Source of the DNA: a virus
Length of the DNA: 56,024 nucleotides
IMG/VR virus record: IMGVR_UViG_3300045988_135919
Location: 1 to 56,024 of that record
Direction: 5' to 3' (one strand)
Part shown: one piece after another, positions 1-56,024 of the stretch
How the letters are laid out: every line of letters starts with the position of its first letter
Position numbering within the stretch: position 1 is the stretch's first letter
The notes under the pieces: model-generated
Databases searched by the model: none
What the model was told of the DNA's origin: nothing
What the model saw: the letters and a program-made list of their open reading frames with translations, nothing else
Program-made: the position numbers and the translations under genes

Positions 1-75
1 AAAGTTAGAAAAGCCTTTCAAAAAGATAGAGCTAAATGTTTATTTATCATATTACCAGATGAATAAAAAAAAAAT
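1..75. repeat. Terminal overlap: 1-75 is an exact copy of 55950-56024 (circular closure or terminal redundancy)
   Basis: Read directly. Both copies spell aaagttagaaaagcc...ccagatgaataaaaaaaaaat. Bases 1-66 duplicate the 3' end (TAA at 64-66) of CDS 55206-56015. Confidence 0.95.
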
Positions 76-94
76 AGAAGGAGCAAGTCCTTCT
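76..94. terminator. Hairpin AGAAGGA-gcaag-TCCTTCT after the PrimPol gene; has a T-run only when read on the minus strand
   Basis: 7-bp stem. A10 run lies upstream on plus (a T10 run after the hairpin on minus). No U-tract on plus. Confidence 0.3.
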
Positions 95-183
95 TAAATG
101 TAAAAGAATGAGATAGAACGCATGTTAAATTATATTTAACACATAATTATTATACCATATGTACTATTTTCTGTCAAAAAACA

Positions 184-212
184 TTGACTTATAAAGTATT
201 ATATCGTATAAT
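184..212 (+). promoter_or_regulatory. SigmaA-type early promoter (TTGACT-17-TATAAT)
   Basis: -35 at 184-189, -10 at 207-212. Shares the module AAAACAyTTGACTTATAAAGT with the promoter at 40196. Confidence 0.7.
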
Positions 213-240
213 TGAATAAAAGGGAAAGGAGAGTATAACA

Positions 241-468
241 ATGGATTTTATATCAATGTTAAAAGATAAGCAAAGAGAGTTACAATTAACAACTACTGAA
301 TTTGCAAGACATGTTGGAAAGAATAGAAGTTGGATGTTTGATAAATTTGGACCAAGTCCATATAAGCATCCTTTAAATCAATCGACAATGTATCAATTAC
401 ATAATTTATTAAATATTCCTTACGAAGTTATGGATGAATTTAATGCAAAGTGCAGGGAAAGTAAATAA
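241..468 (+). CDS. Small HTH (XRE/Cro-like) DNA-binding protein
   Basis: 75 aa. HTH-like segment LTTTEFARHVGKNRSWMF. AAGGAG RBS. First gene after promoter 184-212. Confidence 0.55.
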   Translation: MDFISMLKDKQRELQLTTTEFARHVGKNRSWMFDKFGPSPYKHPLNQSTMYQLHNLLNIPYEVMDEFNAKCRESK

Positions 469-851
469 TGGGTTTAAAACAACAAAAAGTTGGGAAAAGT
501 TGGGAACAAGAAATAATTGAAGCTTACTATAAAAAAGGTTGGCAACCGTTTAAAATACCAACGGAAATGGTTGGAACTTGTTTCGATATTATTTTAATAA
601 AAAAAGCGGCTTGTCAATGTATCGAGGCAAAGCATATTCAGGGTGATAAATTATATTTTAAAGGTAGTGGGCTATTTAAAAAGCAAGATGAAATAAATCA
701 TTTTATTAGGCACTGTGGAACAAATATATATATTTATGTTAAATCAGATAAGACAGGTTATTGGTTCACTAGTTGGTTAAAAGCATACCCAATATTTAAA
801 GAAAAAGGATATATAACAAAAGAAGATTGTATAGAAATGAGGTTATATTAA
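468..851 (+). CDS. Holliday-junction resolvase-like PD-(D/E)xK nuclease (archaeal Hjc type)
   Basis: 127 aa. GKSWEQE...FDIILIK...CIEAKH..DKLYF...INHF...IYIYVK follows the Hjc E/D..ExK layout. Start overlaps the upstream stop (TAATG). Confidence 0.6.
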   Translation: MGLKQQKVGKSWEQEIIEAYYKKGWQPFKIPTEMVGTCFDIILIKKAACQCIEAKHIQGDKLYFKGSGLFKKQDEINHFIRHCGTNIYIYVKSDKTGYWFTSWLKAYPIFKEKGYITKEDCIEMRLY

Positions 852-852
852 T

Positions 853-1470
853 ATGATGGAACATAGTCTAAATGTGTACGATACGGTATTTAAATATTCT
901 ACCGATGGTGGTAAAACTTGGTCAGACGTTGAAAAACTTACCGCAAAACCTATTGAATTGAGATTTGATGATTTATCGACCGAACAAGATTTTGATCATG
1001 AATCATTGCACAAATATTTTGATTTTATAATTAAAACTGTTAAGGAGGAAATAAATATGAATAAAGTTTTAGAATTATATGCAGAAAGAGAAGAAAAAAG
1101 AATAAAAGATAAATATGAAAAATTAAAAGAGGATACGTATAATGATAATCTTATTGTTAAAGATTTTAAAGCACTAGAAGATACATCAAAGTTAGCATAC
1201 GATACACTTTTGAAAAAGTACAATACTGATGGTAATACTTTTATCGCTAAAACAGGATATATGTATGAATCTGGGTATAAATTGAGTGAAACAATTATGG
1301 AAAACATCAGAGAATCATTAGTACCTGATTTTAATAAAGAAATGGAAGAATTACATAGTAAAGTTAAGGATATTGATGCGTTACTTTCAATCAGTGATGA
1401 TAAGGATTATCAATTAGAAGTTTTAAAAACTTATGGTTTAATTGATAAGAAGGGTATAATTGTTAAATAA
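853..1470 (+). CDS. Hypothetical early protein (coiled-coil rich)
   Basis: 205-aa ORF. Strong in-frame internal AAGGAGG-7-ATG at 1057, so a nested shorter product is possible. Confidence 0.6.
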   Translation: MMEHSLNVYDTVFKYSTDGGKTWSDVEKLTAKPIELRFDDLSTEQDFDHESLHKYFDFIIKTVKEEINMNKVLELYAEREEKRIKDKYEKLKEDTYNDNLIVKDFKALEDTSKLAYDTLLKKYNTDGNTFIAKTGYMYESGYKLSETIMENIRESLVPDFNKEMEELHSKVKDIDALLSISDDKDYQLEVLKTYGLIDKKGIIVK

Positions 1471-1670
1471 TGGAAGAACCAGTTTTTAAAAATTACAAAG
1501 AAAAGCAAAGATATTACGATGAGTTATATCGCAACATGGGTAGGTCAATACACGTTAGCAAAATTGTAGGAAGAGATGGAAAAGTTTTGCAACCTGGAGT
1601 GACTTATCATAGCGAAAAAGGGGAAATAAGAGCTATCAAAAGAATGGCTAAAAGAGATAAAAATAAATAA
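1470..1670 (+). CDS. Hypothetical small basic protein
   Basis: 66 aa. TAATG overlap with the upstream gene. Confidence 0.55.
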   Translation: MEEPVFKNYKEKQRYYDELYRNMGRSIHVSKIVGRDGKVLQPGVTYHSEKGEIRAIKRMAKRDKNK

Positions 1671-1676
1671 GAGAGG

Positions 1677-1727
1677 AGAAGAAACTTAATTATTAATTTG
1701 ATAAAAGAGTTTCTTCTTTTTGTTTTT
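1677..1727 (+). terminator. Terminator-like hairpin with large loop and T-run
   Basis: GAAGAAACT (1678-1686) pairs with AGTTTCTTC (1708-1716). A T-rich run follows at 1717-1727. The 21-nt loop weakens the call. Confidence 0.35.
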
Positions 1728-1742
1728 GGAGGATTTAAATTA

Positions 1743-2114
1743 ATGAATTTTGTAATGAATGGAAATACTTGGGAAATAAAAGAATTATCTCAAAAAGATA
1801 TATGTAAAGAAAAAGGAGTGGAATATGAACCAAACGTAGGTGAATATTTTGGAGTGACTTTTTTTAAGAAACAGTTGATTGTGCTAGACAAAGATTTAAG
1901 TGCTACACAGAAAAGAAAAACGTTAAGGCATGAGTTAGTTCATTGCTATATTGGTTCGTATATTAGTTTTGAAGATATTAATAATTGGAATGAAGATCAA
2001 ATATGTGATTTAGTTGCTAATTCTTATGATATTATTGAAAAAATAATTAATAGTTATTTTGCTAGATGCGAAGAAATAGATGATCACATTTTAGAGGGTT
2101 GCTTAAATGGATAA
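1743..2114 (+). CDS. Putative Zn-metallopeptidase (HExxH)
   Basis: RHELVHCYIG motif. GGAGGA RBS sits 9 nt before ATG 1743. The track start at 1698 lies inside the upstream hairpin. Confidence 0.5.
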   Translation: MNFVMNGNTWEIKELSQKDICKEKGVEYEPNVGEYFGVTFFKKQLIVLDKDLSATQKRKTLRHELVHCYIGSYISFEDINNWNEDQICDLVANSYDIIEKIINSYFARCEEIDDHILEGCLNG

Positions 2115-2343
2115 CACATTAGATTGGATTCTTGAAATATTACAAGAATGTATCGATAAAGATTTATGGTTTGAGATAAATCCAGATGATTCTAAAACAT
2201 TACAAGATTATGTAAAAAAACTTGAAGTGGATCATAATAAGCTTGATAGAATAAAAAATATTTGTGATAGTATCCCTAAAGACTGGTCTATTGTGGGTGT
2301 TGAAAAAATACATGAGATTGAGGAGATAATTAATGAACATTAA
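2107..2343 (+). CDS. Hypothetical protein
   Basis: 78 aa. Overlaps neighbours in the tightly packed early block. Confidence 0.5.
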   Translation: MDNTLDWILEILQECIDKDLWFEINPDDSKTLQDYVKKLEVDHNKLDRIKNICDSIPKDWSIVGVEKIHEIEEIINEH

Positions 2344-2650
2344 TATTTATAGTAAATATAGAGTAACCAAACATGTTCACTCAAATTATAGGAGTTATGA
2401 TAGTGACGCCGATGATTTTTGGAAAGAAGATAAGTTCTCCCAAGAGTTAGAGTTAGATGGTGGGCGTATAGCAGATTTGATAAGCAATACATTGCGTTTA
2501 TCTGATTTTCAAGATATTACCATAGATTTATTAGACAAAGACACATTAAAATTGAAAATAACTAGATTTAACCCTTTAAATGGGGAAAGTGATATAGTTA
2601 TGTGCATGATTAGAGAAATGAGAGAGGAAGATAATAATGAAAAAAAATAA
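2333..2650 (+). CDS. Hypothetical protein
   Basis: 105 aa. Co-oriented and overlapping neighbouring ORFs. Confidence 0.5.
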   Translation: MNINIYSKYRVTKHVHSNYRSYDSDADDFWKEDKFSQELELDGGRIADLISNTLRLSDFQDITIDLLDKDTLKLKITRFNPLNGESDIVMCMIREMREEDNNEKK

Positions 2651-2981
2651 AACTTTAGAAGATTACTTTAATATTGAAGAGAAAAGTATAGAAGATATTA
2701 TGGACGATGAAGAAGAATGGGTTGAACCACCAATGAGAACCGAAGAAGAAATTGCTGAATACTTAAACGAAGCGTGTGATAAAGTATGGTATATGAGAAG
2801 TCATCCTTGTGATAATCCCGAAATAGAAAAAGGAAGATTAAAAGCAATTAAGAGAGTGGAAAAACAATACCCAGAAGTTAAAGATGGTTTTGATACTTGG
2901 GATTGTGGCTTTTGGAATGGTGTTTTAGGTACTCTTCGTTGGGTTTTAGGTAAAGAAGAAAAGGATATGTTAGATACATAA
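2637..2981 (+). CDS. Hypothetical acidic protein
   Basis: 114 aa. Co-oriented. TAATG junction with the next gene. Confidence 0.5.
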   Translation: MKKNKTLEDYFNIEEKSIEDIMDDEEEWVEPPMRTEEEIAEYLNEACDKVWYMRSHPCDNPEIEKGRLKAIKRVEKQYPEVKDGFDTWDCGFWNGVLGTLRWVLGKEEKDMLDT

Positions 2982-3622
2982 TGGACTTTCCTAGTTTTGA
3001 TGAATTGTTGGATATTAATTGTGATAATCCTAGATGGTATGAATTAGATAATTTACCAAACGAAGAGTGGAGAGATATTCAAGGTTATGAAGGATTATAT
3101 CAGGTTTCTAATTATGGAAGAGTTAAGAGTTTGGGAAGGATTTCCGGACGAAAAAGTAGGTGGGGAGGACAATACAATACAGTTGTAAAAGAGAAAATTA
3201 AAATTCCCTTTAAGAATAATAAAGGATATTGCATGATACATCTAAATAATAACGGAAAAGAATCTAATTTATTAATACATAGATTAGTTGGAGAAGCATT
3301 TATACCGAATCCTTATAATAACCCTGAAATTGACCATAAAAATGAGAATAAAAACGATAATAAAGTTAATAATTTAACATGGTGCACTAGACTTTATAAC
3401 AACACTAAAGGAGTTCAATCTAAAGATGGAAGAAGAAATTCTTCTCGGTTCAGAATGAGACCTGTTAAACAATATGACTTACAAGAAAAATTGCTAAATA
3501 TTTATGAAGGAATACGAATAGCAGAAGAAAAAACATTTGTTGATAATAGAAACATTGTTAAATGTTGCAAAGGTAAAGTAAAGACAGCAGGTGGTTTTAT
3601 TTGGAGATACGCTGATGAATGA
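2981..3622 (+). CDS. HNH homing endonuclease (NUMOD4-like N-terminus + HNH)
   Basis: WRDIQGYEGLYQVSNYGRVKSL (NUMOD4 pattern). IDHKNENKNDNKVNNLTW (HNH). Paralog of 7210-7866. Confidence 0.8.
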   Translation: MDFPSFDELLDINCDNPRWYELDNLPNEEWRDIQGYEGLYQVSNYGRVKSLGRISGRKSRWGGQYNTVVKEKIKIPFKNNKGYCMIHLNNNGKESNLLIHRLVGEAFIPNPYNNPEIDHKNENKNDNKVNNLTWCTRLYNNTKGVQSKDGRRNSSRFRMRPVKQYDLQEKLLNIYEGIRIAEEKTFVDNRNIVKCCKGKVKTAGGFIWRYADE

Positions 3623-6350
3623 TTTTGATAAATTAATCCAAGAACGACTTTGGGGATTCGATTTTGAAGTCACAATGTATGATTGGCTACTTGTATTAAT
3701 AAAATATTCAGATAAAACTAAAATAACTTTTCATAATGATATACCAGACAATGTTTACAAGTTTATATTTGATAATAATCCAATTTTAATAGGACATAAT
3801 GCACGTTATTATGACCAATACATATTAAAAGCAATACTATCTGGTTTTTCAGTGGGAGAAGTCAAGGAAGTCAATGACTATATTATTAATGGTGGTCAAG
3901 GGTTTGAATTACAATATGATAACGTACAAATCTCTCCGATATGGGATACCATACAAGATATTGTTCCTCCTAAAAGCTTGAAAGAAATTGAAGCTAATCT
4001 TTTAATGGATATTACAGAATCTACTGTTAGTTTTGATATAGACCATCCATGGAACGAGGAAGAATATAAAGAAATGCTTTACTACTGTACCAAAGATGTC
4101 GAGGCTTTATTTCCTTTATTTGAAGCAAGAAAAAGTTATTTTAAAACCAAATACGATTTGTGCATTTTATCAGGTATTGACACAACATATAATATGGGAT
4201 TAACAAATGCTAAATTATGTGCTAAATTCTTGGAAGCAGAAAAAATAGATAGAGATGATGAAAGAGAGTTTGTTATTCCAAAAACAATAGATTTAAATTA
4301 TGTTCCGAAAGAAATATTAAACTTTTTTGAGAGAGTACACGATAAAACAATTTCGGATGAAGAACTATTCACTAGTAAATTAGAATTTGACTTCCATGGT
4401 ATGCCATCTGTATTTGCGTCTGGTGGAGCCCATGGTGCATTACCAAACTACAGCTATGATGAAAAATTAACCCCCAATAAGGTGGTTATTAATGTTGATT
4501 ATTCAAGTCTTTATCCACATTTATTGGCTCTACCTGAGTATAATTTTATTTCTAGGAATATTAAAGATAAAAATAAATATTACGATACTCTTCAACGAAG
4601 ATTAAAATTAAAGCACGAGGGTAAAAAAGAAGAACAATTACCACTTAAGCTTATACTTAACACTACTTATGGTTGCCAGAACAATAAATATAATGATTTG
4701 TATGATCCCAAAGGAGCACGAAATACTTGTTGGACAGGTCAATTATTATTAGCGTCTATGACAGAAGAAGTGTTTCAAATTGGGGATGTAAAATTAATTC
4801 AAATAAACACAGATGGCTTAATGGTAGAACTACCGAGAGAAAAATTACCACAATATTATGATGTATGTAATAATTTTTCAAAAAGAGTTAAAATAGGAGT
4901 AGAATATGATATAATTCACAAAATAATACAACGTGATGTAAACAACTACATTTTACTATACGGAGATAACGAACATTTAAACGTTAAAGCAAAAGGTGGA
5001 TGTTTCGCAAGTTTACCAAAGTTAACTATCGAGAATGATGGTACCATTTCTAGTAAATATAAACCAGATTTTAAAGCCAACTCTTTGGCGATAGTTTCAG
5101 AAGCACTTGCAAAATATTTATTATTTGATATTCCTATTGAAGAAACAATATTAAATGAAAATATCATACACAAGTACCAACAGATCTCTCATCTCGGTTC
5201 AACCTATGAAAAATGTGTACAAGAAAGCCCGAATGGCGATATATTATTACAAAAGAATAACCGAGTGTATGCTGGACTAAAACCTAGTGGAAAAATAATA
5301 AAAGTTAAACCTGACGGAAGAAGAGATTCACTTGCTAACCAAGCACCTAATCCAATTATTGACAATGGAAACAAATGTACCATTGACCAAATTAATAAAC
5401 AGTGGTATATTAAACTTGCTACCCAATGGGCTAACGATTTCCTAGGTATTAAACGCCTAACTGAATATAAAAAAGAGGAACTATTAACTATGGCTAATGA
5501 TTTAGGTATGGTTGTGGATAAAAAAATAAAGAAAGATGACTTAATAAAGTTAATTGAAGAAAGAAATGAGGTAAAAAACATGGCTACTAAAAAAGTAGAA
5601 ACAAATGAAGAAGTAAAAACTATGACTATTTATGAAAAAATAGCAAAAATGACAAAAGAAATTAGAGAACACGATTTTATAATGGATTGTGCAAACCCTG
5701 GTAACCTTGGTGGAAAGGAATATGCGTCAATAGGTCAGTACTACAATCTATTACACAACTTATGCGACAAATATCGTTTATTATTTAAATGGAATGTTAT
5801 GGAATTAGAGTCCTTTGAAAAAGATGTATTTAAACCAACTGGAAAAATGCCATCTAACGTGGCAATAGTGAGTTGTACAGCAGATTTCATAGACCTCGAT
5901 GATACACAATTTAGTAGTATAACATATAGTGCTATGGCAGGTGGTAGTGATATTGCCGACAAATCAGTTAGTGGTGCTAGCACATTAGCATTTAGAAATT
6001 GGTTTGATAAAAATTTCACACCAAAATATATGAATACTATCGAAGAAGAAATAACAGAGTTATCTGAAGAAAAAACAGAAGCACCTAAGATACCTACATA
6101 TATTCCTACTGAAAGAAAAGAAGAAATAAAAAAAGAAGTAGTAGAAACAAAACAACATGAAGAATCTGATGACGAAGATATAAAAGAAGTTATCGGTAAA
6201 ATTATGAAAGTTAGAGAGTTAAGTGGAAACGATGAATGGGGTAAAGAAACATTAAAAGCACTTTATAGTGGCGAAGTTACTAGTGCTGATATTTTAGCAA
6301 TTAGTCTAAAAGTTGATACTAAATTAGAAAGTCTCGAGGTGACTGAATAA
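3615..6350 (+). CDS. DNA polymerase (3'-5' exo + family-B-like palm motifs) fused in frame to a HeH motif and an ERF-like annealing domain
   Basis: Exo motifs FDFEV, HNARYYDQY, YYCTKDVEAL. Polymerase motifs VDYSSLYPHL, KLILNTTYG, QINTDGL. HeH motif KEELLTMANDLGMVVDKKIKKDDLIKLI. ERF-like IYEKIAKMTKEI...KEYASIGQYYNLLHNLCDKY...VSGASTLAFRNWFDKNF. GGAG RBS sits 8 nt before ATG 3615. Confidence 0.8.
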   Translation: MNDFDKLIQERLWGFDFEVTMYDWLLVLIKYSDKTKITFHNDIPDNVYKFIFDNNPILIGHNARYYDQYILKAILSGFSVGEVKEVNDYIINGGQGFELQYDNVQISPIWDTIQDIVPPKSLKEIEANLLMDITESTVSFDIDHPWNEEEYKEMLYYCTKDVEALFPLFEARKSYFKTKYDLCILSGIDTTYNMGLTNAKLCAKFLEAEKIDRDDEREFVIPKTIDLNYVPKEILNFFERVHDKTISDEELFTSKLEFDFHGMPSVFASGGAHGALPNYSYDEKLTPNKVVINVDYSSLYPHLLALPEYNFISRNIKDKNKYYDTLQRRLKLKHEGKKEEQLPLKLILNTTYGCQNNKYNDLYDPKGARNTCWTGQLLLASMTEEVFQIGDVKLIQINTDGLMVELPREKLPQYYDVCNNFSKRVKIGVEYDIIHKIIQRDVNNYILLYGDNEHLNVKAKGGCFASLPKLTIENDGTISSKYKPDFKANSLAIVSEALAKYLLFDIPIEETILNENIIHKYQQISHLGSTYEKCVQESPNGDILLQKNNRVYAGLKPSGKIIKVKPDGRRDSLANQAPNPIIDNGNKCTIDQINKQWYIKLATQWANDFLGIKRLTEYKKEELLTMANDLGMVVDKKIKKDDLIKLIEERNEVKNMATKKVETNEEVKTMTIYEKIAKMTKEIREHDFIMDCANPGNLGGKEYASIGQYYNLLHNLCDKYRLLFKWNVMELESFEKDVFKPTGKMPSNVAIVSCTADFIDLDDTQFSSITYSAMAGGSDIADKSVSGASTLAFRNWFDKNFTPKYMNTIEEEITELSEEKTEAPKIPTYIPTERKEEIKKEVVETKQHEESDDEDIKEVIGKIMKVRELSGNDEWGKETLKALYSGEVTSADILAISLKVDTKLESLEVTE

Positions 6351-7210
6351 TGGGATGGTTAATTGGTGGAATTTTATTAACTATTATTTTAGCAATTTTT
6401 ATATGTATTGGAGAAAATTATAATAAAACTGATAAAATATACACACCTAAAGTTTTTCTAAGTCTATTCGGATTATTAATATGTTTATTTGGTTGTTTCA
6501 CAACAATTAAAACTGGTGAGATAGGTGTTAAGACTAGATTTGGTAAGATTGTAGGTTCGACAACTAATGAGGGTATCATATGGAAATCTCCCATTGATAA
6601 AGTTAATAAAATAAATATTAAAGTACAAAAGTATGAAAATGATAACCCATTAGATACTTCTACAAAAGATATGCAAATTGTTAACAATATAAAAGTTGCG
6701 ATTAACTACCAAATAGACGGAACGAAAGCTGTAGCTTTATATAAAACTGTTGGTAAAAAATATGAACAAATTGTACTTGAACCAGCTATTCAAGAAACTG
6801 TTAAAGGTGTTATATCAAAATACACATCGGAGGAGTTAGTAACGAAACGAAGTGAAATATCATTAGATATAAACACAACATTGAATGAAAAATTATCACA
6901 ATATGGTATTAAAAGTGTAGCAGTATCTATTAACAATTTTGATTTTAGTGAAGCATATAATCAAGCAATAGAGAAGAAAGCAGTTGCTGAACAAGAAGTT
7001 CAAACGTCAAAAAATCAATTAGAAAAAGCTAAAATAGATGCTGAAACAAAAAAGGTTAAAGCTCAAGGTGATGCCGAAGCCAATGACGTTGTAAATAAAA
7101 CATTAACAAAAGAGATTCTTATTGAAAAATGGATTGAAAAATGGAATGGATCCACACCAAAAGTAAGTGGTGGCAACAATATGATAGATATAAGTGAGTT
7201 GTTGAAATAA
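6350..7210 (+). CDS. SPFH/Band-7 (prohibitin/HflC-like) membrane protein
   Basis: N-terminal TM segments. GEIGVKTRFGKIVG...IWKSPIDKV...INIKVQ SPFH core, then a coiled-coil tail. TAATG coupling on both sides. Confidence 0.75.
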   Translation: MGWLIGGILLTIILAIFICIGENYNKTDKIYTPKVFLSLFGLLICLFGCFTTIKTGEIGVKTRFGKIVGSTTNEGIIWKSPIDKVNKINIKVQKYENDNPLDTSTKDMQIVNNIKVAINYQIDGTKAVALYKTVGKKYEQIVLEPAIQETVKGVISKYTSEELVTKRSEISLDINTTLNEKLSQYGIKSVAVSINNFDFSEAYNQAIEKKAVAEQEVQTSKNQLEKAKIDAETKKVKAQGDAEANDVVNKTLTKEILIEKWIEKWNGSTPKVSGGNNMIDISELLK

Positions 7211-7866
7211 TGAACTATGAATTTGTTGAACCAAATTCACCTAGATGGTTAAGCCTTGAAGATTTACCGAATGAAAGATGGAAGGATATTGAGGGTTATG
7301 AAGGATTATATCAAATATCTGATTATGGGAGAGTTAAAAGTTTGCGAAAAAAATATTATGGGGTACTGCGAACGAAAATTTCAAAACAAGGATATTGTTA
7401 TGTTGCCTTATCTAATAATAATATTCGGGAAGATTTTAGAATAAATAGATTAGTCGCTATTCATTTTTTAGGCAAATGTAAATATAAAAATCTTCAAGCA
7501 AATCATAACGATGAAAATAAACTAAATAATTATTACACAAACATAACTTGGATGACTCCTGCCGAAAATTGCAACTATGGAACACGCAATAAGCGTGTTG
7601 GTGAAAAACAACATATGCGAGTAAATCAATACGATTTGAATGGAAATTTCATAAAAACTTGGAATAGTTTGAGCGAAATAGGAAAAGTGTTAAATTTCTC
7701 AGTAAGTCACGTTAGTAGTTGTTGTAACGGTTATCGAAAAAGTGTAAACGGCTTTTTATGGAAATTATATGATGGTGATACAAAAAATATATCCCCATAT
7801 CAGCCAAAGACATTAAATCAATTTTCTATTAATTATAAGGAGGTAAAAAATGAATTGGAAGTATAG
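7210..7866 (+). CDS. HNH homing endonuclease (paralog of 2981-3622)
   Basis: WKDIEGYEGLYQISDYGRVKSL and ANHNDENKLNNYYTNITW. C-terminal HTH-like SEIGKVLNFSVSHVSSC. Confidence 0.8.
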   Translation: MNYEFVEPNSPRWLSLEDLPNERWKDIEGYEGLYQISDYGRVKSLRKKYYGVLRTKISKQGYCYVALSNNNIREDFRINRLVAIHFLGKCKYKNLQANHNDENKLNNYYTNITWMTPAENCNYGTRNKRVGEKQHMRVNQYDLNGNFIKTWNSLSEIGKVLNFSVSHVSSCCNGYRKSVNGFLWKLYDGDTKNISPYQPKTLNQFSINYKEVKNELEV

Positions 7867-8932
7867 TGAAGATAGAAAACATATAGAATTAGAACAACCA
7901 CCAAAGCAACATAAATTATTAACAGGAACTAGGTTTGCGAGTTGTTTGGGGTTGAATCCGTATTCCAGCCCTTTCCAAATTTGGTGCGAATGTACAAAAC
8001 TTGTTACACCACCATATGAAGAAACAATGTATACAAAAGCTGGAAAAATTATTGAAAAATTCCAAAGAGAATATGTTTCCAAGACGTTCCCAAATATAAA
8101 AGGACCAGAGGAATACTTTTCCAACGCTTACGAAATGTATAGATGGAATTTCTTCGATGAAAAATATAAACCATATGGAGGTTTATGGGATGCTGTTTCA
8201 ACTAAAAACAATGGAAAAGATATAGCAATGGTTGTTGAATTTAAAACAGCAAATTCAGCAGCGAAATGGGTGGACGGTCCACCAGTATATTACTTGATGC
8301 AAGGTGCATTATATGCAAAAATGTTAGGGCTAGATAAAGTGTTATTTGTAGCTAGTTTCTTATCACCTTTGGATTATGCACATCCGGAAGAATTTATTCC
8401 CAATGAAACCAATACAACAATGATAGTTAAAAGATTAAAAGATATTACTATAGAGTGTGATGGTGAGTATTTAAGTTTTGATGAATTATACCAAAAAGGA
8501 TTAGAGTTTTGGGATAAATATGTCAAAACCGGCATATCGCCAGAATTTGATGAAAAACTAGACAAAGAATACCTAGACATAATTCGTGCCTCTAAACCAA
8601 CTGAGGATAATGATTTAATTACCGTATGTTCAGAGGCTATTCAACTTGCTAAAGATATAAAGGAACTTGAAGTTTCTAGTGGATTAAAAGCTAAAAAAGA
8701 TGAATTAAAAGTTCTTGAAGCATGTATTAAAGATAAAATGATTAAAGATGAAATTTACTCTTGTAACAATTATACATTAAAACAAAGTACAAAAAAGGTG
8801 TTTAATGAAGAAATGTTTGCAAAAGAGAACGAAAAATTATATAATAAGTATGTAGAGGACAAAACATCCTATACTTTAAATAAAAATATTAAGGAGGAAA
8901 AAATCGATGGAAAAAATGAAAGTTGTAATTAA
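7850..8932 (+). CDS. YqaJ/lambda-Exo-like PD-(D/E)xK exonuclease with coiled-coil C-terminal extension
   Basis: LLTGTRFASCLGLNPYSSPFQIWCE (YqaJ N-motif). D..VVEFKT (D/ExK). YYLMQGALYAKML. AAGGAGG RBS. Confidence 0.7.
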   Translation: MNWKYSEDRKHIELEQPPKQHKLLTGTRFASCLGLNPYSSPFQIWCECTKLVTPPYEETMYTKAGKIIEKFQREYVSKTFPNIKGPEEYFSNAYEMYRWNFFDEKYKPYGGLWDAVSTKNNGKDIAMVVEFKTANSAAKWVDGPPVYYLMQGALYAKMLGLDKVLFVASFLSPLDYAHPEEFIPNETNTTMIVKRLKDITIECDGEYLSFDELYQKGLEFWDKYVKTGISPEFDEKLDKEYLDIIRASKPTEDNDLITVCSEAIQLAKDIKELEVSSGLKAKKDELKVLEACIKDKMIKDEIYSCNNYTLKQSTKKVFNEEMFAKENEKLYNKYVEDKTSYTLNKNIKEEKIDGKNESCN

Positions 8933-9122
8933 AGGAAAGTATAACGAACGTACTAATCGTAGCGATTTTGATGTTAGTATGAAGGGACCTGCAAACGTAA
9001 TTGCAAATGGACTAGCAACTACTTTATGTAGCGTTTGTATTGATGGTGACTGTTCATGTGCACAACTTGTTAAGATTATTAAACAAACATATGCACAATG
9101 TGTTGAAAAAGGAGAGGAATAA
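8907..9122 (+). CDS. Hypothetical small Cys-containing protein
   Basis: 71 aa. AAGGAGG RBS. Confidence 0.5.
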   Translation: MEKMKVVIKGKYNERTNRSDFDVSMKGPANVIANGLATTLCSVCIDGDCSCAQLVKIIKQTYAQCVEKGEE

Positions 9123-9124
9123 TA

Positions 9125-9568
9125 ATGAAAATTTTATTTAATTTAGAGCAATATACTCCTGTAGATGCAGGAGAAAGAGTATTAGTTATAAAGGATGCGA
9201 AATGTGTTCCAAGTGGAAAACCAACTAAGATTGAACTTATATTTGAAGATATTAAAACAAAAAGAACATTAAAGAGTAGTTATAGTTTTTCTACAGAAGG
9301 AGCTATGAGAGCGTTTGGTTTCTTATGCAGAACAGCATTAAATGTTCCAGATATGGGAGAATTTGATACCAATACTGATACACAAAAATTAATTGGTGTT
9401 AAATTAGTATGTGAGGTAGTACATACCGAAGGTACACAACCAAGAGAAGATGGTACATTCCCAATATTTGCAAACATCAGCAAGGTATTAAGTAGATATG
9501 AAGAAGGTTATGAGGCATCTACTGCGGCAAGCCCTAGAAATTCTATTCCAACTGGCGACTTAGACTAA
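9125..9568 (+). CDS. Putative ssDNA-binding accessory protein (DUF669-like)
   Basis: 147 aa. The sequence pattern resembles DUF669 proteins that accompany ERF/RecT modules. Acidic C-terminus GDLD. Last gene before terminator 9586-9610. Confidence 0.4.
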   Translation: MKILFNLEQYTPVDAGERVLVIKDAKCVPSGKPTKIELIFEDIKTKRTLKSSYSFSTEGAMRAFGFLCRTALNVPDMGEFDTNTDTQKLIGVKLVCEVVHTEGTQPREDGTFPIFANISKVLSRYEEGYEASTAASPRNSIPTGDLD

Positions 9569-9585
9569 TATATTACTAACAAATC

Positions 9586-9610
9586 ACACACGAGAAATCG
9601 TGTGTTTTTT
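9586..9610 (+). terminator. Rho-independent terminator
   Basis: ACACACG-agaaat-CGTGTGT followed by T6. Confidence 0.8.
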
Positions 9611-9668
9611 CGTATAATTAAGTTAGAAAAAGATATAAAACGGTACACTTTCTTTTTCCAATGGAGAT

Positions 9669-9908
9669 GTGATATATATGAATGAAGATTATGAAAATGT
9701 AAAAAGTTATCTACTTCGTTCTATTTATAGCATCTCTATTTTTAATTGTAAAAAATTAGATATTACGGACAAAGAACTTTTAAGTCTTGTTAATAATCTA
9801 GTTAAGTATATAACAGATAAATGGGAGGATGATGTGGAATGTATAATCCATACAACAATCAATATTACGGACAACCTATTGGACAACCAAGATACACACA
9901 ACCAATAG
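9669..9908 (+). CDS. Hypothetical protein (weak call)
   Basis: 79 aa with a GTG/ATG start. Its 70-nt 3' overlap with the better-supported 9839 ORF lowers confidence. Confidence 0.3.
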   Translation: MIYMNEDYENVKSYLLRSIYSISIFNCKKLDITDKELLSLVNNLVKYITDKWEDDVECIIHTTINITDNLLDNQDTHNQ

Positions 9909-10240
9909 AACCACAACCAATTATCCCAAAACCAATGGGATTAAATGGTAAAGTAGTGGATTCAATCGAAACTGTAAAAGGAATGGATATAAATTTAGAT
10001 GGTAGTGTTAGCTATTTTCCATTAGCAGACGGAAGTAAAATTGTGACAAAACAATTAAATGTTGATGGTACCAGCAAAATAGTTGTCTACACGCAAACTA
10101 AAGAAGAGAATAAAGAGATTAAATATGTAACGAGTGATGAACTCGATAAAGCCATAAAAAAGATTGACTTGTCGGATATTAAAGATGATATAAAGTCGTT
10201 GAAGAAACAAGTTAAAGAGTTGAGGGATACTGATGAATAA
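9839..10240 (+). CDS. Accessory protein with Y/P/Q-rich N-terminus
   Basis: 133 aa. MYNPYNNQYYGQPIGQPRYTQPIEPQP, then a globular part and a coiled-coil tail. GGAGG upstream. Confidence 0.55.
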   Translation: MYNPYNNQYYGQPIGQPRYTQPIEPQPIIPKPMGLNGKVVDSIETVKGMDINLDGSVSYFPLADGSKIVTKQLNVDGTSKIVVYTQTKEENKEIKYVTSDELDKAIKKIDLSDIKDDIKSLKKQVKELRDTDE

Positions 10241-10460
10241 CCCAATAAATATGATAAAACTGATGATGGGAAAAATGTCGCCAAAAGATATGGCAATGTC
10301 AATGCTTAAAGATAACTCTAATCCGGTATGTTCAAATCTCATCAATATGATGGAAAAGAACGATGAAAAAGGTATTGAAGAGTTTGCCAGAAACATTTGT
10401 AAAGAAAAAGGAATTGATTTCGATAAAGATTTTCCTAATTTCATGAATAATTTTAAATAG
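10233..10460 (+). CDS. Small Met/Asn-rich accessory protein
   Basis: 75 aa. Start overlaps the upstream stop. Confidence 0.5.
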   Translation: MNNPINMIKLMMGKMSPKDMAMSMLKDNSNPVCSNLINMMEKNDEKGIEEFARNICKEKGIDFDKDFPNFMNNFK

Positions 10461-10530
10461 GTATCTACTATTTTGGTGTAACCACCTAAATGGTTTGATA
10501 TATAAAAAGAATAAGAAAGGAGGGAAATAA

Positions 10531-11364
10531 ATGAGAGATACAGGTTTATCTGCATCAGATGTTGCTTTATTAAGTGGAAACACTGGTAGAAATAATGATG
10601 GCTTTGGTGGAGATGGATGGGCAAGTTGGATTGTCATATTTTTGATTTTCGCTTTCTTCGGTTTTGGTAACAGAGGATGGGGAAATGGCGGAAACGGTTC
10701 TACAGGAAGTGGTGCATTAGACAATTATGTTCTAGCGTCAGACTTCGCTACTTTACAAAGACAACTTAGTGATAATTTCTCTAACCTAACATCACAGGCA
10801 AGATATATTCAAAATGGTATTTGCGATAGTGCATATTCAACCGCACAATTGATTAATGGTGTTAATACAAACATTGCTGGTTCAACAGCAGCACTTCAAA
10901 ACAGTTTATGTCAAGGATTTAATAGCGTTAACCAAGGTATCGTAACTAATGGTTATGAAACTAGAAATGCTATAAGTGATGTTGGTTATAGATTACAAGA
11001 CTGCTGCTGCCAAACACAACGTGCTATTGATGGTGTAAACTTCAATATGGCTCAAAACACTTGTGCTATAACTACTGGTGCTAATAACAACGCTAGGGAT
11101 ATAATTGATGCTATCAATGCTTCATACAACAATTTACACAACGAAATAGTTGCAAATAGAATTGAAGACAAGAACGCTCAAATAACTGCTCAACAAAATG
11201 AAATTAATGCGTTAAGATTATCTGCTAGTCAGGCTGCACAGAATAGTTTCTTAATTGACCAATTAAAACCATGTGCTTCTCCAGCATATATTGTTCCAAA
11301 TCCAAATTGTTGCTATAATTCTTATAACTTAACAAGTGGATGCAATGGTTGTGGAAGTTATTAA
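10531..11364 (+). CDS. Gly-rich / single-TM / Cys-rich coiled-coil accessory protein
   Basis: 277 aa. GFGGDGWASWIVIFLIFAFFGFGNRGWGNGGNG (TM flanked by Gly runs). CCC triplet. C-terminal CCYNSYNLTSGCNGCGSY. AAGGAGGG RBS. Confidence 0.7.
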   Translation: MRDTGLSASDVALLSGNTGRNNDGFGGDGWASWIVIFLIFAFFGFGNRGWGNGGNGSTGSGALDNYVLASDFATLQRQLSDNFSNLTSQARYIQNGICDSAYSTAQLINGVNTNIAGSTAALQNSLCQGFNSVNQGIVTNGYETRNAISDVGYRLQDCCCQTQRAIDGVNFNMAQNTCAITTGANNNARDIIDAINASYNNLHNEIVANRIEDKNAQITAQQNEINALRLSASQAAQNSFLIDQLKPCASPAYIVPNPNCCYNSYNLTSGCNGCGSY

Positions 11365-11367
11365 TGC

Positions 11368-11453
11368 GTAACCCTATTTAGGAAACTCGATTACGAGAAC
11401 ACGCGATTTTCCTTTTAAAAGGAAATCAAAGATAGGGTAACACCTATCTTTTT
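11368..11453 (+). promoter_or_regulatory. Riboswitch/attenuator-like leader with mutually exclusive P1 and terminator helices
   Basis: ACCCTAT (11371-77) can pair with ATAGGGT (11432-38). The same ATAGG is the 5' arm of terminator AGATAGG-gtaaca-CCTATCT+T5 (11430-11453). Internal hairpins: CTCG-atta-CGAG and TTCCTTTT/AAAAGGAA. Confidence 0.4.
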
Positions 11454-11513
11454 AAAGTGGTCGAATTCGACCAGATTACAAAAATGTGATTTATAAAAAA
11501 TATAAAGAAAGGA

Positions 11514-11969
11514 ATGATAAAAGTGATACAAAGCATGATAAACGACATAACACTATTGTCAAGTAACTCCGCTCCTATTAATTTTGTTAGAGATTGTATA
11601 AGAACAAGAAGTACTTATAATTGGTTATGTAGAAACACTGGTGGTCCACTTTATAAAATAAAACAAGGTGGAAATTATAAAGTAACATTTAATGCAAACG
11701 TTACAAGTACAGCAACAGGTGTTGTTGCTCTAGGTCTATATGCTGATGGGGTATTATTACCAGGTACAACTGTTATAGCTGATATAGCAACAGCCGGTTC
11801 TTATTATAATGTATCTTTTGATAAAATAGTGCCAATATGCTGTGGCACATCAACAACATTAACAGTAGCCTCTGTTCCTAGTGTATTAACTGGTGCAACA
11901 CCAGCAGCTACTGTAACACAAGTACCAACTATTCAAAATGCAAATTTAACGATAACACGTTTGTCATAG
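11514..11969 (+). CDS. BclA C-terminal-domain-like (C1q/TNF jelly-roll-like) protein, no collagen repeats
   Basis: NYKVTFNANVTSTATGVVALGLYADGVLLPGT...NANLTITRL resembles the BclA CTD pattern FYKITVIANTA...IQVNGVPVPGT. The start is ambiguous (ATG 11514, GTG 11523). Confidence 0.5.
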   Translation: MIKVIQSMINDITLLSSNSAPINFVRDCIRTRSTYNWLCRNTGGPLYKIKQGGNYKVTFNANVTSTATGVVALGLYADGVLLPGTTVIADIATAGSYYNVSFDKIVPICCGTSTTLTVASVPSVLTGATPAATVTQVPTIQNANLTITRLS

Positions 11970-11979
11970 GTGATTCAAT

Positions 11980-12432
11980 ATGGAAGAAAAAGAATTAACT
12001 ACAACAGAAAGCATAAAATCAGAAGTTGAAAAAATACTCGGTGATATATCAAATGAAGGTATTAATAGAGATAATGTTGACTATGTTTATAAACTTGTTG
12101 ACGTTCATAAAGATTTGGAGCAAGAAAATTATTGGGAGGTGAAAAAAATGTATTACGGAAATTATAGAAGAGATGACTACGATGATATGAGCTATGGACG
12201 TAGAAGAAGAGATTCGAGAGGACGTTATAAAGGTCATGATATGATTGAGGATATGAGAGAAAACTACGACCGTTATAGCGAAAATCGTAGATATGGTGGA
12301 AAAGATACATCAGAATCTTTAGAGTATATGCTAGAGAGCATTGTATGTTTCGTTGAAATGCTTGAAGAAGATGCTTCTGAACAAGACATTAATCTTATTA
12401 GAAAATATACAAGAAGAATAGCTGAGATGTAA
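11980..12432 (+). CDS. Hypothetical protein with R/D/Y-rich low-complexity centre
   Basis: 150 aa. YYGNYRRDDYDDMSYGRRRRDSRGRYKG. Confidence 0.55.
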   Translation: MEEKELTTTESIKSEVEKILGDISNEGINRDNVDYVYKLVDVHKDLEQENYWEVKKMYYGNYRRDDYDDMSYGRRRRDSRGRYKGHDMIEDMRENYDRYSENRRYGGKDTSESLEYMLESIVCFVEMLEEDASEQDINLIRKYTRRIAEM

Positions 12433-12433
12433 T

Positions 12434-12793
12434 ATGTTTGAATATTATAATGCAAATCCATTAAACAATGATATTTCTGATTGTTTTATTAGAGCAACGT
12501 CTTTAGCTGAGGGTTTATCTTGGCGACAATGTCAAGAGAAACTAAGTAGACTCGCAAGAGAACAAGGTGAAATGTTAGACAATGTTGATTTTGTAGAAAA
12601 CTATCTTGACGATAGGTATCCTAGACAATGTCATTATTCTAAAACAGTTGGTGAGTTTATAGATGAACATCCATGGGGCACATATCTTATTACAATGCCG
12701 GATCATATTACATGTGTGATAGATGGTGTTTGTTATGACACTTTTAATTGTTTAGATAAAGTTATGCGTTGTGCTTGGAAAGTTAAAAAATAA
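12434..12793 (+). CDS. Hypothetical protein with spaced Cys...His...Asp (possible papain-like fold)
   Basis: 119 aa. NNDISDCFIRA...MPDHITCVIDGVCYDTF. The fold assignment is a guess. Confidence 0.45.
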   Translation: MFEYYNANPLNNDISDCFIRATSLAEGLSWRQCQEKLSRLAREQGEMLDNVDFVENYLDDRYPRQCHYSKTVGEFIDEHPWGTYLITMPDHITCVIDGVCYDTFNCLDKVMRCAWKVKK

Positions 12794-12817
12794 AGGTCTA
12801 ATAATTAGACCTTTTTA
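12792..12817. terminator. Terminator closing the accessory operon (possibly bidirectional)
   Basis: AAAGGTCTA-ataat-TAGACCTTT+TT. An A-run lies upstream. Confidence 0.75.
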
Positions 12818-12908
12818 AATGGCTTTATTTTACGTTTTAACGAACGAAATAGTTTTATAGTATATTTATACTACTTTCATATTAATCGTTCACCTAGATA
12901 TATAGGAA

Positions 12909-13151
12909 TTAGTCTAGTGAGGTATAATCCATTATCTTAGTAAATATCTTTCTCATATCGGTACTAATCTTCCATTCTGAGCAACCTAGTTTAAAACTAA
13001 TAGCTACTCTACTCATATCTTGATTGATACAAGTTAAAAGATTTGTTTCATATTCGTTTAGTCCAACCTCATTACAAAGTTTAATGAGATTAGGAAGGCA
13101 CATTGATTTTATTTGGTGTTTGATTTTTATAAAGTCTTGTTTGGTTAACAT
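12909..13151 (-). CDS. Mini HTH protein (sigma-70 region-4/LuxR-like)
   Basis: 80 aa. LNEYETNLLTCINQDMSRVAISFKLGCSEWKISTDMRKI. AGAGGTGG RBS. Confidence 0.5.
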   Translation of the reverse strand: MLTKQDFIKIKHQIKSMCLPNLIKLCNEVGLNEYETNLLTCINQDMSRVAISFKLGCSEWKISTDMRKIFTKIMDYTSLD

Positions 13152-13260
13152 ACGACCACCTCTTGTGTTAATTGTATTTGAAATTGATTATGATTAAGTG
13201 TTGCGTTCATTGGTGCTTTGTTGGGTGGTATTATAACACACTTAATAAATTGTAGTATAT

Positions 13261-13317
13261 GACAATATTTGTCCGATATGTCCAGACTGTCGTAGAAAGC
13301 AGTCCAAACTGTCGTAG
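13261..13317 (-). promoter_or_regulatory. Operator-like palindrome plus two 16-nt direct repeats upstream of gene 12909-13151
   Basis: GACAAtatTTGTC at 13261-13273. GTCCAGACTGTCGTAG at 13280-95 and GTCCAAACTGTCGTAG at 13302-17, with a 22-nt period. Confidence 0.5.
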
Positions 13318-13336
13318 GTATATAATAAAAAAAGAT

Positions 13337-13558
13337 TTAAAACATTAAATCTTTAACTTTATCAAATATATCGTGCTTTCTTCTTTGTATTGTTCTGGCA
13401 CTATATCCTATTTCATTTCCTATTTGAGAACTACTCATTCCTTTAACTAGCATGGATAATATTCGCTTTTCTTGTTTGTAATCATTTAATACATCACTGC
13501 ACATTAAATACTTATAAACGGGTTCTTTAAATTTGAATCTATATTCAAACGTTTTCAT
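13337..13558 (-). CDS. Mini HTH protein (sigma-70 region-4 / YlxM-like)
   Basis: 73 aa from ATG 13558 (GGAGGGGGAG RBS). QEKRILSMLVKGMSSSQIGNEIGYSARTIQRRKHDI. Confidence 0.6.
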   Translation of the reverse strand: MKTFEYRFKFKEPVYKYLMCSDVLNDYKQEKRILSMLVKGMSSSQIGNEIGYSARTIQRRKHDIFDKVKDLMF

Positions 13559-13580
13559 ACTCCCCCTCCTTTTTGCGAAT

Positions 13581-13609
13581 ATAATAACATTTATTGACAA
13601 ATTTGTCAA
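13581..13609 (-). promoter_or_regulatory. SigmaA-type promoter (TTGACA-17-TATTAT) with a 16-bp palindrome over the -35
   Basis: -35 at 13604-09, -10 at 13581-86. Perfect palindrome TTGACAAATTTGTCAA at 13594-13609. Confidence 0.65.
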
Positions 13610-13623
13610 GAAAATATTTTGAG

Positions 13624-13649
13624 AATAAAAAAGAGGGAGTTAAATCCCT
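13624..13649 (-). terminator. Rho-independent terminator ending the lysis cassette
   Basis: Minus strand reads AGGGA-tttaac-TCCCT followed by CTTTTTTATT. Confidence 0.6.
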
Positions 13650-13739
13650 TTTGCTTAGATTTGTAACGTAAAGTTATTTGTTACAGTTAAGCGTAATAAC
13701 TTTTCGATTATCAAGAATTATTACGCTCAAGCGTAATAA

Positions 13740-14099
13740 TTATTTATTGCTCAATTCTTTATACGAATCTCTGATTAGTTGACTCTCAACTGTAAAGAAG
13801 TTGTTATTAATACCTAACTCCTCAACAGCCTTCTCATATTCGTCCATGAACACAAATATTGCTTCATATTCGTGTCTTGTTTTAGGTATCCCTTTATGTA
13901 AATCACCTGCGAATGATACTACTTGATAACGCCATTCTTCCATATCAGCTCGTAGATTTGCTAATCTATGTTGTTCAATCTTTTCTTCAATCGGTTTTAA
14001 TTTCTTTGTAAAAGTTTTATTTACTATTCCTGTAAATATTCCAAGTATACTACTTAGGGTAACAACTAAACCGCCTATTTCTTGGATAGTATCAATCAT
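13740..14099 (-). CDS. N-terminally membrane-anchored protein, last gene of the lysis cassette
   Basis: 119 aa. TM segment GGLVVTLSSILGIFTGIV, then a charged helical domain. Confidence 0.55.
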   Translation of the reverse strand: MIDTIQEIGGLVVTLSSILGIFTGIVNKTFTKKLKPIEEKIEQHRLANLRADMEEWRYQVVSFAGDLHKGIPKTRHEYEAIFVFMDEYEKAVEELGINNNFFTVESQLIRDSYKELSNK

Positions 14100-14119
14100 T
14101 GTAGCTCTCCTTTTTATTC

Positions 14120-14911
14120 TTATTTAGACAACCATTTTTTGAATAGGTCAATTATTGCTCTAATTAATTTTTTAATAAAGTTTTCTGTTATCTCAGGTTC
14201 AGGAGTAGGTTCAGGTTCAGGTGTTGGAGTAGGTTCTGGAATTGGTTCTTCTTTCAATGGATGATATACAACACAATCACTAGCACCTGCTATCCACTTA
14301 CCTTCTTCTACTTCATACCAAGTGAATTCTCCATCCTCATAAGTAGATGTAATATTATAATAACCTTTTTTAGCAACACCAATTATTTCACTATTTGTGC
14401 TATGGTCTGTTCTAACTCTCATAGTATCATCCCAAGCGATTTCAACTTGATTAACTTTATCGTTTGTTTCGACAGGATTAGGAAGTTCTATTATAGTAAA
14501 TAAGTCCTTATCAACATATTCGGTAGGGTCTATTCTTACACCATCTTTTCTAACTTCAAAGTGAAGATGCCCACCGAAAGCTCGTCCTGAATTACCCATA
14601 TATCCTAATTCTTGACCTTTTGTTACATATTGTCCGTTACTAACATATAAACCTTTTTGCATATGTGCATATAATGTTTCATAACCTTTACCATGGTCTA
14701 GTTTAATACAGTTTCCGTAACTTGCATTACCTGTTGAGTTGGTATCATTGTTTAAACCATCTTGATGAAAAACAACTTTACCATCAGTATGTGCAACTAT
14801 CGTATCTAATGTATACCCAGGTCCAACTATATCGTTTGCTAAATGGGCATCGGAAAATCCTTGAGTTGTTTCACATTGACCACTCTTTAAAATTCTACAA
14901 CTTCTACTCAT
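14120..14911 (-). CDS. Endolysin: M23 (LytM-type) peptidase + SH3-like domain + PT-rich linker + cationic amphipathic C-terminal helix
   Basis: HTDGKV...DHG...YAHM...GNSGRAFGGHLHFEV (M23 metal/catalytic motifs). SH3-like VRTDHSTNSEIIGVAKKGYYNI...WYEVEEGKWIA. PEPTPTPEPEPTPEPE, then NFIKKLIRAIIDLFKKWLSK. Confidence 0.85.
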   Translation of the reverse strand: MSRSCRILKSGQCETTQGFSDAHLANDIVGPGYTLDTIVAHTDGKVVFHQDGLNNDTNSTGNASYGNCIKLDHGKGYETLYAHMQKGLYVSNGQYVTKGQELGYMGNSGRAFGGHLHFEVRKDGVRIDPTEYVDKDLFTIIELPNPVETNDKVNQVEIAWDDTMRVRTDHSTNSEIIGVAKKGYYNITSTYEDGEFTWYEVEEGKWIAGASDCVVYHPLKEEPIPEPTPTPEPEPTPEPEITENFIKKLIRAIIDLFKKWLSK

Positions 14912-14913
14912 CT

Positions 14914-15168
14914 CTATCCCTCTTTCTTTATCATTTTATTGATATTATTTAGGACGTCATATGCACCGCCAGCAAGCAAACCACTTAAAGCAATGGCTAC
15001 TTTAAAGTCTTTTGTAATTATCCATTCAATTATTGCTACAATTACACCGATTAAAATGTTTTGGATTGGTATTAAATTGTTTGATATAAACTTTGACTTC
15101 TTCGCAAATATGCCTAATATCCATGTTAAAATAATCGTTACTACTGTTATAATTTGTGTTAATTCCAT
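14914..15168 (-). CDS. Holin
   Basis: 84 aa with 2-3 TM segments and a charged C-terminus KMIKKEG. Sits immediately upstream of the endolysin. Confidence 0.75.
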   Translation of the reverse strand: MELTQIITVVTIILTWILGIFAKKSKFISNNLIPIQNILIGVIVAIIEWIITKDFKVAIALSGLLAGGAYDVLNNINKMIKKEG

Positions 15169-15198
15169 AAACTCACTCTCCTTTTTATTCTTAATTAC

Positions 15199-15227
15199 AT
15201 TATATCATAAAAAAAGAAAAAGGGCAA
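15199..15227 (-). promoter_or_regulatory. Promoter upstream of holin (TTGCCC-17-TGaTATAAT)
   Basis: -35 at 15222-27. Extended -10 at 15199-15207. Confidence 0.5.
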
Positions 15228-15232
15228 ATCGA

Positions 15233-15406
15233 CTACATTTTCTTATAGTCATATCCTTTTTCTTTTAGTCTTTTTAACATGCCACCAACAGTTCCCCTTG
15301 AATTTACACCAACGAGCTGAGCTATTCTTTTAATAGTAGGAACTTCTCCGTATTCGTTTTTATATTTTTCAATAACCTCAATATAAATATTTTGTATAAA
15401 AGTCAT
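15233..15406 (-). CDS. 57-aa LexA-N-terminal-like winged-HTH protein (no cleavage or peptidase domain)
   Basis: Below the ORF-track cutoff. MTFIQNIYIEVIEKYKNEYGEVPTIKRIAQLVGVNSRGTVGGMLKRLKEKGYDYKKM. This aligns by eye with B. subtilis LexA [52 protein letters not shown] RBS. Confidence 0.6.
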   Translation of the reverse strand: MTFIQNIYIEVIEKYKNEYGEVPTIKRIAQLVGVNSRGTVGGMLKRLKEKGYDYKKM

Positions 15407-15426
15407 GGTACACTCTCCTTTAATTT

Positions 15427-15455
15427 ATTATAAACGATAAAAGAAAAAAGAGCAA
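15427..15455 (-). promoter_or_regulatory. Promoter for the LexA-like gene (TTGCTC-17-TATAAT)
   Basis: -35 at 15450-55 lies inside the terminator 3' arm. -10 at 15427-32. Confidence 0.45.
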
Positions 15456-15465
15456 TAGCTCTTTT
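15436..15465 (-). terminator. Rho-independent terminator ending the structural operon
   Basis: Minus strand reads AAAGAGC-tatt-GCTCTTT followed by TTTCTTTTAT. Overlaps the fiber stop codon. Confidence 0.65.
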
Positions 15466-17293
15466 ATTCTTCTGTAACCCAGGTCAATGTTCCGTTTATA
15501 TTTTTTAACACTTGTGTCTTTGTTGCATCATATCCTGTCATATTTTCATAATGTGTTTTATCGGTATATAATTTCGTGCTAGGATTGTAATTCCCTGTTG
15601 GTGTATATACCGTTGTATTACTAGCACTAAGTATAAGAGTACCACTAGGAACTCCTATTATATAACATGATGTTATATGATACATATCATTAGTCCAATT
15701 TCCATTAACTATAACTTGTGATGTGACAACTTGTCTTGTATCGTTAAATACATTTAATATTTGAACATCGCCACGAAAATTATAGGTTGTTCTTGTATTC
15801 CTAATAGTGCTAGGACAACTAAAACTCATGTAATAAGGATTGACATCAGATGATGTATAATCGACATAACAAGCTATTCTCTTAATTGTATACAGTTTAT
15901 CTTTATATTTATTAATTAGAGATTCCAATTTTCCTAAAAAAGCTGTATCAGTTATACTTTTTTGTCCACCTGGAAATAAGCCATCAACATAAACCTCCGG
16001 TATATTTTCTACATTAGCACTAACAACACCATTTTCATCAGCACTAAGCCCTTCTCCTAATTTGATACCACCTAAAGTTTCAGCACTTGCTACTGGTAAT
16101 GTATATTTGTTATTATCCACATATTCTTTTGTTGCAGGGTGGTAAGGTCCACTTGGCGTATATGATGTAGTATTTGTTTTAGAAAGATAATTATTACTGT
16201 TGGCAATATGTATTTCTTCTTGTGCCCACCTTCCGCCAGCTGATTTACATGTGAAAATATCATTACTCCAAGTTCCTGTTATACCAAAGTTTAATCCTTG
16301 TATTTTATAATTAAGACCATCTAAAATTAATAATCCGTATAATATTATAGACGTTGGCTTTTTTTGTACATTTGTACCTGAAATATTCAATGTTATGCTT
16401 CTACTAGAAGATTTGGAATATAGTATTAAGGTAAAAGTGTGTAAGCCTTTTTGATACGCATCGTTGACAATTTCACTTATTCTGTTTTTTGTATCAACGG
16501 AGTTTGAATTAAATGGATTATTTCCGTCAAAGCTTTCAACATATAACGTATACAAACCTTCTATTCTACTATCGATTTCTTCTTTAGTATAATAATCAGT
16601 CAAATCAACAGAAGTATCTCCAATGTGTTCCCATCCTGTTGTTTCTGTATAAACATACTCATCATATAAATTTTGTTCACCAGGTTTGTCTTTCTTTAAA
16701 AGATAAATTGTGTCCGTTTCACCAACATCTGGCAAAGTATCTACAACTTGCATTTTAACAGCACCTGGAGCACCTGGAGGACCAGCAATATTTACTGTAG
16801 GTGGGTTTTCCTTTCCTTTATCGTTTGTCCAACTCAAGTCTCCCGTATCACTAATGCTAGGAGTGAAAGTTGCACCATCCAACTCACCATTTTTAGAAGC
16901 CTCTACGACTTTATTGGTTTCTTCGATTAAATTATCAAGTATAGGTAATCTATCATCGGCTTGAACTGGCTCATCAGTAGAAACAAGTTCGAGTCTAACT
17001 GGAAATTCTTTTATTCTCGCTGTTGTTAATCTATTGTCCTCTCCATATAGAGAGATTTCAAACTTGTAATTACCCTCTTGATTTAACACTCCTTTTGTAA
17101 GTTTTAATTGATTATCCGTAATATCTTGAACATAGATTGTACCATCCGGATAAAGTAGTTTAAATACATAACGACCTGTTTGATCGAATGTAAATTTAAA
17201 CAATGTTGAATTATGGTCATTTACAACAAGTATGAAATCAGGAGCATAAATTCTGCCTGTTGTAAAATTGACATCGAAATTATATGTATTCAT
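15464..17293 (-). CDS. Tail fiber / receptor-binding protein with short collagen-like tract and duplicated distal domains
   Basis: 609 aa. GPPGAPGA. Repeated NTTsYTPsGpYhPaTKeYvD and NTTVYTPTGNYNPSTKLYTD junction motifs. Confidence 0.7.
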   Translation of the reverse strand: MNTYNFDVNFTTGRIYAPDFILVVNDHNSTLFKFTFDQTGRYVFKLLYPDGTIYVQDITDNQLKLTKGVLNQEGNYKFEISLYGEDNRLTTARIKEFPVRLELVSTDEPVQADDRLPILDNLIEETNKVVEASKNGELDGATFTPSISDTGDLSWTNDKGKENPPTVNIAGPPGAPGAVKMQVVDTLPDVGETDTIYLLKKDKPGEQNLYDEYVYTETTGWEHIGDTSVDLTDYYTKEEIDSRIEGLYTLYVESFDGNNPFNSNSVDTKNRISEIVNDAYQKGLHTFTLILYSKSSSRSITLNISGTNVQKKPTSIILYGLLILDGLNYKIQGLNFGITGTWSNDIFTCKSAGGRWAQEEIHIANSNNYLSKTNTTSYTPSGPYHPATKEYVDNNKYTLPVASAETLGGIKLGEGLSADENGVVSANVENIPEVYVDGLFPGGQKSITDTAFLGKLESLINKYKDKLYTIKRIACYVDYTSSDVNPYYMSFSCPSTIRNTRTTYNFRGDVQILNVFNDTRQVVTSQVIVNGNWTNDMYHITSCYIIGVPSGTLILSASNTTVYTPTGNYNPSTKLYTDKTHYENMTGYDATKTQVLKNINGTLTWVTEE

Positions 17294-17327
17294 AATAATT
17301 CCTCCTTTATTTTATTATACCACATGT

Positions 17328-19565
17328 TTAGGCAGTTCTTTGCCACATGTATACGGTCATATATGGTGGTAAGGTTGAAGTTGCACCGGTGTTTGCTTTA
17401 TTTTCCAAAACATCTGCCGTTTCATTTTTTCCAGAAGCTTGTACACCAGAGTTACCAAACTCAGATGACGAACCTGTTTGAACAGCTTCTATAAAGTTAT
17501 CTGTATCACCATGATATAATCTAATTAATTTAGCATCTCGTGCAAACATACTACCATAATAAGCATTATACTGAACGCCATAGATATGCGAGTGAGTTTT
17601 ACTACCAGCTATTTTTCCACTAGTTGAAAAATCTTCATCAGATGTATCTACACCAACTAAAAATTTACCTTTTAATTGTTTCCATTCGCCACCGAATAAT
17701 AATTTTGGATTTGTTTGATTTACATTCATATAGATAGAACCAATTGGGTATATAATATCTGCCCAACATGTTGGTGTTATCCAATTGTTATTCTGTTTTG
17801 CGGTTAACGTAGTGGCATCTAAACTATAAAAGCCTGGTGCAGATTTACTTGTTATTTGTTCATAATCGGTTAATGATGTAAAACAATCCGAACCTGTTAA
17901 ACCTTTTGCTATTATTTTTGTTGGAAAATTACCACTGAGAACTGTAGACGGTACAGTTTCATAATTAGTAGTAACAGGTAATGCAAATGTTTTAAATTTG
18001 TTATTAACGTTTATTCCGCCCATTGAAAATTGATTAGTTACTCTAACATCATGATTAGTCCATGAAAACACCGAAACTGCAGAATTTAAAGTACCAGTAT
18101 TTTCAAAAGATGTTAATAAGTCGGACATTTTGTATTCAATTATATAGTTGGTATGATAGTCAAATCCTATTATATTACCACTCGCATCTTTTAAATATAA
18201 CAAATTGCTATCAGATGTTAAATTGTTGGTGTCTATCCAATTGTTTTGTCTTTCACATTTGCTAGTGTCAAGGATAAACCAATCTGACCATGTTGCGTTT
18301 GTATCATCAGCATCTTTATATCGCCAAGTAAATGTGAAGGTATTCTTGTTTTTTTCATCAGCATCAAAATATCCATCATAGAAACGTGCATTAAATACAG
18401 CATATGCTTTTTGTGTTGTTTCTTCCGCACTTATTTGGTCGCCTCTAAAAAAGTAAACAATATTTTTGTTCTGGAAAGAATCATCAGCCCCGACATTTAC
18501 ATAAGGGACCCATCCACTGTAAGTAACTCTGGAGTAACCTGATAATCCACGAGTGTTAGTCATTGTTATATCGAAATAATTTATGGTTGGTTTTATATCT
18601 TTATATTCCCTAACACCAACATCAACCGGTTTTCCAGCAATAGTTAAAGTAGCTAATAAACCATTTATATCGTCTGGATCACTTGGTTGTATTACAAAAT
18701 TATTTCTAGCAATAGATTGATTTGCAACCACTCTTGTTCTATCTTTTGTTAATTTAAATGTTTCTTCATTTTCGTCATAAACTGTTGCAGAGGTTACTTT
18801 AGGTGCACATGATGACATTACAGTTATGACTAAATTCGCTGTGCTATCACCTAAATTATTTTCACCATTATAGGTTGTCAATGTAATCGTTGCATACATT
18901 GCGTTGCTTGTAAATAACGAATATAAATCGGTTTTGCCATCAAAGTATAAATCCATTCCGGTATTTTGCTTATTCATTATTGTTGGGAAAATAATTTCAG
19001 CATCCGACCATTCTCCGTTTGCACCATTAATATATTTAGTAAAACTATCTCCATACGTCACTTTTAATGAGTGCATAAAAGTGCTTGAAGCAGGTTTTAT
19101 TGTTGTTATTTTATTTAATTGTCCAATCAAAGCTCCGTATGATGTACTATCAAAATTTGTTTTTCTGGGTATATATGTTAATGTCATTTCCCCAGAAGCA
19201 TTTGCATTACCACAAGTATAGTTGACACCCGTATTATCGGTAACGGAGAACGATATTGATATTGTTTTATTTCCATCGGTGTCGTGTTCTATTTCAAAAC
19301 TTCCACTTGCAAGGTTTTCTGTTACTTGATCATCGTATCTAGGTATTGTACCCGAAAAAGTGGTACCTCCAATAGAGCCTGAATAAGTTATACGAGAACC
19401 CCAATCTGCCCAATTCCAACCGGTTTGTATTGGGGATATTTGGAAGGTATATGTACCTGATGATTTATTGGTTTCAATATTAGTACTATCTTCATTTACT
19501 ATTAGCGTGAACATATGATGACCTTTGCTACCGTTTGCAGTTATTGTTTTAGTTTGCAATGCCAT
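17328..19565 (-). CDS. Tail fiber/baseplate protein with C-terminal tail-collar-like (MdpB-like) domain
   Basis: 745 aa. IYPIGSIYMNVNQTNPKLLFGGEWKQLKGKFLVG...GSKTHSH...LPPYMTVYMWQRT. Confidence 0.65.
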   Translation of the reverse strand: MALQTKTITANGSKGHHMFTLIVNEDSTNIETNKSSGTYTFQISPIQTGWNWADWGSRITYSGSIGGTTFSGTIPRYDDQVTENLASGSFEIEHDTDGNKTISISFSVTDNTGVNYTCGNANASGEMTLTYIPRKTNFDSTSYGALIGQLNKITTIKPASSTFMHSLKVTYGDSFTKYINGANGEWSDAEIIFPTIMNKQNTGMDLYFDGKTDLYSLFTSNAMYATITLTTYNGENNLGDSTANLVITVMSSCAPKVTSATVYDENEETFKLTKDRTRVVANQSIARNNFVIQPSDPDDINGLLATLTIAGKPVDVGVREYKDIKPTINYFDITMTNTRGLSGYSRVTYSGWVPYVNVGADDSFQNKNIVYFFRGDQISAEETTQKAYAVFNARFYDGYFDADEKNKNTFTFTWRYKDADDTNATWSDWFILDTSKCERQNNWIDTNNLTSDSNLLYLKDASGNIIGFDYHTNYIIEYKMSDLLTSFENTGTLNSAVSVFSWTNHDVRVTNQFSMGGINVNNKFKTFALPVTTNYETVPSTVLSGNFPTKIIAKGLTGSDCFTSLTDYEQITSKSAPGFYSLDATTLTAKQNNNWITPTCWADIIYPIGSIYMNVNQTNPKLLFGGEWKQLKGKFLVGVDTSDEDFSTSGKIAGSKTHSHIYGVQYNAYYGSMFARDAKLIRLYHGDTDNFIEAVQTGSSSEFGNSGVQASGKNETADVLENKANTGATSTLPPYMTVYMWQRTA

Positions 19566-19567
19566 TA

Positions 19568-22500
19568 TTAATCATCTCCTTGTATCCAGAAACATCCAAT
19601 ACGGGTTGTGTTATCTGATTCTTTATACTTTTCAAAACGTCCATTTGTACCGAAGTTAAGATACGTTCTTGCTGTTAAGTTTTCACTTCTTACCCCACTA
19701 TTATCTATTGCAAGCAACGTATTGTTGTTATTTGTATTGGTTATTATCATACCATTAGCATTGACGTTGGTTTTTGTTTGAGCATCTGTTCTACCAACTG
19801 TCATACCATTTATGTCAAATATCGTAGTTGCAGTTTCAAGAGAAGTAACAACAGTTCCATCAACACCAACACCACTAACAATGTCCCGTATTTCCGATTT
19901 AGTGTAAACATCTCCGATTGTAATCATATTCCCTCTAATATCTTTGATGTCATCTCCAATCTTAGTTATCTCTTGGTTAATAATTGTTATTTCTTTATTT
20001 GCCCTATCAACATTTATCCCAATGCGATTCATTCGGCGTTCAAGACTATCTTTATAACCATATGTATCTTCGGTTTTTGTTTCACCTTCGCTTGAAATAT
20101 CGCTCTTAATGTGTCCAGTATACTTTAATGTGTTCGTGAACGGATATGTAATTATTTTATTCAACTCCATATCACTCACTTCAATTGGCTCATAAGCCTT
20201 TAACCAAGGGTGCCCAATTGTTTCCATTTTTGTTATAGGTCTATATTGTATACCCCACAAAATATCGCAACCTTGTATAGCCTCTAGTTGCAACTGGTCA
20301 GATATTTCTAAGGTAGTACCCATTGTTAAAGGATTGTTATAAATATTAATTGTTGTTGTATCGGTTGACGTGCTATTTCCATCTGTCAATTCATGTCCTT
20401 GACCATCAACATCTTGAAGTCCACAAAATACTCTATTTATAGGACCATACGATTTCTTTTGTGTTTCTAATGAATAGTATTGGTCATAATTTAATTTGTG
20501 ATATTTATCAAAGTTAACATATTCTGTGTTAAGTGTTCTTATATAGCATATATCGTCCCAATCTACTTCACAATAGCCAAATGCAAGTTCCGAAATATAT
20601 TTCATAATATCTCTACAAGTTTCACCACTTGTAAATTGGTTGCTTAATATTTTAAAATCTGAATGAATAAAATTCGTACTTCCCAGTTTTATACCAACTT
20701 GGGTACAAGTGTAATTGGCTAACCATCCGTTTGTAACATACGATTGTTCTTTTATCATATCATTAAAGCTTTTTGTAAAAGCATTATTTGTAAAGTTTGC
20801 GTCAAAGGGTATATTAAATAAGATTGTTAAATCGTACCCCGTATACTTTGTGTTATCACTCACCTCATCATCATTAGGTTTGCTTATGATGTATGTTCCT
20901 AAAGAATACCAATTTGTTGCAGTAGATTTGAATTTTGATAATCCCATTCTAACTTCAACATATTTATCCTCAATATTGAAATCGTCTGTAATATTTTGAA
21001 GATTACCAGTTAATTCTTTTGCGGTAAATTGACCAAAGAAACCTACATCTGGAACGTATCTTTCATCGTCAATTGTCCAATCTTTAACCGAATTTGTTTC
21101 CGTTAAAATAGTTATATCTTGAGTAGAATAGTTTGATAATGAGATTTCTGTTGGTGTTTCTAATCTATATTGTAGGAATCCTCCATTGTATTTTTCTTGC
21201 ATCGTAGCGAGTGTATCCGTACTTGTACCAACAAAAACAACATTTGCAGGATTTTCATAGCAAGTACCAGGTTCGTAAGATTGGACGAAAATAGCTTTTT
21301 CAGCTAAAAGTGTGGAAACACCCGTTCTCTTTTTAGTTGGTTTTGGTGTAACAGCACTACCAATATTACCATTTGATAACGTTAATGTATTAGATATTGA
21401 AACCGACCACTTCCCAATGTTTTTATCAACATAAACATCACTTGCACGATAAGGTTTGTATTTTATAGGTTTATTAGTAACACTAATAAGTAAATCTGTA
21501 TAATCAACGTAATCTCCTTCATTACTTGTCCCACTTACATTTGCATAAAACAACGCCCATATCCTATCACAATTTTTAGGGAACTCACTAGGAATTGTAA
21601 CAGTGATACTCTTATTTACTGTTGCACCGAAGTTCACTATAGATTGAGTAGAGGGTATTGTGCTGTTACCAAAATAAAGAGAAAGTCGCCCTACATTTGC
21701 TGCACTTGGTGTTATGTTACACGAAATAGTTAATGTTTTATCCAGTAGCTCTTCTTTTCCCAACTCAATTGCACAATATTTATAGTTACCAGCTTGTATC
21801 GCAGTTGACCTAATGCCAGTATCTAACGTCGTTTTAATTGAACTTGAGCCATTTAATGCAACGGCATTTTTATCGAATATATTTCTTTTAGTATCATAAA
21901 CCAATCTATCGAAAACATTATTCGGTAAGCTACACAACTCGTTTTCACCTAAATCAACTGTCAATAATTTTTTGTCAGTTGCATATGGTACAACTATTTG
22001 TATTTGACCTTTTATTGAAGAAATCGGACTCGGATACTCGGGACTAGGAATTACATAATAAGGTTCGTAATCTTTTTTTTCCACAGGTGTTAAACTTAGC
22101 ATTGGATAGCATATCACATTCTCAAATGTTCTAGTTGTTCCTTTAGCAACTTGTAAGTAAATTCTTGCAGTAATATCTTCGGGTAAAGTAACGACTTTAA
22201 CTGTAGAACTACTTAATGTTATGTATTGTGAACCCGTATAAGCAACCATACTTATTTCAGGATAGTCTTGTTCAATGGAATAATATGTTCCAGCTTTTAA
22301 AACGTTTGGATTATCGGAATTGGATAGCCAAACAACACTATTATTAACATTATTATTAGTACCATTCAATACATATGTTCCATCATCATTTAGTGTATAC
22401 GTTATACCATTGTTAGTTACATTTGTGTTTTTAGTTTTATTTTCTAACAAGTTTTTACTAACTTTTGTTTCTTGATAAGATTCACCGTTTAAGTAATAAT

Positions 22501-22642
22501 AATCGTTTTCTGCGTCATATTGCATTTCGTAACTTGGACCAGGTAGTTTTGTATCCGAGATTAATAATTTAGTTTTAATGGTACAATCACCATTTAATAA
22601 TAAGTCTTTATCTGAGTTGGTTATTTCTGTTAAAACAGCCAT
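19568..22642 (-). CDS. Large tail-tip (Tal-like) structural protein
   Basis: 1024 aa. Sits after the TMP and the Dit-position ORF. The call rests on synteny and size. No catalytic motif recognised. Confidence 0.6.
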   Translation of the reverse strand: MAVLTEITNSDKDLLLNGDCTIKTKLLISDTKLPGPSYEMQYDAENDYYYLNGESYQETKVSKNLLENKTKNTNVTNNGITYTLNDDGTYVLNGTNNNVNNSVVWLSNSDNPNVLKAGTYYSIEQDYPEISMVAYTGSQYITLSSSTVKVVTLPEDITARIYLQVAKGTTRTFENVICYPMLSLTPVEKKDYEPYYVIPSPEYPSPISSIKGQIQIVVPYATDKKLLTVDLGENELCSLPNNVFDRLVYDTKRNIFDKNAVALNGSSSIKTTLDTGIRSTAIQAGNYKYCAIELGKEELLDKTLTISCNITPSAANVGRLSLYFGNSTIPSTQSIVNFGATVNKSITVTIPSEFPKNCDRIWALFYANVSGTSNEGDYVDYTDLLISVTNKPIKYKPYRASDVYVDKNIGKWSVSISNTLTLSNGNIGSAVTPKPTKKRTGVSTLLAEKAIFVQSYEPGTCYENPANVVFVGTSTDTLATMQEKYNGGFLQYRLETPTEISLSNYSTQDITILTETNSVKDWTIDDERYVPDVGFFGQFTAKELTGNLQNITDDFNIEDKYVEVRMGLSKFKSTATNWYSLGTYIISKPNDDEVSDNTKYTGYDLTILFNIPFDANFTNNAFTKSFNDMIKEQSYVTNGWLANYTCTQVGIKLGSTNFIHSDFKILSNQFTSGETCRDIMKYISELAFGYCEVDWDDICYIRTLNTEYVNFDKYHKLNYDQYYSLETQKKSYGPINRVFCGLQDVDGQGHELTDGNSTSTDTTTINIYNNPLTMGTTLEISDQLQLEAIQGCDILWGIQYRPITKMETIGHPWLKAYEPIEVSDMELNKIITYPFTNTLKYTGHIKSDISSEGETKTEDTYGYKDSLERRMNRIGINVDRANKEITIINQEITKIGDDIKDIRGNMITIGDVYTKSEIRDIVSGVGVDGTVVTSLETATTIFDINGMTVGRTDAQTKTNVNANGMIITNTNNNNTLLAIDNSGVRSENLTARTYLNFGTNGRFEKYKESDNTTRIGCFWIQGDD

Positions 22643-22653
22643 TATCTCACCTC

Positions 22654-23058
22654 CTAATGACCTATTAATTGAAAGTCATCCATAACAATCATAGGTTGAC
22701 CAGCATAAACTATTGTTTTATATTGTAAGTCATTGTGATAAAATGTATCGGTTATATAAGATTTGGATTTGGCATCCCACACTTCAACCGTTAAATACAT
22801 TCCGTATCCAGATTCATCACCATGTAAAGCATCCCAATAAACTTCAAATTGTTCTTCTGTCATAGGTGGAAACCCCATCCATATTTTTGCTCTAGTGTGT
22901 GGGAGAACTTTTATTTGAAGTTTCCCACTTGCTAGAACACCTGCGTCAGTTACTTGAACAAGAGCAGGAGCGAATTTAAAAGCTTCTCTTTTTATAGATG
23001 GATTTTGGAATTTACAATCACCTATTTTTACATAATATTTTGGTTCTTCTTGATTCAT
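22654..23058 (-). CDS. Small tail protein in the distal-tail (Dit) position
   Basis: 134 aa, directly after the TMP. Shorter than typical Dit proteins. Confidence 0.4.
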   Translation of the reverse strand: MNQEEPKYYVKIGDCKFQNPSIKREAFKFAPALVQVTDAGVLASGKLQIKVLPHTRAKIWMGFPPMTEEQFEVYWDALHGDESGYGMYLTVEVWDAKSKSYITDTFYHNDLQYKTIVYAGQPMIVMDDFQLIGH

Positions 23059-23068
23059 AAATTACCTC

Positions 23069-25825
23069 CTATAAATTGATTGTTCCGTATTTATTATTTT
23101 GTAATTTATTATATTGTTGTTGTTTTTTATATAAAGTTTCGTTGCCAAGATTAATTACAATTGGTTGTGTTGAATCACTTTCTTGAATAGCCTCTTTAAC
23201 ACCTTGTTTTATACCTTGAACTATTTGGTCATTGTTAGCAACTGCTGCACTATTACCAATTCTTCCAATATATTCGGGTACGCCGTTTTCATTGGCATAA
23301 AAGAATTGTCCACTCGGTACGAAACCGCCATTTGCTCGACCACCAGCCGTAGCTTTCACTTGTGGTGGCTCAATTCTAGGTAGTTGTAGTTTTGATATAG
23401 GATTAATACTTATGTTTATACCTACTTTATCAAATGCTTTGGCAATCGTATCGTTCCAACCAGATATTAATAAATTTAGTGGTTTCACGAAAACTGTGTT
23501 GATAAATACTTCTACTAACCATGCACCAAAATTAACTAATGCAGCACCCAATGATTTTAAAGCATCACCTATGCCACCTAATGCTTTTTCAGCACCTTTT
23601 CCAGCTTTTTCCCAATCATCTGTAAACACACCAGTTAGAAACTCTACAACACCACTCAATGCTTTTACAACACCCACAATGGCATCACCGAGCCAACCAA
23701 AGATTGGTTCTAATGTTTCTTCCCAAAAACTAATAACATTATCTATTAACGGTTTTAATGATTCGTCGTATAACAATTTTAAATCACTAATCATATCCCC
23801 AATATATCCAAGTATTTCGTCTAAATCACTCGACAAATATTCGTCATATATTTTTTTAAAATAACTTGCTATCCTATCGATCCATCCGAATATATCGCTT
23901 AATATATTATTAACTAGTTCAATTGCTGATTGAAAATCATCACTAATCGTCCAATCTAAGAATTTATTGGCAATATCACCAACGAAACCGCTTATCGTTT
24001 TAAATGTATTTGATAAACTAGAAAATATCTTACCGACCGTTCCATTCTCACTTAGGGTTTGTATTGTGGTTTCACCTAATTCTATAATTTTTCCAATTAT
24101 CTGATTGATATCTTCTGCAACACCACTAAATACCGTTGTTCCAGCAATACCATCAAATAATCCACCTGCACTGGAGATTATTTGTTGTATTGTGGACACT
24201 ACCGATGAAACAATTCCAGACCAATCTATATTTACTATCGTATCTCTAATTGCAGATCCAAGAGCCGTCCAGTTAATTCGTTGAAACATTGTTGTGAAAG
24301 CATCTGCTGATTTAATAATAGTATCGTTTATTTTTTGCCCCATGACTGACCAATCGAAACTCTCAACAGCATCACTTATTCCCCCAAAGATGGCAGTGAA
24401 AATATTTATTTTACTAGCAATCATATCACCTATTTTTAGATTTTTAACAAAAGTGGTTAGTTTTTTGCCGAGTTGTTTGAAATCTATAGTATTGATTATA
24501 TTTGTAATAGAATCTCTAAAGAGTATAACGCTTTCGCTAATGCTAGTCGCTAATGCTCCGAAATCTAGTTTTCCAACAAAACCATTGAAAAATTCACCAA
24601 TCTGTGTTGTAATTTCCATTACTTTTTGACGTGCGGTATCTAATCCATTGTTTAAAAATGTTATACCATCGTTTATTCCACTAGCAAAAACTTCACCGAC
24701 ACCTTTCCATTTTCCTGTATCTAATGCCTGTTCGATACTCGCCTTGACTTCTTTGATCCAATCAACTATTTTTTGAATCGGTGTTAAGTCAATTTTATCC
24801 ATATCTATTAATTGGTCATCGTCACCACCAGTATCTTTTTTAAATTCAACAACATTCAAATCATCAAACTTTTGAAGATTACCAAGTGTGTCTTTGGCTG
24901 ATTTTCCCCAACCTTTCATGGCTTTTTCATTTGCTCTCGCAATTAAATCAATACCAGTTAAAGCGTATATCACTGAGTAGATAACTCTAACGAATTGATG
25001 GAATAAATATTGAACGTATTCAAGTGCTGGTGCAAGCTGAGCACCCATTGCTCTCCAAGTGTTTGTAAATGCTTTTTGAAGTTCCCCATCCATTTGTAAA
25101 TATTCATCAGCTGCTTTTCGCACAAAGGTAAATGCACTACGAACACTTAACAAAGCAAATCCCATTTGTTTTATTTTGCTACTTACTCGTTTAAATGGCT
25201 TTTCCAAACCTTTGACAACTGTTTTTCCACCAGAAAAAATCGTCTTGAATAATTTGCCCACAGATTTCAGACCATTTTCCAATCTAGTTAATGTTTTTTG
25301 CAATGATTTTGTGCTTTTCTTAGCTGCATTATGCGCATCGATTAAAGTACGAATCCTAACATTATAATTTCTTGCTAATGTAGACATAGCGTTGAAACCT
25401 GCTGCAATTTCTTTCATTTCATCTGCGAGTGGTTTAAGTTTAATCGCCAATTCAGTTGCCACTCTTCCAACATTTTCTAAAGTGTCTGGTGTAATACTAT
25501 CCATTACTTCTGGAAGTTTTTTTAAATTATCGGCTAATGAACCTAGATTTTTTGTACTACCGATACTTTCCAAAGGTTTAACATATTCAGCTATTTTTCC
25601 AATATTTTTTAATTTATCGGCTACTCCCGAAATACCTTTACTAGCGTTTTTTATATTTTCTAAAGAAGTCGCTAGTTTGTTAAGATTGTTAAATCCACCA
25701 GATATAGCACTTTTTAAATTCGCAAGGCTTGCGGCTAATTTATCAATATTTGACACAGCATGTCCGGCATTACTCTCAATGTTTAACATTACAGTATCTA
25801 ATGAAACTGCTCCTTGACTAGCCAT
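23069..25825 (-). CDS. Tape measure protein
   Basis: 918 aa. Helical and Gly/Ala-rich with repetitive ..I..L..W.. segments. Sits after the chaperone pair. Confidence 0.9.
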   Translation of the reverse strand: MASQGAVSLDTVMLNIESNAGHAVSNIDKLAASLANLKSAISGGFNNLNKLATSLENIKNASKGISGVADKLKNIGKIAEYVKPLESIGSTKNLGSLADNLKKLPEVMDSITPDTLENVGRVATELAIKLKPLADEMKEIAAGFNAMSTLARNYNVRIRTLIDAHNAAKKSTKSLQKTLTRLENGLKSVGKLFKTIFSGGKTVVKGLEKPFKRVSSKIKQMGFALLSVRSAFTFVRKAADEYLQMDGELQKAFTNTWRAMGAQLAPALEYVQYLFHQFVRVIYSVIYALTGIDLIARANEKAMKGWGKSAKDTLGNLQKFDDLNVVEFKKDTGGDDDQLIDMDKIDLTPIQKIVDWIKEVKASIEQALDTGKWKGVGEVFASGINDGITFLNNGLDTARQKVMEITTQIGEFFNGFVGKLDFGALATSISESVILFRDSITNIINTIDFKQLGKKLTTFVKNLKIGDMIASKINIFTAIFGGISDAVESFDWSVMGQKINDTIIKSADAFTTMFQRINWTALGSAIRDTIVNIDWSGIVSSVVSTIQQIISSAGGLFDGIAGTTVFSGVAEDINQIIGKIIELGETTIQTLSENGTVGKIFSSLSNTFKTISGFVGDIANKFLDWTISDDFQSAIELVNNILSDIFGWIDRIASYFKKIYDEYLSSDLDEILGYIGDMISDLKLLYDESLKPLIDNVISFWEETLEPIFGWLGDAIVGVVKALSGVVEFLTGVFTDDWEKAGKGAEKALGGIGDALKSLGAALVNFGAWLVEVFINTVFVKPLNLLISGWNDTIAKAFDKVGINISINPISKLQLPRIEPPQVKATAGGRANGGFVPSGQFFYANENGVPEYIGRIGNSAAVANNDQIVQGIKQGVKEAIQESDSTQPIVINLGNETLYKKQQQYNKLQNNKYGTINL

Positions 25826-25840
25826 ATAATCACCTTCTTT

Positions 25841-26281
25841 TTATTTATTTTTAAATTTTTGTTCCATTGCTCTAAACACATTATTAAAGTGTATCATTGC
25901 TTTTAATCTCTCGTTTTCCCTATCTTGTTCAATTTCTTCTTGTGTCTTTTCACGAGGAACGATTTTATCGAGTAAAAATGGTTTATCAGCATAGGGTAGA
26001 GGCTTTGTTCCTTTTTTAGAAAAGGCATGTAGTATAGGTGAAACTTTACAAAGAGCTTCGTATACATACATGCCTTGCATCCAATTATTCTCGTCTTGTT
26101 GTTGTAATTTCAATTTATAAGATTCTCGATAAAATTTAACCCTATAAGCAGAACCATACCAAAATTCATTGTATGTCATTCCGTAAGACATATATATTGG
26201 ACAATTTTTCTCAAAAAGTTCCGTGAGAGAAGTATGCTCTACTTTTGAACCTTCTTCGGAGAAAGGTCCACTACTTCCCAT
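25841..26281 (-). CDS. Tail assembly chaperone, T-like frame (probably made as a G-T fusion by -1 frameshift)
   Basis: Overlaps the G-like ORF by 43 nt in the -1 frame. No RBS precedes its ATG. Confidence 0.6.
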   Translation of the reverse strand: MGSSGPFSEEGSKVEHTSLTELFEKNCPIYMSYGMTYNEFWYGSAYRVKFYRESYKLKLQQQDENNWMQGMYVYEALCKVSPILHAFSKKGTKPLPYADKPFLLDKIVPREKTQEEIEQDRENERLKAMIHFNNVFRAMEQKFKNK

Positions 26282-26595
26282 TCGGCGTTTCCCTCGTCAT
26301 CTGGTTCAGCATCGTCAAACAATGCTTCATATGTTTCTTGAATCATTTGAATAAGTGCTTCTATTAGTTCATCTTTCTTAGGACATTTTTTATAGATTTC
26401 ATCAATTACACTTTGTTTAGTTTTCCTATGATGTTTTATAAATGCACCTGCGAAAGCCATTTCTATATTACTCATTGGCTTGTTTAAAAACTCTTGAATA
26501 TTAAATCCATTCGCTTCCAATGTTTTAACACTCATTCTATCATATTCAAGTGTATAAGGAACACCTTGGTATGTTAAATTAATTTTAGTATTCAT
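26239..26595 (-). CDS. Tail assembly chaperone (G-like)
   Basis: 118 aa, acidic C-terminus. Lies between the major tail protein and the TMP. Confidence 0.65.
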   Translation of the reverse strand: MNTKINLTYQGVPYTLEYDRMSVKTLEANGFNIQEFLNKPMSNIEMAFAGAFIKHHRKTKQSVIDEIYKKCPKKDELIEALIQMIQETYEALFDDAEPDDEGNAEWEVVDLSPKKVQK

Positions 26596-26614
26596 ATCTT
26601 ATCCTTCTTTCTAA

Positions 26615-27091
26615 TTATTCACCAGTTGGCTTTGCAGCTTTAACTGGAGCACCTACTGGAGTGATGTAGTTAGTGATTTCTAAAACAGAGTTAACAGCTG
26701 TTTCAGGTAATCCCATTGAACTAGGGTTTCCAGGGAAATAGAAAGCGTTTGTTAATCCTGGAACTACTATGCAGAACCAAGTTTTCTTTCCCTCTACTTT
26801 ACCTGCTTGGTATGCAGTCATTAATGCTTCCCATTTAGTAACTAAATCTTCTGTTAAGTTAAATGTAAACTCTAATGCTCCACCTAAATCTTTAAGACCG
26901 TCTACATAAGTTTTATACTCTAATTCGTCAAGAGTAGTTGTTTCAAGTGTATCTGGAGATGGGTTTAAACTAGGTGTTGACTTGATACCATAAATTCTTG
27001 TATATCCAGTTGTAGGTCTTGTTCCTTTTGTAGTTTCAACACAGTAATGTAATTGCACACCAAGTGTTGATAAATCTATTCTACTATCCAT
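26615..27091 (-). CDS. Major tail protein
   Basis: 158 aa from ATG 27091 (GGAGG 7 nt upstream). Position and size are typical for a siphovirus tube protein. Confidence 0.7.
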   Translation of the reverse strand: MDSRIDLSTLGVQLHYCVETTKGTRPTTGYTRIYGIKSTPSLNPSPDTLETTTLDELEYKTYVDGLKDLGGALEFTFNLTEDLVTKWEALMTAYQAGKVEGKKTWFCIVVPGLTNAFYFPGNPSSMGLPETAVNSVLEITNYITPVGAPVKAAKPTGE

Positions 27092-27092
27092 T

Positions 27093-27524
27093 TTAATACC
27101 TCCTATAAATTGTATGCGTGTCTTGTTCAAGACAACAATCATATCTCAAATAACCAACCATAATGTTCTCATCGCTTCTGAGTGGTACAATAACAGGTGT
27201 ACCAATACGGTGAAGACATCTATACCTAGTTCCTTTAAGATATGTATCTAATATTTCTGCTATTGCTCTTACATTTTGAATAGCAGTTTTTTCAAGAGAT
27301 TGTTCTGAGTATATAGCGAATTGATACCCCAAATTTGTTATTCTTTCTGTTTCATCAAAATATCTTGAATTATCCTCGTTTTCAATCTCCTCGATAGTAA
27401 TCATGGGATATGTTATATTTGGATAAACTTCATATGCTTCTTTAACAATCATACTTGAATATTTTTCATTCGTTGTGAATAATTCCGATATGTCTGTTTT
27501 CAATTGCTCAATTAAACCGTGCAT
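27093..27524 (-). CDS. Tail-completion / neck protein (by position)
   Basis: 143 aa from ATG 27524 (GGAGGT RBS). Confidence 0.4.
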   Translation of the reverse strand: MHGLIEQLKTDISELFTTNEKYSSMIVKEAYEVYPNITYPMITIEEIENEDNSRYFDETERITNLGYQFAIYSEQSLEKTAIQNVRAIAEILDTYLKGTRYRCLHRIGTPVIVPLRSDENIMVGYLRYDCCLEQDTHTIYRRY

Positions 27525-27537
27525 AATAACACCTCCA

Positions 27538-28083
27538 TTATTTGTTAATAGTACGGATAGCATTATTTAATTCTGTTTTAATGACATCATCTTTTCGTGC
27601 TTTGATTTCTTTAGCAGCGTTATATATTTGCTTTCCAGCCGGTATACCATACGTTTTACCACTTTGGTCATAGTTCCCTATACCAGCGTTTGGTTGATAT
27701 ATCCAATAATGTTTTCCAGTGTAATCGATATGTGTACTAACATATGGTCCGCTATTATATGGATTTAAAGGTCGACTGCTTGTATCGTGCATTGGATGCG
27801 GAGATGCTAAACCTTCTTCACCAGTACCAAATTCATCGTAAACAGCATTTGGTCCAGTTAATGCCACATATCCTTTAGTTCCATTTTCAACAACACGACC
27901 AATGACTTGACTTTTTTCAGCACCGGATTGAATCGCCATGGCATTTATTGTGTTTGCTTCTGTTACACCAATGTTTACTAAATTTTGTATAATATCAGTA
28001 TTTGCTACTTTAATATTATCTTTCAAAAATTCTAACTTTTGAATAGCGTCTTTAATACCTTGCTTGGAAAGTTTGACTATCAT
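27538..28083 (-). CDS. Head-tail joining protein (by position)
   Basis: 181 aa. Neck-module synteny only. Confidence 0.4.
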   Translation of the reverse strand: MIVKLSKQGIKDAIQKLEFLKDNIKVANTDIIQNLVNIGVTEANTINAMAIQSGAEKSQVIGRVVENGTKGYVALTGPNAVYDEFGTGEEGLASPHPMHDTSSRPLNPYNSGPYVSTHIDYTGKHYWIYQPNAGIGNYDQSGKTYGIPAGKQIYNAAKEIKARKDDVIKTELNNAIRTINK

Positions 28084-28439
28084 TTCTTACCACTCAATTT
28101 CTTGAGATTTATCTCAATACTATTTAAAGATATGATTGGATCACTATCCACTTCATAGTTAGCATCTTTACACAATTCATCAAATGGAACACTTGGTGAT
28201 ATTCCAATATATACTCTATCATTAGCATGAAACATTGGTAAATCTTTAATATCAGCCTTTATTCTTATGTACATTGGAAAATCCAATCCCAATGCAATCA
28301 AATCACCATCGCTATTTGTATATTGATAGTTTTCCATAAGAGGTATAGGTTTTTTATATTTAGCGATTAAACCGTCTTGATAACGATTACAAATATATAT
28401 TTTTCGTTTATTTCTCATCAATGAACGCATATTCATCAC
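28080..28439 (-). CDS. Head-closure / neck protein (by position)
   Basis: 119 aa. ATGA overlap with the downstream gene. Confidence 0.4.
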   Translation of the reverse strand: MMNMRSLMRNKRKIYICNRYQDGLIAKYKKPIPLMENYQYTNSDGDLIALGLDFPMYIRIKADIKDLPMFHANDRVYIGISPSVPFDELCKDANYEVDSDPIISLNSIEINLKKLSGKK

Positions 28440-28784
28440 CTACTTTATAAGTGGTATTATTTGGGATAATAATTCTTTTGGATAATCTCCGGCAGAACTA
28501 TAATATCTTGTTATTCCATTTTCAGAATGTGAGTTTTGACCTTCTGCACCGATTTTAGCAATAGATGACACACACATCGGAATTATTAAATACTCATACT
28601 TACTATCGTATAATTTGGATTCGGTTTGTGTGAAATTACGGCATCTATTAATAGCACCTATAGCTTGATTTACTTCTAGTTTTAAAAAACCATCAGACAT
28701 ATTTGTCATATCAAAATTTCTAGCAACTAGGACATCTTTTAGATTTGTAACTAAATCTTGTATTTGTTTATCCACACAAATCAC
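28440..28784 (-). CDS. Head-tail connector (gp6-like, by position and size)
   Basis: 114 aa. First neck-module gene after the capsid genes. Confidence 0.45.
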   Translation of the reverse strand: MICVDKQIQDLVTNLKDVLVARNFDMTNMSDGFLKLEVNQAIGAINRCRNFTQTESKLYDSKYEYLIIPMCVSSIAKIGAEGQNSHSENGITRYYSSAGDYPKELLSQIIPLIK

Positions 28785-28792
28785 ATCCTTTT

Positions 28793-29017
28793 CTATTTAT
28801 AACTTTTATTATTCTTTTTGTTATTGTTTTGTAATTTATTTTTAATACTTTCAGTGGATACTGACTTAACTGAATTTTCGTTATTTATTTCAGTATTAAA
28901 TCCACTCGCTTCGATGGTCAATTCACCATCGTTTAAACTAACCTTTATCTCACGGTACACAGAAGGGTATAATTTTATATAGTATTTGTTTTTATACTCA
29001 TAAATCATATTATTCAA
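28793..29017 (-). CDS. Hypothetical small protein
   Basis: 74 aa. Asn/Lys-rich tail. Confidence 0.45.
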   Translation of the reverse strand: MNNMIYEYKNKYYIKLYPSVYREIKVSLNDGELTIEASGFNTEINNENSVKSVSTESIKNKLQNNNKKNNKSYK

Positions 29018-29219
29018 CTTCTTTCTTATCGCTACTCATATCTGGTAGTTTAATTTTCATACCTTCATTCTTTGGTTTTTCAATTTTAGGTTTATCAACC
29101 TTTTTTGGTTTCTCTTCAACCATGTCAACAATGATTTGATAACCTAGGGGCTTGAAAAAACTTTCATATGCCCCTTTAGTTACCACTTTTGTTTCGTTGT
29201 TTTTATGTATTCTAATCAT
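29010..29219 (-). CDS. Hypothetical small Lys/Pro-rich protein
   Basis: 69 aa. TAATG-type junction with the capsid gene. Confidence 0.45.
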   Translation of the reverse strand: MIRIHKNNETKVVTKGAYESFFKPLGYQIIVDMVEEKPKKVDKPKIEKPKNEGMKIKLPDMSSDKKEVE

Positions 29220-30256
29220 TAGGCTGCAGTTGCGGTGTCAACGATAACGATTTCGTTGGCTCTTTCAAATGAAGGTAATGCGTACATAGATACTTTAGTT
29301 TCAACGTTAACAGGATCTTCTGTTCCATAAGTTGTTACAGCAATACCATTGTCAACGATAGATACTTTAGCAGTGCCTAATGAAACTAAATCACTTTCTT
29401 CTGGTGTAACACCAAAATGAGTATTACCTAAAGCTCCATCTGGCATTAATACTAATGTGTTATCTGGTACATATTTAACCGCTTCTCCACTTTCATTTAC
29501 ACGAACATTATCGTATACATAAATTGATATACCAGTTTCATTGTAGATATAGTCTAATGCTCTATCCGTAGTTATATTTACAGTACCATTAGCAAATACA
29601 TAGATTGCATTTTTAAGGGCTGTGTTTGTTCTAAAGTTTTTAGCAACACTTGAGTTACATACCGCTCTAGTGATTGTTACACCTTTTGCTCTCATATTTT
29701 CAACAAACTTTGTAATGTCTCCAATAATATCAGCACTTGGATCTGACCATACTGTAGTAACGTCTACTTTTTGGTCTGCTGGAACACCATAATCATAAGA
29801 ATATGCTTGACCGTTACTAGCCATAGTTATTGTACCAGTAGTTAAAGCCTCCATTCTCATTTGTTCAAGAGTTACTCGTGCGGCTTTAATTAAGTTAATT
29901 TCATCATCAAATATTCTTGTTAAAATTTGATTAACAAGTTGTTCGTTATTTGTTTGAATCAATATGCTTAGTTTTTGTCTTAATTCTTCATCAATGTACA
30001 TACTTTCTTTGAAGAATGGCATTATGGTTTCGTAAGACTCGAAACCTTGTCTATCTCTACGGATAGCCTTAGTGTCATAAGCAGCAAGTCTTAAACCAAC
30101 AGGTTGGTTTTTAGCACCTTTAATCCATTCTAGTTTGATACCAATTTCCTTTACAGCAGGGAATAAAGTTTCACCTAGTAATGGTTGCTCATTAACATTT
30201 TTTTCAATCCAATATTCTGCTACATTCTTAGCAGTTACTAAATCAAATATACTCAT
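29219..30256 (-). CDS. Major capsid protein (capsid protein E-like)
   Basis: 345 aa. The N-terminus MSIFDLVTAKNVAEYW...LLGETLFP fits the phage capsid-E family pattern. Sits after scaffold and decoration genes. Confidence 0.85.
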   Translation of the reverse strand: MSIFDLVTAKNVAEYWIEKNVNEQPLLGETLFPAVKEIGIKLEWIKGAKNQPVGLRLAAYDTKAIRRDRQGFESYETIMPFFKESMYIDEELRQKLSILIQTNNEQLVNQILTRIFDDEINLIKAARVTLEQMRMEALTTGTITMASNGQAYSYDYGVPADQKVDVTTVWSDPSADIIGDITKFVENMRAKGVTITRAVCNSSVAKNFRTNTALKNAIYVFANGTVNITTDRALDYIYNETGISIYVYDNVRVNESGEAVKYVPDNTLVLMPDGALGNTHFGVTPEESDLVSLGTAKVSIVDNGIAVTTYGTEDPVNVETKVSMYALPSFERANEIVIVDTATAA

Positions 30257-30639
30257 TAATAAGCACTTCCTTTCACGAATATAATTCTGTCTACACCTTC
30301 TACACTAGCAAGAATAGTTTGAATACTAGAATCTAGTTTTAGTAAATCAATACATCCAGCTAAAACAAGTGTACCATTTCCTTTTCCGTCTGAATCTAAT
30401 ACAACATCGTGTAGTAATATACCATTAGCGGCATATTTGTGAGATGTACCATCTTCTGTAGATTTAACAAAAGCAGTATCTCTAGCAGTAATATCACCTT
30501 TTAAAGGTTGTCCAGCAAGTAAAGTACTATTTGCTGTTCCAGATAAAACTACTGGTAATGCAATGTAATATGATTCTTGACCGATTAAAATTTGTTTTTG
30601 ATTTTTACTGTAATCAGTAGATTTAATCATGTTTGCCAT
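30256..30639 (-). CDS. Putative head decoration protein
   Basis: 127 aa, beta-rich. Lies between the scaffold and major capsid genes. Confidence 0.45.
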   Translation of the reverse strand: MANMIKSTDYSKNQKQILIGQESYYIALPVVLSGTANSTLLAGQPLKGDITARDTAFVKSTEDGTSHKYAANGILLHDVVLDSDGKGNGTLVLAGCIDLLKLDSSIQTILASVEGVDRIIFVKGSAY

Positions 30640-30658
30640 GTTTTAACTTCCTTTCTTA

Positions 30659-31288
30659 TTATGATCTTTTAAAATAATCAACATTAGTTTTATTCGTAAC
30701 TCCTGGGGAACTCTTAGCTAACTTAGTACCTAAACTTTCAGGTTCTTTTTTAGCACCGCCGTTACCGCTAAACTTTCCTTTTCCAAACTCACCCATTGCG
30801 TCTTTTGTTGCATCTTTCTTACCTTTTTCGTAAGCATCGTTTACATACTTTGCGATATAAGAACTGATAGTAGAAGTTTTATCTCTATCTTCGGATACAA
30901 TATTTCCTAAGAAACCATTATAATCTTTATCATCATCTTTGATGTCTAATAGAGTTTTAGCATTTGCTAATGTACTTCTTGCCAAATCACCGTTACTACT
31001 GATTGAATTATCTTTTAGTAGTTTTTGTAATCTTGCAATTTCAGTATCCTTTGCCAACGCATCGGCTTGTTTCTTTTCGTCCTCAGTTAGTTTAGAATTA
31101 ATTTGTTCTCTTTGTTGACTAATTGTCGAATTTAATGTTTGAATTTCTCTGTCATATTTATTTTTATCTACATATTGACCTGTAGATAGGTCAGCGAATG
31201 ATTTGCCAGCAAAGAAATTATTTACTTCTTCTGCTGTAATTCCATCGTGATATGATTCGCCCATCATACCTTTTAAATTCTCGAACAT
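30659..31288 (-). CDS. Capsid scaffolding protein
   Basis: 209 aa. Helical and charged (QREQINSKLTEDEKKQADALAKD). Lies between the portal and capsid genes. Confidence 0.6.
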   Translation of the reverse strand: MFENLKGMMGESYHDGITAEEVNNFFAGKSFADLSTGQYVDKNKYDREIQTLNSTISQQREQINSKLTEDEKKQADALAKDTEIARLQKLLKDNSISSNGDLARSTLANAKTLLDIKDDDKDYNGFLGNIVSEDRDKTSTISSYIAKYVNDAYEKGKKDATKDAMGEFGKGKFSGNGGAKKEPESLGTKLAKSSPGVTNKTNVDYFKRS

Positions 31289-31443
31289 TTACGTTCCTCC
31301 TTTATAGTGTTTTTAACATCTTCTCTGATGTATATAAGTGGCAATCTTATAAGCCCTCTACCACTTGAGGGAATTTATAAAAACATACCTTTTAACGATA
31401 ATTCGTTTTTAATAGTCGTTCATAAGAACTCTAAGGGTTGTAA

Positions 31444-32946
31444 TTATTGATTTTCATCAGTTGTGCTAGTTGTTTGTGTTTCGGTTGTTGTAGTTGTTTC
31501 GGTAGCGGTTGTATCTGTATTTTGACTAGCAGTTATCATGTTGTTAATTGCTTCTTGTTGTCTTTCAGCTTTAGCTTCTTTACCTCTTTCAACAACTTCT
31601 GTAGCACGATTTGTAAGTCCTGACATTTCTAAGCAATCTATTGTTGCAAGTTCTCCAGTAGCAACTAATGTGCTAAATGCGGTAGTTCTTGCTGATAAAT
31701 TATCCATTCTATGTCTATCTATATTTATATCTATATCAGTTACCATTAAACTATCGGAAACTAAGTTTAGTTTCTTTAAAATAGCAATAGCCACTTGTAA
31801 TTGTCTTTTCTTTGCTTTCTTAATTGCAAGTTCTTTAAGTTTTGCAACAATTTCAATATCAGTCCAACCGTTTCTATTAAGAACCGCTGTTCCAGTATCT
31901 CCACCAGTGCTTGTACTATCCCTATCCGGAATACCTGTGATAATGTTTCTAGCATCTTTTAAATATTCTCTTATATTTTCCGTGCTAACACTATCTAACG
32001 CCGGTGATATGAATTTAGCATCGACATTACCACCACTAGCATTTGCTAATGTCAATAATCTATTTTTCTTAACGTCTGTTAATGTTGTGTCGTCATCATC
32101 TTCAAATTGAGCACCCAATATTACAAGCAAACTTCTAATAGTACCTTCGATATCGTTTATACTATCACTAGCAACTACATTTTCAGCATTCATTACAGAT
32201 ATTGCTTGTTCCCAATCTCCTGTTAAAAATAACGAATTTTCTTCCATTGTAATAGGATCGTATCCTACAGGATTTGAACTTGTTTCCACTGTTTCTAAGT
32301 CAGTAACAACAAATTTATATTTATCGGTATAGCATGTATAAATTGTATTATCTTCTGTTTCTATATAATGACATGATAATATTTGCGGATTCATCATACT
32401 TGAACTTTGCACAACAAATGTGTATCGTGGATCCAATGTATCTGCAACAATTGGAACATCCGGCGTATTATCCTTTGTGATTTCTGTACTAGGTAATGTT
32501 ATGTAGTAGCCAAGACCACAAATAGAAGCATAAGTCGCAGTGTTTGTATCGGTCATATACATTTCTTCATAATTATACAATTTATTAACTGTGTCAACAT
32601 CTGTTCTAACAGCACCCGTTATTGGTGTTAATTCAATTGGATTACCAAGTGTGTATCCAACAATCTCTCTCGTAATTGGAAACGCATGGTTTACAACTAT
32701 TTTATTATTAACATTTGACGTTTCGCTTTCCGCTCTATTTAAAATATCTTGTTCACCTAGAAAATAATTAATTAAATATTCACAGTCAGATTTGTTTGAC
32801 TCATGAAGTTCAAGAGCCTTTTCTAATACCTCTAAAATATTTTCTGATGTAACTTCATCGTAATCTAAGATTATTCTTTGTCTACCATAATTGATTGAGG
32901 TAGAAGATGATGTACTAGTAGTAGAATTATTCAAACTTGCCACCAA
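31444..32946 (-). CDS. Portal protein
   Basis: 500 aa, directly downstream of terL/Com. Thr-rich C-terminal tail. Non-ATG start: TTG 32946, GTG 32943 or TTG 32934 cannot be resolved. Confidence 0.85.
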   Translation of the reverse strand: MVASLNNSTTSTSSSTSINYGRQRIILDYDEVTSENILEVLEKALELHESNKSDCEYLINYFLGEQDILNRAESETSNVNNKIVVNHAFPITREIVGYTLGNPIELTPITGAVRTDVDTVNKLYNYEEMYMTDTNTATYASICGLGYYITLPSTEITKDNTPDVPIVADTLDPRYTFVVQSSSMMNPQILSCHYIETEDNTIYTCYTDKYKFVVTDLETVETSSNPVGYDPITMEENSLFLTGDWEQAISVMNAENVVASDSINDIEGTIRSLLVILGAQFEDDDDTTLTDVKKNRLLTLANASGGNVDAKFISPALDSVSTENIREYLKDARNIITGIPDRDSTSTGGDTGTAVLNRNGWTDIEIVAKLKELAIKKAKKRQLQVAIAILKKLNLVSDSLMVTDIDINIDRHRMDNLSARTTAFSTLVATGELATIDCLEMSGLTNRATEVVERGKEAKAERQQEAINNMITASQNTDTTATETTTTTETQTTSTTDENQ

Positions 32947-32957
32947 CCTTCCGATTT

Positions 32958-32997
32958 AATAAAAAATAAAGAGCCTATGTAAAAATTACATTGGCTC
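32958..32997 (-). terminator. Stable hairpin + T-run between the Com-like gene and portal (attenuator or Com target candidate)
   Basis: Minus strand reads GAGCCaATGTA-attttt-TACATaGGCTC (one mismatch), then TTTATTTTTTATT. It ends about 12 nt before the portal start. Confidence 0.55.
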
Positions 32998-33183
32998 ATG
33001 GCTCTCTTTATTAAATTCAATTTCTTTTTTGCAGTTTTTACACCACAAATATATCTTTTTATATTCGCTGGTTTTGTCCACTCGAAACATTTTTTTATTA
33101 CAATGTGGACATACCATATATACTTTTTCATCTTGTATTATATCATATTTTTGTTCGTTTGTCAAATTATCAACCCCCATCAA
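32986..33183 (-). CDS. Mu Com-like zinc-ribbon protein
   Basis: 65 aa. CPHCNKKMF...(17)...WCKNCKKEIEF, a CxxC...CxxC spacing like the Com translational regulator family. Confidence 0.55.
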   Translation of the reverse strand: MMGVDNLTNEQKYDIIQDEKVYMVCPHCNKKMFRVDKTSEYKKIYLWCKNCKKEIEFNKESHEPM

Positions 33184-34925
33184 AAACCTAGTTTCGTTAT
33201 TGAGAACTTACTACTTGCCACACCAACGCCTCCTGGGGATAAAATATTGATTATCATAGAAGCAACACTATCAATACAATCATCCTTTTGAGTTTTCTGA
33301 ACACTACCTTCTGCTTCCGACCATTCGTAAATGTGCCTCATAAACAAATTGTATTGTGTGTTATTTTCACGGCATGATTCGGCTTTAAAATAGATTCTAA
33401 CAGTCATTTCGTTAATCGCAATACCTTTTATCTCACTTTGACAAGAAAGTATCCTATCACGCTTAGATTTAGTTGTAGGAGCATTATGCGTTGTAATATT
33501 TATTCTATAATTGAGTTTTCTAGCGTCATTTGATAAAAGTTCGCCATATTCTAACCCACCGTTGTTTTTTTCAATACCAAGTTTTGTTACCTTATGCTTG
33601 ATTAATTTTTCTAACAATCTTTTTCTCGATATATCTATATCAACATTATTTTCGTAATAAACATCTTCTATATAAATATCGTTTCCATATTGATACCCAA
33701 TAGGTGTTGAAAAATAATCTTTGCCACCAAATGACGGATCTGCAAATGCAATAATCCTATCGGGCTCTTGCTCTGGTAAATCAGTATAAAATGATAAATG
33801 GTCCTTGGTGAAAGGATGTCCTGTTCTCTCCATTGGCTCTCCCAAATATTTAGCACGAAATGTTATAGGATCTTCTGTTTTTTGAAGTTCTTGATAATAT
33901 TCTTTCGTAAATCCCTTACCATAATCATACAAAAAGTTTGATTCCCCTTTTTCATCATAACAAGGTATGTTTATAATTCTAACACGAGGATTATGCGTAC
34001 CATCGTATATTCTAATTAATCTACCGATAGGATCATTTATTGACCATCTTGTTGCAATGTGTATCTCTGGGCAACGATGATATTCTCCATCTTTTCCTTT
34101 ACGCATTACAGTTCTATCCTGAATTGTACTTGTATATGTTGCAAATAATTTGTCAAGCCTAGCTGGATTTTCGGCAGTTTCAATATCTTTGATTAAGTCA
34201 TCACAATAAAGTATATTACTTGCCTCTGCAATACCAGTTGTACCACCATCGATACTTTTGAACATTAGTGTATGAAAACGTTTATCCGTATTCAAATCTA
34301 TCCATGAATATTCCGCAGATTTATTCTTTATATTAATATTTGGAAATATTTCACTAAAACGATATTCTTCGCTTGTCATTAAATTCAAAACTTCATTATA
34401 AAATGATTGTGTTAATGCTGTACTATGACCATTACCGAGTATAGAACGGTCTGGATAAAGTGCAGCCATAAAAGATAAAAAGAATATACCTGTGGTACTC
34501 TTCGCAGTACGAGGTGGCATTGACACAAACAAGAAGTCTAATTTACCATCCGCAACATCTTGCATCGCTTGCAATAATCCATGTTTCTCGAGTATTTTTC
34601 TACGAGGTAAGAAGAATTGTTTTTCGATAGGTCTATTCCATTCCAAAGCGATACAATATGCCCTAAAGTCACCACACCTAGCCCTAGTATCATAACTAGC
34701 AAGTAAATATTCTTGTTCTTTATTATAACCAAGTTTGCTATTGAGTACAAAACTTTCAATCTCTTTACAAATTTTAATAGCATTTTCTTCTTGCTCGGCA
34801 CTTTCGTAATTAATTCTCATCAAATTTAAAAGGTCTAAATAAGCGGCACTATTCCTGTCTTTTACTTGGGAGTATAAATCTTCTAACTCCTCAATATTTT
34901 TCAATATTCGGTTTTTATTGTTCAT
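33180..34925 (-). CDS. terL: Terminase large subunit
   Basis: 581 aa. Walker A-like MPPRTAKST, Walker B LYCDDLI. C-terminal nuclease region AFADPSFGGKDYF...D. Confidence 0.9.
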   Translation of the reverse strand: MNNKNRILKNIEELEDLYSQVKDRNSAAYLDLLNLMRINYESAEQEENAIKICKEIESFVLNSKLGYNKEQEYLLASYDTRARCGDFRAYCIALEWNRPIEKQFFLPRRKILEKHGLLQAMQDVADGKLDFLFVSMPPRTAKSTTGIFFLSFMAALYPDRSILGNGHSTALTQSFYNEVLNLMTSEEYRFSEIFPNINIKNKSAEYSWIDLNTDKRFHTLMFKSIDGGTTGIAEASNILYCDDLIKDIETAENPARLDKLFATYTSTIQDRTVMRKGKDGEYHRCPEIHIATRWSINDPIGRLIRIYDGTHNPRVRIINIPCYDEKGESNFLYDYGKGFTKEYYQELQKTEDPITFRAKYLGEPMERTGHPFTKDHLSFYTDLPEQEPDRIIAFADPSFGGKDYFSTPIGYQYGNDIYIEDVYYENNVDIDISRKRLLEKLIKHKVTKLGIEKNNGGLEYGELLSNDARKLNYRINITTHNAPTTKSKRDRILSCQSEIKGIAINEMTVRIYFKAESCRENNTQYNLFMRHIYEWSEAEGSVQKTQKDDCIDSVASMIINILSPGGVGVASSKFSITKLGF

Positions 34926-34929
34926 AATA

Positions 34930-35178
34930 TCACCTATTATATTTATACCATTCGTTTCTTAAAATGTGCCTAAGGTTTTCCAATTCCGTATCATCAACGG
35001 CATTTAAAAATTCCCAAATTAAATCACATGTTTTTTCCCTTAATAATCTTCTTGAGTATACATAATATTTATACACATATTTCTCGTTCAAGGTTAATTT
35101 TAAATAATTCTCTTTAATAAAAGAGGAATTATCATAAAAAGAAGAATAGTCATAAAACATAAGTTGTGGGTTAATCAT
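34930..35178 (-). CDS. Hypothetical protein upstream of terL
   Basis: 82 aa from ATG 35178 (GGAG RBS). The longer track ORF runs into promoter 35231-35259. Confidence 0.5.
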   Translation of the reverse strand: MINPQLMFYDYSSFYDNSSFIKENYLKLTLNEKYVYKYYVYSRRLLREKTCDLIWEFLNAVDDTELENLRHILRNEWYKYNR

Positions 35179-35230
35179 AAAAATCAACTCCAATGTTATC
35201 AAAAATATGTTCGTATATCTTTCTAATTGC

Positions 35231-35259
35231 ATTATATTATAAATAAACAGATTTGTCAA
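35231..35259 (-). promoter_or_regulatory. Consensus sigmaA promoter (TTGACA-17-TATAAT) for the terL/structural operon
   Basis: -35 at 35254-59, -10 at 35231-36. Lies immediately after terminator 35261-35288. Confidence 0.75.
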
Positions 35260-35260
35260 T

Positions 35261-35288
35261 TAAAAAAAGCACGGGGTAAACGTGCTTT
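35261..35288 (-). terminator. Rho-independent terminator of the ncRNA-tRNA unit
   Basis: Minus strand reads AGCACG-tttaccc-CGTGCT followed by T7. Confidence 0.75.
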
Positions 35289-35379
35289 GCTTTGTGGAGT
35301 ATATACCACAAAAAACCGATGGAACAGTAGCACTAGGCTACTAAACTCATTATACCATATGGTATAAAAACTGTCAAAT

Positions 35380-35455
35380 TGGAGGTAACGGTGGGATTCG
35401 AACCCACGATAACGGAGTTGCAGTCCGTTTTCTTGAACCACTTGAGTACGTTACC
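35380..35455 (-). tRNA. tRNA-Cys (GCA), CCA encoded
   Basis: GGTAACG/CGTTACC acceptor stem. ACGGA-CTGCAAC-TCCGT anticodon arm. GTGGG-TTCGAAT-CCCAC T arm. U73 discriminator (a CysRS identity element). The D stem is weak. Confidence 0.85.
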
Positions 35456-36432
35456 ATAAAACAAAAATGTGTACCAATACCTACAAATTAGAAAGGAGGT
35501 GATTTGGTACACGCACAAAATAAAATGAAAAACATCGAATTGGGAGTAGGTCCACAACGCCCTACATATAAATTACACATAATGACTAACGAACATTCAT
35601 ATTACATAAAAAAGGAAGCCTTGTAATAAATATTTAAATTATGTGTATTACTGGAAGTGGATAGTCCCCCTAAGGTCTGACCTTTCACAGTTTTCCCAAT
35701 AATTTTGTTCTTTAAAAAAATTATAAGCGGTGCTTCTCGCACTAATATAATATGAACATTTATTATTCAGCCACTAGGAAGTGTTGGTCCTGAGAGGGAG
35801 CTACCGTCTTTCCTCCAACACCTTTTGATCCTACGTAAGAGTGATACTTGCAACTTTCACACGAATTAGACTTTAATACTTTCATTCGCTAACCAGGCGA
35901 TAATTAAATATGTAGATTTGTGCTACTCATACGAAGGACTAATCTTATACCTTTCTCACGAAAGTTCAACTACATACTCACTTATTTTGATATTACAACT
36001 CCTCTTGGGTTATCAAGCCCATAAGTTCTATTGCCTTATTCCGAACATGGATGCAAACCACCCATGCCATTTCAGATTGTGTAAGCGACTAGCCTTCTGC
36101 TTTACAAACTCTCATACCATACCACCATTATCTCTTTTCATGCTTTGCATGTTCCATTCTCCAGTTTCCCTTCAAATCACTCAATCCATCTATCGTATCC
36201 GACAAACTAATAAGTACAAGATAATGTCCATACTGTGTTTCGCACAGTCTTTCATATGGTTCGCTTATAAACTTCTTAAAAAATAAAATTGTGATGCACT
36301 AAGATATTGTTATTTGAGAGAATAATCAAGAAAGTTGTTATCCAACTTAGGATTATTCCGGATGAATATTTTTTTACGAGTGTGATACTCCTATCACTAC
36401 AATTTCTCTTTTTAAGAAATATTATCTCAATG
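35456..36432 (-). ncRNA. ORF-free, hairpin-dense ~1-kb RNA upstream of the tRNA (large structured ncRNA candidate, ROOL/GOLLD-like context)
   Basis: No minus-strand ORF >=60 aa. Own promoter and terminator. G+C-richer core around 35640-36290. Many local helices, e.g. CUUUC-GUGA-GAAAG at 35951-64. Confidence 0.5.
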
Positions 36433-36439
36433 CAATTTA

Positions 36440-36468
36440 ATAATACCATATCAGACATTAAAAGTCAA
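36440..36468 (-). promoter_or_regulatory. Promoter (TTGACT-17-TGgTATTAT) driving the ncRNA-tRNA unit
   Basis: -35 at 36463-68, -10 at 36440-45. Lies 3 nt after the mazG stop. Confidence 0.65.
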
Positions 36469-36470
36469 TA

Positions 36471-36779
36471 CTATTTTTCATAATATTTTGATTTTATTCT
36501 GTCATGTGTTCTTTCCAACTTATAATCCATGAAAGGATCTAATTCTTCCTTTTTAATATCATATTTCGCAATAAATTCCGTTAAAAGAACCAACATATCG
36601 CCCATTTCCTCAATAACATGCTCTCTACACATATTCTCAAAAGCACTACCGCCTAAATGAGATGACATTACATCTTCATAATTATCAACCGCTTCTAAAA
36701 ATTCAAAACATTCTTCATTTAACTTCTTCATTTGATTACGAACACCGAAGTATTCTATTATGTCAAGGTACGCTTTCAT
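36471..36779 (-). CDS. mazG: MazG-like nucleotide pyrophosphohydrolase
   Basis: 102 aa. KLNEECFEFLEAV...VIEEMGDMLVLLTEF (EExxE / ExxD helices). Confidence 0.75.
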   Translation of the reverse strand: MKAYLDIIEYFGVRNQMKKLNEECFEFLEAVDNYEDVMSSHLGGSAFENMCREHVIEEMGDMLVLLTEFIAKYDIKKEELDPFMDYKLERTHDRIKSKYYEK

Positions 36780-36867
36780 TAAATCATCTCCATTATAATT
36801 ATACTAAAAAAGAGGTTACGAAACAAGATATACGGGATAAAAAAAGTACCAAACAGCACTCTTTTTA

Positions 36868-37263
36868 TTATTTATATACTCTCTCTAGATATTCACTACG
36901 AATTAATCTTTTACCTTTTCTCGTATATCTATCCCTATTCTTGTACTCAAACTCACTAAGAATCTCACCAATATTTTCTAAGTTTTCATCATCCAAGTGT
37001 CTTTTTATTTTCATATCGTGCATTTCACTTGTAATAAGTGAAAACTTATGATAATCATGTGCTTCAATAACATGAAGATATTGATGCGGCATTGTAAACA
37101 AAATAACACCGTTTTCATATGAATAAGGACCACCATGTCTATTCGCAATCAAATAATGATGAAACGTAGGAATATCACCTTTCCTTTGATAATATCCCAT
37201 AAAATCCAAACCTCGTTCATATATTTTAAAATTCTTAATAAGTTGTTTCGTAACCTCTTTCAA
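36868..37263 (-). CDS. HNH endonuclease (packaging-module type)
   Basis: 131 aa. FHHYLIANRHGGPYSYENGVILFTMPHQYLH (H-N-H spacing). Confidence 0.6.
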   Translation of the reverse strand: MKEVTKQLIKNFKIYERGLDFMGYYQRKGDIPTFHHYLIANRHGGPYSYENGVILFTMPHQYLHVIEAHDYHKFSLITSEMHDMKIKRHLDDENLENIGEILSEFEYKNRDRYTRKGKRLIRSEYLERVYK

Positions 37264-37278
37264 TTTTATACCTCGCTT

Positions 37279-38226
37279 TTATTCTTTTATATGTCTTGAT
37301 TGCCTACGTTTTTCCGATATTTTCTTTTGATGCAAGTATTCTTTTTTCTGTGCCGCATCACCATACTTCATAACAACTTCTTCGTACTTTCCTGTACGAA
37401 TTAAATGTTTCTTCCATTTTCGCATCTCTTCATAAAAATCAAGACCAACAAGTGTATATAATTTAACAAGAAATTCTTCTCTTTCCATACGTGGTATACC
37501 TCTAACTAAAAAATCTCCATTACCTTCCTTCCAATATTGTCCTTGTGTATTTTTAACTTTTTTTTCTTTTTCTTTTCTTTTTTTCGCTCTTTTCGCAGTT
37601 TTACAAGCAGCGTCTACTTTACTCTTACATCTTCTGCAAACATGTCCATAGGTACATCCTCTTGGATTTGTCTTCGATTTAACAGGAATAAAAAATTCAT
37701 CCGTAAATGGGAGCCAATTCTCACACACCTTACACCATCTTTTATTCTCAGGATTTTCTTCTAAAAGAACACGTGCACGCCTTAAGAACTCTTCATCTCG
37801 TTCTCTAATGACTTTTTTTTTTACAACTTCCTTCGCAATATCCATATTCTCTCTATATGTTTTATCGATATTTTTTACAAATTTACGCACAGGATCAAAT
37901 TCTGAAGGAATTAAGAATCGTAAACCATCTTTTCTAATCGTAAGTATCTCCGTTTTTGCGTCATATGTTGCGATAATCCTAAGTCCTATTCTGTTTAAAT
38001 CCGCAACCAAATGCCACTCTGATGAAACATCATCTAAACTTTCAACTTTACTAACATCTTGCTCTTTCTCGTACCGAATATAATAATCTGAGCAAATAAA
38101 AGTTTTTATACGAGTTTTTACAATATCTCTATCCTCAAGATACTTGTTATGAAAAATATCTCCTCCCTGTTTATCTAAATCATTAACATCATTAATATCA
38201 CCGATTTTCAAATCTTCATTTTTCAT
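37279..38226 (-). CDS. Hypothetical protein with Cys cluster and Lys-rich segment
   Basis: 315 aa. CKVCENW...C..GHVCRRCKSKVDAACKTAKRAKKRKEKEKK. Confidence 0.6.
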   Translation of the reverse strand: MKNEDLKIGDINDVNDLDKQGGDIFHNKYLEDRDIVKTRIKTFICSDYYIRYEKEQDVSKVESLDDVSSEWHLVADLNRIGLRIIATYDAKTEILTIRKDGLRFLIPSEFDPVRKFVKNIDKTYRENMDIAKEVVKKKVIRERDEEFLRRARVLLEENPENKRWCKVCENWLPFTDEFFIPVKSKTNPRGCTYGHVCRRCKSKVDAACKTAKRAKKRKEKEKKVKNTQGQYWKEGNGDFLVRGIPRMEREEFLVKLYTLVGLDFYEEMRKWKKHLIRTGKYEEVVMKYGDAAQKKEYLHQKKISEKRRQSRHIKE

Positions 38227-38271
38227 ATAACCACCAACTTACTTATATCTTACTCATATTCTACTTAAATT

Positions 38272-38412
38272 TTATCTATTTTTACCGAATAATGATGCCA
38301 CCATCGCAAGTACAACCATACAAAGTAAAATAAATACGAGTATTAAAAACGCTGTTAAGCATAAATGTAGCGTCTTCTCCTCAAAAGCTGTTAACACAAA
38401 TTTTAAAATCAT
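38272..38412 (-). CDS. Possible 46-aa membrane peptide
   Basis: MILKFVLTAFEEKTLHLCLTAFLILVFILLCMVVLAMVASLFGKNR. The longer track ORF crosses a terminator and promoter. Weak RBS. Confidence 0.3.
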   Translation of the reverse strand: MILKFVLTAFEEKTLHLCLTAFLILVFILLCMVVLAMVASLFGKNR

Positions 38413-38436
38413 TCTATCACTCTCTTTCTTTACATA

Positions 38437-38465
38437 ATTATATAATAAAAACGAATATAAAGCAA
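38437..38465 (-). promoter_or_regulatory. Promoter (TTGCTT-17-TATAAT) heading the HNH/mazG transcription unit
   Basis: -35 at 38460-65, -10 at 38437-42. Confidence 0.6.
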
Positions 38466-38472
38466 GTTGTGT

Positions 38473-38523
38473 AAAAAAAAAGAACCCTAGGTGAAGTAAT
38501 ATTTCAAAGGGGGACACCTAGGG
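38473..38523 (-). terminator. Strong rho-independent terminator
   Basis: Minus strand reads CCCTAGGTG-(21 nt)-CACCTAGGG followed by TTCTTTTTTTTT. Confidence 0.7.
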
Positions 38524-38666
38524 CGAGGATTTAAGGTTTCACTAATATATGATTATGCACTAAACAAATGTGAACCATCAACATTGTAGAAAAAATTGCT
38601 CACGTAGCACTCTCTACTGCACTACATCCTAATTATATCAAATAAAATAAAAAATGTCAACCAATA

Positions 38667-38801
38667 TCAAATAAATATAACACACAACACCACAAATAGT
38701 AACAATAAAAGAAATGATAAACATGATAAAAACCAACTAACCATAACTTTCTCATTTTTTATAGTATTTATAAATTCTTTAAAGATTCTAACAATTTCCA
38801 T
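38667..38801 (-). CDS. Possible 44-aa tail-anchored membrane peptide
   Basis: MEIVRIFKEFINTIKNEKVMVSWFLSCLSFLLLLLFVVLCVIFI. AGGTGG RBS. Below the track cutoff. Confidence 0.35.
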   Translation of the reverse strand: MEIVRIFKEFINTIKNEKVMVSWFLSCLSFLLLLLFVVLCVIFI

Positions 38802-38840
38802 ACGTCCACCTACTTTATAATGTTATTATATCATATAAAT

Positions 38841-38868
38841 ATAAAAAGAAAAAGAGCATTCGCTCTTT
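38841..38868. terminator. Hairpin AAAGAGC-attc-GCTCTTT (terminator on minus, partial on plus)
   Basis: 7-bp stem. Minus-strand read is followed by TTCTTTTTAT. Confidence 0.5.
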
Positions 38869-39022
38869 TCTAGAAGTTTTTAGTATTTTAGAACTTTTTG
38901 CTATATTAAGCTAATGCTATGGATATTCACGCAACAGATTGTACCAAATCCATTGCTAATTAAATTATATCAAATCACCCATCCCATGTCAACATTTTTT
39001 CGCAAACTTTTAAAAAAGTTTT

Positions 39023-39051
39023 TACAAACTTTATACAAACTTTATACAAAC
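39023..39051. repeat. Tandem 11-mer TACAAACTTTA x2.6
   Basis: Read directly. Lies 65-90 nt upstream of the -35 at 39115. Confidence 0.8.
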
Positions 39052-39114
39052 CCATCACAAATGTAAAGATTGTGTAAAATATGAAAAAATCAATACAAAT
39101 ATGTTACTAAAACA

Positions 39115-39144
39115 TTGACATGGATGATGTTAATATGATATTAT
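39115..39144 (+). promoter_or_regulatory. Promoter (TTGACA-18-TGaTATTAT)
   Basis: Shares ATGT(T)ACTAAAACAyTTGAC...TAATATGATA with the promoter at 40196. Confidence 0.6.
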
Positions 39145-39709
39145 CAAGTTGTGATTGAGGAAAAAGTCAAAATTATTCAAAGAGTCTAAAAATATTAAAG
39201 AAAATCATACAAACCTTAAAATTATACACTTATTCGTATCAATGAATGATTACAATTAAACCTTTGTAGGTCCAAAAAGACCTCAATCATGTAGTAATAT
39301 CTTATAATCCATACTATTTAATTATCTATGTTTAATGACCGGTAAAATTAAGCAACATTAAACAATATTATGAAAGAAGAGGTGAAAAACCACTTCCTAT
39401 CTATCTAATATATACAAACAGTATATATCTATCTATAGTTAGATTAGTATGGATTATATTTGTTGTTTTTTACAACATACGATAATAGATATTAGCATGG
39501 AGATGTTTATGTTATATAATGTACAGTGTGCATTGCACATCGCACATCGTGCAAAAAGTATTACCAATGATATTAAATAAAGAAATCATAGTTACCATCA
39601 CCTTTATATGCAACTATGCAACATTTAAAGAATAAGAAAAAATCTCTAAATATAAACGTTTCCATGGTACTATCTATCGTAGTACCAAATTGTCTTCTAA
39701 TTTAAATCG

Positions 39710-39739
39710 CCCATTCTCACAATGAGAGTGGGATTTTTA
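39710..39739 (+). terminator. Rho-independent terminator
   Basis: CCCATTCTCA-caa-TGAGAGTGGG (10 bp, one G-U) followed by ATTTTTA. Confidence 0.75.
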
Positions 39740-39768
39740 TTGACATTAGTGCTAGGTTTTGGTATAAT
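39740..39768 (+). promoter_or_regulatory. Promoter (TTGACA-17-TGgTATAAT)
   Basis: -35 at 39740-45, -10 at 39763-68. Abuts the preceding terminator. Confidence 0.7.
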
Positions 39769-39774
39769 GTATTT

Positions 39775-39910
39775 GAGGTTCTTATTTCTTTGTTTCAAAT
39801 TTATATCATCCTCTAAACGATAATTTGTTAGACAAATAAGAATCTTAAGCTAAATATTATTTTTTTATTTTTTTTCAATGGAAGAGAGATGAGTTTCTCT
39901 TCTTTTTTTA
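39775..39910 (+). ncRNA. Candidate ~135-nt sRNA (promoter to terminator, no ORF)
   Basis: Long stem 39775-39787/39834-39846, a U-rich spacer, and terminator GAAGAGA-gatgagtt-TCTCTTC+T7 (39880-39910). Confidence 0.5.
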
Positions 39911-40137
39911 TTACTTAGGAATGATTGAGCTATTGCTTTTTATGTAAATAGAATAGTTATGGTTTTAGGGATGATGATTGTGAGAATTTAAGTATATGGA
40001 GGATATTAGAATTAGGTAAGGAGTTTTGAAAATTAAATTTTGCTCGAGCACCTAATTCAAAGCCTGGGGGTATGGGGTGCGTATAGGGGGAACCCCCTAA
40101 GCCCTATGGTTTTCGACTGGGTAAAATATAGGGATAA

Positions 40138-40151
40138 CGAACAGTTGTTCG
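40138..40151. promoter_or_regulatory. Perfect Cheo (Gram-positive LexA/SOS) box CGAACagttGTTCG
   Basis: Matches CGAAC-N4-GTTCG exactly. Lies 44 bp upstream of the -35 at 40196. Confidence 0.5.
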
Positions 40152-40195
40152 TCATTAAAAACATTAAAAAATTATAATAAAATGTACTAAAACAC

Positions 40196-40224
40196 TTGAC
40201 TTATAAAGTCTAATATGATACAAT
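40196..40224 (+). promoter_or_regulatory. Promoter (TTGACT-17-TGaTACAAT)
   Basis: -35 at 40196-201, -10 at 40219-24. Confidence 0.65.
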
Positions 40225-40254
40225 ATATATGTAAATAAAGAAAGGAGCAATGTT

Positions 40255-40488
40255 ATGATACTAAGTAGAAAACAGGTCATAGAGCTATCAAAAACATTAG
40301 ACGCTAAGGACATAACAAACAGTAATAGTGAAGATGTAACAAGATTATATATAACGGAAAGAGGTTTTACAACAATTGCATATTCATTTGGTACTTATGG
40401 CCTTAACTCTTGCTTATGTAAAGGAAATACAAGCAATAATATGTTCGTAATAACAGCTAGAAACACCAACTTATTTATTATTATGTAA
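40255..40488 (+). CDS. Hypothetical protein
   Basis: 77 aa. AAAGGAG RBS. First gene after promoter 40196. Confidence 0.6.
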   Translation: MILSRKQVIELSKTLDAKDITNSNSEDVTRLYITERGFTTIAYSFGTYGLNSCLCKGNTSNNMFVITARNTNLFIIM

Positions 40489-40499
40489 AGGTGTCTATA

Positions 40500-40652
40500 A
40501 TGAAAAATAAGCTATTAAAAATTAAATGGGACTTAATAACCCTACTTCAAACTAACAAACAAGCTTTTGAAGAAACAAAAGACTTGTATATCGCTAATAA
40601 TATAGAAGAACTAAACAAAATAATAAATAAACTTGATAACTTGCTTAATTAA
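40500..40652 (+). CDS. Possible 50-aa helical protein
   Basis: AAGGTG RBS 6 nt upstream. Below the track cutoff. Confidence 0.4.
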   Translation: MKNKLLKIKWDLITLLQTNKQAFEETKDLYIANNIEELNKIINKLDNLLN

Positions 40653-40733
40653 CAACTTTTGTGTAATCTAGCTTATACACGTTCCAAGCCGTGATGAGAA
40701 ATAGAGAGGACGCAAAAAAGAAAGGGTTATAAT

Positions 40734-40913
40734 ATGTACAAAATAATATTATATCAAGTAATTATTACCCCTAAAACGAGGGGTAAAGTCATAGACAAAA
40801 AAACTATTGCAACATATAGACATATTAACAAAAGAGACTTATCTACTAAGTCAATAGAAATCAAGAAAAAGTTTTCAACATGGAATACTTGCCTTGAATT
40901 TATAAAGGAGTGA
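40734..40913 (+). CDS. Possible 59-aa basic protein
   Basis: Weak RBS (AAAGGG). Below the track cutoff. Confidence 0.3.
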   Translation: MYKIILYQVIITPKTRGKVIDKKTIATYRHINKRDLSTKSIEIKKKFSTWNTCLEFIKE

Positions 40914-40918
40914 TTAAA

Positions 40919-41047
40919 ATGATAACATGGTTTATAATAAAATTGTTAAAACATTCAATAAAAAGCATGCGATTTATGTTCAAGCTTATGATATGTATAA
41001 TTCTAAGCCCTTTTTGGTTTATAATGGGAGTAATAAAAACGAAGTAA
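40919..41047 (+). CDS. Possible 42-aa hydrophobic peptide
   Basis: MITWFIIKLLKHSIKSMRFMFKLMICIILSPFWFIMGVIKTK. AAGGAG lies 8 nt upstream. Competes with track ORF 40927-41151. Confidence 0.35.
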   Translation: MITWFIIKLLKHSIKSMRFMFKLMICIILSPFWFIMGVIKTK

Positions 41048-41151
41048 TAAACGTGAATATTACTCTTTTAATCGTGCCTATAATATCCGTTATAGGTAGG
41101 GTTAAAAGAATAATAAAGGGTTGTTTGTTCCTTGAAAATTTATGTTATTAA
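40927..41151 (+). CDS. Alternative-frame 74-aa ORF (weak)
   Basis: No RBS of its own. Overlaps the better-signalled 40919 peptide. Confidence 0.2.
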   Translation: MVYNKIVKTFNKKHAIYVQAYDMYNSKPFLVYNGSNKNEVINVNITLLIVPIISVIGRVKRIIKGCLFLENLCY

Positions 41152-41311
41152 TATACGTTATAAACGTATAAAACCCTCATTTTTCAACACTTTATAAACA
41201 CGAACAGGAAGTGTAAACCGAACAAGTGTTTGAGTGTAAAGCGAATAGATGTTTGTGTGTTTTAGGAGACAATCTTTAGTGTATCTTAAAATCGAAGTTG
41301 ATAAAAGTTGC

Positions 41312-41348
41312 TTTCGGTGAGATTTTTTTAAGAAAGCAATTTATAACT
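41312..41348 (+). promoter_or_regulatory. Bipartite motif copy A: TTTCGGTG-N21-TTATAACT
   Basis: Read directly. Left flank of the 46-bp palindrome. Confidence 0.6.
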
Positions 41349-41358
41349 CTAACTATTT

Positions 41359-41404
41359 TTTAATATTTTATATATTATTATATAATAATATATAAAATAT
41401 TAAA
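41359..41404. repeat. 46-bp perfect all-A/T palindrome
   Basis: Checked base by base. The centre lies between 41381 and 41382. Confidence 0.95.
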
Positions 41405-41461
41405 CGGTTGATGAACGTTCGTTTCGTGATGAACTTTTTGGAACGATTTTTAAAAAGTTCG

Positions 41462-41498
41462 TTTCGGTGGGAATTTTTGAAGAGTTGAGATTATAACT
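41462..41498 (+). promoter_or_regulatory. Bipartite motif copy B: TTTCGGTG-N21-TTATAACT
   Basis: Read directly. Right flank of the palindrome, same orientation as copy A. Confidence 0.6.
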
Positions 41499-41654
41499 TG
41501 AAGTGTTTTTTTAAAATCAATTCTAATGGCTTAAATTTTAGTTTTAAGGTATGGTAAAGGTGTAAATAGTATGAGAGTACTTAAAATGTCTTTTGTTCGT
41601 TAGAGGGTATTTAAAATGAGTTTGAGAGGGTTGTTGGTTTTTTGTTAGGTGGAA

Positions 41655-41688
41655 AATGAAAAAAATGTAGGTTATTCATCTACATTTT
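41655..41688. terminator. Bidirectional terminator at the terS 3' end
   Basis: AATGTAG-(9 nt)-CTACATT with an A-run upstream and a T-run downstream. The terS stop codon lies in the loop. Confidence 0.65.
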
Positions 41689-42319
41689 CTATGATTTTTT
41701 TAGGGGTGTTCGCTATTTGTTCGCGTAAGGCGATAAGAGATTGGTTTGTGTCAAGCCCTTTATTTTCAAGGTATGACGTGGCGGACGGCTTAATTTCTAC
41801 CACGGTTGACCCGTTTCTTAAATGGAAGTAATTAGCCCCCATAAAAGCGTACGTTCGTGCGTCTAATTTATCATTAACAACATTCTCTTCCAAAATGTAC
41901 TGACAATAGTCCATTGCTTTAGCTAAAACAAAAGCCGTAGGACATATTTCCGGATGAGCTGAATAGTAAATTAACTCATCTCTTCTAATTCCCAAATAAC
42001 TACAGAGTGAACCGATGTGAGGTGTCATATTATAATCATTACAAGCCTTTAAATATTCAATAACCTCATTTCTAGCATATTCAACATTTGTGAATACTGG
42101 TAATAGGTCATTACTATCTCTCTCTGGTAGTCTGTTGAAACTTCTATCAAGCAACATCATATTAAAATTCTTGACGTTAGGCTGGTTCATATACTCTTGA
42201 AGTCTATTACTTCTATCTTGTTTCTTCATAAGTGCCTTGATAGTATCTAATTCTTGCTTAAGTTCATCATCCTTAATCGTTAAATCATTTTGAGCTTTAA
42301 TTGTAGAACGTTCTTTCAT
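41672..42319 (-). CDS. terS: Terminase small subunit-like protein
   Basis: 215 aa from ATG 42319 (GGAGGTG RBS). NEVIEYLKACNDYNMTPHIGSLCSYLGIRRDELIYY...YAFMGANYFHLRN matches the common TerS pattern (..EYF..C...PT..GLA..LGIS..TL..Y...IF.LKN.FGW). Confidence 0.6.
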   Translation of the reverse strand: MKERSTIKAQNDLTIKDDELKQELDTIKALMKKQDRSNRLQEYMNQPNVKNFNMMLLDRSFNRLPERDSNDLLPVFTNVEYARNEVIEYLKACNDYNMTPHIGSLCSYLGIRRDELIYYSAHPEICPTAFVLAKAMDYCQYILEENVVNDKLDARTYAFMGANYFHLRNGSTVVEIKPSATSYLENKGLDTNQSLIALREQIANTPKKIIENVDE

Positions 42320-42355
42320 ATAATGCACCTCCAAACAGTTATTTATCACATCTAC

Positions 42356-42384
42356 ATTATATCATAAACTCTAACTTTTTACAA
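42356..42384 (-). promoter_or_regulatory. Promoter for terS (TTGTAA-17-TGaTATAAT)
   Basis: -35 at 42379-84, -10 at 42356-61. Confidence 0.55.
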
Positions 42385-42453
42385 TATTTTAAAAAATGTT
42401 CGTGTTTATGGTTAACAATCATAAAATAAAATTGCAAAATAAAATAAAAAATT

Positions 42454-42536
42454 AGCTAGTATACAAAAAATTAAGAGCTAGTATACAAAATGAGGAGCTA
42501 GTTAACAAAAAATGGGTAAAATCAGAGCTAGTATAC
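42454..42536 (+). repeat. Iteron array A: AGCTAGTATAC x4 (one variant AGCTAGTTAAC)
   Basis: Copies start at 42454, 42476, 42496 and 42526. Confidence 0.9.
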
Positions 42537-42591
42537 ACTCTAATATACAAAAAAACCCTTGTAAAATAAGGAAAAAACACATTTTGCATAT

Positions 42592-42825
42592 GTATACTAG
42601 CTATTGCATACTATATATATAATAAATAAATTATACAAAATCATAACCTAAAAATCTTTAAAATTTTTTATTTCCTCGTATTATTATCATTTTTCTGGTA
42701 TACAATTATTATTATTTTTATATAAACCCTTATAATATATAGTAAAAAGTGTATACTAGCTATATACTAGCTATATGAAAATGTATACTAAACCGTATAC
42801 TAGCTATTAAAAATGTATACTAGCT
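42592..42825 (-). repeat. Iteron array B: the same 11-mer inverted (GTATACTAGCT) x5 plus a partial copy
   Basis: Copies at 42592, 42751, 42762 (first base differs), 42795 and 42815. Partial copy at 42783. Confidence 0.9.
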
Positions 42826-42842
42826 ATGCTATTTTATTAACA

Positions 42843-42884
42843 AATATGACTATATTTTAAAAAAATATGACTATATTTTAAAAA
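42843..42884. repeat. Tandem 21-mer AATATGACTATATTTTAAAAA x2 (+ partial third)
   Basis: Read directly. Confidence 0.9.
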
Positions 42885-43064
42885 AATATTGAATATTGCC
42901 TTGTAGCCAACAAATATTTTTTAAGTAAGATACTAACAAAATGCTAACAAAAAAATTAAGAAATAAAAAATAAAAATTTTAATAAAAAAATTATAAAAAT
43001 GGTAAAAATTTATAAAAAAATACAAAAAATTTTATATATTTTTAATAAAAATATAAAAAAATGC

Positions 43065-43093
43065 TTGACATTTTTAGTCTTATAGTGTATTAT
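43065..43093 (+). promoter_or_regulatory. Early promoter (TTGACA-17-TATTAT) preceded by ~130 nt of phased A-tracts
   Basis: -35 at 43065-70, -10 at 43088-93. Shares CTTATAGTGTATTATATTA with the promoter at 53036. Confidence 0.7.
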
Positions 43094-43201
43094 ATTAGTC
43101 AAGAAAGGAAGAAAATGTATACAAAATTGTATTAAAATTATATCAATTTTGGTTGATTGGTGTTAAAAACACGAACATTTTAGAAAGGAAAGTGAATAGA
43201 T

Positions 43202-43417
43202 ATGAGAACGAAAATTAAGCATACACTTTTAAAAAGAAGTAAAAAATATAATTATAAAGTATATGAAGAACAACGATACGATAATATGAGTGGTTATGAA
43301 TATTCTTATTTGATTGAGGAATATGACACTGGGTATGTTATCATGTCGGGGTTGATTAATTGGCATCAAGTTGAAGAAATATTGGAAAAATTAAAAAAAT
43401 TAAAGGAGAGTGAGTGA
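43202..43417 (+). CDS. Hypothetical early protein
   Basis: 71 aa. First ORF of the long co-oriented early block. Confidence 0.55.
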   Translation: MRTKIKHTLLKRSKKYNYKVYEEQRYDNMSGYEYSYLIEEYDTGYVIMSGLINWHQVEEILEKLKKLKESE

Positions 43418-43418
43418 A

Positions 43419-43703
43419 ATGATATATCACAATGATAGAATTGAAGAAAAAGAAGATTATGTTATAGGTAGTATAGTAGATTTAAAAGAGTATTTTAGAT
43501 ACCAAATAGCAAGTTTATGTATGACAGGTGCCGAATGTAATTATGAAGAATTTAGAGATAATATAAACAACATAATTGAATTATTAGACAACTTGTATGA
43601 AGATACAATGAATAATATTTTAAGTGATTTAGATGTAGTAAGGGTTAGCAAACACCCTATGGGAAACTTTATGATAGAAAGTGAGTGGAAAGATAATGAA
43701 TAA
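43419..43703 (+). CDS. Hypothetical early protein
   Basis: 94 aa from ATG 43419 (AGGAG upstream). The track GTG at 43410 is an alternative start. Confidence 0.5.
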   Translation: MIYHNDRIEEKEDYVIGSIVDLKEYFRYQIASLCMTGAECNYEEFRDNINNIIELLDNLYEDTMNNILSDLDVVRVSKHPMGNFMIESEWKDNE

Positions 43704-43995
43704 AGAATTATTAAAAGATTTTGAAAAGGTTGTTAGTGATAATAAGTATAGTATGTTTCATTTAATGATTTATTATTGTTTAAAATGTAATGATGAGTTT
43801 GAGAATTTGAGTGATGATGAAGTTATATGTTTAATATCGTTTATATATGATGCTTATATGGAAGATGATAATCATATTGACTTATCTTATATTTGTGATA
43901 GAGCAATATTACATAAAGAAGATATTATGAAAAATGATTATAATGTATTTAATAAGTATAACTTATTAGATGAGTGTTATGATAATGTATTTTAA
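43696..43995 (+). CDS. Hypothetical early protein
   Basis: 99 aa from ATG 43696. The track start at 43681 is GTG. Confidence 0.5.
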   Translation: MNKELLKDFEKVVSDNKYSMFHLMIYYCLKCNDEFENLSDDEVICLISFIYDAYMEDDNHIDLSYICDRAILHKEDIMKNDYNVFNKYNLLDECYDNVF

Positions 43996-44017
43996 AAGAA
44001 AGAGAGGAAGATTAATT

Positions 44018-44155
44018 ATGATTAATGTATTATATCAAGAAATAAATTATGGGGATATGGTTGAGCTATTTTATGATACAAATAAGAAAAATTATATCTT
44101 AATTATAAATAATAAAAAACAAATATTAGATAGTAACGGAGAGGATGTTCGATAA
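44018..44155 (+). CDS. Hypothetical small protein
   Basis: 45 aa from ATG 44018 (GAGAGGAAG RBS). The track ORF starts earlier, inside the upstream gene. Confidence 0.4.
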   Translation: MINVLYQEINYGDMVELFYDTNKKNYILIINNKKQILDSNGEDVR

Positions 44156-44421
44156 TGAGTAATAGAAACATAGATATATTTATAAAAATATGTAATGAAA
44201 AAGGACTAGCATATGGGTTTAAAATAATTATTAATTCAAATGTTATAACAGATATGAATTTATATAAAAAATTTTATAATATATATTTTCAACTTAATAC
44301 AAAACGTAAAAAACATGATAACTTTTTAGACGAGTTGAAAGATTGCTTAGATGATATTGGTCTTACGTTTATTGGAGAAGATCCTATGTCAATAAGTATA
44401 AAGAAAGTGAGTGAGGAATAA
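44155..44421 (+). CDS. Hypothetical early protein
   Basis: 88 aa. TAATG junctions on both sides. Confidence 0.5.
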   Translation: MSNRNIDIFIKICNEKGLAYGFKIIINSNVITDMNLYKKFYNIYFQLNTKRKKHDNFLDELKDCLDDIGLTFIGEDPMSISIKKVSEE

Positions 44422-44627
44422 TGATTGATATTAAAGAGTGTATTTGTGATTTTTTAAATAATACCGAAAGTGAGGAATATTGTAGGTTAAGTGATGAAGA
44501 TATTGATACAATAGCTGATAGTATAGCAAGCGATGTGTTAAATGATAATGAGTTCAATAGCGTACTTAATAACACTATTGAGTGGTATGCAAATAAATAC
44601 ATTAATAATGTATGGGGTGATAAATAA
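44421..44627 (+). CDS. Hypothetical acidic protein
   Basis: 68 aa. Preceded by the conserved 21-mer GAAAGTGAGTGAGGAATAATG. Confidence 0.5.
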   Translation: MIDIKECICDFLNNTESEEYCRLSDEDIDTIADSIASDVLNDNEFNSVLNNTIEWYANKYINNVWGDK

Positions 44628-44932
44628 TGGATAATTATATTATATTAAAATGGGGTAGTTTAAAAGCTTATGAATTTAGTAATGAGTTTATAAGTAAAAA
44701 TGAAAGTCTTGTAAAAGAATTTGAAAATATATGGGATGATATATATAATACACGTTGTAGTGCAACGGCTGGTAGTGAATATTTACATCAAAATAAAGAA
44801 TTAAAAGTAAAATTAGTGGGTATTCTTGAAAAGTTTTATGACTTAGGAGTTCCATTTCAAAATGGTTACACAGATGAATATTATAATAATTTTCAAGATA
44901 TAAAAGATTATATATTAAATTATGGTGAGTAA
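44627..44932 (+). CDS. Hypothetical early protein
   Basis: 101 aa. Confidence 0.5.
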   Translation: MDNYIILKWGSLKAYEFSNEFISKNESLVKEFENIWDDIYNTRCSATAGSEYLHQNKELKVKLVGILEKFYDLGVPFQNGYTDEYYNNFQDIKDYILNYGE

Positions 44933-44951
44933 AGAAAGTGAGTGAGGAATA

Positions 44952-45269
44952 ATGAAAAAAACAATTAGAATTTATAATGATAATATTATTATTAAAAAAG
45001 ATGTCGCAGAAAAGATTAAAGAGTATGAACTTTTAAAACAAGAAGTAGAGCCTTTAATTAAAATGTTAAAGGATAACGCAAAAGAAGAAATGTTAGAGCT
45101 TGGTAAAGATAAGATAGTATCGAATGGTATTGCGTTAAGTTTAAAAGCACCTTACAAAAAAACTTCAATCGATACAAATGCGTTAAAGAGTGATTACCCT
45201 AAAATATATGAAAAATATAAGAAGATCACATCTGTGGACACATCGATTGTGCTTTCGGTGGGAGAATAA
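44952..45269 (+). CDS. Hypothetical early protein
   Basis: 105 aa. Preceded by a second copy of the 21-mer junction. Its 3' end carries bipartite motif copy D. Confidence 0.5.
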   Translation: MKKTIRIYNDNIIIKKDVAEKIKEYELLKQEVEPLIKMLKDNAKEEMLELGKDKIVSNGIALSLKAPYKKTSIDTNALKSDYPKIYEKYKKITSVDTSIVLSVGE

Positions 45270-45289
45270 TTAATTAGATGTTTATAACT
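45253..45289 (+). promoter_or_regulatory. Bipartite motif copy D: TTTCGGTG-N21-TTATAACT
   Basis: Read directly. Followed by TGaTATAAT at 45309-45317, upstream of the helicase gene. Confidence 0.6.
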
Positions 45290-45336
45290 TGATTATAATT
45301 TTCAATATTGATATAATAAAAAAAAGGAATGATATT

Positions 45337-46767
45337 ATGGAGATACAAATAAGCAATGTTATTAGAATTAAAAATCCTAGTGATAAAATTTTAGAACATT
45401 TTAAAAAGAAATTGACATATACTAACCCAGCATATAGCCGTCTTAAAAATATGGGTTATAGTGTTTATAAAGTACCAAAAGAATTAAAATTATATAACAT
45501 ATGGGAAGATAGCTTATATATACCTGTTGGTTGTTTTGAGGACTTGTATAGTTTACATCCTGTTACTACTGATTATATTGATTATTGTATAAATAAACCC
45601 ATTAATATTGAGAGTAATATTAAATTAAGAGATTATCAACAACCTTGTGTTGATGCTGTAAGAGATTATTGTAATGTAATTCTTTCCATGGGCTGTGGTA
45701 TGGGTAAGACGCTTTCTTGCTTGGGTGCAATTGGTGAAATAAAGCAACGTACATTATGGTTAGCTGGTACAATAGACTTAGTAAAACAGGCTGAAAGTAG
45801 TTGTAAGAAATTTATGAAGTGTAAAACAAGTTTTATAACCGAGGGTAAGATGAATTTAGAGGGAGATATTGTGTTTGCTACAGTACAATCAGTTTATAAA
45901 TTTATTCAAAATGGAGAACTAAAACAAGATGAGTTTGGTTGTATTGTACTAGATGAGTGTCAACATTTATCAGCTAACCCTAAGTCACTTCAAATATTTA
46001 GAACTGTGTTTGAGTATTTTCCGGCAAAATATCGTGTAGGTTTATCGGCAACTGTATGGAGAACAGACGGATTAGAAAAAGCCATTGTTGATATTATTGG
46101 TTCGATTAAATATAATATAGTTCAAAAAGGACAAGAATATTCTTGTATGTATGATAACAAATGTTTAATGAAATTTCCTATAGATAAATTCCAAGTACCA
46201 TGCCATATTAAAGTTATTGAAACAGGGTATGATTTAGAAGATAAAGCGGTGTTTATGGCAAATGGTGGTACAATAAATTTTGCAGCACTTGTCAGTGATA
46301 TTGCAAATAATAACAAACGAAATAAAATGATATTGAAAGATTTAAAGAAAATGAACGGTAGTACGATAGTACTTAGTGATAGAATTGGTCAATTAGAATA
46401 TTTCCGTGATAATTTAAATGATGCGGTACTTATAACTGGAGATACCCCTAAAAAACTAAGAGAACAAGGTTTAAATGAAGTTAGAGAAGGTAAGAAAAAA
46501 TATTTATTAGCGAGTTATGCGTTAGCCCGTGAGGGGCTTGACGCACCCATACTATCAAATTTAGTTTTAGCTACCCCTATTAAAGCTTTCTCTAGTGTTG
46601 TACAATCAATTGGTCGTATTCAACGTCCATACGATGGAAAATCAATCGCATATGTTTATGACTATGTTGATAACGTAGGTATGCTATTTAACTTTTATAG
46701 TAAACGCAGAGCAATTTATCGTAAGAATGGTTGGGTTATTGATAATATGTACTTAGGTAGTAAATAA
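45337..46767 (+). CDS. Superfamily-2 DEAD/DEAH-type helicase
   Basis: Motif I GCGMGKT, motif II LDECQH, motif III SAT, motif VI QSIGRIQR. ATG 45337 follows an AAGGAA RBS. Confidence 0.8.
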   Translation: MEIQISNVIRIKNPSDKILEHFKKKLTYTNPAYSRLKNMGYSVYKVPKELKLYNIWEDSLYIPVGCFEDLYSLHPVTTDYIDYCINKPINIESNIKLRDYQQPCVDAVRDYCNVILSMGCGMGKTLSCLGAIGEIKQRTLWLAGTIDLVKQAESSCKKFMKCKTSFITEGKMNLEGDIVFATVQSVYKFIQNGELKQDEFGCIVLDECQHLSANPKSLQIFRTVFEYFPAKYRVGLSATVWRTDGLEKAIVDIIGSIKYNIVQKGQEYSCMYDNKCLMKFPIDKFQVPCHIKVIETGYDLEDKAVFMANGGTINFAALVSDIANNNKRNKMILKDLKKMNGSTIVLSDRIGQLEYFRDNLNDAVLITGDTPKKLREQGLNEVREGKKKYLLASYALAREGLDAPILSNLVLATPIKAFSSVVQSIGRIQRPYDGKSIAYVYDYVDNVGMLFNFYSKRRAIYRKNGWVIDNMYLGSK

Positions 46768-46805
46768 TATAAAATTAATATTTAAAATATTAAAGGAGAA
46801 TAAGT

Positions 46806-47021
46806 ATGAGATATTATTATGAATATAAAGAAAAAAATGGTTGTAAAGTCGGCGGACATAATTTAGAAAATATTGATATTTTTGATAATTATATAAGATT
46901 ATTGGGAGTAGATATTATTCCAACATATTTTGATGATGAAGTAAGTCATTGGGGAACACTTTTAGATATGAATGAAATAGAATATTTAAAAATAGAACCA
47001 ATGATAGAAGAGGAGAAGTAA
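46806..47021 (+). CDS. Hypothetical protein
   Basis: 71 aa. AAGGAGAA RBS. Confidence 0.5.
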   Translation: MRYYYEYKEKNGCKVGGHNLENIDIFDNYIRLLGVDIIPTYFDDEVSHWGTLLDMNEIEYLKIEPMIEEEK

Positions 47022-47026
47022 GAATA

Positions 47027-47311
47027 ATGGATAAAGAAGAAATTAAATACTATTTGAAAATGGTTGATGAGTTAGGGGCTAAACTAACGGAAGAAGATAA
47101 AGAAACTTATGCTTGGTTAATTTATGGCTATAATCAATGTGCCAAATTGTTAAATGAAACAGAACAGCAATGTAAAAAACAAAAAGAAGTTATTGATAAA
47201 TTAGAAAAATATATAGAAAAACAAACTAGACTGTATGGATTATCTATGCCAATAGAATTAGGAACTCATTTAGACAATATAATGGGTATGTTAAAAGAGG
47301 TGTCAGAATGA
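47027..47311 (+). CDS. Hypothetical coiled-coil protein (paralog 1)
   Basis: 94 aa. Shares QQCKKQKEVIDK and C-terminal LKEVSE with 47308-47592. Confidence 0.55.
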   Translation: MDKEEIKYYLKMVDELGAKLTEEDKETYAWLIYGYNQCAKLLNETEQQCKKQKEVIDKLEKYIEKQTRLYGLSMPIELGTHLDNIMGMLKEVSE

Positions 47312-47592
47312 ATGAAGAAAAAAATTTCTTTAAAACTTGTTTTAATATAGTAGCAGGACTAGAAGTAAAAAATGAAAGTCAAGCAATAGCAAAAGAAGTT
47401 GTTTTAAGTGAAATTGAAAATTTACAGCAACAATGTAAAAAACAAAAAGAAGCCATTGATAGAATACTCAATGAAACAAAAGAAACAAGAAATATATTGG
47501 ATAATAATCGAGATGACAATATATTATCAAAAAGTTGTTTATTATCTTATTTAGAAATTGTTGAAGATTTATTAAAAGAGGTGTCAAAATGA
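47308..47592 (+). CDS. Hypothetical coiled-coil protein (paralog 2)
   Basis: 94 aa. QQCKKQKEAIDR and LKEVSK. Confidence 0.55.
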   Translation: MNEEKNFFKTCFNIVAGLEVKNESQAIAKEVVLSEIENLQQQCKKQKEAIDRILNETKETRNILDNNRDDNILSKSCLLSYLEIVEDLLKEVSK

Positions 47593-47939
47593 ATTTAGAA
47601 GCAATAAATAAATGGTTAGATGAAGAATATGGCTGTTCTTTTACTAAATTGGAAGAACTACACAATTTTTATTTTGAAAAGTATTGCGATTTACAACAAG
47701 AAAACAAGAAATTAAATGGTACTATACAAACTTACGATATACTTTTAAAAGCAAACGTTGAAGAAAACAAACATTTAGATGAAGTCAATTGTAAATTAAG
47801 AAAAACAAATGAACAACTAAAAGATAATTGGATCAAGTTAAAAAAATGGTTAAATAATTTTCATAAATTAAGTGAATTTGAACAATGGGAAATAGTAAAT
47901 AAAATACAAGAACTAGAGAAAGGTAATAATCATGAATGA
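47589..47939 (+). CDS. Hypothetical coiled-coil protein
   Basis: 116 aa. Confidence 0.5.
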   Translation: MNLEAINKWLDEEYGCSFTKLEELHNFYFEKYCDLQQENKKLNGTIQTYDILLKANVEENKHLDEVNCKLRKTNEQLKDNWIKLKKWLNNFHKLSEFEQWEIVNKIQELEKGNNHE

Positions 47940-48099
47940 TAAAGCAATTAAAATATTTGATTTAGCAAAAGAAATGGTAGATATATTATCTTCTATGAAT
48001 AAAGATGAATTAAAATATTTAAAATTAGAATATGATATTGTATTTAAACGTGTTGAATTAATAGCTTTAAAAAAGAAATTACAAGGAAGTGATGAGTAA
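47932..48099 (+). CDS. Hypothetical 55-aa protein filling the 47940-48099 gap
   Basis: ATG overlaps the upstream stop. Ends 1 nt before ATG 48100. Below the track cutoff. Confidence 0.45.
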   Translation: MNDKAIKIFDLAKEMVDILSSMNKDELKYLKLEYDIVFKRVELIALKKKLQGSDE

Positions 48100-48720
48100 A
48101 TGAAAAATAGAGAATGTGTAAGTTGCATAAAAAGAAAAACACCATATTGTCCAACATCAATGGAATGTATGGCTACTGAGGATATGCCATATTATCAAAA
48201 TAGAATGATGTTGTTAAAAGAAAATCAAGAATTAAAAGAAAAATTAGATAAATATGAAAATCCCGAAGATATGACTTTAATGATGATGTGGTGTACTGAA
48301 AAGGTTAAGGATGAAAATGAAAAGTTAAAGAAACAACTTGAAGAATTAGAGCGTGGTAAATGGGTAAAGGATTCACGCAAACAAATAGAAAATAAACTTA
48401 TAGAGGGCATTGATAATACTGAAATATTAGGTAATATATTAAATTATTTGGATAGTCTGTATCTTTCAATTGATAATCAACTATATAAAATTAAAGAATA
48501 TAAAACTCAACAAAAAGAGTTTATAAAGTATTTAGAAGATGGAATAAAGCAATATACTCCAAGTTTAAGATGGAAACATTATAACGAAGATGGTTTTAAT
48601 GATTATGATGTAGAAAATCCTAGCTGTATTAAAGTACAACCAACCGATAAAATTTTTAAAGAAATTTTACAAAAATACAAAAGTATAATAGGAGTATCAG
48701 ATGAAAATAATATCAAATAA
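48100..48720 (+). CDS. Hypothetical protein with N-terminal Cys cluster and coiled coil
   Basis: 206 aa. CVSCIKRKTPYCPTSMEC. Confidence 0.55.
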   Translation: MKNRECVSCIKRKTPYCPTSMECMATEDMPYYQNRMMLLKENQELKEKLDKYENPEDMTLMMMWCTEKVKDENEKLKKQLEELERGKWVKDSRKQIENKLIEGIDNTEILGNILNYLDSLYLSIDNQLYKIKEYKTQQKEFIKYLEDGIKQYTPSLRWKHYNEDGFNDYDVENPSCIKVQPTDKIFKEILQKYKSIIGVSDENNIK

Positions 48721-48916
48721 AAGATATAGGGAATTACTTGATTGCGAAAATAAATATCGTTTACTTACTGGGCAAACCGTTACATTTTGTACAGGAGAAA
48801 GAAGTAAATATAAAGCACTATTAAGTATGGAAAAAGAAGAAATAGTATATAGATATTTTAATTTATATAATGCTTATATACAATTATCAAAAAAACTAAT
48901 AGGAGATAATAAATAA
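48701..48916 (+). CDS. Hypothetical protein
   Basis: 71 aa. Confidence 0.45.
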   Translation: MKIISNKRYRELLDCENKYRLLTGQTVTFCTGERSKYKALLSMEKEEIVYRYFNLYNAYIQLSKKLIGDNK

Positions 48917-49119
48917 TGAAAATAATTAAAAGTGGCACTAAAACGCCACCCGACAAACAAGTTTATGTAATTAAATGCCGAATTTGTGGGTGTGTATTTA
49001 CTTATAAAGAAGAAGAAATGCGTTATATAACGTCGGATTGTATTGGTGTATTTTGCCCCGAATGTAAATACTCAAATGTTCCGTTTATAAGAAGAAAATA
49101 CAAAGGAGATGATAAATAA
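48916..49119 (+). CDS. Small zinc-ribbon protein
   Basis: 67 aa. CRICGC...CPECK. Confidence 0.5.
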   Translation: MKIIKSGTKTPPDKQVYVIKCRICGCVFTYKEEEMRYITSDCIGVFCPECKYSNVPFIRRKYKGDDK

Positions 49120-49442
49120 TGGGAACAAACTACTATGCTGTGAAGAAAAAACCTACAATAAGAGAACCTTTGCATATTGGTAAATCAAGTGCAGGTTGGA
49201 AATTTCTATTCCAAGAAGTAAATAAATATAATTCATTTGATTGGGATTTAGAGATACATACTTTTGAGCAATGGAAAGAATTTTTAGAAAATAATAATGA
49301 AATTGTAATTTTAAATGAATATGACGAAGAGGTATCGGTAAAAGACTTTTTAGATTTAGTCGATAAAAAGCAAAAAGAAAAACACGATGAATACTCTAAA
49401 AATGTAAATGGTTATAGATTTACTGATAAAAATTTTAGTTAG
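49119..49442 (+). CDS. Hypothetical protein
   Basis: 107 aa. Confidence 0.5.
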   Translation: MGTNYYAVKKKPTIREPLHIGKSSAGWKFLFQEVNKYNSFDWDLEIHTFEQWKEFLENNNEIVILNEYDEEVSVKDFLDLVDKKQKEKHDEYSKNVNGYRFTDKNFS

Positions 49443-49452
49443 GGGGTAAAAC

Positions 49453-49683
49453 ATGAAATATTTAATAGTAGATAAAGAAAAAGTTGGGTTTCCTTTTATA
49501 ATACATTTTTACAAAAAATATCATGAGATAGGAGATATAGAAGTATACAGGACAGGTAAAGTTTATTTTAAAGATTTTCCTATTCAAAGTGGAATGAGTG
49601 TGAATGATACTTTAAAAGCACTTAAAATAGTAAAAAAAGAATTAAGAAAACAAAAAATTAGAACTTGGTTTAAAAGTTGTTAA
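49453..49683 (+). CDS. Hypothetical protein
   Basis: 76 aa. GGGGG RBS. Confidence 0.5.
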   Translation: MKYLIVDKEKVGFPFIIHFYKKYHEIGDIEVYRTGKVYFKDFPIQSGMSVNDTLKALKIVKKELRKQKIRTWFKSC

Positions 49684-49697
49684 GGAGATGATAAATA

Positions 49698-49946
49698 ATG
49701 GAAGACATACATAGTATTATTCATAGAAAAAAAGAGCGATTAAAAAAACTCAATGATTTTAATTATATAACTACTATGAACGATGTCAAAAGGAATAATG
49801 AAATTTATCGTTTAAAAGGTTATATTGAAGCCCTAAATGATGTTAAAAATAAAAATATATATACGCAAGAAAGGGATATACTTGAAAGAATTTATGAAAA
49901 TGTTGATGAAAATATAAAACATATTATACGAGAATGTTGGAGGTAA
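49698..49946 (+). CDS. Hypothetical protein
   Basis: 82 aa. AAGGAG RBS. Confidence 0.5.
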   Translation: MEDIHSIIHRKKERLKKLNDFNYITTMNDVKRNNEIYRLKGYIEALNDVKNKNIYTQERDILERIYENVDENIKHIIRECWR

Positions 49947-49949
49947 ATA

Positions 49950-50336
49950 ATGAAATTAGAAGATTTAAAAGTAGGACAATATGTTAGATTTAAAGATAAA
50001 AGAGGTATTATATATATTAGAAAAATTGTTGAAATACCAGAAGATAATAGATATGCAAGTTTATATTTAGACAAAGAAGCTAATTACTCACGTGGATTAA
50101 GCCCTAAAAATATTATAAAAGAACCAAGCTTCAATGTTATTGATATTTTGGAAGAGGGAGATATTATATCATTTTATGAAGATATTGATAATTATAAAAA
50201 ACAATATGTAATTGGAATACCTGATTTAATAACATTAGATAACATAAAAGACAAAATAACAAATGATAACATAAGATTAGTAAGTATTTTAACTGAAGAA
50301 GAAATGGAACAAAGGGCTTATAAGGTGGAGGAATAA
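49950..50336 (+). CDS. Hypothetical protein
   Basis: 128 aa. Confidence 0.5.
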   Translation: MKLEDLKVGQYVRFKDKRGIIYIRKIVEIPEDNRYASLYLDKEANYSRGLSPKNIIKEPSFNVIDILEEGDIISFYEDIDNYKKQYVIGIPDLITLDNIKDKITNDNIRLVSILTEEEMEQRAYKVEE

Positions 50337-50338
50337 AA

Positions 50339-50770
50339 ATGAACATAAATAAACAAATAAAATGTCCTCGTATATTAATATACGATGATAAAGATATTAA
50401 TTATAGAGAGGGTTATATGGGCAATCTTGAAATGGTTGTACCAGAGTATATCGAGCGTACACTTATGGGAGATACGGAAACATGTAGGGTTTTAGGCAGA
50501 GATTATACATTTTCTTGTCAAATAAATAATTATGAAGAACATGATACTATTAAATTAGATCCTACAACCATGAAGAGAATAGCTAAGTATAACAAGGAAC
50601 AAGAATGCTTACAATTAGATGAAAAAATAAAAGAAAAAGAAGAAAAGATTAAAGAATTAGATGATATTTTAAACGATAGAGAAAATCGTGTTAAAAAGTT
50701 AAAAGACTATATTAAAAATATATGGAATATAGATTTAAATGAAGAAGATGATGACTATGAGTGGGAATAA
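50339..50770 (+). CDS. Hypothetical protein
   Basis: 143 aa. GGTGGAGGA RBS. Confidence 0.5.
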   Translation: MNINKQIKCPRILIYDDKDINYREGYMGNLEMVVPEYIERTLMGDTETCRVLGRDYTFSCQINNYEEHDTIKLDPTTMKRIAKYNKEQECLQLDEKIKEKEEKIKELDDILNDRENRVKKLKDYIKNIWNIDLNEEDDDYEWE

Positions 50771-51116
50771 TTATGTAGATAAAACTTATCTTGCTCTAGA
50801 ATTAACTAAGTTATTGTGTTCAAATACATCAAATATTACCGATGCAAGAATATACAAAACTTTTACATATTTTCTTCAAAAGTTAACAAACATTGACGAT
50901 TTAGGTATCATAGAAGATTATAAAAATGAGATAGAACATTTAACAAAACAAAACAAATTATTATCCTCCGAAAATCAAAAATTAAAATCATCTTGTAATT
51001 CAAGCTTCAAAACCCGTATTGATTTGATTAAAGAATATGTTAATAACAACGGGGAAAATATGGAGCCTGATGTTAAGAAACAATTGTTAAAGTTGTTGGA
51101 TACTATATTTGATTAA
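50739..51116 (+). CDS. Hypothetical protein (start uncertain: 50739, 50748, 50751 or 50757)
   Basis: 125 aa at the longest. Confidence 0.45.
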   Translation: MKKMMTMSGNNYVDKTYLALELTKLLCSNTSNITDARIYKTFTYFLQKLTNIDDLGIIEDYKNEIEHLTKQNKLLSSENQKLKSSCNSSFKTRIDLIKEYVNNNGENMEPDVKKQLLKLLDTIFD

Positions 51117-51145
51117 GTTCGTAAATAACGAACTTTTATTTTGTC
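51115..51145 (+). terminator. Rho-independent terminator
   Basis: AAGTTCG-taaataa-CGAACTT followed by TTATTTTG. Confidence 0.65.
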
Positions 51146-51160
51146 TTTTCATAAAGTATG

Positions 51161-51198
51161 TTTCGGTGAAATTTTAACGAGAACACTTGTTTATAACT
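51161..51198 (+). promoter_or_regulatory. Bipartite motif copy C: TTTCGGTG-N22-TTATAACT
   Basis: Read directly. Ends 32 nt upstream of the -35 at 51231. Confidence 0.6.
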
Positions 51199-51230
51199 CC
51201 AAAAATTTTTCAAAAAATCAATTTTATTTA

Positions 51231-51259
51231 TTGACAAACTTGTAATAAAATTTTATAAT
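51231..51259 (+). promoter_or_regulatory. Consensus promoter (TTGACA-17-TATAAT)
   Basis: -35 at 51231-36, -10 at 51254-59. Confidence 0.75.
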
Positions 51260-51306
51260 GAAATTACTAAAGAATATAAGCCCCATAAATGTGAGGAGTT
51301 GATAAT

Positions 51307-51555
51307 ATGGTGTACCGTTTCTTGTACAAGTTTCCTAATGATGCTAATAAACTTATTGATGGCAGATACATTAGTTTTGTCCAAAATGAGGTAAACATTC
51401 ATCGTGGGAAACTTTTTCATGTTTTTAACCGAGAACAACTATGTTGTTATGCTGAGGCAAAACGTCTTGTAGATAGATTTCAACCTGGAAAAAGTGTTTA
51501 TGACTTTTTCGATGAACTTTCTAATGAGGAGGTTACAGCATGGAGAAAGAAATAA
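51307..51555 (+). CDS. Hypothetical protein
   Basis: 82 aa. GAGGAG RBS. Confidence 0.55.
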   Translation: MVYRFLYKFPNDANKLIDGRYISFVQNEVNIHRGKLFHVFNREQLCCYAEAKRLVDRFQPGKSVYDFFDELSNEEVTAWRKK

Positions 51556-53000
51556 GCGATTTAACTAAAGAGGAATTATTAAATCCAGCCTTTATTCCAA
51601 GCATATTTGAAGGGTACACAGATGAAAATGAAAGACAAAATATTTTAATTGAAGTACTTGAAGTTGCGAAAGAACAAAGGGTGCTGGGTAAAGTTAAAAA
51701 TGCAATATCGAAGTGCACTCATGAAGTTAAAGTTGTTAATAACACTTTAAATGCTATTCTTGTACTTACACCACAAGGCAATCCAGAAGTGTCTACTGAA
51801 AATTTTGTTACTGTTATGGAAACCGATGAAAGAATTAAAAATTTATTTTATTACGATGAGTTTATACAACAACCAATAAATACTAAAACACACACATGGT
51901 GGAGTGATAACGATGATAAAGAATTAAGATGCTTTATTGAAAAAGAATATGGTATTTATAATTCAAACAAATATTATGATGCTTTTGGTAAAATATTGAT
52001 GAAACGAAAAGTACATCCTATTAAAAATATAATCGAAAGTGAAAAATGGGATGGTGTTCCCAGAATAGATAAATTTTTAATAAATATTATGGGTTGTGAT
52101 GACGATGATTATTCAAGAGAAGTATCACGTATGATATTTTATGGTGGTATTAATAGGTTGTATAATCCGGGATGTAAATTTGATTATATGCCAATATTAA
52201 TTGGTAAACAAGGAACAGCAAAAAGTTCATTAATTAGTTGGTTAGCACTTAAAGATGATTATTATAAAGAGATAAATACCATTGAAGGTAAAGACGGTAT
52301 GGAAATACTTGATGGAGCGTGGATTTGTGAAATGGCTGAACTTTTAGCTATGGTTCGTAGTAAAGAAGTCGAATCGATGAAATCTTATTTATCAAGATGT
52401 AGTGATAAATTCCGTAAGTCATATGATAGACGTACAAGTATTAACCCTAGAACATGTATTTTTATTGGAACAACAAACAGTTATAACTTTTTAACAGACC
52501 AAAGTGGTAACAGAAGATATTTACCAATTGAAGTACATTCCGACGGTCCTACAATATACGCTTACAAAGAAGAAATACAAACATGTATTTTGCAATGTTG
52601 GCGAGAAGCTTTGTACCTAATGACTAACGGAAAAACATATTTGTCAATACCCACTAAATATTTAAAAACGTTACAAGACAAACAACAAGAATACAAGATG
52701 GAAGATCCAATGACAAATGACGTAATAAATTATTTAGATACATTAGAAGTTGGGGATAAAGTTTGTATTAAAGATATTTGGGTAAAAGCTAGAAAACAAC
52801 CACAATTCACATTAAGTCGTGCTTATAGTGATAAAATATGTAGTATCATCAATAGTCTTAATGATTGGAAAAAAATAAGTTCAATGCGACATAAAGAATA
52901 TGGTGTCCAAAAAGGTTGGGTTAAAATTGAACCAGCAATTGATGAGAACTTAAACGATCCAATATTAAGTTTTAGTAAAAATTATAATGATTTAGATTAG
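51540..53000 (+). CDS. VirE/VapE-family P-loop NTPase (phage primase-helicase type)
   Basis: 486 aa. WDGVPRID...PGCKFDYMPILIGKQGTAKSS (Walker A)...WICEMAEL...FRKSYDRR...FIGTTN..FLTDQSGNRRYLPIEV. Confidence 0.8.
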   Translation: MEKEISDLTKEELLNPAFIPSIFEGYTDENERQNILIEVLEVAKEQRVLGKVKNAISKCTHEVKVVNNTLNAILVLTPQGNPEVSTENFVTVMETDERIKNLFYYDEFIQQPINTKTHTWWSDNDDKELRCFIEKEYGIYNSNKYYDAFGKILMKRKVHPIKNIIESEKWDGVPRIDKFLINIMGCDDDDYSREVSRMIFYGGINRLYNPGCKFDYMPILIGKQGTAKSSLISWLALKDDYYKEINTIEGKDGMEILDGAWICEMAELLAMVRSKEVESMKSYLSRCSDKFRKSYDRRTSINPRTCIFIGTTNSYNFLTDQSGNRRYLPIEVHSDGPTIYAYKEEIQTCILQCWREALYLMTNGKTYLSIPTKYLKTLQDKQQEYKMEDPMTNDVINYLDTLEVGDKVCIKDIWVKARKQPQFTLSRAYSDKICSIINSLNDWKKISSMRHKEYGVQKGWVKIEPAIDENLNDPILSFSKNYNDLD

Positions 53001-53024
53001 TTGAAAAAATTTTTCAACTTTTTT
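53000..53024 (+). terminator. Rho-independent terminator
   Basis: GTTGAAAA-aat-TTTTCAAC followed by T6. Confidence 0.65.
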
Positions 53025-53035
53025 AATAAAAAGTA

Positions 53036-53064
53036 TTGACTTTTGGTGTCTTATAGTGTATTAT
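53036..53064 (+). promoter_or_regulatory. Early promoter (TTGACT-17-TATTAT)
   Basis: -35 at 53036-41, -10 at 53059-64. Twin of the promoter at 43065. Confidence 0.7.
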
Positions 53065-53090
53065 ATTATTCAACAAAGGAGGAAATTAAT

Positions 53091-53264
53091 ATGAATACAG
53101 AAGAATATTATGGAGGAACATATCCGTCACCTGACGAATATGAAGACGAAAAGGATTTATACGAAGATAAAGGGTACGATGAAGATTATTATATGGACCA
53201 ATATTTTGAAGAAAGATATGAGTCCAATCCATCTGACTCCATACAACCAAACGAGGGGGAATAA
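53091..53264 (+). CDS. 57-aa strongly acidic early protein
   Basis: AAGGAGG RBS. EYEDEKDLYEDKGYDEDYYMDQYFEERYES. The track start at 53043 lies inside the promoter. Confidence 0.55.
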   Translation: MNTEEYYGGTYPSPDEYEDEKDLYEDKGYDEDYYMDQYFEERYESNPSDSIQPNEGE

Positions 53265-53270
53265 AGGATA

Positions 53271-54251
53271 ATGAGCAAATATGGAATTAAAAGAAGAAAA
53301 AGTGGGTTAACTGTTTTAGATGTGGCAAATGAATTAAATATATCATATGATAAATATTTAGAAATAGAAAGAGGAGAGGTTAAAATGCCAAAAAATTTAA
53401 TAGATAAATTCAACGAATTAATAAATAGGGGAAAACACATCAATCAATTAAATAGTACGCAAAAAGAAATTGAAATAAATAATTGGTTTGATGACATAAC
53501 AACAAAAAGCGATGATACCGGAACATATAAATTAAATGATCTAATGAAAGAGTTTAATATTGATAAACAATATGATTTAGCGAAATTATTGGGAATCTGT
53601 CCTAGTTATTTATCCAGTGCTTTAAATAAAACATCAACTGCTTGTAATCAGAAAATAAAGAATAGACTGTATGATTTCTTTCACAATGAATTAAATATAC
53701 AACCTGTTAAGAAGAAATCCATTAAGAAACCAATTAAAATTGAAGATGCCAATATAGATGATCTATTTAGATGGTGGGAAAATTTTGATTTTAAGGATTT
53801 TATAGATAAAAATAAAATAAGACAAAACTATATTGCTGAGCAAATAGGTGTTGCAAATAGTACCATTTGCCGTCTTTATACCACGCATGCTACACCACAT
53901 GTTTACACCTTAGCTAATATTAAAAATTTTGTAGAAAATTATAACAAGGATGAAATAGAAGAATTAAAAGAACAAATGCCAGAGTTACCAACAGAGGTAG
54001 AACCACTTGTTACACCTCATGCTGTTATAAAAGATTTATATAATATTGCTAAAGAAGTTAAAAAAGACGATAGTGTAGTGGAAGTTATAAAATCTAAGAT
54101 AGATTTATATTTAAACAATCTTGAAGGCTTGGAATATGAAATCGTAAAATTAAATAAACAGCTTAATGAACGTAAAAAAGAAATGGAATCGTTAACTAGT
54201 AAAAAAGACGCATTGTTAGAAGTATTAAATGATTTAGAAAGTGGGGAGTAA
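53271..54251 (+). CDS. Double-HTH DNA-binding protein with C-terminal coiled coil
   Basis: 326 aa. HTH1 LTVLDVANELNISYDKYLEIERG. HTH2 IRQNYIAEQIGVANSTICRLY. Confidence 0.6.
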   Translation: MSKYGIKRRKSGLTVLDVANELNISYDKYLEIERGEVKMPKNLIDKFNELINRGKHINQLNSTQKEIEINNWFDDITTKSDDTGTYKLNDLMKEFNIDKQYDLAKLLGICPSYLSSALNKTSTACNQKIKNRLYDFFHNELNIQPVKKKSIKKPIKIEDANIDDLFRWWENFDFKDFIDKNKIRQNYIAEQIGVANSTICRLYTTHATPHVYTLANIKNFVENYNKDEIEELKEQMPELPTEVEPLVTPHAVIKDLYNIAKEVKKDDSVVEVIKSKIDLYLNNLEGLEYEIVKLNKQLNERKKEMESLTSKKDALLEVLNDLESGE

Positions 54252-54253
54252 TT

Positions 54254-54958
54254 ATGTTGCCTATTCCAAAAGTATATAAAGTTGATTATGATTTTTTAAT
54301 AAAAAATTACTTAGATCCTTCTTTGTGGAAAAAAACATGGACAATATATGTATATAAAGACAATATATTCACAATTAGTTTAAATAGTATATATTGTGCT
54401 AGTAGAGATATTAACTTTAAAATATCGTATAATAAATTACAACCATGGGGATCAGAAGTAGTTACGTATCCTCTTGATGGACAAATGAGTATTAATATCC
54501 TGATGAAGAAAATAAATGGAACTATTTGGAATTTAATGTGTAACCATGAAAACGATTTGATAGTACAATCCGATGGTTATAAGAGAATAGAATCACAAAT
54601 TAGCGAGGAAGAGGATATATTACGAGAAATAGCCGAAGAATTTCTTGACGACAATAATGTTACGAATGATAGTATTCGTGAAGCATATATAGATACATAT
54701 GTTGATGATAATTCAAAAATACACACAATGTTAGCGAATTACGTTACTGGTTGTCGATATACATTTTTAACAGAAGATATGTTAATTTTTACAAAAGCAA
54801 CAGATGATAAAGCCAGATTTGATACAGTTGTGAGAGCAAATTCAAGCAATACTATTGATGAAATAATGGCTTATGTTACAGAAGAAATGGCTAAGTGGGA
54901 AGATGAAAATATTGATAATACTCGTAGAGAATATTATGCCAATTGTGAGGCGATTTAA
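54254..54958 (+). CDS. Hypothetical protein
   Basis: 234 aa. Confidence 0.55.
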   Translation: MLPIPKVYKVDYDFLIKNYLDPSLWKKTWTIYVYKDNIFTISLNSIYCASRDINFKISYNKLQPWGSEVVTYPLDGQMSINILMKKINGTIWNLMCNHENDLIVQSDGYKRIESQISEEEDILREIAEEFLDDNNVTNDSIREAYIDTYVDDNSKIHTMLANYVTGCRYTFLTEDMLIFTKATDDKARFDTVVRANSSNTIDEIMAYVTEEMAKWEDENIDNTRREYYANCEAI

Positions 54959-55222
54959 ATGAGAACAATACCTAGATGGAATAGACTACTACATAAATAT
55001 GTAGACGTTAGAATACCAGATGATTGGTATGTATCCACTTTTGAAAAAGATATGAGTAAAATTGTAAATTGTGCAAATTGTGGTAAGGAAATAACATTTG
55101 GTGGCGGTTATACGTCACAAGAGTATCATGAAAAGAGTTTTGGTTTTGGTTATACTGTTTGCGAGAAATGTTCCGAAGAAGAAACAAAAAGAAGGTTAGC
55201 ATATTATGATAAGTCAGAATAA
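54959..55222 (+). CDS. Zinc-ribbon protein
   Basis: 87 aa. CANCGK...CEKCSEE. Confidence 0.5.
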   Translation: MRTIPRWNRLLHKYVDVRIPDDWYVSTFEKDMSKIVNCANCGKEITFGGGYTSQEYHEKSFGFGYTVCEKCSEEETKRRLAYYDKSE

Positions 55223-56015
55223 ATGGGATACATTAGTAAAGTTATATATCAACCGTGGATTAAAAATATTTCCAGTTGTTGCAAATGGTAAAACACCAGC
55301 CATACAAATGTGGCAAAAAGATTGTTCTAGTGACAGTCTGCAAGTTCTTTATTGGCTTGAAAATAATAAAAATGGTAATTGGGGATTACCAGCAACGCCA
55401 AATAATCTGTTTATCATTGACCTAGATGTCCATGATATAGATAAAAATGGTATAAAATTTTTTGAGAAATTATGTTGTGACATAGATTTAAAAGGTGAAC
55501 AATTTGATACCCTAATTCAAACAACGCCGAGCGGTGGAAAACATTTGATATATAAGAGCGACGAAGATCTGAGTGCGATAGCAAATGGTTCAAATGTATT
55601 CAAAGACTATCCGGGAATTGATTTTCGTACTGATGGATATATTGTTGTAGAACCATCTATCATTAATAACAAAGAATACAGGTTTTTTAACAATATAGAA
55701 CCACAAGCGATGCCACAAAAATTAAAAGATTATATTTTAAACAATGCTGAACGAAAGGGTAAAGAAAAAAAACCCTACGTTAAACCTAAAGAAACAGTTT
55801 TAACTGGGAATAGAGATGACCAATTGTTTGCATACATTACAAATCTATACTATAAAACAAGATTAGATATTGATGAAGTTTCGATATTAGCTCACAATTT
55901 TAACAAAACAATGCTAGATGATCCTTTACCTGATAAAGATGTTGAGTATAAAGTTAGAAAAGCCTTTCAAAAAGATAGAGCTAAATGTTTATTTATCATA
56001 TTACCAGATGAATAA
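55206..56015 (+). CDS. Bifunctional primase-polymerase (AEP/PrimPol N-terminal domain) protein
   Basis: 269 aa. IFPVVANGKTPAIQMWQ...LFIIDLDVHD...TPSGGKHLIY...GIDFRTDGYIVVEPS. Confidence 0.7.
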   Translation: MISQNKWDTLVKLYINRGLKIFPVVANGKTPAIQMWQKDCSSDSLQVLYWLENNKNGNWGLPATPNNLFIIDLDVHDIDKNGIKFFEKLCCDIDLKGEQFDTLIQTTPSGGKHLIYKSDEDLSAIANGSNVFKDYPGIDFRTDGYIVVEPSIINNKEYRFFNNIEPQAMPQKLKDYILNNAERKGKEKKPYVKPKETVLTGNRDDQLFAYITNLYYKTRLDIDEVSILAHNFNKTMLDDPLPDKDVEYKVRKAFQKDRAKCLFIILPDE

Positions 56016-56024
56016 AAAAAAAAT
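55950..56024. repeat. Second copy of the 75-bp terminal overlap
   Basis: Identical to 1-75. Confidence 0.95.

Follow-up and report, generated by a model that had tools for sequence, protein, structure and literature searches.

Does the DNA polymerase gene of an uncultured gut phage continue, in the same reading frame, into the gene of an annealase (SSAP), and if so, what is made from it? The question is raised by a frame of 911 codons in a 56,024-nt stretch of phage DNA (the window; the genome has 30% GC). The frame begins at ATG 3615 and ends at TAA 6348−6350, within a stop-to-stop span of 3582−6350, and would encode a protein of ~105 kDa; it lies on the plus strand, as do all features described below. 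Its ATG is preceded by GGAG and overlaps the 3' end of an HNH/NUMOD4 homing endonuclease gene (2981−3622; Pfam NUMOD4 1e-13, HNH_3 2e-8), which abuts the polymerase start. Residues 1 to ~610 form the polymerase, ~611−655 an HeH motif and 656−911 an ERF-like SSAP, and the earlier note's reading of 3615−6350 as one frame with no stop between the parts is borne out. The domains are already known; it is the architecture that is new. We found no earlier description of a polymerase-SSAP fusion, and the ERF matches that we found in deposited phage genomes were all free-standing genes, none attached to a polymerase.

The three parts of the fusion protein

The N-terminal part comprises a 3'-5' proofreading exonuclease domain (3615−4469) and the palm, fingers and thumb of a family-B polymerase (4470−5444), with a match to phrog_1252 spanning residues 6−614 (E 3.7e-115). 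The motifs quoted in the earlier note are all present, and their key residues are invariant in an alignment of 8 polymerase sequences (A2): D16/E18 in Exo I (FDFEV), N62/Y66/D67 in Exo II (HNARYYDQY), Y157/D161 in Exo III (YYCTKDVEAL), D295/S298/Y300/P301 in motif A (DYSSLYPH), K345/N349/G353 in motif B (KLILNTTYG) and N398-T399-D400 in motif C (NTDG). Motif C reads N-T-D across the whole clade, as against the canonical DTD. As a single sequence the window polymerase stayed below threshold with Pfam DNA_pol_B (E 0.052); the A2 family profile had 82 matches in the PDB, and all 60 of those listed were PolB enzymes aligned across motifs A−C, including Pol alpha (3.6e-7), Pol II (3.5e-6), zeta, epsilon and RB69. 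Judged by these motifs and profiles, residues 1 to ~610 are a divergent family-B DNA polymerase with a predicted proofreading exonuclease. In many relatives the exonuclease part is a separate ORF, ending near residue 282−289.

Over 97% of its length the window polymerase shares ~30% identity with phage proteins annotated as DNA polymerases. The phrog_1252 PolB-like polymerases of Firmicutes and Actinobacteria siphophages (Efquatrovirus, Wanderervirus, EL753P1) share ~30% identity over ~600 aa and the same motifs, but, at about 560−665 aa, they stop after the thumb domain. An SSAP fusion is absent from all three cultured relatives examined: the cultured Eggerthella phage EL753P1 encodes polymerase, SSAP and RecE-like exonuclease as separate genes, in that order, and in LincolnB and a Staphylococcus phage other genes follow the polymerase.

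The polymerase C-terminus carries a putative HeH / Rho-N / SAP-like two-helix motif (5445−5579), also proposed in the earlier note. AlphaFold2 (AF2) predicts two helices here (model residues 2−11 and 22−41, pLDDT 84−87), phrog_3281 weakly matches residues 614−651 (E 0.0019), and among 33 relatives Pfam matched Rho_N in 6 (best 0.002) and HeH in 2 (best 0.0047). These observations lend the motif weak support; the window's own sequence gave no Pfam match in this region (PF12949, PF07498). The linker between polymerase and SSAP is about 20 to 90 aa long, and both its length and its sequence vary highly among loci.

The C-terminal part is, by profile and predicted fold, an ERF/Rad52-fold SSAP, as had been suggested from the sequence alone. 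Its predicted annealase core (5628−6017) has an alpha-alpha-beta-beta-beta-alpha order (helices at model residues 54−67 and 88−101; strands at 104−121, 129−142 and 150−161; helix at 166−183), with a pLDDT of about 90 over residues 54−183 and a mean of 77 over the whole model. A charged, KEE-rich linker modelled at low confidence (6042−6164; model residues 192−232, pLDDT <50) leads to a C-terminal three-helix domain (6168−6341; model residues 234−291, pLDDT 81−87), which is conserved across alignment A1 and, by analogy with the C-terminal domains of other SSAPs, may bind partner proteins. The top Foldseek matches of the model were ERF / essential recombination function proteins in BFVD (E 2e-8 to 1e-6, probability 1.0) and the RAD52 N-terminal domain in the PDB (probability 0.99−1.0).

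Sequence profiles point the same way at lower strength. The Erf family phrog_155 weakly matches window residues 656−911 (E 1.6e-4), a match that is gone once the HeH motif is included, and it matches 18 of 33 relatives (best 2.6e-8). Pfam ERF (PF04404) matches 3 of the 33 below the gathering threshold (best 1.8e-4), and the window segment gave no Pfam match. The earlier note had aligned the domain by hand to P22 Erf; the quoted strings do occur in P22 Erf, while the SSAP family profile compared with the single P22 Erf sequence (hhalign) was not significant, and the ERF assignment therefore stands on PHROG, Pfam and Foldseek rather than on that alignment. With P22 Erf and the ERF superfamily the window SSAP shares the Rad52-like core, an aromatic-rich helix followed by G-(A/S)-(S/T)-x-x-(Y/A)-x-R-(K/N)-(Y/W), a disordered linker and then a C-terminal helical domain, and its encoding together with a 5'-3' exonuclease. 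It differs in its very divergent sequence, which lies under Pfam detection, and in being covalently joined to the C-terminus of a DNA polymerase.

Fused and split loci among related phages

In 32 of 43 related loci polymerase and SSAP occupy one stop-free frame, with linkers that differ greatly in length, and the fused frame is kept in all 30 IMG/VR loci. The fused loci come from independent samples and assemblers (IMG/VR, ENA, Logan); their SSAPs are 36−74% identical to that of the window and their linker sequences differ. The fusion is therefore beyond chance, since it recurs in 32 independently assembled loci, and we conclude that the gene is genuine and evolutionarily conserved. This also disposes of the concern that a stop codon or indel near position 5575 had been missed through a sequencing or assembly error: with the same frame recovered in dozens of independent assemblies at such divergence, an artefact is effectively refuted.

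The architecture extends further. A profile built solely from the SSAP matched the C-termini of at least 15 additional polymerase representatives of 839−996 aa at library-scale E-values, some of them weakly (E up to about 1e-3). In one distant polymerase of 864 aa (P0124) an ERF domain scores above the Pfam gathering threshold; a profile comparison of our SSAP with this single ERF sequence was not significant.

In 9 loci the SSAP is a separate gene, and in every one of these a phrog_374 HNH homing-endonuclease ORF is inserted in-frame in the linker, at two or more positions in the set. The split loci are nested inside fused clades. Because all of them carry the insert and nest in this way, we conclude that the fused state came first and that the split is derived; the fusion is ancestral to a large clade of ~55−60-kb uncultured gut phages. 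No group I intron was detected in a scan of four split loci (L001, L035, L037, L040), so that splicing is unlikely to restore the fusion there. Endonuclease-split lineages make up about half of the protein clusters in one comparison and recur across several independent assemblies. It follows that the covalent link is probably not essential, and in these lineages at least the tether is dispensable.

Phage genes split by free-standing homing endonucleases are known from the T4-like phages, with nrdA and gene 43 as examples. The present relatives resemble them in having HNH ORFs inside the polymerase gene and in the polymerase-SSAP linker, which break the frame into separate ORFs; they differ in that the endonuclease ORF continues the frame of the polymerase-HeH part upstream, and the SSAP downstream of it acquires a new SD-ATG.

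A putative internal start of the annealase

A Shine-Dalgarno-like GAGGT (5568−5572) lies within the codons of an N-E-V motif just before the SSAP. As the earlier note had pointed out, GAGG (5568−5571) is followed by 8 nt, TAAAAAAC, and then by an in-frame ATG (5580−5582; Met656), the putative start of a free SSAP of 256 aa. Alignment A1 shows Met656 conserved at 90% or more. The Glu of the N-E-V/I motif is encoded by GAG in 15 of 15 distinct junctions, compared with 15% GAG in the same ORFs, a count that overstates independence given that the 15 junctions are phylogenetically related; in two junctions where Val has become Ile, a compensating AGA-to-AGG change is seen. In this genome a GAGG/GGAG core stands 4−10 nt upstream of only 11 of 197 internal in-frame ATGs (5.6%) as against 25 of 46 gene starts, and of the 18 internal ATGs in the fusion ORF, ATG 5580 alone is preceded by a GAGG-type SD. 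The endonuclease ORF inserted in L001 and L035 starts directly after the first 13 codons of the SSAP, consistent with its using the SSAP internal start.

These patterns support co-production of the free 256-aa SSAP. The proposal that both a fusion and a free annealase can be made thus gains backing at the level of synonymous codons, which bears on translation indirectly. In two fused relatives, L009 and L027, a clear internal SD-ATG was not found. A similar arrangement is familiar from gene 4 of phage T7, where a long (4A) and a short (4B) product have the helicase in common but not the zinc-finger primase part, the short form starting at an internal in-frame SD-ATG, and where the two forms can co-assemble. 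In the phage studied here it is an entire polymerase that the long form would add to the annealase, and dual expression is what the junction suggests.

Separate proteins could also arise from the fused frame by recoding or processing: an in-phase X_XXY_YYZ heptamer, A_AAA_AAC (5573−5579), directly precedes ATG 5580, and a −1 frameshift on it would bring the polymerase to a stop after a few more codons; alternatively, the linker might be cleaved. The heptamer is not conserved, its place being taken by GTA AAA GAA in L005, L006 and L011, by GTA ATG TGT in L003 and by AAA ATT in L023, and no protease signal is known, so that we regard this route as very improbable.

A more serious contender is that the fusion is real and functionally neutral, in which case loss of a stop between translationally coupled neighbours was tolerated by way of a flexible linker, the two proteins act separately, and the internal start supplies virtually all of the functional SSAP. 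The conserved SD-ATG and the highly variable linker fit this account, as do the separate genes of the cultured Eggerthella phage and the frequent endonuclease insertions, found in multiple independent assemblies, that uncouple polymerase from SSAP. However, in a genome of 30% GC a read-through that is not under selection would quickly gain stops or frameshifts, yet every deep branch keeps one frame over ~20 to 90 variable linker codons, and the architecture reaches representatives that the SSAP-only profile matches at E-values up to about 1e-3. In L009 and L027, moreover, the SSAP would be made solely as a fusion. We therefore consider a neutral fusion possible, though rather unlikely.

Operon context and proposed mechanism

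The fusion ORF, an exonuclease and an SSB-like protein lie in one operon. The first plus-strand terminator-like site in the scanned region 2800−9700, which includes the polymerase start, is a hairpin followed by a T-run at 9586−9605. The earlier note had named a YqaJ-like exonuclease and a DUF669-like protein nearby, and both identifications were upheld. The YqaJ/RecE-like 5'-3' exonuclease (7850−8932) matches Pfam YqaJ (E 3e-5, 24.7 bits with a gathering threshold of 22) and phrog_434 (E 2.5e-28); such enzymes are the canonical partners of SSAPs, and an exonuclease of this kind is encoded near the SSAP in the window as well as in every relative examined, including EL753P1. The protein encoded at 9125−9568 is predicted to be of the SSB-like, OB-fold DUF669 type with an acidic C-terminal tail, an assignment made via its relatives and its modelled fold. 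Pfam DUF669 (PF05037) matched 9 of 30 relatives (best 2.7e-5) and did not match the window sequence itself, and the AF2 model (pLDDT 84) had DUF669 and SSB proteins as its top Foldseek matches (E about 1e-6). In phage HK620, DUF669 has been demonstrated to act as an SSB (PMC5928155).

This setting bears on whether the ERF-fold domain has been recruited as an accessory of the polymerase, for instance in ssDNA binding, processivity or template handling, having no recombinase role, so that only the fusion would matter. The generic character of the fold as a single-stranded-DNA-binding oligomer is compatible with such a role, and so are the sequence's great divergence from canonical ERF, with no Pfam match in the window, and the two relatives with no evident internal start. 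Against it stand the exonuclease encoded alongside in every relative examined, the free-standing SSAP of the split lineages and the Eggerthella phage, the separate SSB-like protein already encoded and the conserved SD-ATG. We judge a pure accessory role to be improbable.

The locus as a whole is best explained, with a probability that we put at roughly 0.6, by an ancestral, conserved fusion that gives rise to two products and couples annealing to synthesis. We propose that the fusion arose when, in a row of adjacent polymerase, SSAP and exonuclease genes ordered as in EL753P1, the polymerase gene lost its stop codon, and that the original SSAP start, GAGGT-N7-ATG (5568−5582), was retained inside the fused frame. 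Because that start has been kept, two nested in-frame products are most likely made: the 105-kDa polymerase-SSAP fusion and a free 30-kDa SSAP, which would be the more abundant. The exonuclease (7850−8932) would resect DNA ends; the SSAP, aided by the DUF669 SSB (9125−9568), would anneal the exposed 3' strand to complementary single-stranded DNA; and the polymerase, held by its covalent tether to one SSAP subunit, or a few, in a mixed oligomer, would extend the annealed 3' end. Annealing coupled to synthesis in this manner would serve recombination-dependent replication and concatemer formation.

We postulate mixed oligomers because a 75-kDa N-terminal appendage on every ring subunit may be sterically awkward. 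The fullest form of the idea, in which fusion and nested free SSAP form mixed ERF rings that deliver the replicative polymerase to freshly annealed 3' ends, as a dedicated anneal-and-extend machine for recombination-dependent replication and concatemers, is tentative. If true, this would make it a naturally occurring covalent replicase-recombinase, of a kind not known to have been described in viruses or cells, and the flexible linker would be a preferred landing site for homing endonucleases that exploit the internal start. The conservation of the fusion across a large group of related phages provides a natural system in which to study the coupling of recombination to replication.

Annealing at resected ends is coupled to extension by a replicative B-family polymerase in vaccinia virus, where single-strand-annealing recombination depends on the exonuclease of the E9 DNA polymerase itself, and in eukaryotic RAD52/POLD3-dependent break-induced replication, where RAD52 and Pol delta are separate proteins; to our knowledge neither system has a covalent fusion of a polymerase with a Rad52-fold protein.

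Two further genes lie between the fusion and the exonuclease. The first (6350−7210), whose start overlaps the fusion stop, encodes an SPFH/Band_7 membrane protein (Pfam Band_7 2e-33), and the second (7210−7866) is another HNH/NUMOD homing endonuclease gene. The position of the SPFH/Band_7 gene is conserved, with the same gene order in L003, L037, L042 and L050.

A polymerase and an annealase in one reading frame

The fusion gene runs on the forward strand from ATG 3615 to TAA 6348-6350 as one open frame of 911 codons (stop-to-stop span 3582-6350), its ATG overlapping the 3' end of the HNH/NUMOD4 endonuclease gene at 2981-3622 (+). As the earlier note had read it, no stop codon separates the polymerase and annealase parts, and the exonuclease and polymerase motifs that it quoted were found in the ORF. 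When the window is aligned with four metagenomic and three cultured-phage homologues, the key residues of these motifs are invariant: D16/E18, N62/Y66/D67, Y157/D161, D295/S298/Y300/P301, K345/N349/G353 and N398-T399-D400. Motif C reads NTD in the entire clade.

Residues 6-614 match phrog_1252 ('DNA polymerase', E 3.7e-115) and, along about 97% of their length, share about 30% identity with polymerases annotated in Enterococcus, Paenibacillus, Bacillus, Staphylococcus and Eggerthella phages. Single-sequence searches of Pfam and the PDB with the polymerase part stayed at or below threshold, and phmmer with each half of the fusion protein found no match among PDB sequences; only the polymerase family profile got through to PolB structures in the PDB. 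There the matches listed, 60 of 82, are all family-B polymerases, across motifs A-C, with Pol alpha (3.6e-7) and E. coli Pol II (3.5e-6) as the best matches, followed by zeta, epsilon and RB69, which argues that the polymerase part is a divergent PolB with predicted proofreading.

Residues ~611-655, C-terminal to the thumb domain, form two confident helices in the predicted structure and match the HeH-like C-terminal end of phrog_3281 (E 0.002). In relatives this segment gives weak Rho_N matches in 6 of 33 and HeH matches in 2 of 33, and the HeH call is plausible but not proven.

Searched alone, the part that starts at Met656 finds phrog_155 ('Erf-like ssDNA annealing protein', E 1.6e-4) and nothing in Pfam. 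Among the 33 aligned members of this single-strand annealing protein (SSAP) family, phrog_155 is matched by 18 (best 2.6e-8) and Pfam ERF by three (best 1.8e-4). An AlphaFold2 model built on the family alignment (mean pLDDT 77, core about 90) shows the order helix-helix-strand-strand-strand-helix, followed by a charged stretch without order and, at the C-terminus, a domain of three helices. The top Foldseek matches are ERF / 'essential recombination function' proteins in the viral library (E 2e-8 to 1e-6, prob 1.0) and the human RAD52 N-terminal domain in the PDB (prob 0.99-1.0). Family matches and predicted fold thus bear out the claim that the C-terminal part is ERF-like. The particular likeness to P22 Erf held in part: the quoted strings are real and the motif pattern is common to both proteins, but hhalign of the SSAP family alignment against the single sequences of P22 Erf and of the ERF domain of P0124, a related polymerase protein, was not significant, likely because the low-diversity profile also carries polymerase columns and the targets are single sequences. 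We conclude that the annealase part is a predicted SSAP of the ERF/Rad52 fold, a distant member of the ERF superfamily. A rival explanation would read the same fold as co-opted to serve as a polymerase accessory.

Fusion and fission among related loci

Related loci (L numbers) were gathered from IMG/VR, ENA, Logan and JGI. In 30 of 30 IMG/VR loci a single stop-free frame holds both the SSAP and the polymerase part upstream of it; overall, 32 of 43 loci are fused, 9 are split and 2 are cut by a contig end. The earlier note had named an artefactual loss of a stop codon as one point on which its reading could fail; the recurrence of the same fused frame across related loci from several collections excludes such a sequencing or assembly artefact. 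The linker from the HeH motif to the SSAP core varies from about 20 to about 90 residues, with coiled-coil-like inserts in some clades, and is free of stop codons throughout the fused loci, in genomes with a GC content of about 30%. Among these loci the SSAP is as little as 36% identical to that of the window.

When 1.84 billion cluster representatives were searched exhaustively with an HMM, 548 matched, and an SSAP-only HMM (E-values scaled to the library) gave C-terminal matches in at least 15 further polymerase representatives of 839-996 aa. P0124, a more distant polymerase of 864 aa, has a Pfam ERF domain (40.2 bits against a gathering threshold of 25) that is 37% identical to the Erf proteins which C. 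difficile phages encode as free-standing genes; among 50,697 deposited phage genomes, the ERF homologues of this distant form all stand under free-standing gene annotations. Neither megablast with 3000-7000 nor tblastn with the C-terminal 293 aa found anything in the same genomes, and on these searches the closest relatives of the fusion gene are metagenomic only. A literature search, taken outside the domain-architecture tables of Iyer et al. 2002, found no polymerase-ERF or polymerase-SSAP fusion described. Every domain is known; the architecture and its breadth are new.

Of the protein clusters that the C-terminal query brought up, about half are free-standing proteins of ~250 aa. (The protein P0049, which starts 'MATKQ...' and seems free-standing, is a contig-end truncation and uninformative.) All nine split loci with upstream sequence have a ~220-aa HNH endonuclease (phrog_374, E 1e-57) in the linker, among them L001 (2710-3375), L035 (6326-6973), L037 (6406-6927), L040 (6337-6963) and L042 (6340-6957). 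The endonuclease is in-frame with the upstream polymerase-HeH part, so that the polymerase ORF reads through into it; beyond its stop codon the SSAP has a strong new SD-ATG of its own. Insertion has taken place at two or three points at least, one behind '...NEE(V/T)K', one behind '...IEERN', and one of a third type. The intact linker may be the homing site of this phrog_374-type endonuclease; the family also sits at sites inside the polymerase gene, and further copies occur elsewhere in genomes with a linker insertion.

The polymerase gene itself is divided into two or three ORFs in most relatives (L001, L003, L005-L010, L013, L016, L023, L024, L040, L042 and L050), with breaks near residues 282-289, the exonuclease/polymerase boundary, and 347-353. 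These breaks are ~1-kb HNH endonuclease genes or short frame-changing gaps of 30-90 nt. Compared over window 3615-5444, the gene is uninterrupted in the window, L011, L018, L026, L027, L033 and L034.

Group I introns were considered as an explanation for the endonuclease insertions and rejected, as Rfam scans found none in six loci, four of them split (L001, L035, L037 and L040) and two fused with an interrupted polymerase gene (L005 and L013); scans of L001 and L037 at a permissive E-value likewise found none. For the four split loci scanned, it is therefore unlikely that splicing restores the fusion. When the SSAP domains are placed in a neighbour-joining tree, every deep branch is fused and the split forms fall inside groups of fused sisters, which argues that the fusion is ancestral in the clade and that fission by homing endonuclease is derived and recurrent. 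The fusion might, as a rival explanation, be a neutral read-through; since split lineages recur in independent assemblies, we argue that the covalent polymerase-SSAP link confers an advantage but is not indispensable.

A cultured phage outside the clade, Eggerthella phage EL753P1 (L045; OP172808.1, 28031-32446), has four consecutive genes, all annotated 'hypothetical'. The first encodes a 665-aa polymerase (phrog_1252) without the HeH motif; the second, which comes after a TGA stop and has an SD before its ATG, encodes a 274-aa product with a match to the SSAP core profile; the third and fourth encode a RecE-like exonuclease and a protein of 166 aa. This unfused synteny is plausibly the arrangement from which the fusion arose, and the deposited annotation ('hypothetical protein') could be improved. 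Clostridium phage Maintenon, a TerL-based relative, is temperate, with RecT and DnaB and without a polymerase; it has only structural genes in common and is therefore of no help on the fusion question.

Conservation is uneven along the fusion gene. L011 is 88% identical to the window in the polymerase and 73% in the SSAP; L005 is about 45% identical in the polymerase, 82% in the HeH motif and 74% in the SSAP. Between the window and L011, L005, L006 and L035, conservation is far higher in the HeH motif and the final ~110 residues of the polymerase than in the remainder. This mosaicism suggests recombination breakpoints within the gene.

An internal start at the annealase boundary

The ribosome-binding signal pointed out in the earlier note is present, with GAGG at 5568-5571 placed 8 nt before the in-frame ATG 5580, the codon of Met656. 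The junction Met is conserved at 90% or more. Where the junction reads 'N-E-(V/I)-x-x-M', the Glu codon is GAG in 15 of 15 distinct junctions, making GAGGT 7-8 nt before the ATG; the share of GAG among the Glu codons of the same ORFs is 15% (267/1743). In two Val-to-Ile variants that have lost GAGGT, the preceding Arg codon has changed from AGA to AGG, giving AAGGAA, and most remaining junction types have AAGGA or GGAG followed by ATG or GTG, L009 and L027 being without. Among window genes, a GAGG/GGAG core lies upstream of 5.6% of internal in-frame ATGs as against 54% of gene starts, and ATG 5580 is the sole one with such a core among the 18 internal ATGs of the fusion ORF. In split loci of the L001/L035 type the endonuclease ORF starts directly after the first 13 SSAP codons ('MATKKVETNEE(V/T)K'), consistent with its using the same initiation site as the SSAP. 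These patterns are good indirect evidence, not proof, that a free 256-aa SSAP is translated besides the fusion.

Recoding or proteolysis is a further rival explanation. An in-phase slippery-type heptamer, A_AAA_AAC, lies at 5573-5579, immediately 5' of the internal ATG. Relatives have not kept this heptamer, and a -1 frameshift on it is for this reason rejected. The heptamer is probably incidental.

Replication operon, proposed mechanism and genome context

The stop of the fusion ORF overlaps the ATG of an SPFH/Band_7 membrane-protein gene (6350-7210, +; Pfam E 2e-33; N-terminal hydrophobic segment) in the string TAATG. This gene, found at the same position in several relatives, stands between the SSAP and the exonuclease. 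An HNH endonuclease gene follows (7210-7866, +); together with the gene at 2981-3622 it forms a pair of paralogous HNH/NUMOD4/NUMOD1 homing-endonuclease genes that flank the polymerase-SSAP/Band_7 block, each overlapping its neighbour's start or stop. Downstream are the two further genes that had been picked out by eye, a YqaJ/RecE-like exonuclease (7850-8932) and, after a 71-aa ORF, a 147-aa DUF669/SSB-like protein (9125-9568). Both identifications hold: relatives of the latter match Pfam DUF669 in 9 of 30 cases, and its AF2 model (pLDDT 84) resembles DUF669 and SSB proteins. DUF669 has been demonstrated as an SSB in phage HK620 (PMC5928155).

In a scan of 2800-9700, the first terminator-like hairpin on this strand is at 9586-9605 (+), with none found inside the operon, and sigma-70-like matches gave no enrichment that would mark an internal promoter (30 against 37.7 ± 6.4 in shuffles). 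Gene order and the position of this first hairpin therefore place polymerase, annealase, exonuclease and SSB in one operon.

A conserved PolB-HeH-ERF-fold SSAP gene, a conserved internal SD-ATG and an operon with exonuclease and SSB are established. We propose that ends would be resected by the exonuclease, and that the SSAP, mostly as free protein from the internal start, would anneal the 3' strand, aided by the SSB, to a single strand complementary to it. Fusion subunits within the SSAP oligomer would then carry the polymerase to the annealed 3' end, where synthesis would start, leading to recombination-dependent replication and concatemer formation.

Handover of annealed 3' ends from an SSAP to a DNA polymerase has been inferred mostly from genetics, as for lambda Red at replication forks, phage recombination-dependent replication and RAD52-dependent break-induced replication. 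The closest functional analogies are the nested 4A/4B products of T7 gene 4, the annealing-type recombination that the vaccinia polymerase carries out, and RAD52/Pol delta in break-induced replication. That a replicative PolB and an ERF/Rad52-fold annealase are joined in a natural, conserved fusion is 'Rosetta-stone' evidence that the two work as a physical unit. Sister lineages split by a homing endonuclease and the unfused cultured relative are natural controls, which make the coupling directly testable in vitro, and the fusion hints at polymerase-SSAP designs for recombineering. Functional annotation is also gained for a clade of gut phages, from humans and animals, that is abundant but uncharacterised and has replication genes now labelled 'hypothetical'.

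The replication module wraps the ends of the window, with a Prim-Pol (55206-56015) at the 3' end and an Hjc-like resolvase (468-851) at the 5' end; helicases are encoded at 45289-46767 and 51540-53000. Because of this wrapping, and because the contigs of relatives measure 54-62 kb, the window probably represents a phage genome of ~56 kb that is complete and circularly permuted and has its own replisome. Between the region of the large terminase (33180-34925, -) and the early genes lie a full-length ROOL RNA (35711-36283, -; Rfam RF03087, 200 bits against a gathering threshold of 99, model positions 1-574) and an adjoining tRNA gene (35383-35455, -).

Follow-up and report, generated by a model that had tools for sequence, protein, structure and literature searches.

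The stretch of 56,024 nucleotides from IMG/VR virus record IMGVR_UViG_3300045988_135919, referred to as the window at its full length, contains between positions 9,611 and 12,817 a block of small genes, and the question is whether they belong together and what they do. A first-pass annotation from the letters alone described a discrete unit of six to seven genes between two terminators, lacking any replication or virion signature. Real hairpins are present at both ends according to terminator scan and folding. The intrinsic terminator on the 5' side (9586..9611, plus strand) closes the upstream replication/recombination operon and consists of a hairpin (9586-9605; -11.4 kcal/mol, z = -3.5 in folding) followed by a T-run. 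Directly 3' of this T-run, a TATAAT -10 box (9613..9618, plus strand), read from the sequence, is the putative cassette promoter. It resembles other host-type -10 promoters of the genome, and the arrangement of terminator, T-run and (TG)nTATAAT recurs at ~15.2 kb, 15.45 kb and 38.8 kb on the minus strand. The distal terminator (12792..12817; scan and folding) is bidirectional, common to the cassette and a convergent minus-strand unit, its hairpin (12792-12814) folding with -10.2 kcal/mol on the plus and -10.7 kcal/mol on the minus strand. Terminator-like sites number 14 in the region versus 2.1 expected from shuffled sequence.

Six ORFs (9839-12793, plus strand) lie exactly where they had been placed, in the order YPQ (133 aa), NNP (75 aa), TMCC (277 aa), jelly roll (148 aa), RDY (150 aa) and PEP (119 aa). 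The proposed seventh, a doubtful small leader ORF of 79 aa (9669..9908, plus strand; ORF call), is left outside the conserved set of six because it shares 70 nt with the next gene, has a sole and weak homologue in L046 (E = 2.5e-7), and has no called counterpart in the closest relative, L049. None of the six proteins matches a replication or virion family. Pfam, NCBIfam and PADLOC contain no family that defines the six-gene unit and assign no function to its members, nor did we find literature on such a module, so the unit is uncharacterised, as had been suspected.

The YPQ protein (9839..10240, plus strand; ORF, alignment) possesses a Y/N/P/Q-rich N-terminus, a beta-rich core with the conserved motif GLxGKxVDS...DGSxSYFP...DGT and a K/E-rich helical tail; it matches phrog_21718 (function unknown, E = 5e-4) and nothing in PDB. 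The NNP protein (10233..10460, plus strand; ORF, alignment) comprises three helices with NP/NNP caps and a high content of Met and Leu, and its gene is always found immediately 5' of the TMCC gene, or with only a homing endonuclease between. RDY (11980..12432, plus strand; ORF) has helical ends that flank a low-complexity R/D/Y/G-rich middle, and matches phrog_28802 (E = 2e-6) and no Pfam model.

TMCC (10531..11364, plus strand; ORF, alignments) combines a transmembrane-like segment, a coiled coil and a Cys-rich end. It matches phrog_16490 (E = 2e-36), its homologues fall into >7,000 clusters, and the gene is preceded by a strong Shine-Dalgarno, AAAGGAGGG. All motifs quoted earlier are found, namely GFGGDGWASWIVIFLIFAFFGFGNRGWGNGGNG, the CCC triplet and the CCYNSYNLTSGCNGCGSY tail. 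A 28-aa peptide with the N-terminus LSASDVALLSGN, in which D10, A12 and G16 are conserved in alignments, is followed by a conserved hydrophobic segment flanked by Trp and Gly, then by ~180 aa of predicted helix with the invariant CCC, a Pro-rich CPxPAY motif and a Cys/Gly-rich C-terminus with a final GCGxY. The segment, (A/S)WWIIxFLIFxxxGWG, is kept from Clostridia phages to crAss-like phages. It is almost without K/R on both flanks and spans only ~11 residues in some homologues, features atypical of a plain membrane anchor. In L036 the TMCC homologue is interrupted by a group I intron. A hairpin 3' of the TMCC gene (11428..11451, plus strand; -11.3 kcal/mol, z = -3.5 in folding), which the scan picked up on the minus strand, is a possible internal terminator or attenuator.

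The next gene encodes a stand-alone TNF/C1q/BclA-C-like jelly roll with conserved Cys pairs (11523..11969, plus strand). Its start is most likely the GTG at 11523 and not 11514, since homologues are 148-152 aa long and begin with MIQS. The Pfam match to BclA_C is below threshold (E = 2.6e-6, 27.8 bits, gathering cut-off 38), and some of the 901 homologues carry a precomputed PF18573 match. The fold is well defined in the AF2 model (pLDDT 89, pTM 0.83), for which Foldseek searches of PDB and BFVD return BclA, including its C-terminal domain, F-BclA, BxpB/ExsF (TM 0.68) and 4-1BBL at a probability of 1.0, besides the CBD of the cyanophage A-1(L) fibre, collagen-like fibre proteins and fibritin. 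The earlier description of a BclA-C-like jelly roll without collagen repeats is thereby borne out. In other phages, the slot 3' of TMCC is occupied by an unrelated Cys-rich protein, here called Type B.

PEP (12434..12793, plus strand) is a putative papain-like or transglutaminase-like Cys-His-Asp enzyme. N6, N8, D16-C17, R20, H91 and D102 are invariant across the alignment, in agreement with the Cys..His..Asp pattern noted before. The Cys is located at a helix start within a D-C-x-x-R-A motif, 74 residues before the His, and the Asp follows 11 residues after the His. PEP matches phrog_3754 (E = 2e-20) and has 793 representative homologues, some of which are labelled 'putative peptidase' in Bacillus phages; Pfam, NCBIfam and PDB peptidases, including C39, give no profile match. 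PEP also occurs as a lone gene in Bacillus, Lak and Pseudomonas phages.

A neighbourhood test had been proposed for these genes, and all six co-occur in other genomes with their order kept. An HMM search of 47 loci bearing the TMCC gene detects the TNF-like protein (30) or Type B (14) beside it in 44/47, NNP in 40, YPQ and PEP in 39 each and RDY in 37. The order YPQ-NNP-TMCC-(TNF|B)-RDY-PEP is present in at least 24, about 30, of the 47, and a variant with PEP first in 8. Many independent contigs contain homologues of every one of the six in matching order, so the cassette is not a product of chance. Carriers include Butyrivibrio virus Ceridwen, a prophage of Vescimonas fastidiosa, C. perfringens phages with a partial version and crAss-like phages with a reduced, divergent version; they span siphovirus-like phages, crAss-like podoviruses and 'Myoviridae sp.' entries of BFVD. 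In the window lineage, genes for a DNA polymerase, an exonuclease and a protein of 147 aa precede the cassette and share its strand, polymerase and exonuclease being upstream in L019, L029, L046 and L049 as well. In L011 it is flanked by a tail gene upstream and by holin and endolysin downstream, in Dulem virus 35 it lies inside the head-gene cluster, in V. fastidiosa at the prophage end beside host ldh and miaB, and in crAss-like cr116_1 it forms an insert missing from the same site of crAss001. Since the flanks are unrelated between loci, the module is horizontally mobile: the block is a six-gene module of kept gene order that moves between very different gut phages. Its conservation is high. 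Identity to the close relative L049 amounts to 93% for TMCC and 96% for the TNF-like protein, versus 84% for DNA polymerase and 37-50% for tail fibres; across distant genomes, cassette proteins are 41-68% identical and DNA polymerase 38-47%.

In almost every context the cassette abuts lysis genes. The arrangements are independent of one another. In the window and in L049, holin and M23 endolysin genes converge on the cassette; in L011, holin and endolysin follow immediately 3' of it, and in L013 a holin-like gene does. In Ceridwen, cr116_1, Bajarodcaudo virus 5 and the Vescimonas prophage the lysis genes come first, with the cassette immediately 3'. Small HTH genes are further neighbours. One of 80 aa (12909..13151, minus strand) has homologues adjoining the cassette in L019, L029 and L046, and genes of its class adjoin the cassette in the majority of the other genomes. 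Many loci have an HTH ORF, its tail sigma-region-4-like, that stops shortly 5' of the cassette. A second gene, sigma-70 region-4/GerE-like and 90 aa long (13337..13609, minus strand), is a candidate cassette regulator by its adjacency; it matches NCBIfam sigma70-ECF well under the cut-off (E = 5e-4) and a PHROG 'transcriptional regulator', and there is a weak GerE match in L049.

As to function, we tentatively favour an autonomous module whose product, a spike inserting into the membrane, acts at the envelope around lysis, a reading with appreciably less than even likelihood. TMCC would be the spike body: its hydrophobic segment would lead into a long helical stalk, probably a trimer and containing CCC, and this into the Pro/Cys/Gly-rich tail; we infer the trimer from composition only, because the AF2 model of TMCC (all-helical, pLDDT 41) is unusable. 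The TNF/C1q-like jelly roll, or Type B in other phages, would form a trimeric cap or hub docking on the Pro-rich tail, by analogy with ExsF and the Pro-rich leader of BclA, a peptide that ExsF binds at its trimer interfaces (PMC12357932). The Met-rich NNP is proposed, from its composition, as a chaperone shielding the hydrophobic segment until insertion; the low-complexity YPQ and RDY might serve as scaffolds or adaptors, and PEP might mature or cross-link spike components. Action at the envelope around lysis is suggested because of the adjoining lysis genes, and the site would be the envelope of the infected cell near lysis, for release or a linked step, not spores. Several points weigh against this spike, among them the atypical hydrophobic segment. 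The neighbourhood of lysis genes is a generic landing site of any accessory gene. No signal peptides are found in the TMCC partner proteins, and an outward-facing stalk would therefore be out of their reach before lysis. Furthermore, the very strong conservation of the cassette is unlike that of typical exclusion or conversion genes, and the location within the head-gene cluster of Dulem virus 35 fits a virion role.

Such a role, as a virion fibre or decoration, is possible, if rather unlikely; virion decoration was the alternative raised in the first-pass annotation. TMCC would then be a trimeric coiled-coil fibre anchored in the particle by its hydrophobic N-terminus, in the manner of reovirus sigma1 or adenovirus fibre; the TNF-like protein would form the knob, the other proteins would be assembly factors, and the cysteines would cross-link after release. 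TNF/C1q-like domains are common at phage fibre tips, and such tips are among the Foldseek matches; the positions amid head genes (Dulem virus 35) and between tail and lysis genes (L011), conservation at the level of core genes and the strong TMCC Shine-Dalgarno AAAGGAGGG point the same way, as does a Cys-rich, signal-peptide-free make-up like that of spore-surface proteins assembling in the cytoplasm. However, the cassette occurs in unrelated particle types, between which a fitted virion part should not pass so readily; it is missing from crAss001 at the corresponding site; and terminators, promoter and often an HTH gene set it apart from structural operons. It is also far more conserved than the adjoining tail fibres, and is therefore not a host-range determinant.

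Resemblance to spore coat and exosporium proteins had led the first-pass annotation to propose, as one hypothesis, that the cassette decorates or remodels the host cell or spore surface. A role in spore coat or exosporium remodelling is not supported: none of the cassette proteins matches spore-coat, exosporium, YjcZ, CotY/ExsY or Ena families, and the likeness to coat proteins is compositional. Butyrivibrio and Bacteroidales hosts do not sporulate, and since Ceridwen (Butyrivibrio) and crAss-like phages (Bacteroidales) carry the cassette, it is not specific to spore-formers. The spore idea is a special case of an improbable, more general explanation, in which the infected cell makes a self-assembling, cross-linked, coat-like material with PEP as transglutaminase; once freed at lysis, this matrix or sheath would protect or clump particles or debris. 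The Cys-, Tyr-, Gly- and Q/P-rich composition resembles coats and extracellular matrices, Cys-His-Asp is a transglutaminase triad, the jelly roll resembles exosporium ExsF/BxpB and BclA, and its replacement by an unrelated Cys-rich protein 3' of TMCC suits building blocks. Against this stand the missing sequence relation to coat, exosporium and Ena families and the non-spore-formers among the hosts; to our knowledge, no phage makes such a material, and the hydrophobic segment with its dedicated small partner would be left unexplained.

Slightly more doubtful still is an organiser at the cytoplasmic face, loosely like phi29 membrane proteins p1 and p16.7, in which TMCC would anchor a complex on the inner membrane face and a condensate of YPQ and RDY would concentrate replication or assembly. 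Partners that all lack signal peptides are most simply placed in a cytoplasmic complex, two of them contain prion-like or R/D/Y low-complexity regions, and in the window lineage DNA polymerase, exonuclease and the 147-aa protein precede the cassette on the same strand. In most other genomes, however, its place is within the late or lysis region or behind it, and not by replication genes; in the window, a terminator stands between cassette and replication operon; and the conserved cysteines and TNF-like fold would have no obvious role.

The double-glycine leader consensus is LSxxELxxIxGG, and the Cys-His and His-Asp spacings of C39 peptidases are close to those of PEP. Least probable is activation by proteolysis, in which PEP, as a distant C39-like enzyme, would remove the TMCC N-terminal peptide and so expose, much as in class I fusion proteins or bacteriocins with a double-glycine leader, a Gly-rich hydrophobic peptide that heads the coiled coil and would perturb membranes: LSASDVALLSGN is in register with the consensus (D10, A12 and G16 being conserved), the PEP spacings (74, 11) fit, TMCC weakly matches coronavirus spike HR1 helices (E = 0.2-2) and its crAss-like homologues are annotated 'spike protein/glycoprotein', but the leader match is short with Asn or Asp for the second Gly, PEP has no HMM similarity to C39 or other peptidases and also stands alone elsewhere, the spike matches are non-significant and typical for coiled coils, and the cassette lacks an ABC exporter and a second heptad repeat with a C-terminal anchor.

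Among known systems, the C-terminal domain of SGTA/Sgt2 possesses NNP motifs and a Met-rich 'helical hand' that holds transmembrane segments. The 75-aa NNP protein, with its capped Met/Leu helices encoded 5' of a hydrophobic-segment gene, is similar in composition only, and Pfam STI1-type models do not match it. PEP shares with papain-fold enzymes (C39, transglutaminase-like cores) the invariant Cys, His and, 11 residues on, Asp, and differs in the missing Pfam, NCBIfam and PDB peptidase profile match. Spanins (lambda Rz/Rz1) resemble TMCC in the N-terminal hydrophobic segment, long coiled coil, cysteines and Pro-rich element, and likewise adjoin holin and endolysin genes; in contrast, the cassette has no lipobox lipoprotein partner, TMCC is twice the size of Rz without sequence relation, and phages of hosts with Gram-positive-type walls (Butyrivibrio, C. 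perfringens, Vescimonas) carry it. Reovirus sigma1, adenovirus fibre, PRD1 P5 and C1q-tipped phage fibres share the presumed trimeric stalk and TNF-like head, and TMCC also has the hydrophobic N-terminal anchor of viral fibres with a TNF-like knob; however, stalk and head are on separate genes in the cassette, four further genes are present, the TMCC segment is membrane-like and the module crosses unrelated particle types. The ExsF/BxpB-BclA complex of the Bacillus exosporium (PDB 8d02, 7r1m, 9h3d; BclA C-terminal domain 1wck) differs in that the cassette is phage-encoded, also in phages of non-sporulating hosts, lacks collagen repeats, exosporium leader and other exosporium genes, matches Pfam BclA_C below threshold and has a helical stalk instead of collagen. 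Similar to ExsF/BxpB (TM 0.68) and the BclA C-terminal domain, the 148-aa protein is a stand-alone jelly roll of ExsF/BxpB size, and just as ExsF trimers bind the Pro-rich peptide of a trimeric fibre, TMCC has a conserved Pro-rich motif where its helical stalk ends.

The cassette is securely established as a real, conserved and mobile module; the jelly-roll fold of one product and the invariant Cys-His-Asp triad of another are secure too. In the window it comprises six plus-strand ORFs between 9839 and 12793, found at the positions proposed in the first-pass annotation and with the quoted peptide motifs exact. The terminators said to bound it are equally real: the upstream hairpin (9586-9605 plus T-run, folding energy -11.4 kcal/mol) and the bidirectional downstream hairpin (12792-12814, -10.2 and -10.7 kcal/mol, one per strand) fold well beyond shuffled controls. 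A third hairpin lies directly 3' of the gene of TMCC, the 277-aa protein, and Rfam has no match inside the cassette. Directly after the first terminator stands a TATAAT box (9613-9618), and the layout around it is common to other promoters of this genome according to the promoter comparison. Of the six to seven genes initially counted, six hold; the seventh ORF (9669-9908), with one weak homologue and no counterpart in the close relative L049, does not. The jelly-roll gene exists as described, with its start moved from 11514 to a probable GTG at 11523, because homologues are 148-152 aa long and begin MIQS. Upstream of the gene of YPQ, the first cassette protein, many related loci (e.g. L011, L013, L015, L030, L031 and L033) and the window (9620-9665) carry a leader that begins GAAAGGAGA 3' of a -10-like box, followed by an A-rich and then a T-rich stretch. 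The stretch after the box allows two readings, a hairpin or a very short ORF, the latter giving a 14-25 aa peptide, K-rich then Leu/Phe-rich, e.g. MKPKKLLLYFLLLI. Across loci, the cassette very often has, immediately on its 5' side, a small HTH gene whose tail resembles sigma region 4; in the window, two genes of this kind follow immediately 3' of it on the opposite strand.

The window is a tailed-phage genome of ~56 kb and about 30% G+C, and no near-identical DNA was found among GenBank phages. Its plus-strand arm holds replication and recombination genes, i.e. DNA polymerase (3591-6350), a RecE/YqaJ-like exonuclease (7850-8932), and helicases and primase (45-53 kb). The minus-strand arm runs from ~38 kb down to 13 kb with TerL, portal, major capsid protein, tape measure and tail proteins, and contains an M23 endolysin (14120-14911); in L049 the endolysin adjoins a holin (Phage_holin_Dp1). 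The cassette therefore lies where the replication and late arms converge, beside the lysis genes. Between DNA polymerase and an HNH endonuclease, the replication operon contains an unusual plus-strand gene of 286 aa (6350-7210) matching phrog_200 ('lipoprotein'), whose L049 homologue has a Pfam Band_7/SPFH domain. A full-length ROOL RNA (35711-36283, minus strand, Rfam RF03087, 200 bits, all 574 model positions) adjoins a tRNA gene (35383-35455, minus strand), both placed between packaging/late genes and upstream minus-strand genes. The ~4.7 kb between the divergent arms (38518-43200) contain hardly any ORFs; their G+C (0.23-0.29) is the lowest of the window, and they may hold an origin or regulatory region or non-coding RNAs.

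In YPQ (9839, 133 aa) an N-terminus rich in Y/N/P/Q precedes a conserved beta-rich core and a helical K/E-rich tail. NNP (10233, 75 aa) consists of three helices with NP/NNP caps and is rich in Met and Leu. TMCC (10531, 277 aa) starts with a 28-aa N-terminal peptide, followed by the hydrophobic segment (A/S)WWIIxFLIFxxxGWG, whose Gly/Asn-rich linkers on both sides are almost without K/R in the positive-inside analysis. A DNYVLASDF motif comes next, then ~180 residues with an invariant CCC, helical in an AF2 prediction too poor for fold search, and finally a Pro-rich CPxPAY motif and a Cys/Gly tail. RDY (11980, 150 aa) has an R/D/Y/G-rich middle and helical ends.

The jelly-roll protein (11523, 148 aa) is predicted by AF2 at pLDDT 89 and pTM 0.83 as a ten-strand jelly roll superposable on the BclA C-terminal domain, C1q or TNF. 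In Foldseek searches of PDB it matches 3twi, 1wck, 9h38, 8d02, 7r1m and 4-1BBL (probability 1.0, TM 0.6-0.69). Among solved structures its nearest neighbours are the BclA C-terminal domain, F-BclA, BxpB/ExsFA/ExsF, 4-1BBL and the tip of a cyanophage fibre. Its BFVD matches are stand-alone gut-phage proteins of ~135 aa, at a TM of about 0.8. The Pfam family BclA_C (PF18573) is hit with 27.8 bits (E = 2.6e-6), below its gathering cut-off of 38, and a match to it is precomputed for several close homologues. The model, the Foldseek matches and the lack of GXY repeats in the 148 aa thus bear out the proposal of a BclA-C-like jelly roll without collagen repeats.

PEP (12434, 119 aa) keeps N6, N8, D16-C17, R20, H91 and D102 invariant in 32 aligned sequences with identities down to 26%. 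C17, H91 and D102, noted earlier as a Cys..His..Asp pattern, are conserved in 32/32, in the order of papain-like and C39 peptidases. Judged from the alignment, these residues form an invariant Cys-His-Asp triad, putatively of papain or transglutaminase type. The 32 members have no Pfam match, the PEP profile finds nothing among PDB sequences at E <= 10, and longer proteins with a PEP domain have no known domain fused to it. The family also occurs stand-alone, without the remaining cassette, in Tsamsa-like phages including Bacillus phage Izhevsk (L047, 9583-9978), Lak megaphages, Geobacillus GBK2 and Pseudomonas phages; in Izhevsk it is located among early-region genes, with a Ser/Thr kinase as direct neighbour and an Ocr-like anti-restriction gene close by.

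Against Pfam, NCBIfam and PADLOC, none of the six proteins scores above a curated cut-off, the sub-threshold BclA_C hit being the sole family match in these collections, and the PHROG families to which they belong all lack an assigned function. No protein of the cassette has a significant sequence match to a solved structure, and when TMCC, the jelly-roll protein, PEP, YPQ and Type B, the Cys-rich protein that takes the jelly-roll slot in other loci, were compared with PDB sequences, as single sequences and as profiles, no significant match came up.

The TMCC family comprises > 7,000 clusters at 90% identity (E <= 0.001) and has no Pfam domain. A scan of species-representative genomes found 40 contigs with the family, nearly all from MAGs attributed to Bacilli, 'Mollicutes', Clostridia, Erysipelotrichaceae, Lachnospiraceae, Melainabacteria, Bacteroidales and others; such host attributions are unreliable and were not relied on, because phage contigs are often mis-binned. 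Neighbours were counted with profile HMMs built from our own alignments in 47 loci gathered by similarity to TMCC, so all co-occurrence figures are conditional on the TMCC gene. Directly after it, 44 of the 47 loci carry either a TNF-like jelly-roll gene (30) or Type B (14); NNP is present in 40, YPQ and PEP in 39 each, and RDY in 37. The order YPQ-NNP-TMCC-(TNF|B)-RDY-PEP is kept in at least 24 loci, and eight have a variant with PEP first. In the gene-neighbourhood check proposed for other genomes the genes do co-occur, with Type B in the jelly-roll slot of 14 loci and the order kept in at least 24/47. No relation between Type B and the TNF-like protein was detected by hhalign, nor does the type of TMCC C-terminal tail correspond to either partner. 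Divergent cassettes encode a protein with the domain DUF7841 (Pfam PF25223, E = 1e-18 to 3e-35; 7264-7923 of locus L041 and 7696-8178 of locus L043), fused in L041 to an R/D/Y-rich region; no mention of this domain was found in the literature.

The flanks of the cassette are not conserved between loci. It lies 3' of DNA polymerase and exonuclease in the window, L049 and three further loci (L019, L029, L046). In L011 it is flanked by a tail gene on one side and by holin plus endolysin on the other, and in L013 it lies 5' of a holin-like gene. It follows holin and endolysin in Bajarodcaudo virus 5, and holin and amidase in the Vescimonas fastidiosa MM35 prophage, where it stands at the prophage end beside host ldh and miaB. 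The full cassette is located directly 3' of the endolysin in Butyrivibrio virus Ceridwen, for which only a lytic cycle has been observed (PMC7372960); that paper contains no proteomics. C. perfringens phages, e.g. CPD1, have a partial cassette. In crAss-like cr116_1 an insert between lysis and capsid genes carries a TMCC gene and divergent neighbours; crAss001 lacks this insert at the equivalent site.

Pairwise protein identities between the window and L049 reach 96% for the TNF-like protein, 93% for TMCC and 88% for NNP, against 84% for DNA polymerase, 82% for exonuclease, 68% for PEP, 65% for YPQ, 60% for RDY and 37-50% for tail fibre proteins. In comparisons with distant genomes, cassette proteins share 41-68% identity and DNA polymerase 38-47%, or the flanks are wholly unrelated. 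For the pair of TMCC and jelly-roll protein these figures point to strong purifying selection, a pattern unlike that of host-range or arms-race genes. A host-range determinant or fast-evolving exclusion factor was rejected, the pair being more conserved than DNA polymerase.

The cassette is also a repeated target of inserted elements. A group I catalytic intron (6442-6723, plus strand, RF00028, 69.7 bits) splits the TMCC gene in L036, and an insert with a 318-aa GIY-YIG-type ORF, without an Rfam intron match, splits it in L046 (4792-6075). Free-standing HNH/NUMOD-type homing endonuclease genes have repeatedly entered one cassette junction, on either strand, at NNP/TMCC (often just before the TMCC gene) or 3' of the jelly-roll gene, in 13 of the compared loci (L004, L007, L009, L018, L019, L021, L027, L028, L030, L032, L033, L038 and L048). 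Two HNH/NUMOD-type genes of the window are situated in the replication arm (2981-3622 and 7210-7866). L036, a related phage contig, additionally contains a skipping-rope RNA (11845-11947, plus strand, Rfam RF02924, 58.8 bits).

As the cassette genes travel together, hold their order and work in unrelated phages, they suggest a self-sufficient module that builds one assembly. Tentatively, we favour a module for a membrane-inserting spike acting at the envelope around lysis, a placement based on the cassette abutting lysis genes in at least four independent arrangements. The core of the assembly would be TMCC and the jelly-roll protein, with TMCC as the stalk that inserts into the membrane and the jelly roll as a trimer of the type that caps or anchors fibres. 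Trimer interfaces of ExsF bind the Pro-rich leader of BclA-type fibres (PMC12357932), to which the conserved Pro-rich end of TMCC may be a parallel, by analogy and not as a result. Met-rich NNP, always just upstream of TMCC, could plausibly hold the hydrophobic segment, YPQ and RDY would serve as adaptors or scaffolds, and PEP as a maturation or cross-linking enzyme. A bolder version, which we consider rather unlikely, is a self-contained phage machine, i.e. a protease-matured, chaperone-delivered, fusion-protein-like spike performing a general step of the infection cycle absent from current models. Here a Gly-rich hydrophobic peptide would head a trimeric coiled coil capped by the TNF-like trimer, and gut phages of Gram-positive-type and Bacteroidales hosts would share the machine; if true, the step might be, e.g., a membrane step of release independent of the host envelope type.

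The strongest competitor of the lysis-associated spike, possible if somewhat doubtful, is a virion fibre or decoration. TNF-like fibre tips are frequent, and in Dulem virus 35 the cassette is placed in the head module, between minor and major capsid genes; however, it moves freely among unrelated particle types. A cross-linked, coat-like material freed at lysis is unlikely. Slightly less credence is given to an organiser at the cytoplasmic face. A protease-activated, membrane-active effector is quite improbable; the triad spacing of PEP and a short leader-like motif in the TMCC N-terminus (LSASDVALLSGN compared with LSxxELxxIxGG) are leads only. The spore version of coat-like material is at best a very slim prospect, and the spore-coat or exosporium remodelling proposed in the first-pass annotation was rejected: YjcZ-like, CotY/ExsY, CdeC and Ena/DUF3992 families give no match (Pfam E <= 1, NCBIfam E <= 0.1), and a restriction to phages of spore-formers fails with the full cassette in Ceridwen and the TMCC gene in crAss-like phages, Butyrivibrio and Bacteroidales hosts being non-sporulating. 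What the cassette shares with coat proteins is composition and one common fold.

The earlier view that the unit is uncharacterised stands: the literature searches turned up neither an account of the module nor a role for any of the six families, and none of these families has a Pfam entry. The module is among the best-conserved parts of its carrier genomes and spans phage lineages as unlike as Clostridia siphoviruses and crAss-like phages, which makes it a considerable gap in what is known of gut phages; six genes that are conserved and move as one unit usually signal a discrete activity. Cultured carriers make it testable now, namely lytic Ceridwen on B. fibrisolvens DSM 3071, the V. fastidiosa MM35 prophage and, with a partial cassette, C. 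perfringens phages.

The cassette was also compared with known systems. Holins are small (<150 aa), with one to three TM segments and a charged C-terminus; TMCC is 277 aa long and joins a single hydrophobic segment to a long helical domain, and L049 has a holin of its own (Phage_holin_Dp1), so TMCC was rejected as a holin. Two-component spanins need an outer-membrane lipoprotein partner with a lipobox and a host with an outer membrane. No cassette product has a signal peptide or lipobox, so the lipoprotein partner is missing, and Butyrivibrio, C. perfringens and Vescimonas, whose phages carry the cassette, have Gram-positive-type walls; a two-component spanin was therefore dismissed. A known defence system was likewise discarded, since PADLOC matched nothing but the ZorA tail, weakly and through coiled coil (E = 4e-4, 17 bits). 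Double-glycine/C39 bacteriocin systems combine the leader LSxxELxxIxGG with a C39 peptidase and an ABC exporter; the TMCC N-terminus fits the leader register with GN replacing GG, PEP as the candidate peptidase falls into no assigned family, and no ABC exporter is encoded in or near the cassette. BclA-type exosporium glycoproteins carry an exosporium leader and GXY repeats before the C-terminal domain, unlike the 148-aa protein. The folds themselves (jelly roll, coiled coil, Cys-His-Asp core) are ordinary; what is new is the module, and even this may yet prove a variant fibre or lysis accessory.

Follow-up and report, generated by a model that had tools for sequence, protein, structure and literature searches.

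A full-length ROOL RNA followed by a tRNA-Cys in a gene-free stretch upstream of the terminase genes of a ~56-kb phage

We identified a full-length ROOL RNA, followed by a tRNA-Cys, in a gene-free stretch of about 1 kb located just upstream of the terminase genes in a viral contig of 56,024 nt (IMG/VR record IMGVR_UViG_3300045988_135919; this whole stretch of DNA is termed the window, and features lie on its minus strand unless stated otherwise). The contig, of ~56 kb, carries a 75-nt terminal repeat together with portal, capsid and terminase genes, and the best explanation of the locus, very probably, is that a tailed phage of this size, from a metagenome that its sample label suggests to be human-gut, carries here an independent non-coding RNA unit with ROOL as its main product. 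Infernal searches against Rfam returned a match to RF03087 (ROOL) at 35711..36283 (-), scoring 200 bits (gathering score 99.1), with an E-value of 1.2e-43 that excludes a chance match; the same match was reproduced by a separate Rfam search of the short stretch 35150-36520. The alignment covers model positions 1-574 of 574 and is not truncated, and the RNA, at 573 nt, is close to the 581 nt reported as the average for the family (Weinberg et al. 2017, PMC5737381). Canonical pairs are formed at 130 of the 147 consensus positions, the remaining 17 being non-canonical; alignment to the model is poor in P7, a region reported not to be conserved in every ROOL (PMC12286853).

A structured RNA of the ROOL/GOLLD class had been proposed for this stretch in the original prediction, and the Infernal search bears this out for ROOL, which was recovered at full length and at twice the gathering score. 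With 4227 Rfam families scanned, no GOLLD match was found at the gathering score in the window or at E<=10 in 35150-36520, and there was no Rfam match to OLE, raiA, HEARO or phi29 pRNA, provided that the Rfam 15 library includes these families; the Rfam listings for the window and the region comprise ROOL, tRNA and otherwise only chance-level matches. The fallback idea of a new RNA class is unsupported; the RNA is an additional, ordinary member of the known ROOL family. The four helices originally noticed are present, each corresponding to a helix of the Rfam ROOL consensus: a long-range helix joining 35815-22 (GGUGUUGG) with 35781-87 (CCAACAC), the hairpins ACUGUG-CGAAA-CACAGU (36232-36248) and GUGC-GAGAA-GCAC (35730-35742), and a GNRA-tetraloop hairpin, CUUUC-GUGA-GAAAG (35951..35964). 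The core was also rightly described as richer in G+C than its flanks, with values of 0.37 for the ROOL RNA, 0.28 for its leader and 0.30 for the whole window.

Covariation among homologs was strong, and the fold is conserved. When the 147 consensus pairs were projected onto a MAFFT alignment (not structure-fitted) of 10 ROOLs from the clade, which are related to each other and share a mean identity of 65%, 83.4% of paired cells were retained as pairs compared with 39-44% for slid controls, and 88 of 147 pairs were changed on both sides compared with 21-36 in the controls. The corresponding covariation score was 0.528 (0.09-0.13 slid), and 0 of 500 shuffles reached the observed values.

The solved ROOL is a homo-octamer cage determined by cryo-EM (PDB 9MDS; Kretsch et al. 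2025, PMC12286853), and its J6/8-L8 kissing loop, L18 GC dinucleotide and GNRA hairpin are retained in the window ROOL. The L8 loop UUGAUAAC (36009..36016) and the J6/8 segment UAUCAAAAU (35984..35992) are the 5' and 3' partners of the kissing loop, which corresponds to the "pseudoknot" of the original ROOL description (PMC5737381) and to bridge B4 in the octamer (PMC12286853). The pairing in the window is UUGAUA:UAUCAA, the equivalent in the ROOL env-120 being G307-A310 with U332-C335. Its core pairs covary, with G:C in most relatives replaced by A:U in the window, and UA replaced by CG in L001 and L035. With six pairs the statistics of B4 are weak: 76.7% are paired compared with 31-51% in slid controls, and in 4-13 of 500 shuffles the score and the paired percentage are as high as those observed. 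The GNRA hairpin corresponds in position to an env-120 hairpin that forms the A-minor bridge B2 through its loop, G364-A367 (PMC12286853); a GNRA loop (GUGA, GAAA or GAGA) is kept in all 10 clade ROOLs, and its stem (helix 18) covaries, being 98% paired with changes on both sides in 5 of 5 pairs. In the P18/L18 hairpin, GACGG-UAGCU-CCCUC (35794..35808), the loop GC is invariant in 10 of 10 clade ROOLs and corresponds to env-120 G565:C566, the symmetric kissing contact between cage shells known as bridge B6 (PMC12286853). The loop itself reads UAGCU in the window, UCGCU in the relatives and UUGCU in env-120, the A before GC being unique to the window within the clade. By inspection, a possible 4-bp pairing, CGAA:UUCG, could form bridge B1 between the L2 loop and the linker flank in the window, one of its bases also belonging to a consensus helix; several relatives have no equivalent complementarity at the aligned site. 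The variable linker (35865..35917; ROOL positions 367-419), an unaligned, length-variable block, is the shortest of the clade; in the solved structure the linker is disordered and lies inside the cage (PMC12286853).

Genomic comparison revealed that the position of the ROOL gene is conserved as well. ROOL occupies the same slot upstream of terS/terL in all 13 relatives for which TerL is at least 59% identical and upstream DNA is available; it is followed by a tRNA-Cys in 10 of these, and in five a further tRNA ends 5-8 nt before ROOL, which the window lacks. In more distant relatives (TerL 50-57% identical) the same slot is filled with tRNA arrays only, with no ROOL, and the number of tRNAs in the slot ranges from 1 to 19 across relatives. 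The locus had been placed inside the packaging module; it is indeed near the packaging genes, but a tRNA/ncRNA island on the module boundary, just ahead of terS/terL, is the more accurate description. Among deposited sequences, blastn of the 1.3-kb region against 50,697 phages gave no match, and the closest deposited TerL, from Clostridium phage Maintenon, is only 39% identical, so that there is no annotated close relative. A TerL-peptide search of genome contigs gave no match, and a TerL-alignment search of genome contigs found two loci only, namely a phage-like contig that had been assigned to a "Bacilli bacterium" MAG and has no upstream DNA, and a relative with 39% identity. On viral contigs, a loose ROOL DNA pattern was discarded, as none of its 120 loci was ROOL; a tighter pattern yielded 89 ROOL-bearing contigs. 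For four relatives (L002, L003, L008 and L032), a different or new large RNA was suspected because Rfam found nothing there at E<=1, and was rejected upon closer inspection: searching L003 as a 751-nt stretch gives a ROOL match of 155.5 bits, and with nhmmer all four ROOLs are recovered. The miss is attributable to the Infernal speed filter, the default settings having passed over these four ROOLs (155-bit) when more than 20 kb was scanned at once.

The non-coding unit appears to be bounded by its own transcription signals. A predicted near-consensus promoter, P1 (TTGACT-17-TATTAT with TG upstream of the -10 box, 10/12; 36440..36468), is located after the stop of the MazG-like gene as previously described, its -35 box beginning 2 nt past the stop rather than 3. 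The P1 hexamers are shared with L002 and L003, in which the promoter and first ~40 nt are 83-85% identical, and analogous promoters precede ROOL, or the tRNA preceding ROOL, in most relatives. The predicted transcript would open with a 150-nt 5' leader (36284..36433), ending 12 nt before ROOL, that is predicted to form a closed four-way junction comprising an 11-bp closing stem from the predicted transcription start and three hairpins (MFE -36.8 kcal/mol, z -5.67; 0 of 200 shuffles fold equally well). Past its first ~40 nt the leader shows no conservation in relatives, and it has no Rfam match at E<=10. It sits where five relatives have the tRNA ending just before ROOL; a degenerate tRNA was considered and rejected, there being no tRNA call, no Rfam match and no similarity to the relatives' tRNAs.

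Downstream of ROOL, a 255-nt spacer (35456..35710) has no homolog in relatives and is weakly structured overall (z -1.95); relatives have between 32 and ~255 nt at this place. Within it, a hairpin (35468..35512; -16.3 kcal/mol, z -4.72) followed by AUUUUUGUUUU (35457-35467) ends 2 nt before the tRNA, and is a candidate for a leaky intrinsic terminator or a processing/stability element; the terminator scan skipped it because its loop exceeds 8 nt. This terminator-like hairpin makes simple co-transcription of ROOL and tRNA-Cys less certain, and the products may be largely separate. Co-transcription is nevertheless plausible, since the promoter scan found no promoter-like site in the spacer and the gap in one relative is only 32 nt. 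The tRNA-Cys, which had been recognised by eye at 35380-35455, was called with a GCA anticodon by ARAGORN and matched by Rfam (60.2 bits); it has an encoded CCA and a U discriminator.

A second predicted promoter, P2 (TTGACA-17-TATAAT with TGn, 12/12 + TG; 35349..35377), lies 3 nt after the tRNA CCA and overlaps the palindrome ATACCATATGGTAT, the positional counterpart of the post-tRNA terminator hairpin of L003. From P2, an RNA of ~85 nt with three hairpins, the last being the terminator, is predicted (35262..35342; -24.8 kcal/mol, z -4.53), for which there is no homolog in relatives and no Rfam match. The original prediction of a terminator at 35261-35288 and of a consensus promoter for terL directly thereafter agrees with our findings: an intrinsic terminator with an 8-bp stem, a 7-nt loop and U7 (35259..35288; -9.1 kcal/mol, z -5.2), its hairpin at 35288-35266 preceding the U-run, is followed by predicted promoter P3 (12/12; 35231..35259), which would serve a conserved 82-aa ORF in the terS position (34930-35178), found at the same place in relatives, and terL (33180-34925; PHROG 38, 3.5e-48). 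The ribosome-binding site of terS is a short GGAG, not an extended Shine-Dalgarno sequence. In relatives, too, the unit is preceded by a promoter and followed by a terminator and then a further promoter. P2, the terminator-like hairpin before the tRNA and a 16-nt copy of the 16S rRNA tail within that hairpin had escaped the first reading of the sequence.

From these features we infer how the unit might operate. A host sigma-70-type RNA polymerase would start at P1 and transcribe the 150-nt leader and 573-nt ROOL; on readthrough of the hairpin and U-tract at 35457-35512, the tRNA-Cys would also be transcribed, with a stop at the terminator 35266-35288. Enzymes of tRNA processing could then separate the products: RNase P would act on the 5' end of the tRNA, while in relatives the tRNA that ends 5-8 nt before ROOL would be released by 3' processing. 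By homology with solved ROOLs, the RNA would fold into a flat monomer. Protein-free assembly of eight monomers would then give a hollow D4 nanocage that encloses the variable linker and is held together by GNRA/A-minor contacts, the L18 GC contact and the J6/8-L8 kissing loop. Such assembly is extrapolated from homologs with which the window ROOL shares the family consensus only. According to PMC12286853 and to PMC12515178, which summarises the work of Ling et al. 2025, a protein-free octameric nanocage is known for env-120 and two bacterial ROOLs, ROOLs other than ours form octamer cages and tolerate 3' tRNA fusions, and the cage measures ~28 nm against a maximal ribosome dimension of ~25 nm. 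No function of ROOL is reported in the literature searched. Our best guess, which is speculative, is that ROOL is a trans-acting infection accessory tied to translation or the supply of tRNAs, which might for instance sequester or display RNA or ribosomal cargo, and that it is neither part of the packaging motor nor a cis-regulator of terS/terL.

A more specific link to translation is raised by the sequence AUCACCUCCUUUCUAA (35488..35503), which spans the loop and the upper part of the stem in hairpin 35468-35512 and shows 16/16 identity to the 3' end of Firmicute 16S rRNA, the anti-Shine-Dalgarno region. A perfect GAAAGGAGGTGAT occurs once in the window, and sense-strand copies of this tail of at least 9 nt are found in the ROOL flanks of 10 of 14 clade loci, compared with 0.2 expected, the motif lying in flanks that are not conserved. 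The ROOL unit of this clade, in which ROOL has a fixed place among tRNAs at the head of the late genes, might accordingly be a translation-directed device instead of a passive cage, a reading that we regard as a long shot. If the tails stay attached, eight of them, or tRNA precursors, would be displayed outside each cage, where they could capture Shine-Dalgarno-bearing mRNAs or decoy factors recognising the 16S 3' end. Two other interpretations of the motif were rejected: as a general companion of ROOL it occurs, among 68 more distant loci, in one related group only and in a 9-nt version, and as a Shine-Dalgarno site of antisense small genes it is accompanied by no consistent start codons or ORFs.

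Alternative explanations of the locus were also weighed. Docking of ROOL multimers on the portal or terminase, in a DNA packaging role like that of phi29 pRNA, would explain a fixed place directly upstream of terS/terL, and in 13 of 13 close relatives, as in the window, the 82-aa ORF and terL come directly after ROOL. Nonetheless, the relatives with TerL 50-57% identical have tRNA arrays only in this slot, so packaging does not need ROOL; the unit possesses its own promoter and terminator, a further promoter separating it from terS, and no packaging-RNA family was matched in Rfam at E<=10. A closed cage of ~28 nm, exceeding the ribosome maximum of ~25 nm, is also of a shape unsuited to the portal, unlike the pRNA ring, which is suited to it. 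ROOL is a homo-oligomerising RNA as this role would require, but ROOLs have been published outside prophages too, and near tRNA islands generally (PMC12286853, PMC5737381), and we consider a part in packaging very unlikely.

There is similarly little chance that the locus holds a non-functional ROOL relic, in decay and travelling with the tRNA. A full-length match at twice the family threshold, window-specific compensatory changes that preserve pairs (including the intermolecular B4), a near-consensus promoter conserved in L002 and L003, and retention of ROOL in every close relative all weigh against decay, despite the 17 of 147 non-canonical pairs, the clade's shortest linker, the unique flanks and the loss of the relatives' upstream tRNA. 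We find it hardly credible that the stretch serves terS/terL as a long structured 5' leader or cis-regulator instead of being a free-standing RNA: it lies upstream of these genes on the same strand, and pairing between a ribosome-binding site and the anti-Shine-Dalgarno-like sequence of the spacer is conceivable in principle, but the terminator at 35266-35288 and the 12/12 promoter at 35259-35231 stand between the stretch and terS, an order also seen in relatives, and the terS site is the short GGAG, with no extended Shine-Dalgarno sequence. Elsewhere, members of the ROOL family act as a discrete, abundant RNA (PMC12286853).

The region has no coding potential. Contrary to the claim that no minus-strand ORF of at least 60 aa is present, mechanical ORFs of 60, 74 and 61 aa exist on that strand, the first (36276-36458) beginning inside P1 and the others overlapping the tRNA, and a 122-aa ORF (35918-36286, plus strand) runs antisense to ROOL. 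That these mechanical ORFs of 60-122 aa encode protein is effectively refuted, and they were rejected as genes: none reaches a Pfam gathering score, the two plus-strand ORFs have no match in PHROGs, no reading frame is conserved among homologs (stop-free stretches of 39-71 codons sense and 57-148 antisense), and substitutions track base-pairing, not codon structure.

ROOL is among the few natural RNAs known to build a protein-free cage larger than the ribosome. The window copy resembles other ROOLs in its multi-junction fold, covarying helices, variable internal linker and lack of coding potential, and in being phage-borne and tRNA-adjacent; no family-defining feature deviates. Peculiar to this copy and its clade are the placement directly upstream of terS/terL, the same in 14 related phages, its own promoter and 150-nt structured leader in place of the upstream tRNA of five relatives, the L18 A for C, the shortest clade linker and the 16S-3'-tail-like sequence in the 3' spacer. 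The locus leaves the concept of ROOL unchanged and adds a clean natural example, with a complete ~56-kb phage genome in which ROOL stands in a compact promoter-to-terminator unit. Furthermore, the synteny tRNA - ROOL - tRNA-Cys - terS/terL is fixed across the 14 related phages and sister phages keep the slot without ROOL, a set of the kind needed to test ROOL function genetically or by comparison.

With GOLLD, the unit shares a phage and tRNA-island setting and a large self-assembling cage RNA, which in GOLLD is a 14-mer (PMC12286853, PMC5737381). Sequence and fold of GOLLD are, however, unrelated to ROOL, and Rfam gave no GOLLD match, either for the window at the gathering threshold or for the region at E<=10. 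The phi29-family pRNA, of ~120-174 nt and forming a ring on the portal, is likewise a phage-encoded homo-oligomer RNA, and the window ROOL gene adjoins packaging genes; in contrast to that system, the window RNA matches no other RNA family and related phages package without ROOL. Finally, phage tRNA islands and moron-type insertions offer a parallel in gene organisation, as the locus is a promoter-gene-terminator cassette between MazG-like/early-middle genes and terS/terL, but with them the cargo is a protein or only tRNAs, whereas a structured RNA of 573 nt is the main one here.

A covariance-model search bore out the original prediction, made from the sequence alone, of a ~1-kb structured RNA of the ROOL/GOLLD class accompanied by tRNA-Cys. 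Scanning the whole window with Rfam 15 at gathering thresholds returned only two matches, a tRNA and the large phage RNA ROOL (RF03087); the latter, at 35711-36283 on the minus strand, scored 200 bits (E 1.2e-43; gathering score 99.1) and spans model positions 1-574 of 574 without truncation. Relaxing the threshold to E<=10 over 35150-36520 added nothing credible to these two, and GOLLD, OLE, raiA, HEARO and packaging RNA gave no match in either scan. Of the 147 Rfam consensus pairs mapped onto the window sequence, 130 are canonical, and the four helices first spotted by eye all exist at the coordinates given. Given the full-length match and this pairing, the ROOL/GOLLD reading is correct and the alternative of a new class is not. 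The window ROOL is a new example of a family known since 2017 (PMC5737381), represented in Rfam and with solved structures, and its setting, in a phage and beside a tRNA, is usual for the family and would not surprise a specialist. Our analysis adds a fixed tRNA-ROOL-tRNA-Cys-terS/terL synteny over a 14-phage clade, sister phages without ROOL, evidence for conserved cage contacts in the clade, a 16S-tail-like motif and a warning on Infernal filtering.

The unit lies on the minus strand, downstream of a MazG-like gene (36471-36779; PHROG nucleoside triphosphate pyrophosphohydrolase, 1.5e-13). A near-consensus promoter, P1 (36468-36440; TTGACT-17-TATTAT with an upstream TG, 10/12), begins 2 nt past the MazG-like stop, rather than the 3 nt first reported, and about 980 nt without a credible gene separate it from tRNA-Cys(GCA) at 35380-35455. 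A sequence scan confirmed this tRNA, the terminator (hairpin plus U7, 35288-35266) and a 12/12 promoter on the terL side, P3 (35259-35231). These are followed by an 82-aa ORF at the terS position (34930-35178), conserved in all relatives, and terL (33180-34925; PHROG 38, 3.5e-48). Pfam and PHROG searches with the 82-aa ORF gave no match, and it is possibly an unrecognised small terminase subunit. That the ROOL stretch serves as a cis-regulatory leader of terS is unlikely, because the terminator and P3 lie between the two.

The DNA of the region has no match in deposited phages, the closest deposited TerL being 39% identical; a clade of relatives was found in IMG/VR. All 13 relatives with a TerL at least 59% identical and with upstream DNA carry a ROOL in the corresponding position, immediately ahead of the 82-aa ORF and terL, and relatives with TerL 50-57% identical keep the slot with tRNA arrays only and no ROOL. 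Large arrays also occupy this pre-terminase slot in L009, L010, L012, L022 and L028, reaching 19 tRNAs in L010 (137-1899 and 3365-4435), and tRNA-Cys is the single tRNA remaining in that of the window. Since the ROOL-less relatives retain the slot, its content identifies it as a tRNA/ncRNA island at a module boundary; the unit, originally placed inside the packaging module, does sit upstream of terS/terL but is not a working part of that module. Likewise, a pRNA-like packaging role for ROOL is unlikely, given the sister phages without ROOL and the transcriptional insulation of the unit from terS. The constant company of tRNAs points to a role in translation or tRNA supply rather than packaging.

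Four bona fide ROOLs among these relatives (L002, 2947-3565; L003, 3756-4376; L008, 3769-4380; L032, 3768-4378) went undetected by cmscan with 22-55 kb per scan, whether the gathering threshold or E<=1 was applied; the L003 copy scored 155.5 bits when scanned as 751 nt. These misses are false negatives of the Infernal speed filter, whose sensitivity bears on ROOL surveys.

Covariation was assessed in a sequence-only alignment of ten clade ROOLs, with a mean column identity of 65%, in which the window row served to place the Rfam structure. Standard pairs filled 83.4% of cells, compared with 39-44% when partners were slid by 1-3 columns; under the same comparison, both sides had changed in 88/147 pairs (21-36 when slid) and the covariation score was 0.528 (0.09-0.13 when slid). 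None of 500 shuffles attained any observed measure. Pairing reaches 97% or more in the outer helix, L2 hairpin, GNRA hairpin and terminal hairpin, and 83% in P18; every one of these has several compensatory pairs. The full-length score and window-specific compensatory changes make it unlikely that the window copy is a decaying relic. The claim that the gene-free stretch holds no minus-strand ORF of at least 60 aa does not hold literally: mechanical ORFs of 60, 61 and 74 aa occur, starting within the promoter or overlapping the tRNA, as does an antisense plus-strand ORF of 122 aa. None has a significant Pfam match, the two plus-strand ORFs also lack a PHROG match, homologs share no conserved stop-free stretch on either strand, and protein coding is excluded. 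Absence of a covariance-model match, absence of covariation or a conserved frame had been named as able to overturn the assignment; we found a ROOL match, strong covariation and no conserved frame.

On the 5' side, P1 has identical hexamers in L002 and L003 (83-85% identity over ~60 nt), and in most relatives a comparable promoter lies upstream of ROOL or of a tRNA preceding it. Five relatives possess a tRNA ending 5-8 nt ahead of the ROOL 5' end (tRNA-His, L009 3694-3777; tRNA-Met, L010 3365-3447, L011 467-550 and L012 3434-3515; untyped, L035 2281-2362), an arrangement suggesting that tRNA 3' processing would create that end. In the window this position is taken by a 150-nt leader (36284-36433, minus strand), predicted to form a closed four-way junction from the predicted transcription start (z -5.67). 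This leader is not conserved in relatives, matches no Rfam family and was not recognised as a tRNA by either ARAGORN or Rfam; that it protects the 5' end or takes part in processing would be a guess.

On the 3' side, the window and 10 of 13 relatives have a tRNA-Cys after ROOL, separated from it by 32 to ~255 nt, so that RNase P cleavage would free the ROOL 3' side. The window spacer ends in a hairpin (35468-35512, minus strand, -16.3 kcal/mol) and then AUUUUUGUUUU, 2 nt before the tRNA, and a promoter scan found no promoter-like site in the spacer. From this arrangement, synthesis of tRNA-Cys probably depends on polymerase reading through a leaky terminator, and the majority of P1 transcripts may stop short of the tRNA. 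A perfect promoter overlooked in the original prediction, P2 (35377-35349, minus strand; TTGACA-17-TGnTATAAT, 12/12), lies 3 nt past the tRNA CCA. Its predicted RNA (35262-35342, minus strand; ~85 nt, three hairpins, z -4.53) ends at the unit terminator; promoter and RNA are unique to the window phage among the relatives compared, with no Rfam match. P2 overlaps a palindrome equivalent in position to the post-tRNA terminator hairpin of L003, and the element may encode a small RNA, or a terminator hairpin may have evolved into a promoter here.

Also overlooked was AUCACCUCCUUUCUAA (35503-35488, on the transcribed minus strand) within the pre-tRNA hairpin, identical over 16/16 nt to the 3' tail of Firmicute 16S rRNA. 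It holds a perfect 13-mer match that occurs nowhere else in the window, the remaining near-matches being ordinary ribosome-binding sites with two mismatches. In 10 of 14 clade loci the ROOL flanks contain a sense-strand version 9 nt or longer, often directly after a hairpin, where dinucleotide shuffles predict 0.22; on the antisense strand the count is 0/14. Among more distant ROOL loci (n=68), a 9-nt version occurs in one related group only. The motif may represent a clade-specific terminator-tail habit, or may be functional. Its opposite strand reads as a perfect Shine-Dalgarno site, but the sole start codon is a TTG, placed 4 nt past GGAGG; searches with the 40-aa ORF at this site gave neither a homolog nor a family match, and a role for the motif in antisense translation was rejected for lack of a consistent antisense ORF.

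With a 75-nt terminal direct repeat (1-75 and 55950-56024) and an identical TerL encoded on a 56,004-bp ENA metagenome scaffold (OBRE15-1_SAMN03283289 scaffold_105), the window very probably represents an entire phage genome of ~55.95 kb, assembled as a circle. It encodes an SPP1-type portal, an E-type major capsid protein, helicase/VapE/Prim-Pol replication genes and an M23 peptidase. An ORF-poor, AT-rich region (38230-43400; G+C 0.23-0.30) contains a coding-strand switch and, at 42446-43060, several tandem-repeat arrays including TATACTAGCTA units and an exact 21-nt repeat; this is probably a replication origin or early regulatory region.

In our best account the unit stands alone and is non-coding: host RNA polymerase would make its transcript, and the enzymes that process tRNAs would cut it down, yielding a ROOL that would self-assemble into an octameric cage and act in trans during infection. 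ROOL RNAs self-assemble, protein-free, into a D4 homo-octameric hollow cage ~28 nm wide (Kretsch et al., PMC12286853), and the same protein-free octamer is attributed to Ling et al. in the summary given in PMC12515178. We placed the inter-subunit bridge residues of env-120, a ROOL with a solved octamer structure, by sequence context and compared them with the clade ROOLs. Bridge B4 (env-120 L8 G307-A310 with J6/8 U332-C335) corresponds to UUGAUA:UAUCAA in the window, which has A:U where most relatives have G:C; L001 and L035 show a U:A to C:G swap at the adjacent pair. The B4 pairing (76.7% versus 31-51% slid) is weak alone, as it comprises only six pairs. The L18 GC dinucleotide of bridge B6 (env-120 G565:C566) is invariant across the ten clade ROOLs. 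The hairpin at 35951-35964, counterpart of the env-120 hairpin providing the B2 A-minor contact, has a GNRA loop in 10/10 ROOLs and covariation at every stem pair. Conservation of bridge B1, also sought in the clade ROOLs, was not confirmed. With the B4, B6 and GNRA contacts retained at the sequence level, there are good grounds to expect that the window ROOL would assemble into the cage. As summarised in PMC12515178, Ling et al. fused a tRNA precursor to the ROOL 3' end, leaving the cage undisturbed and the tRNA displayed outside, and the natural ROOL-tRNA-Cys order would fit this design.
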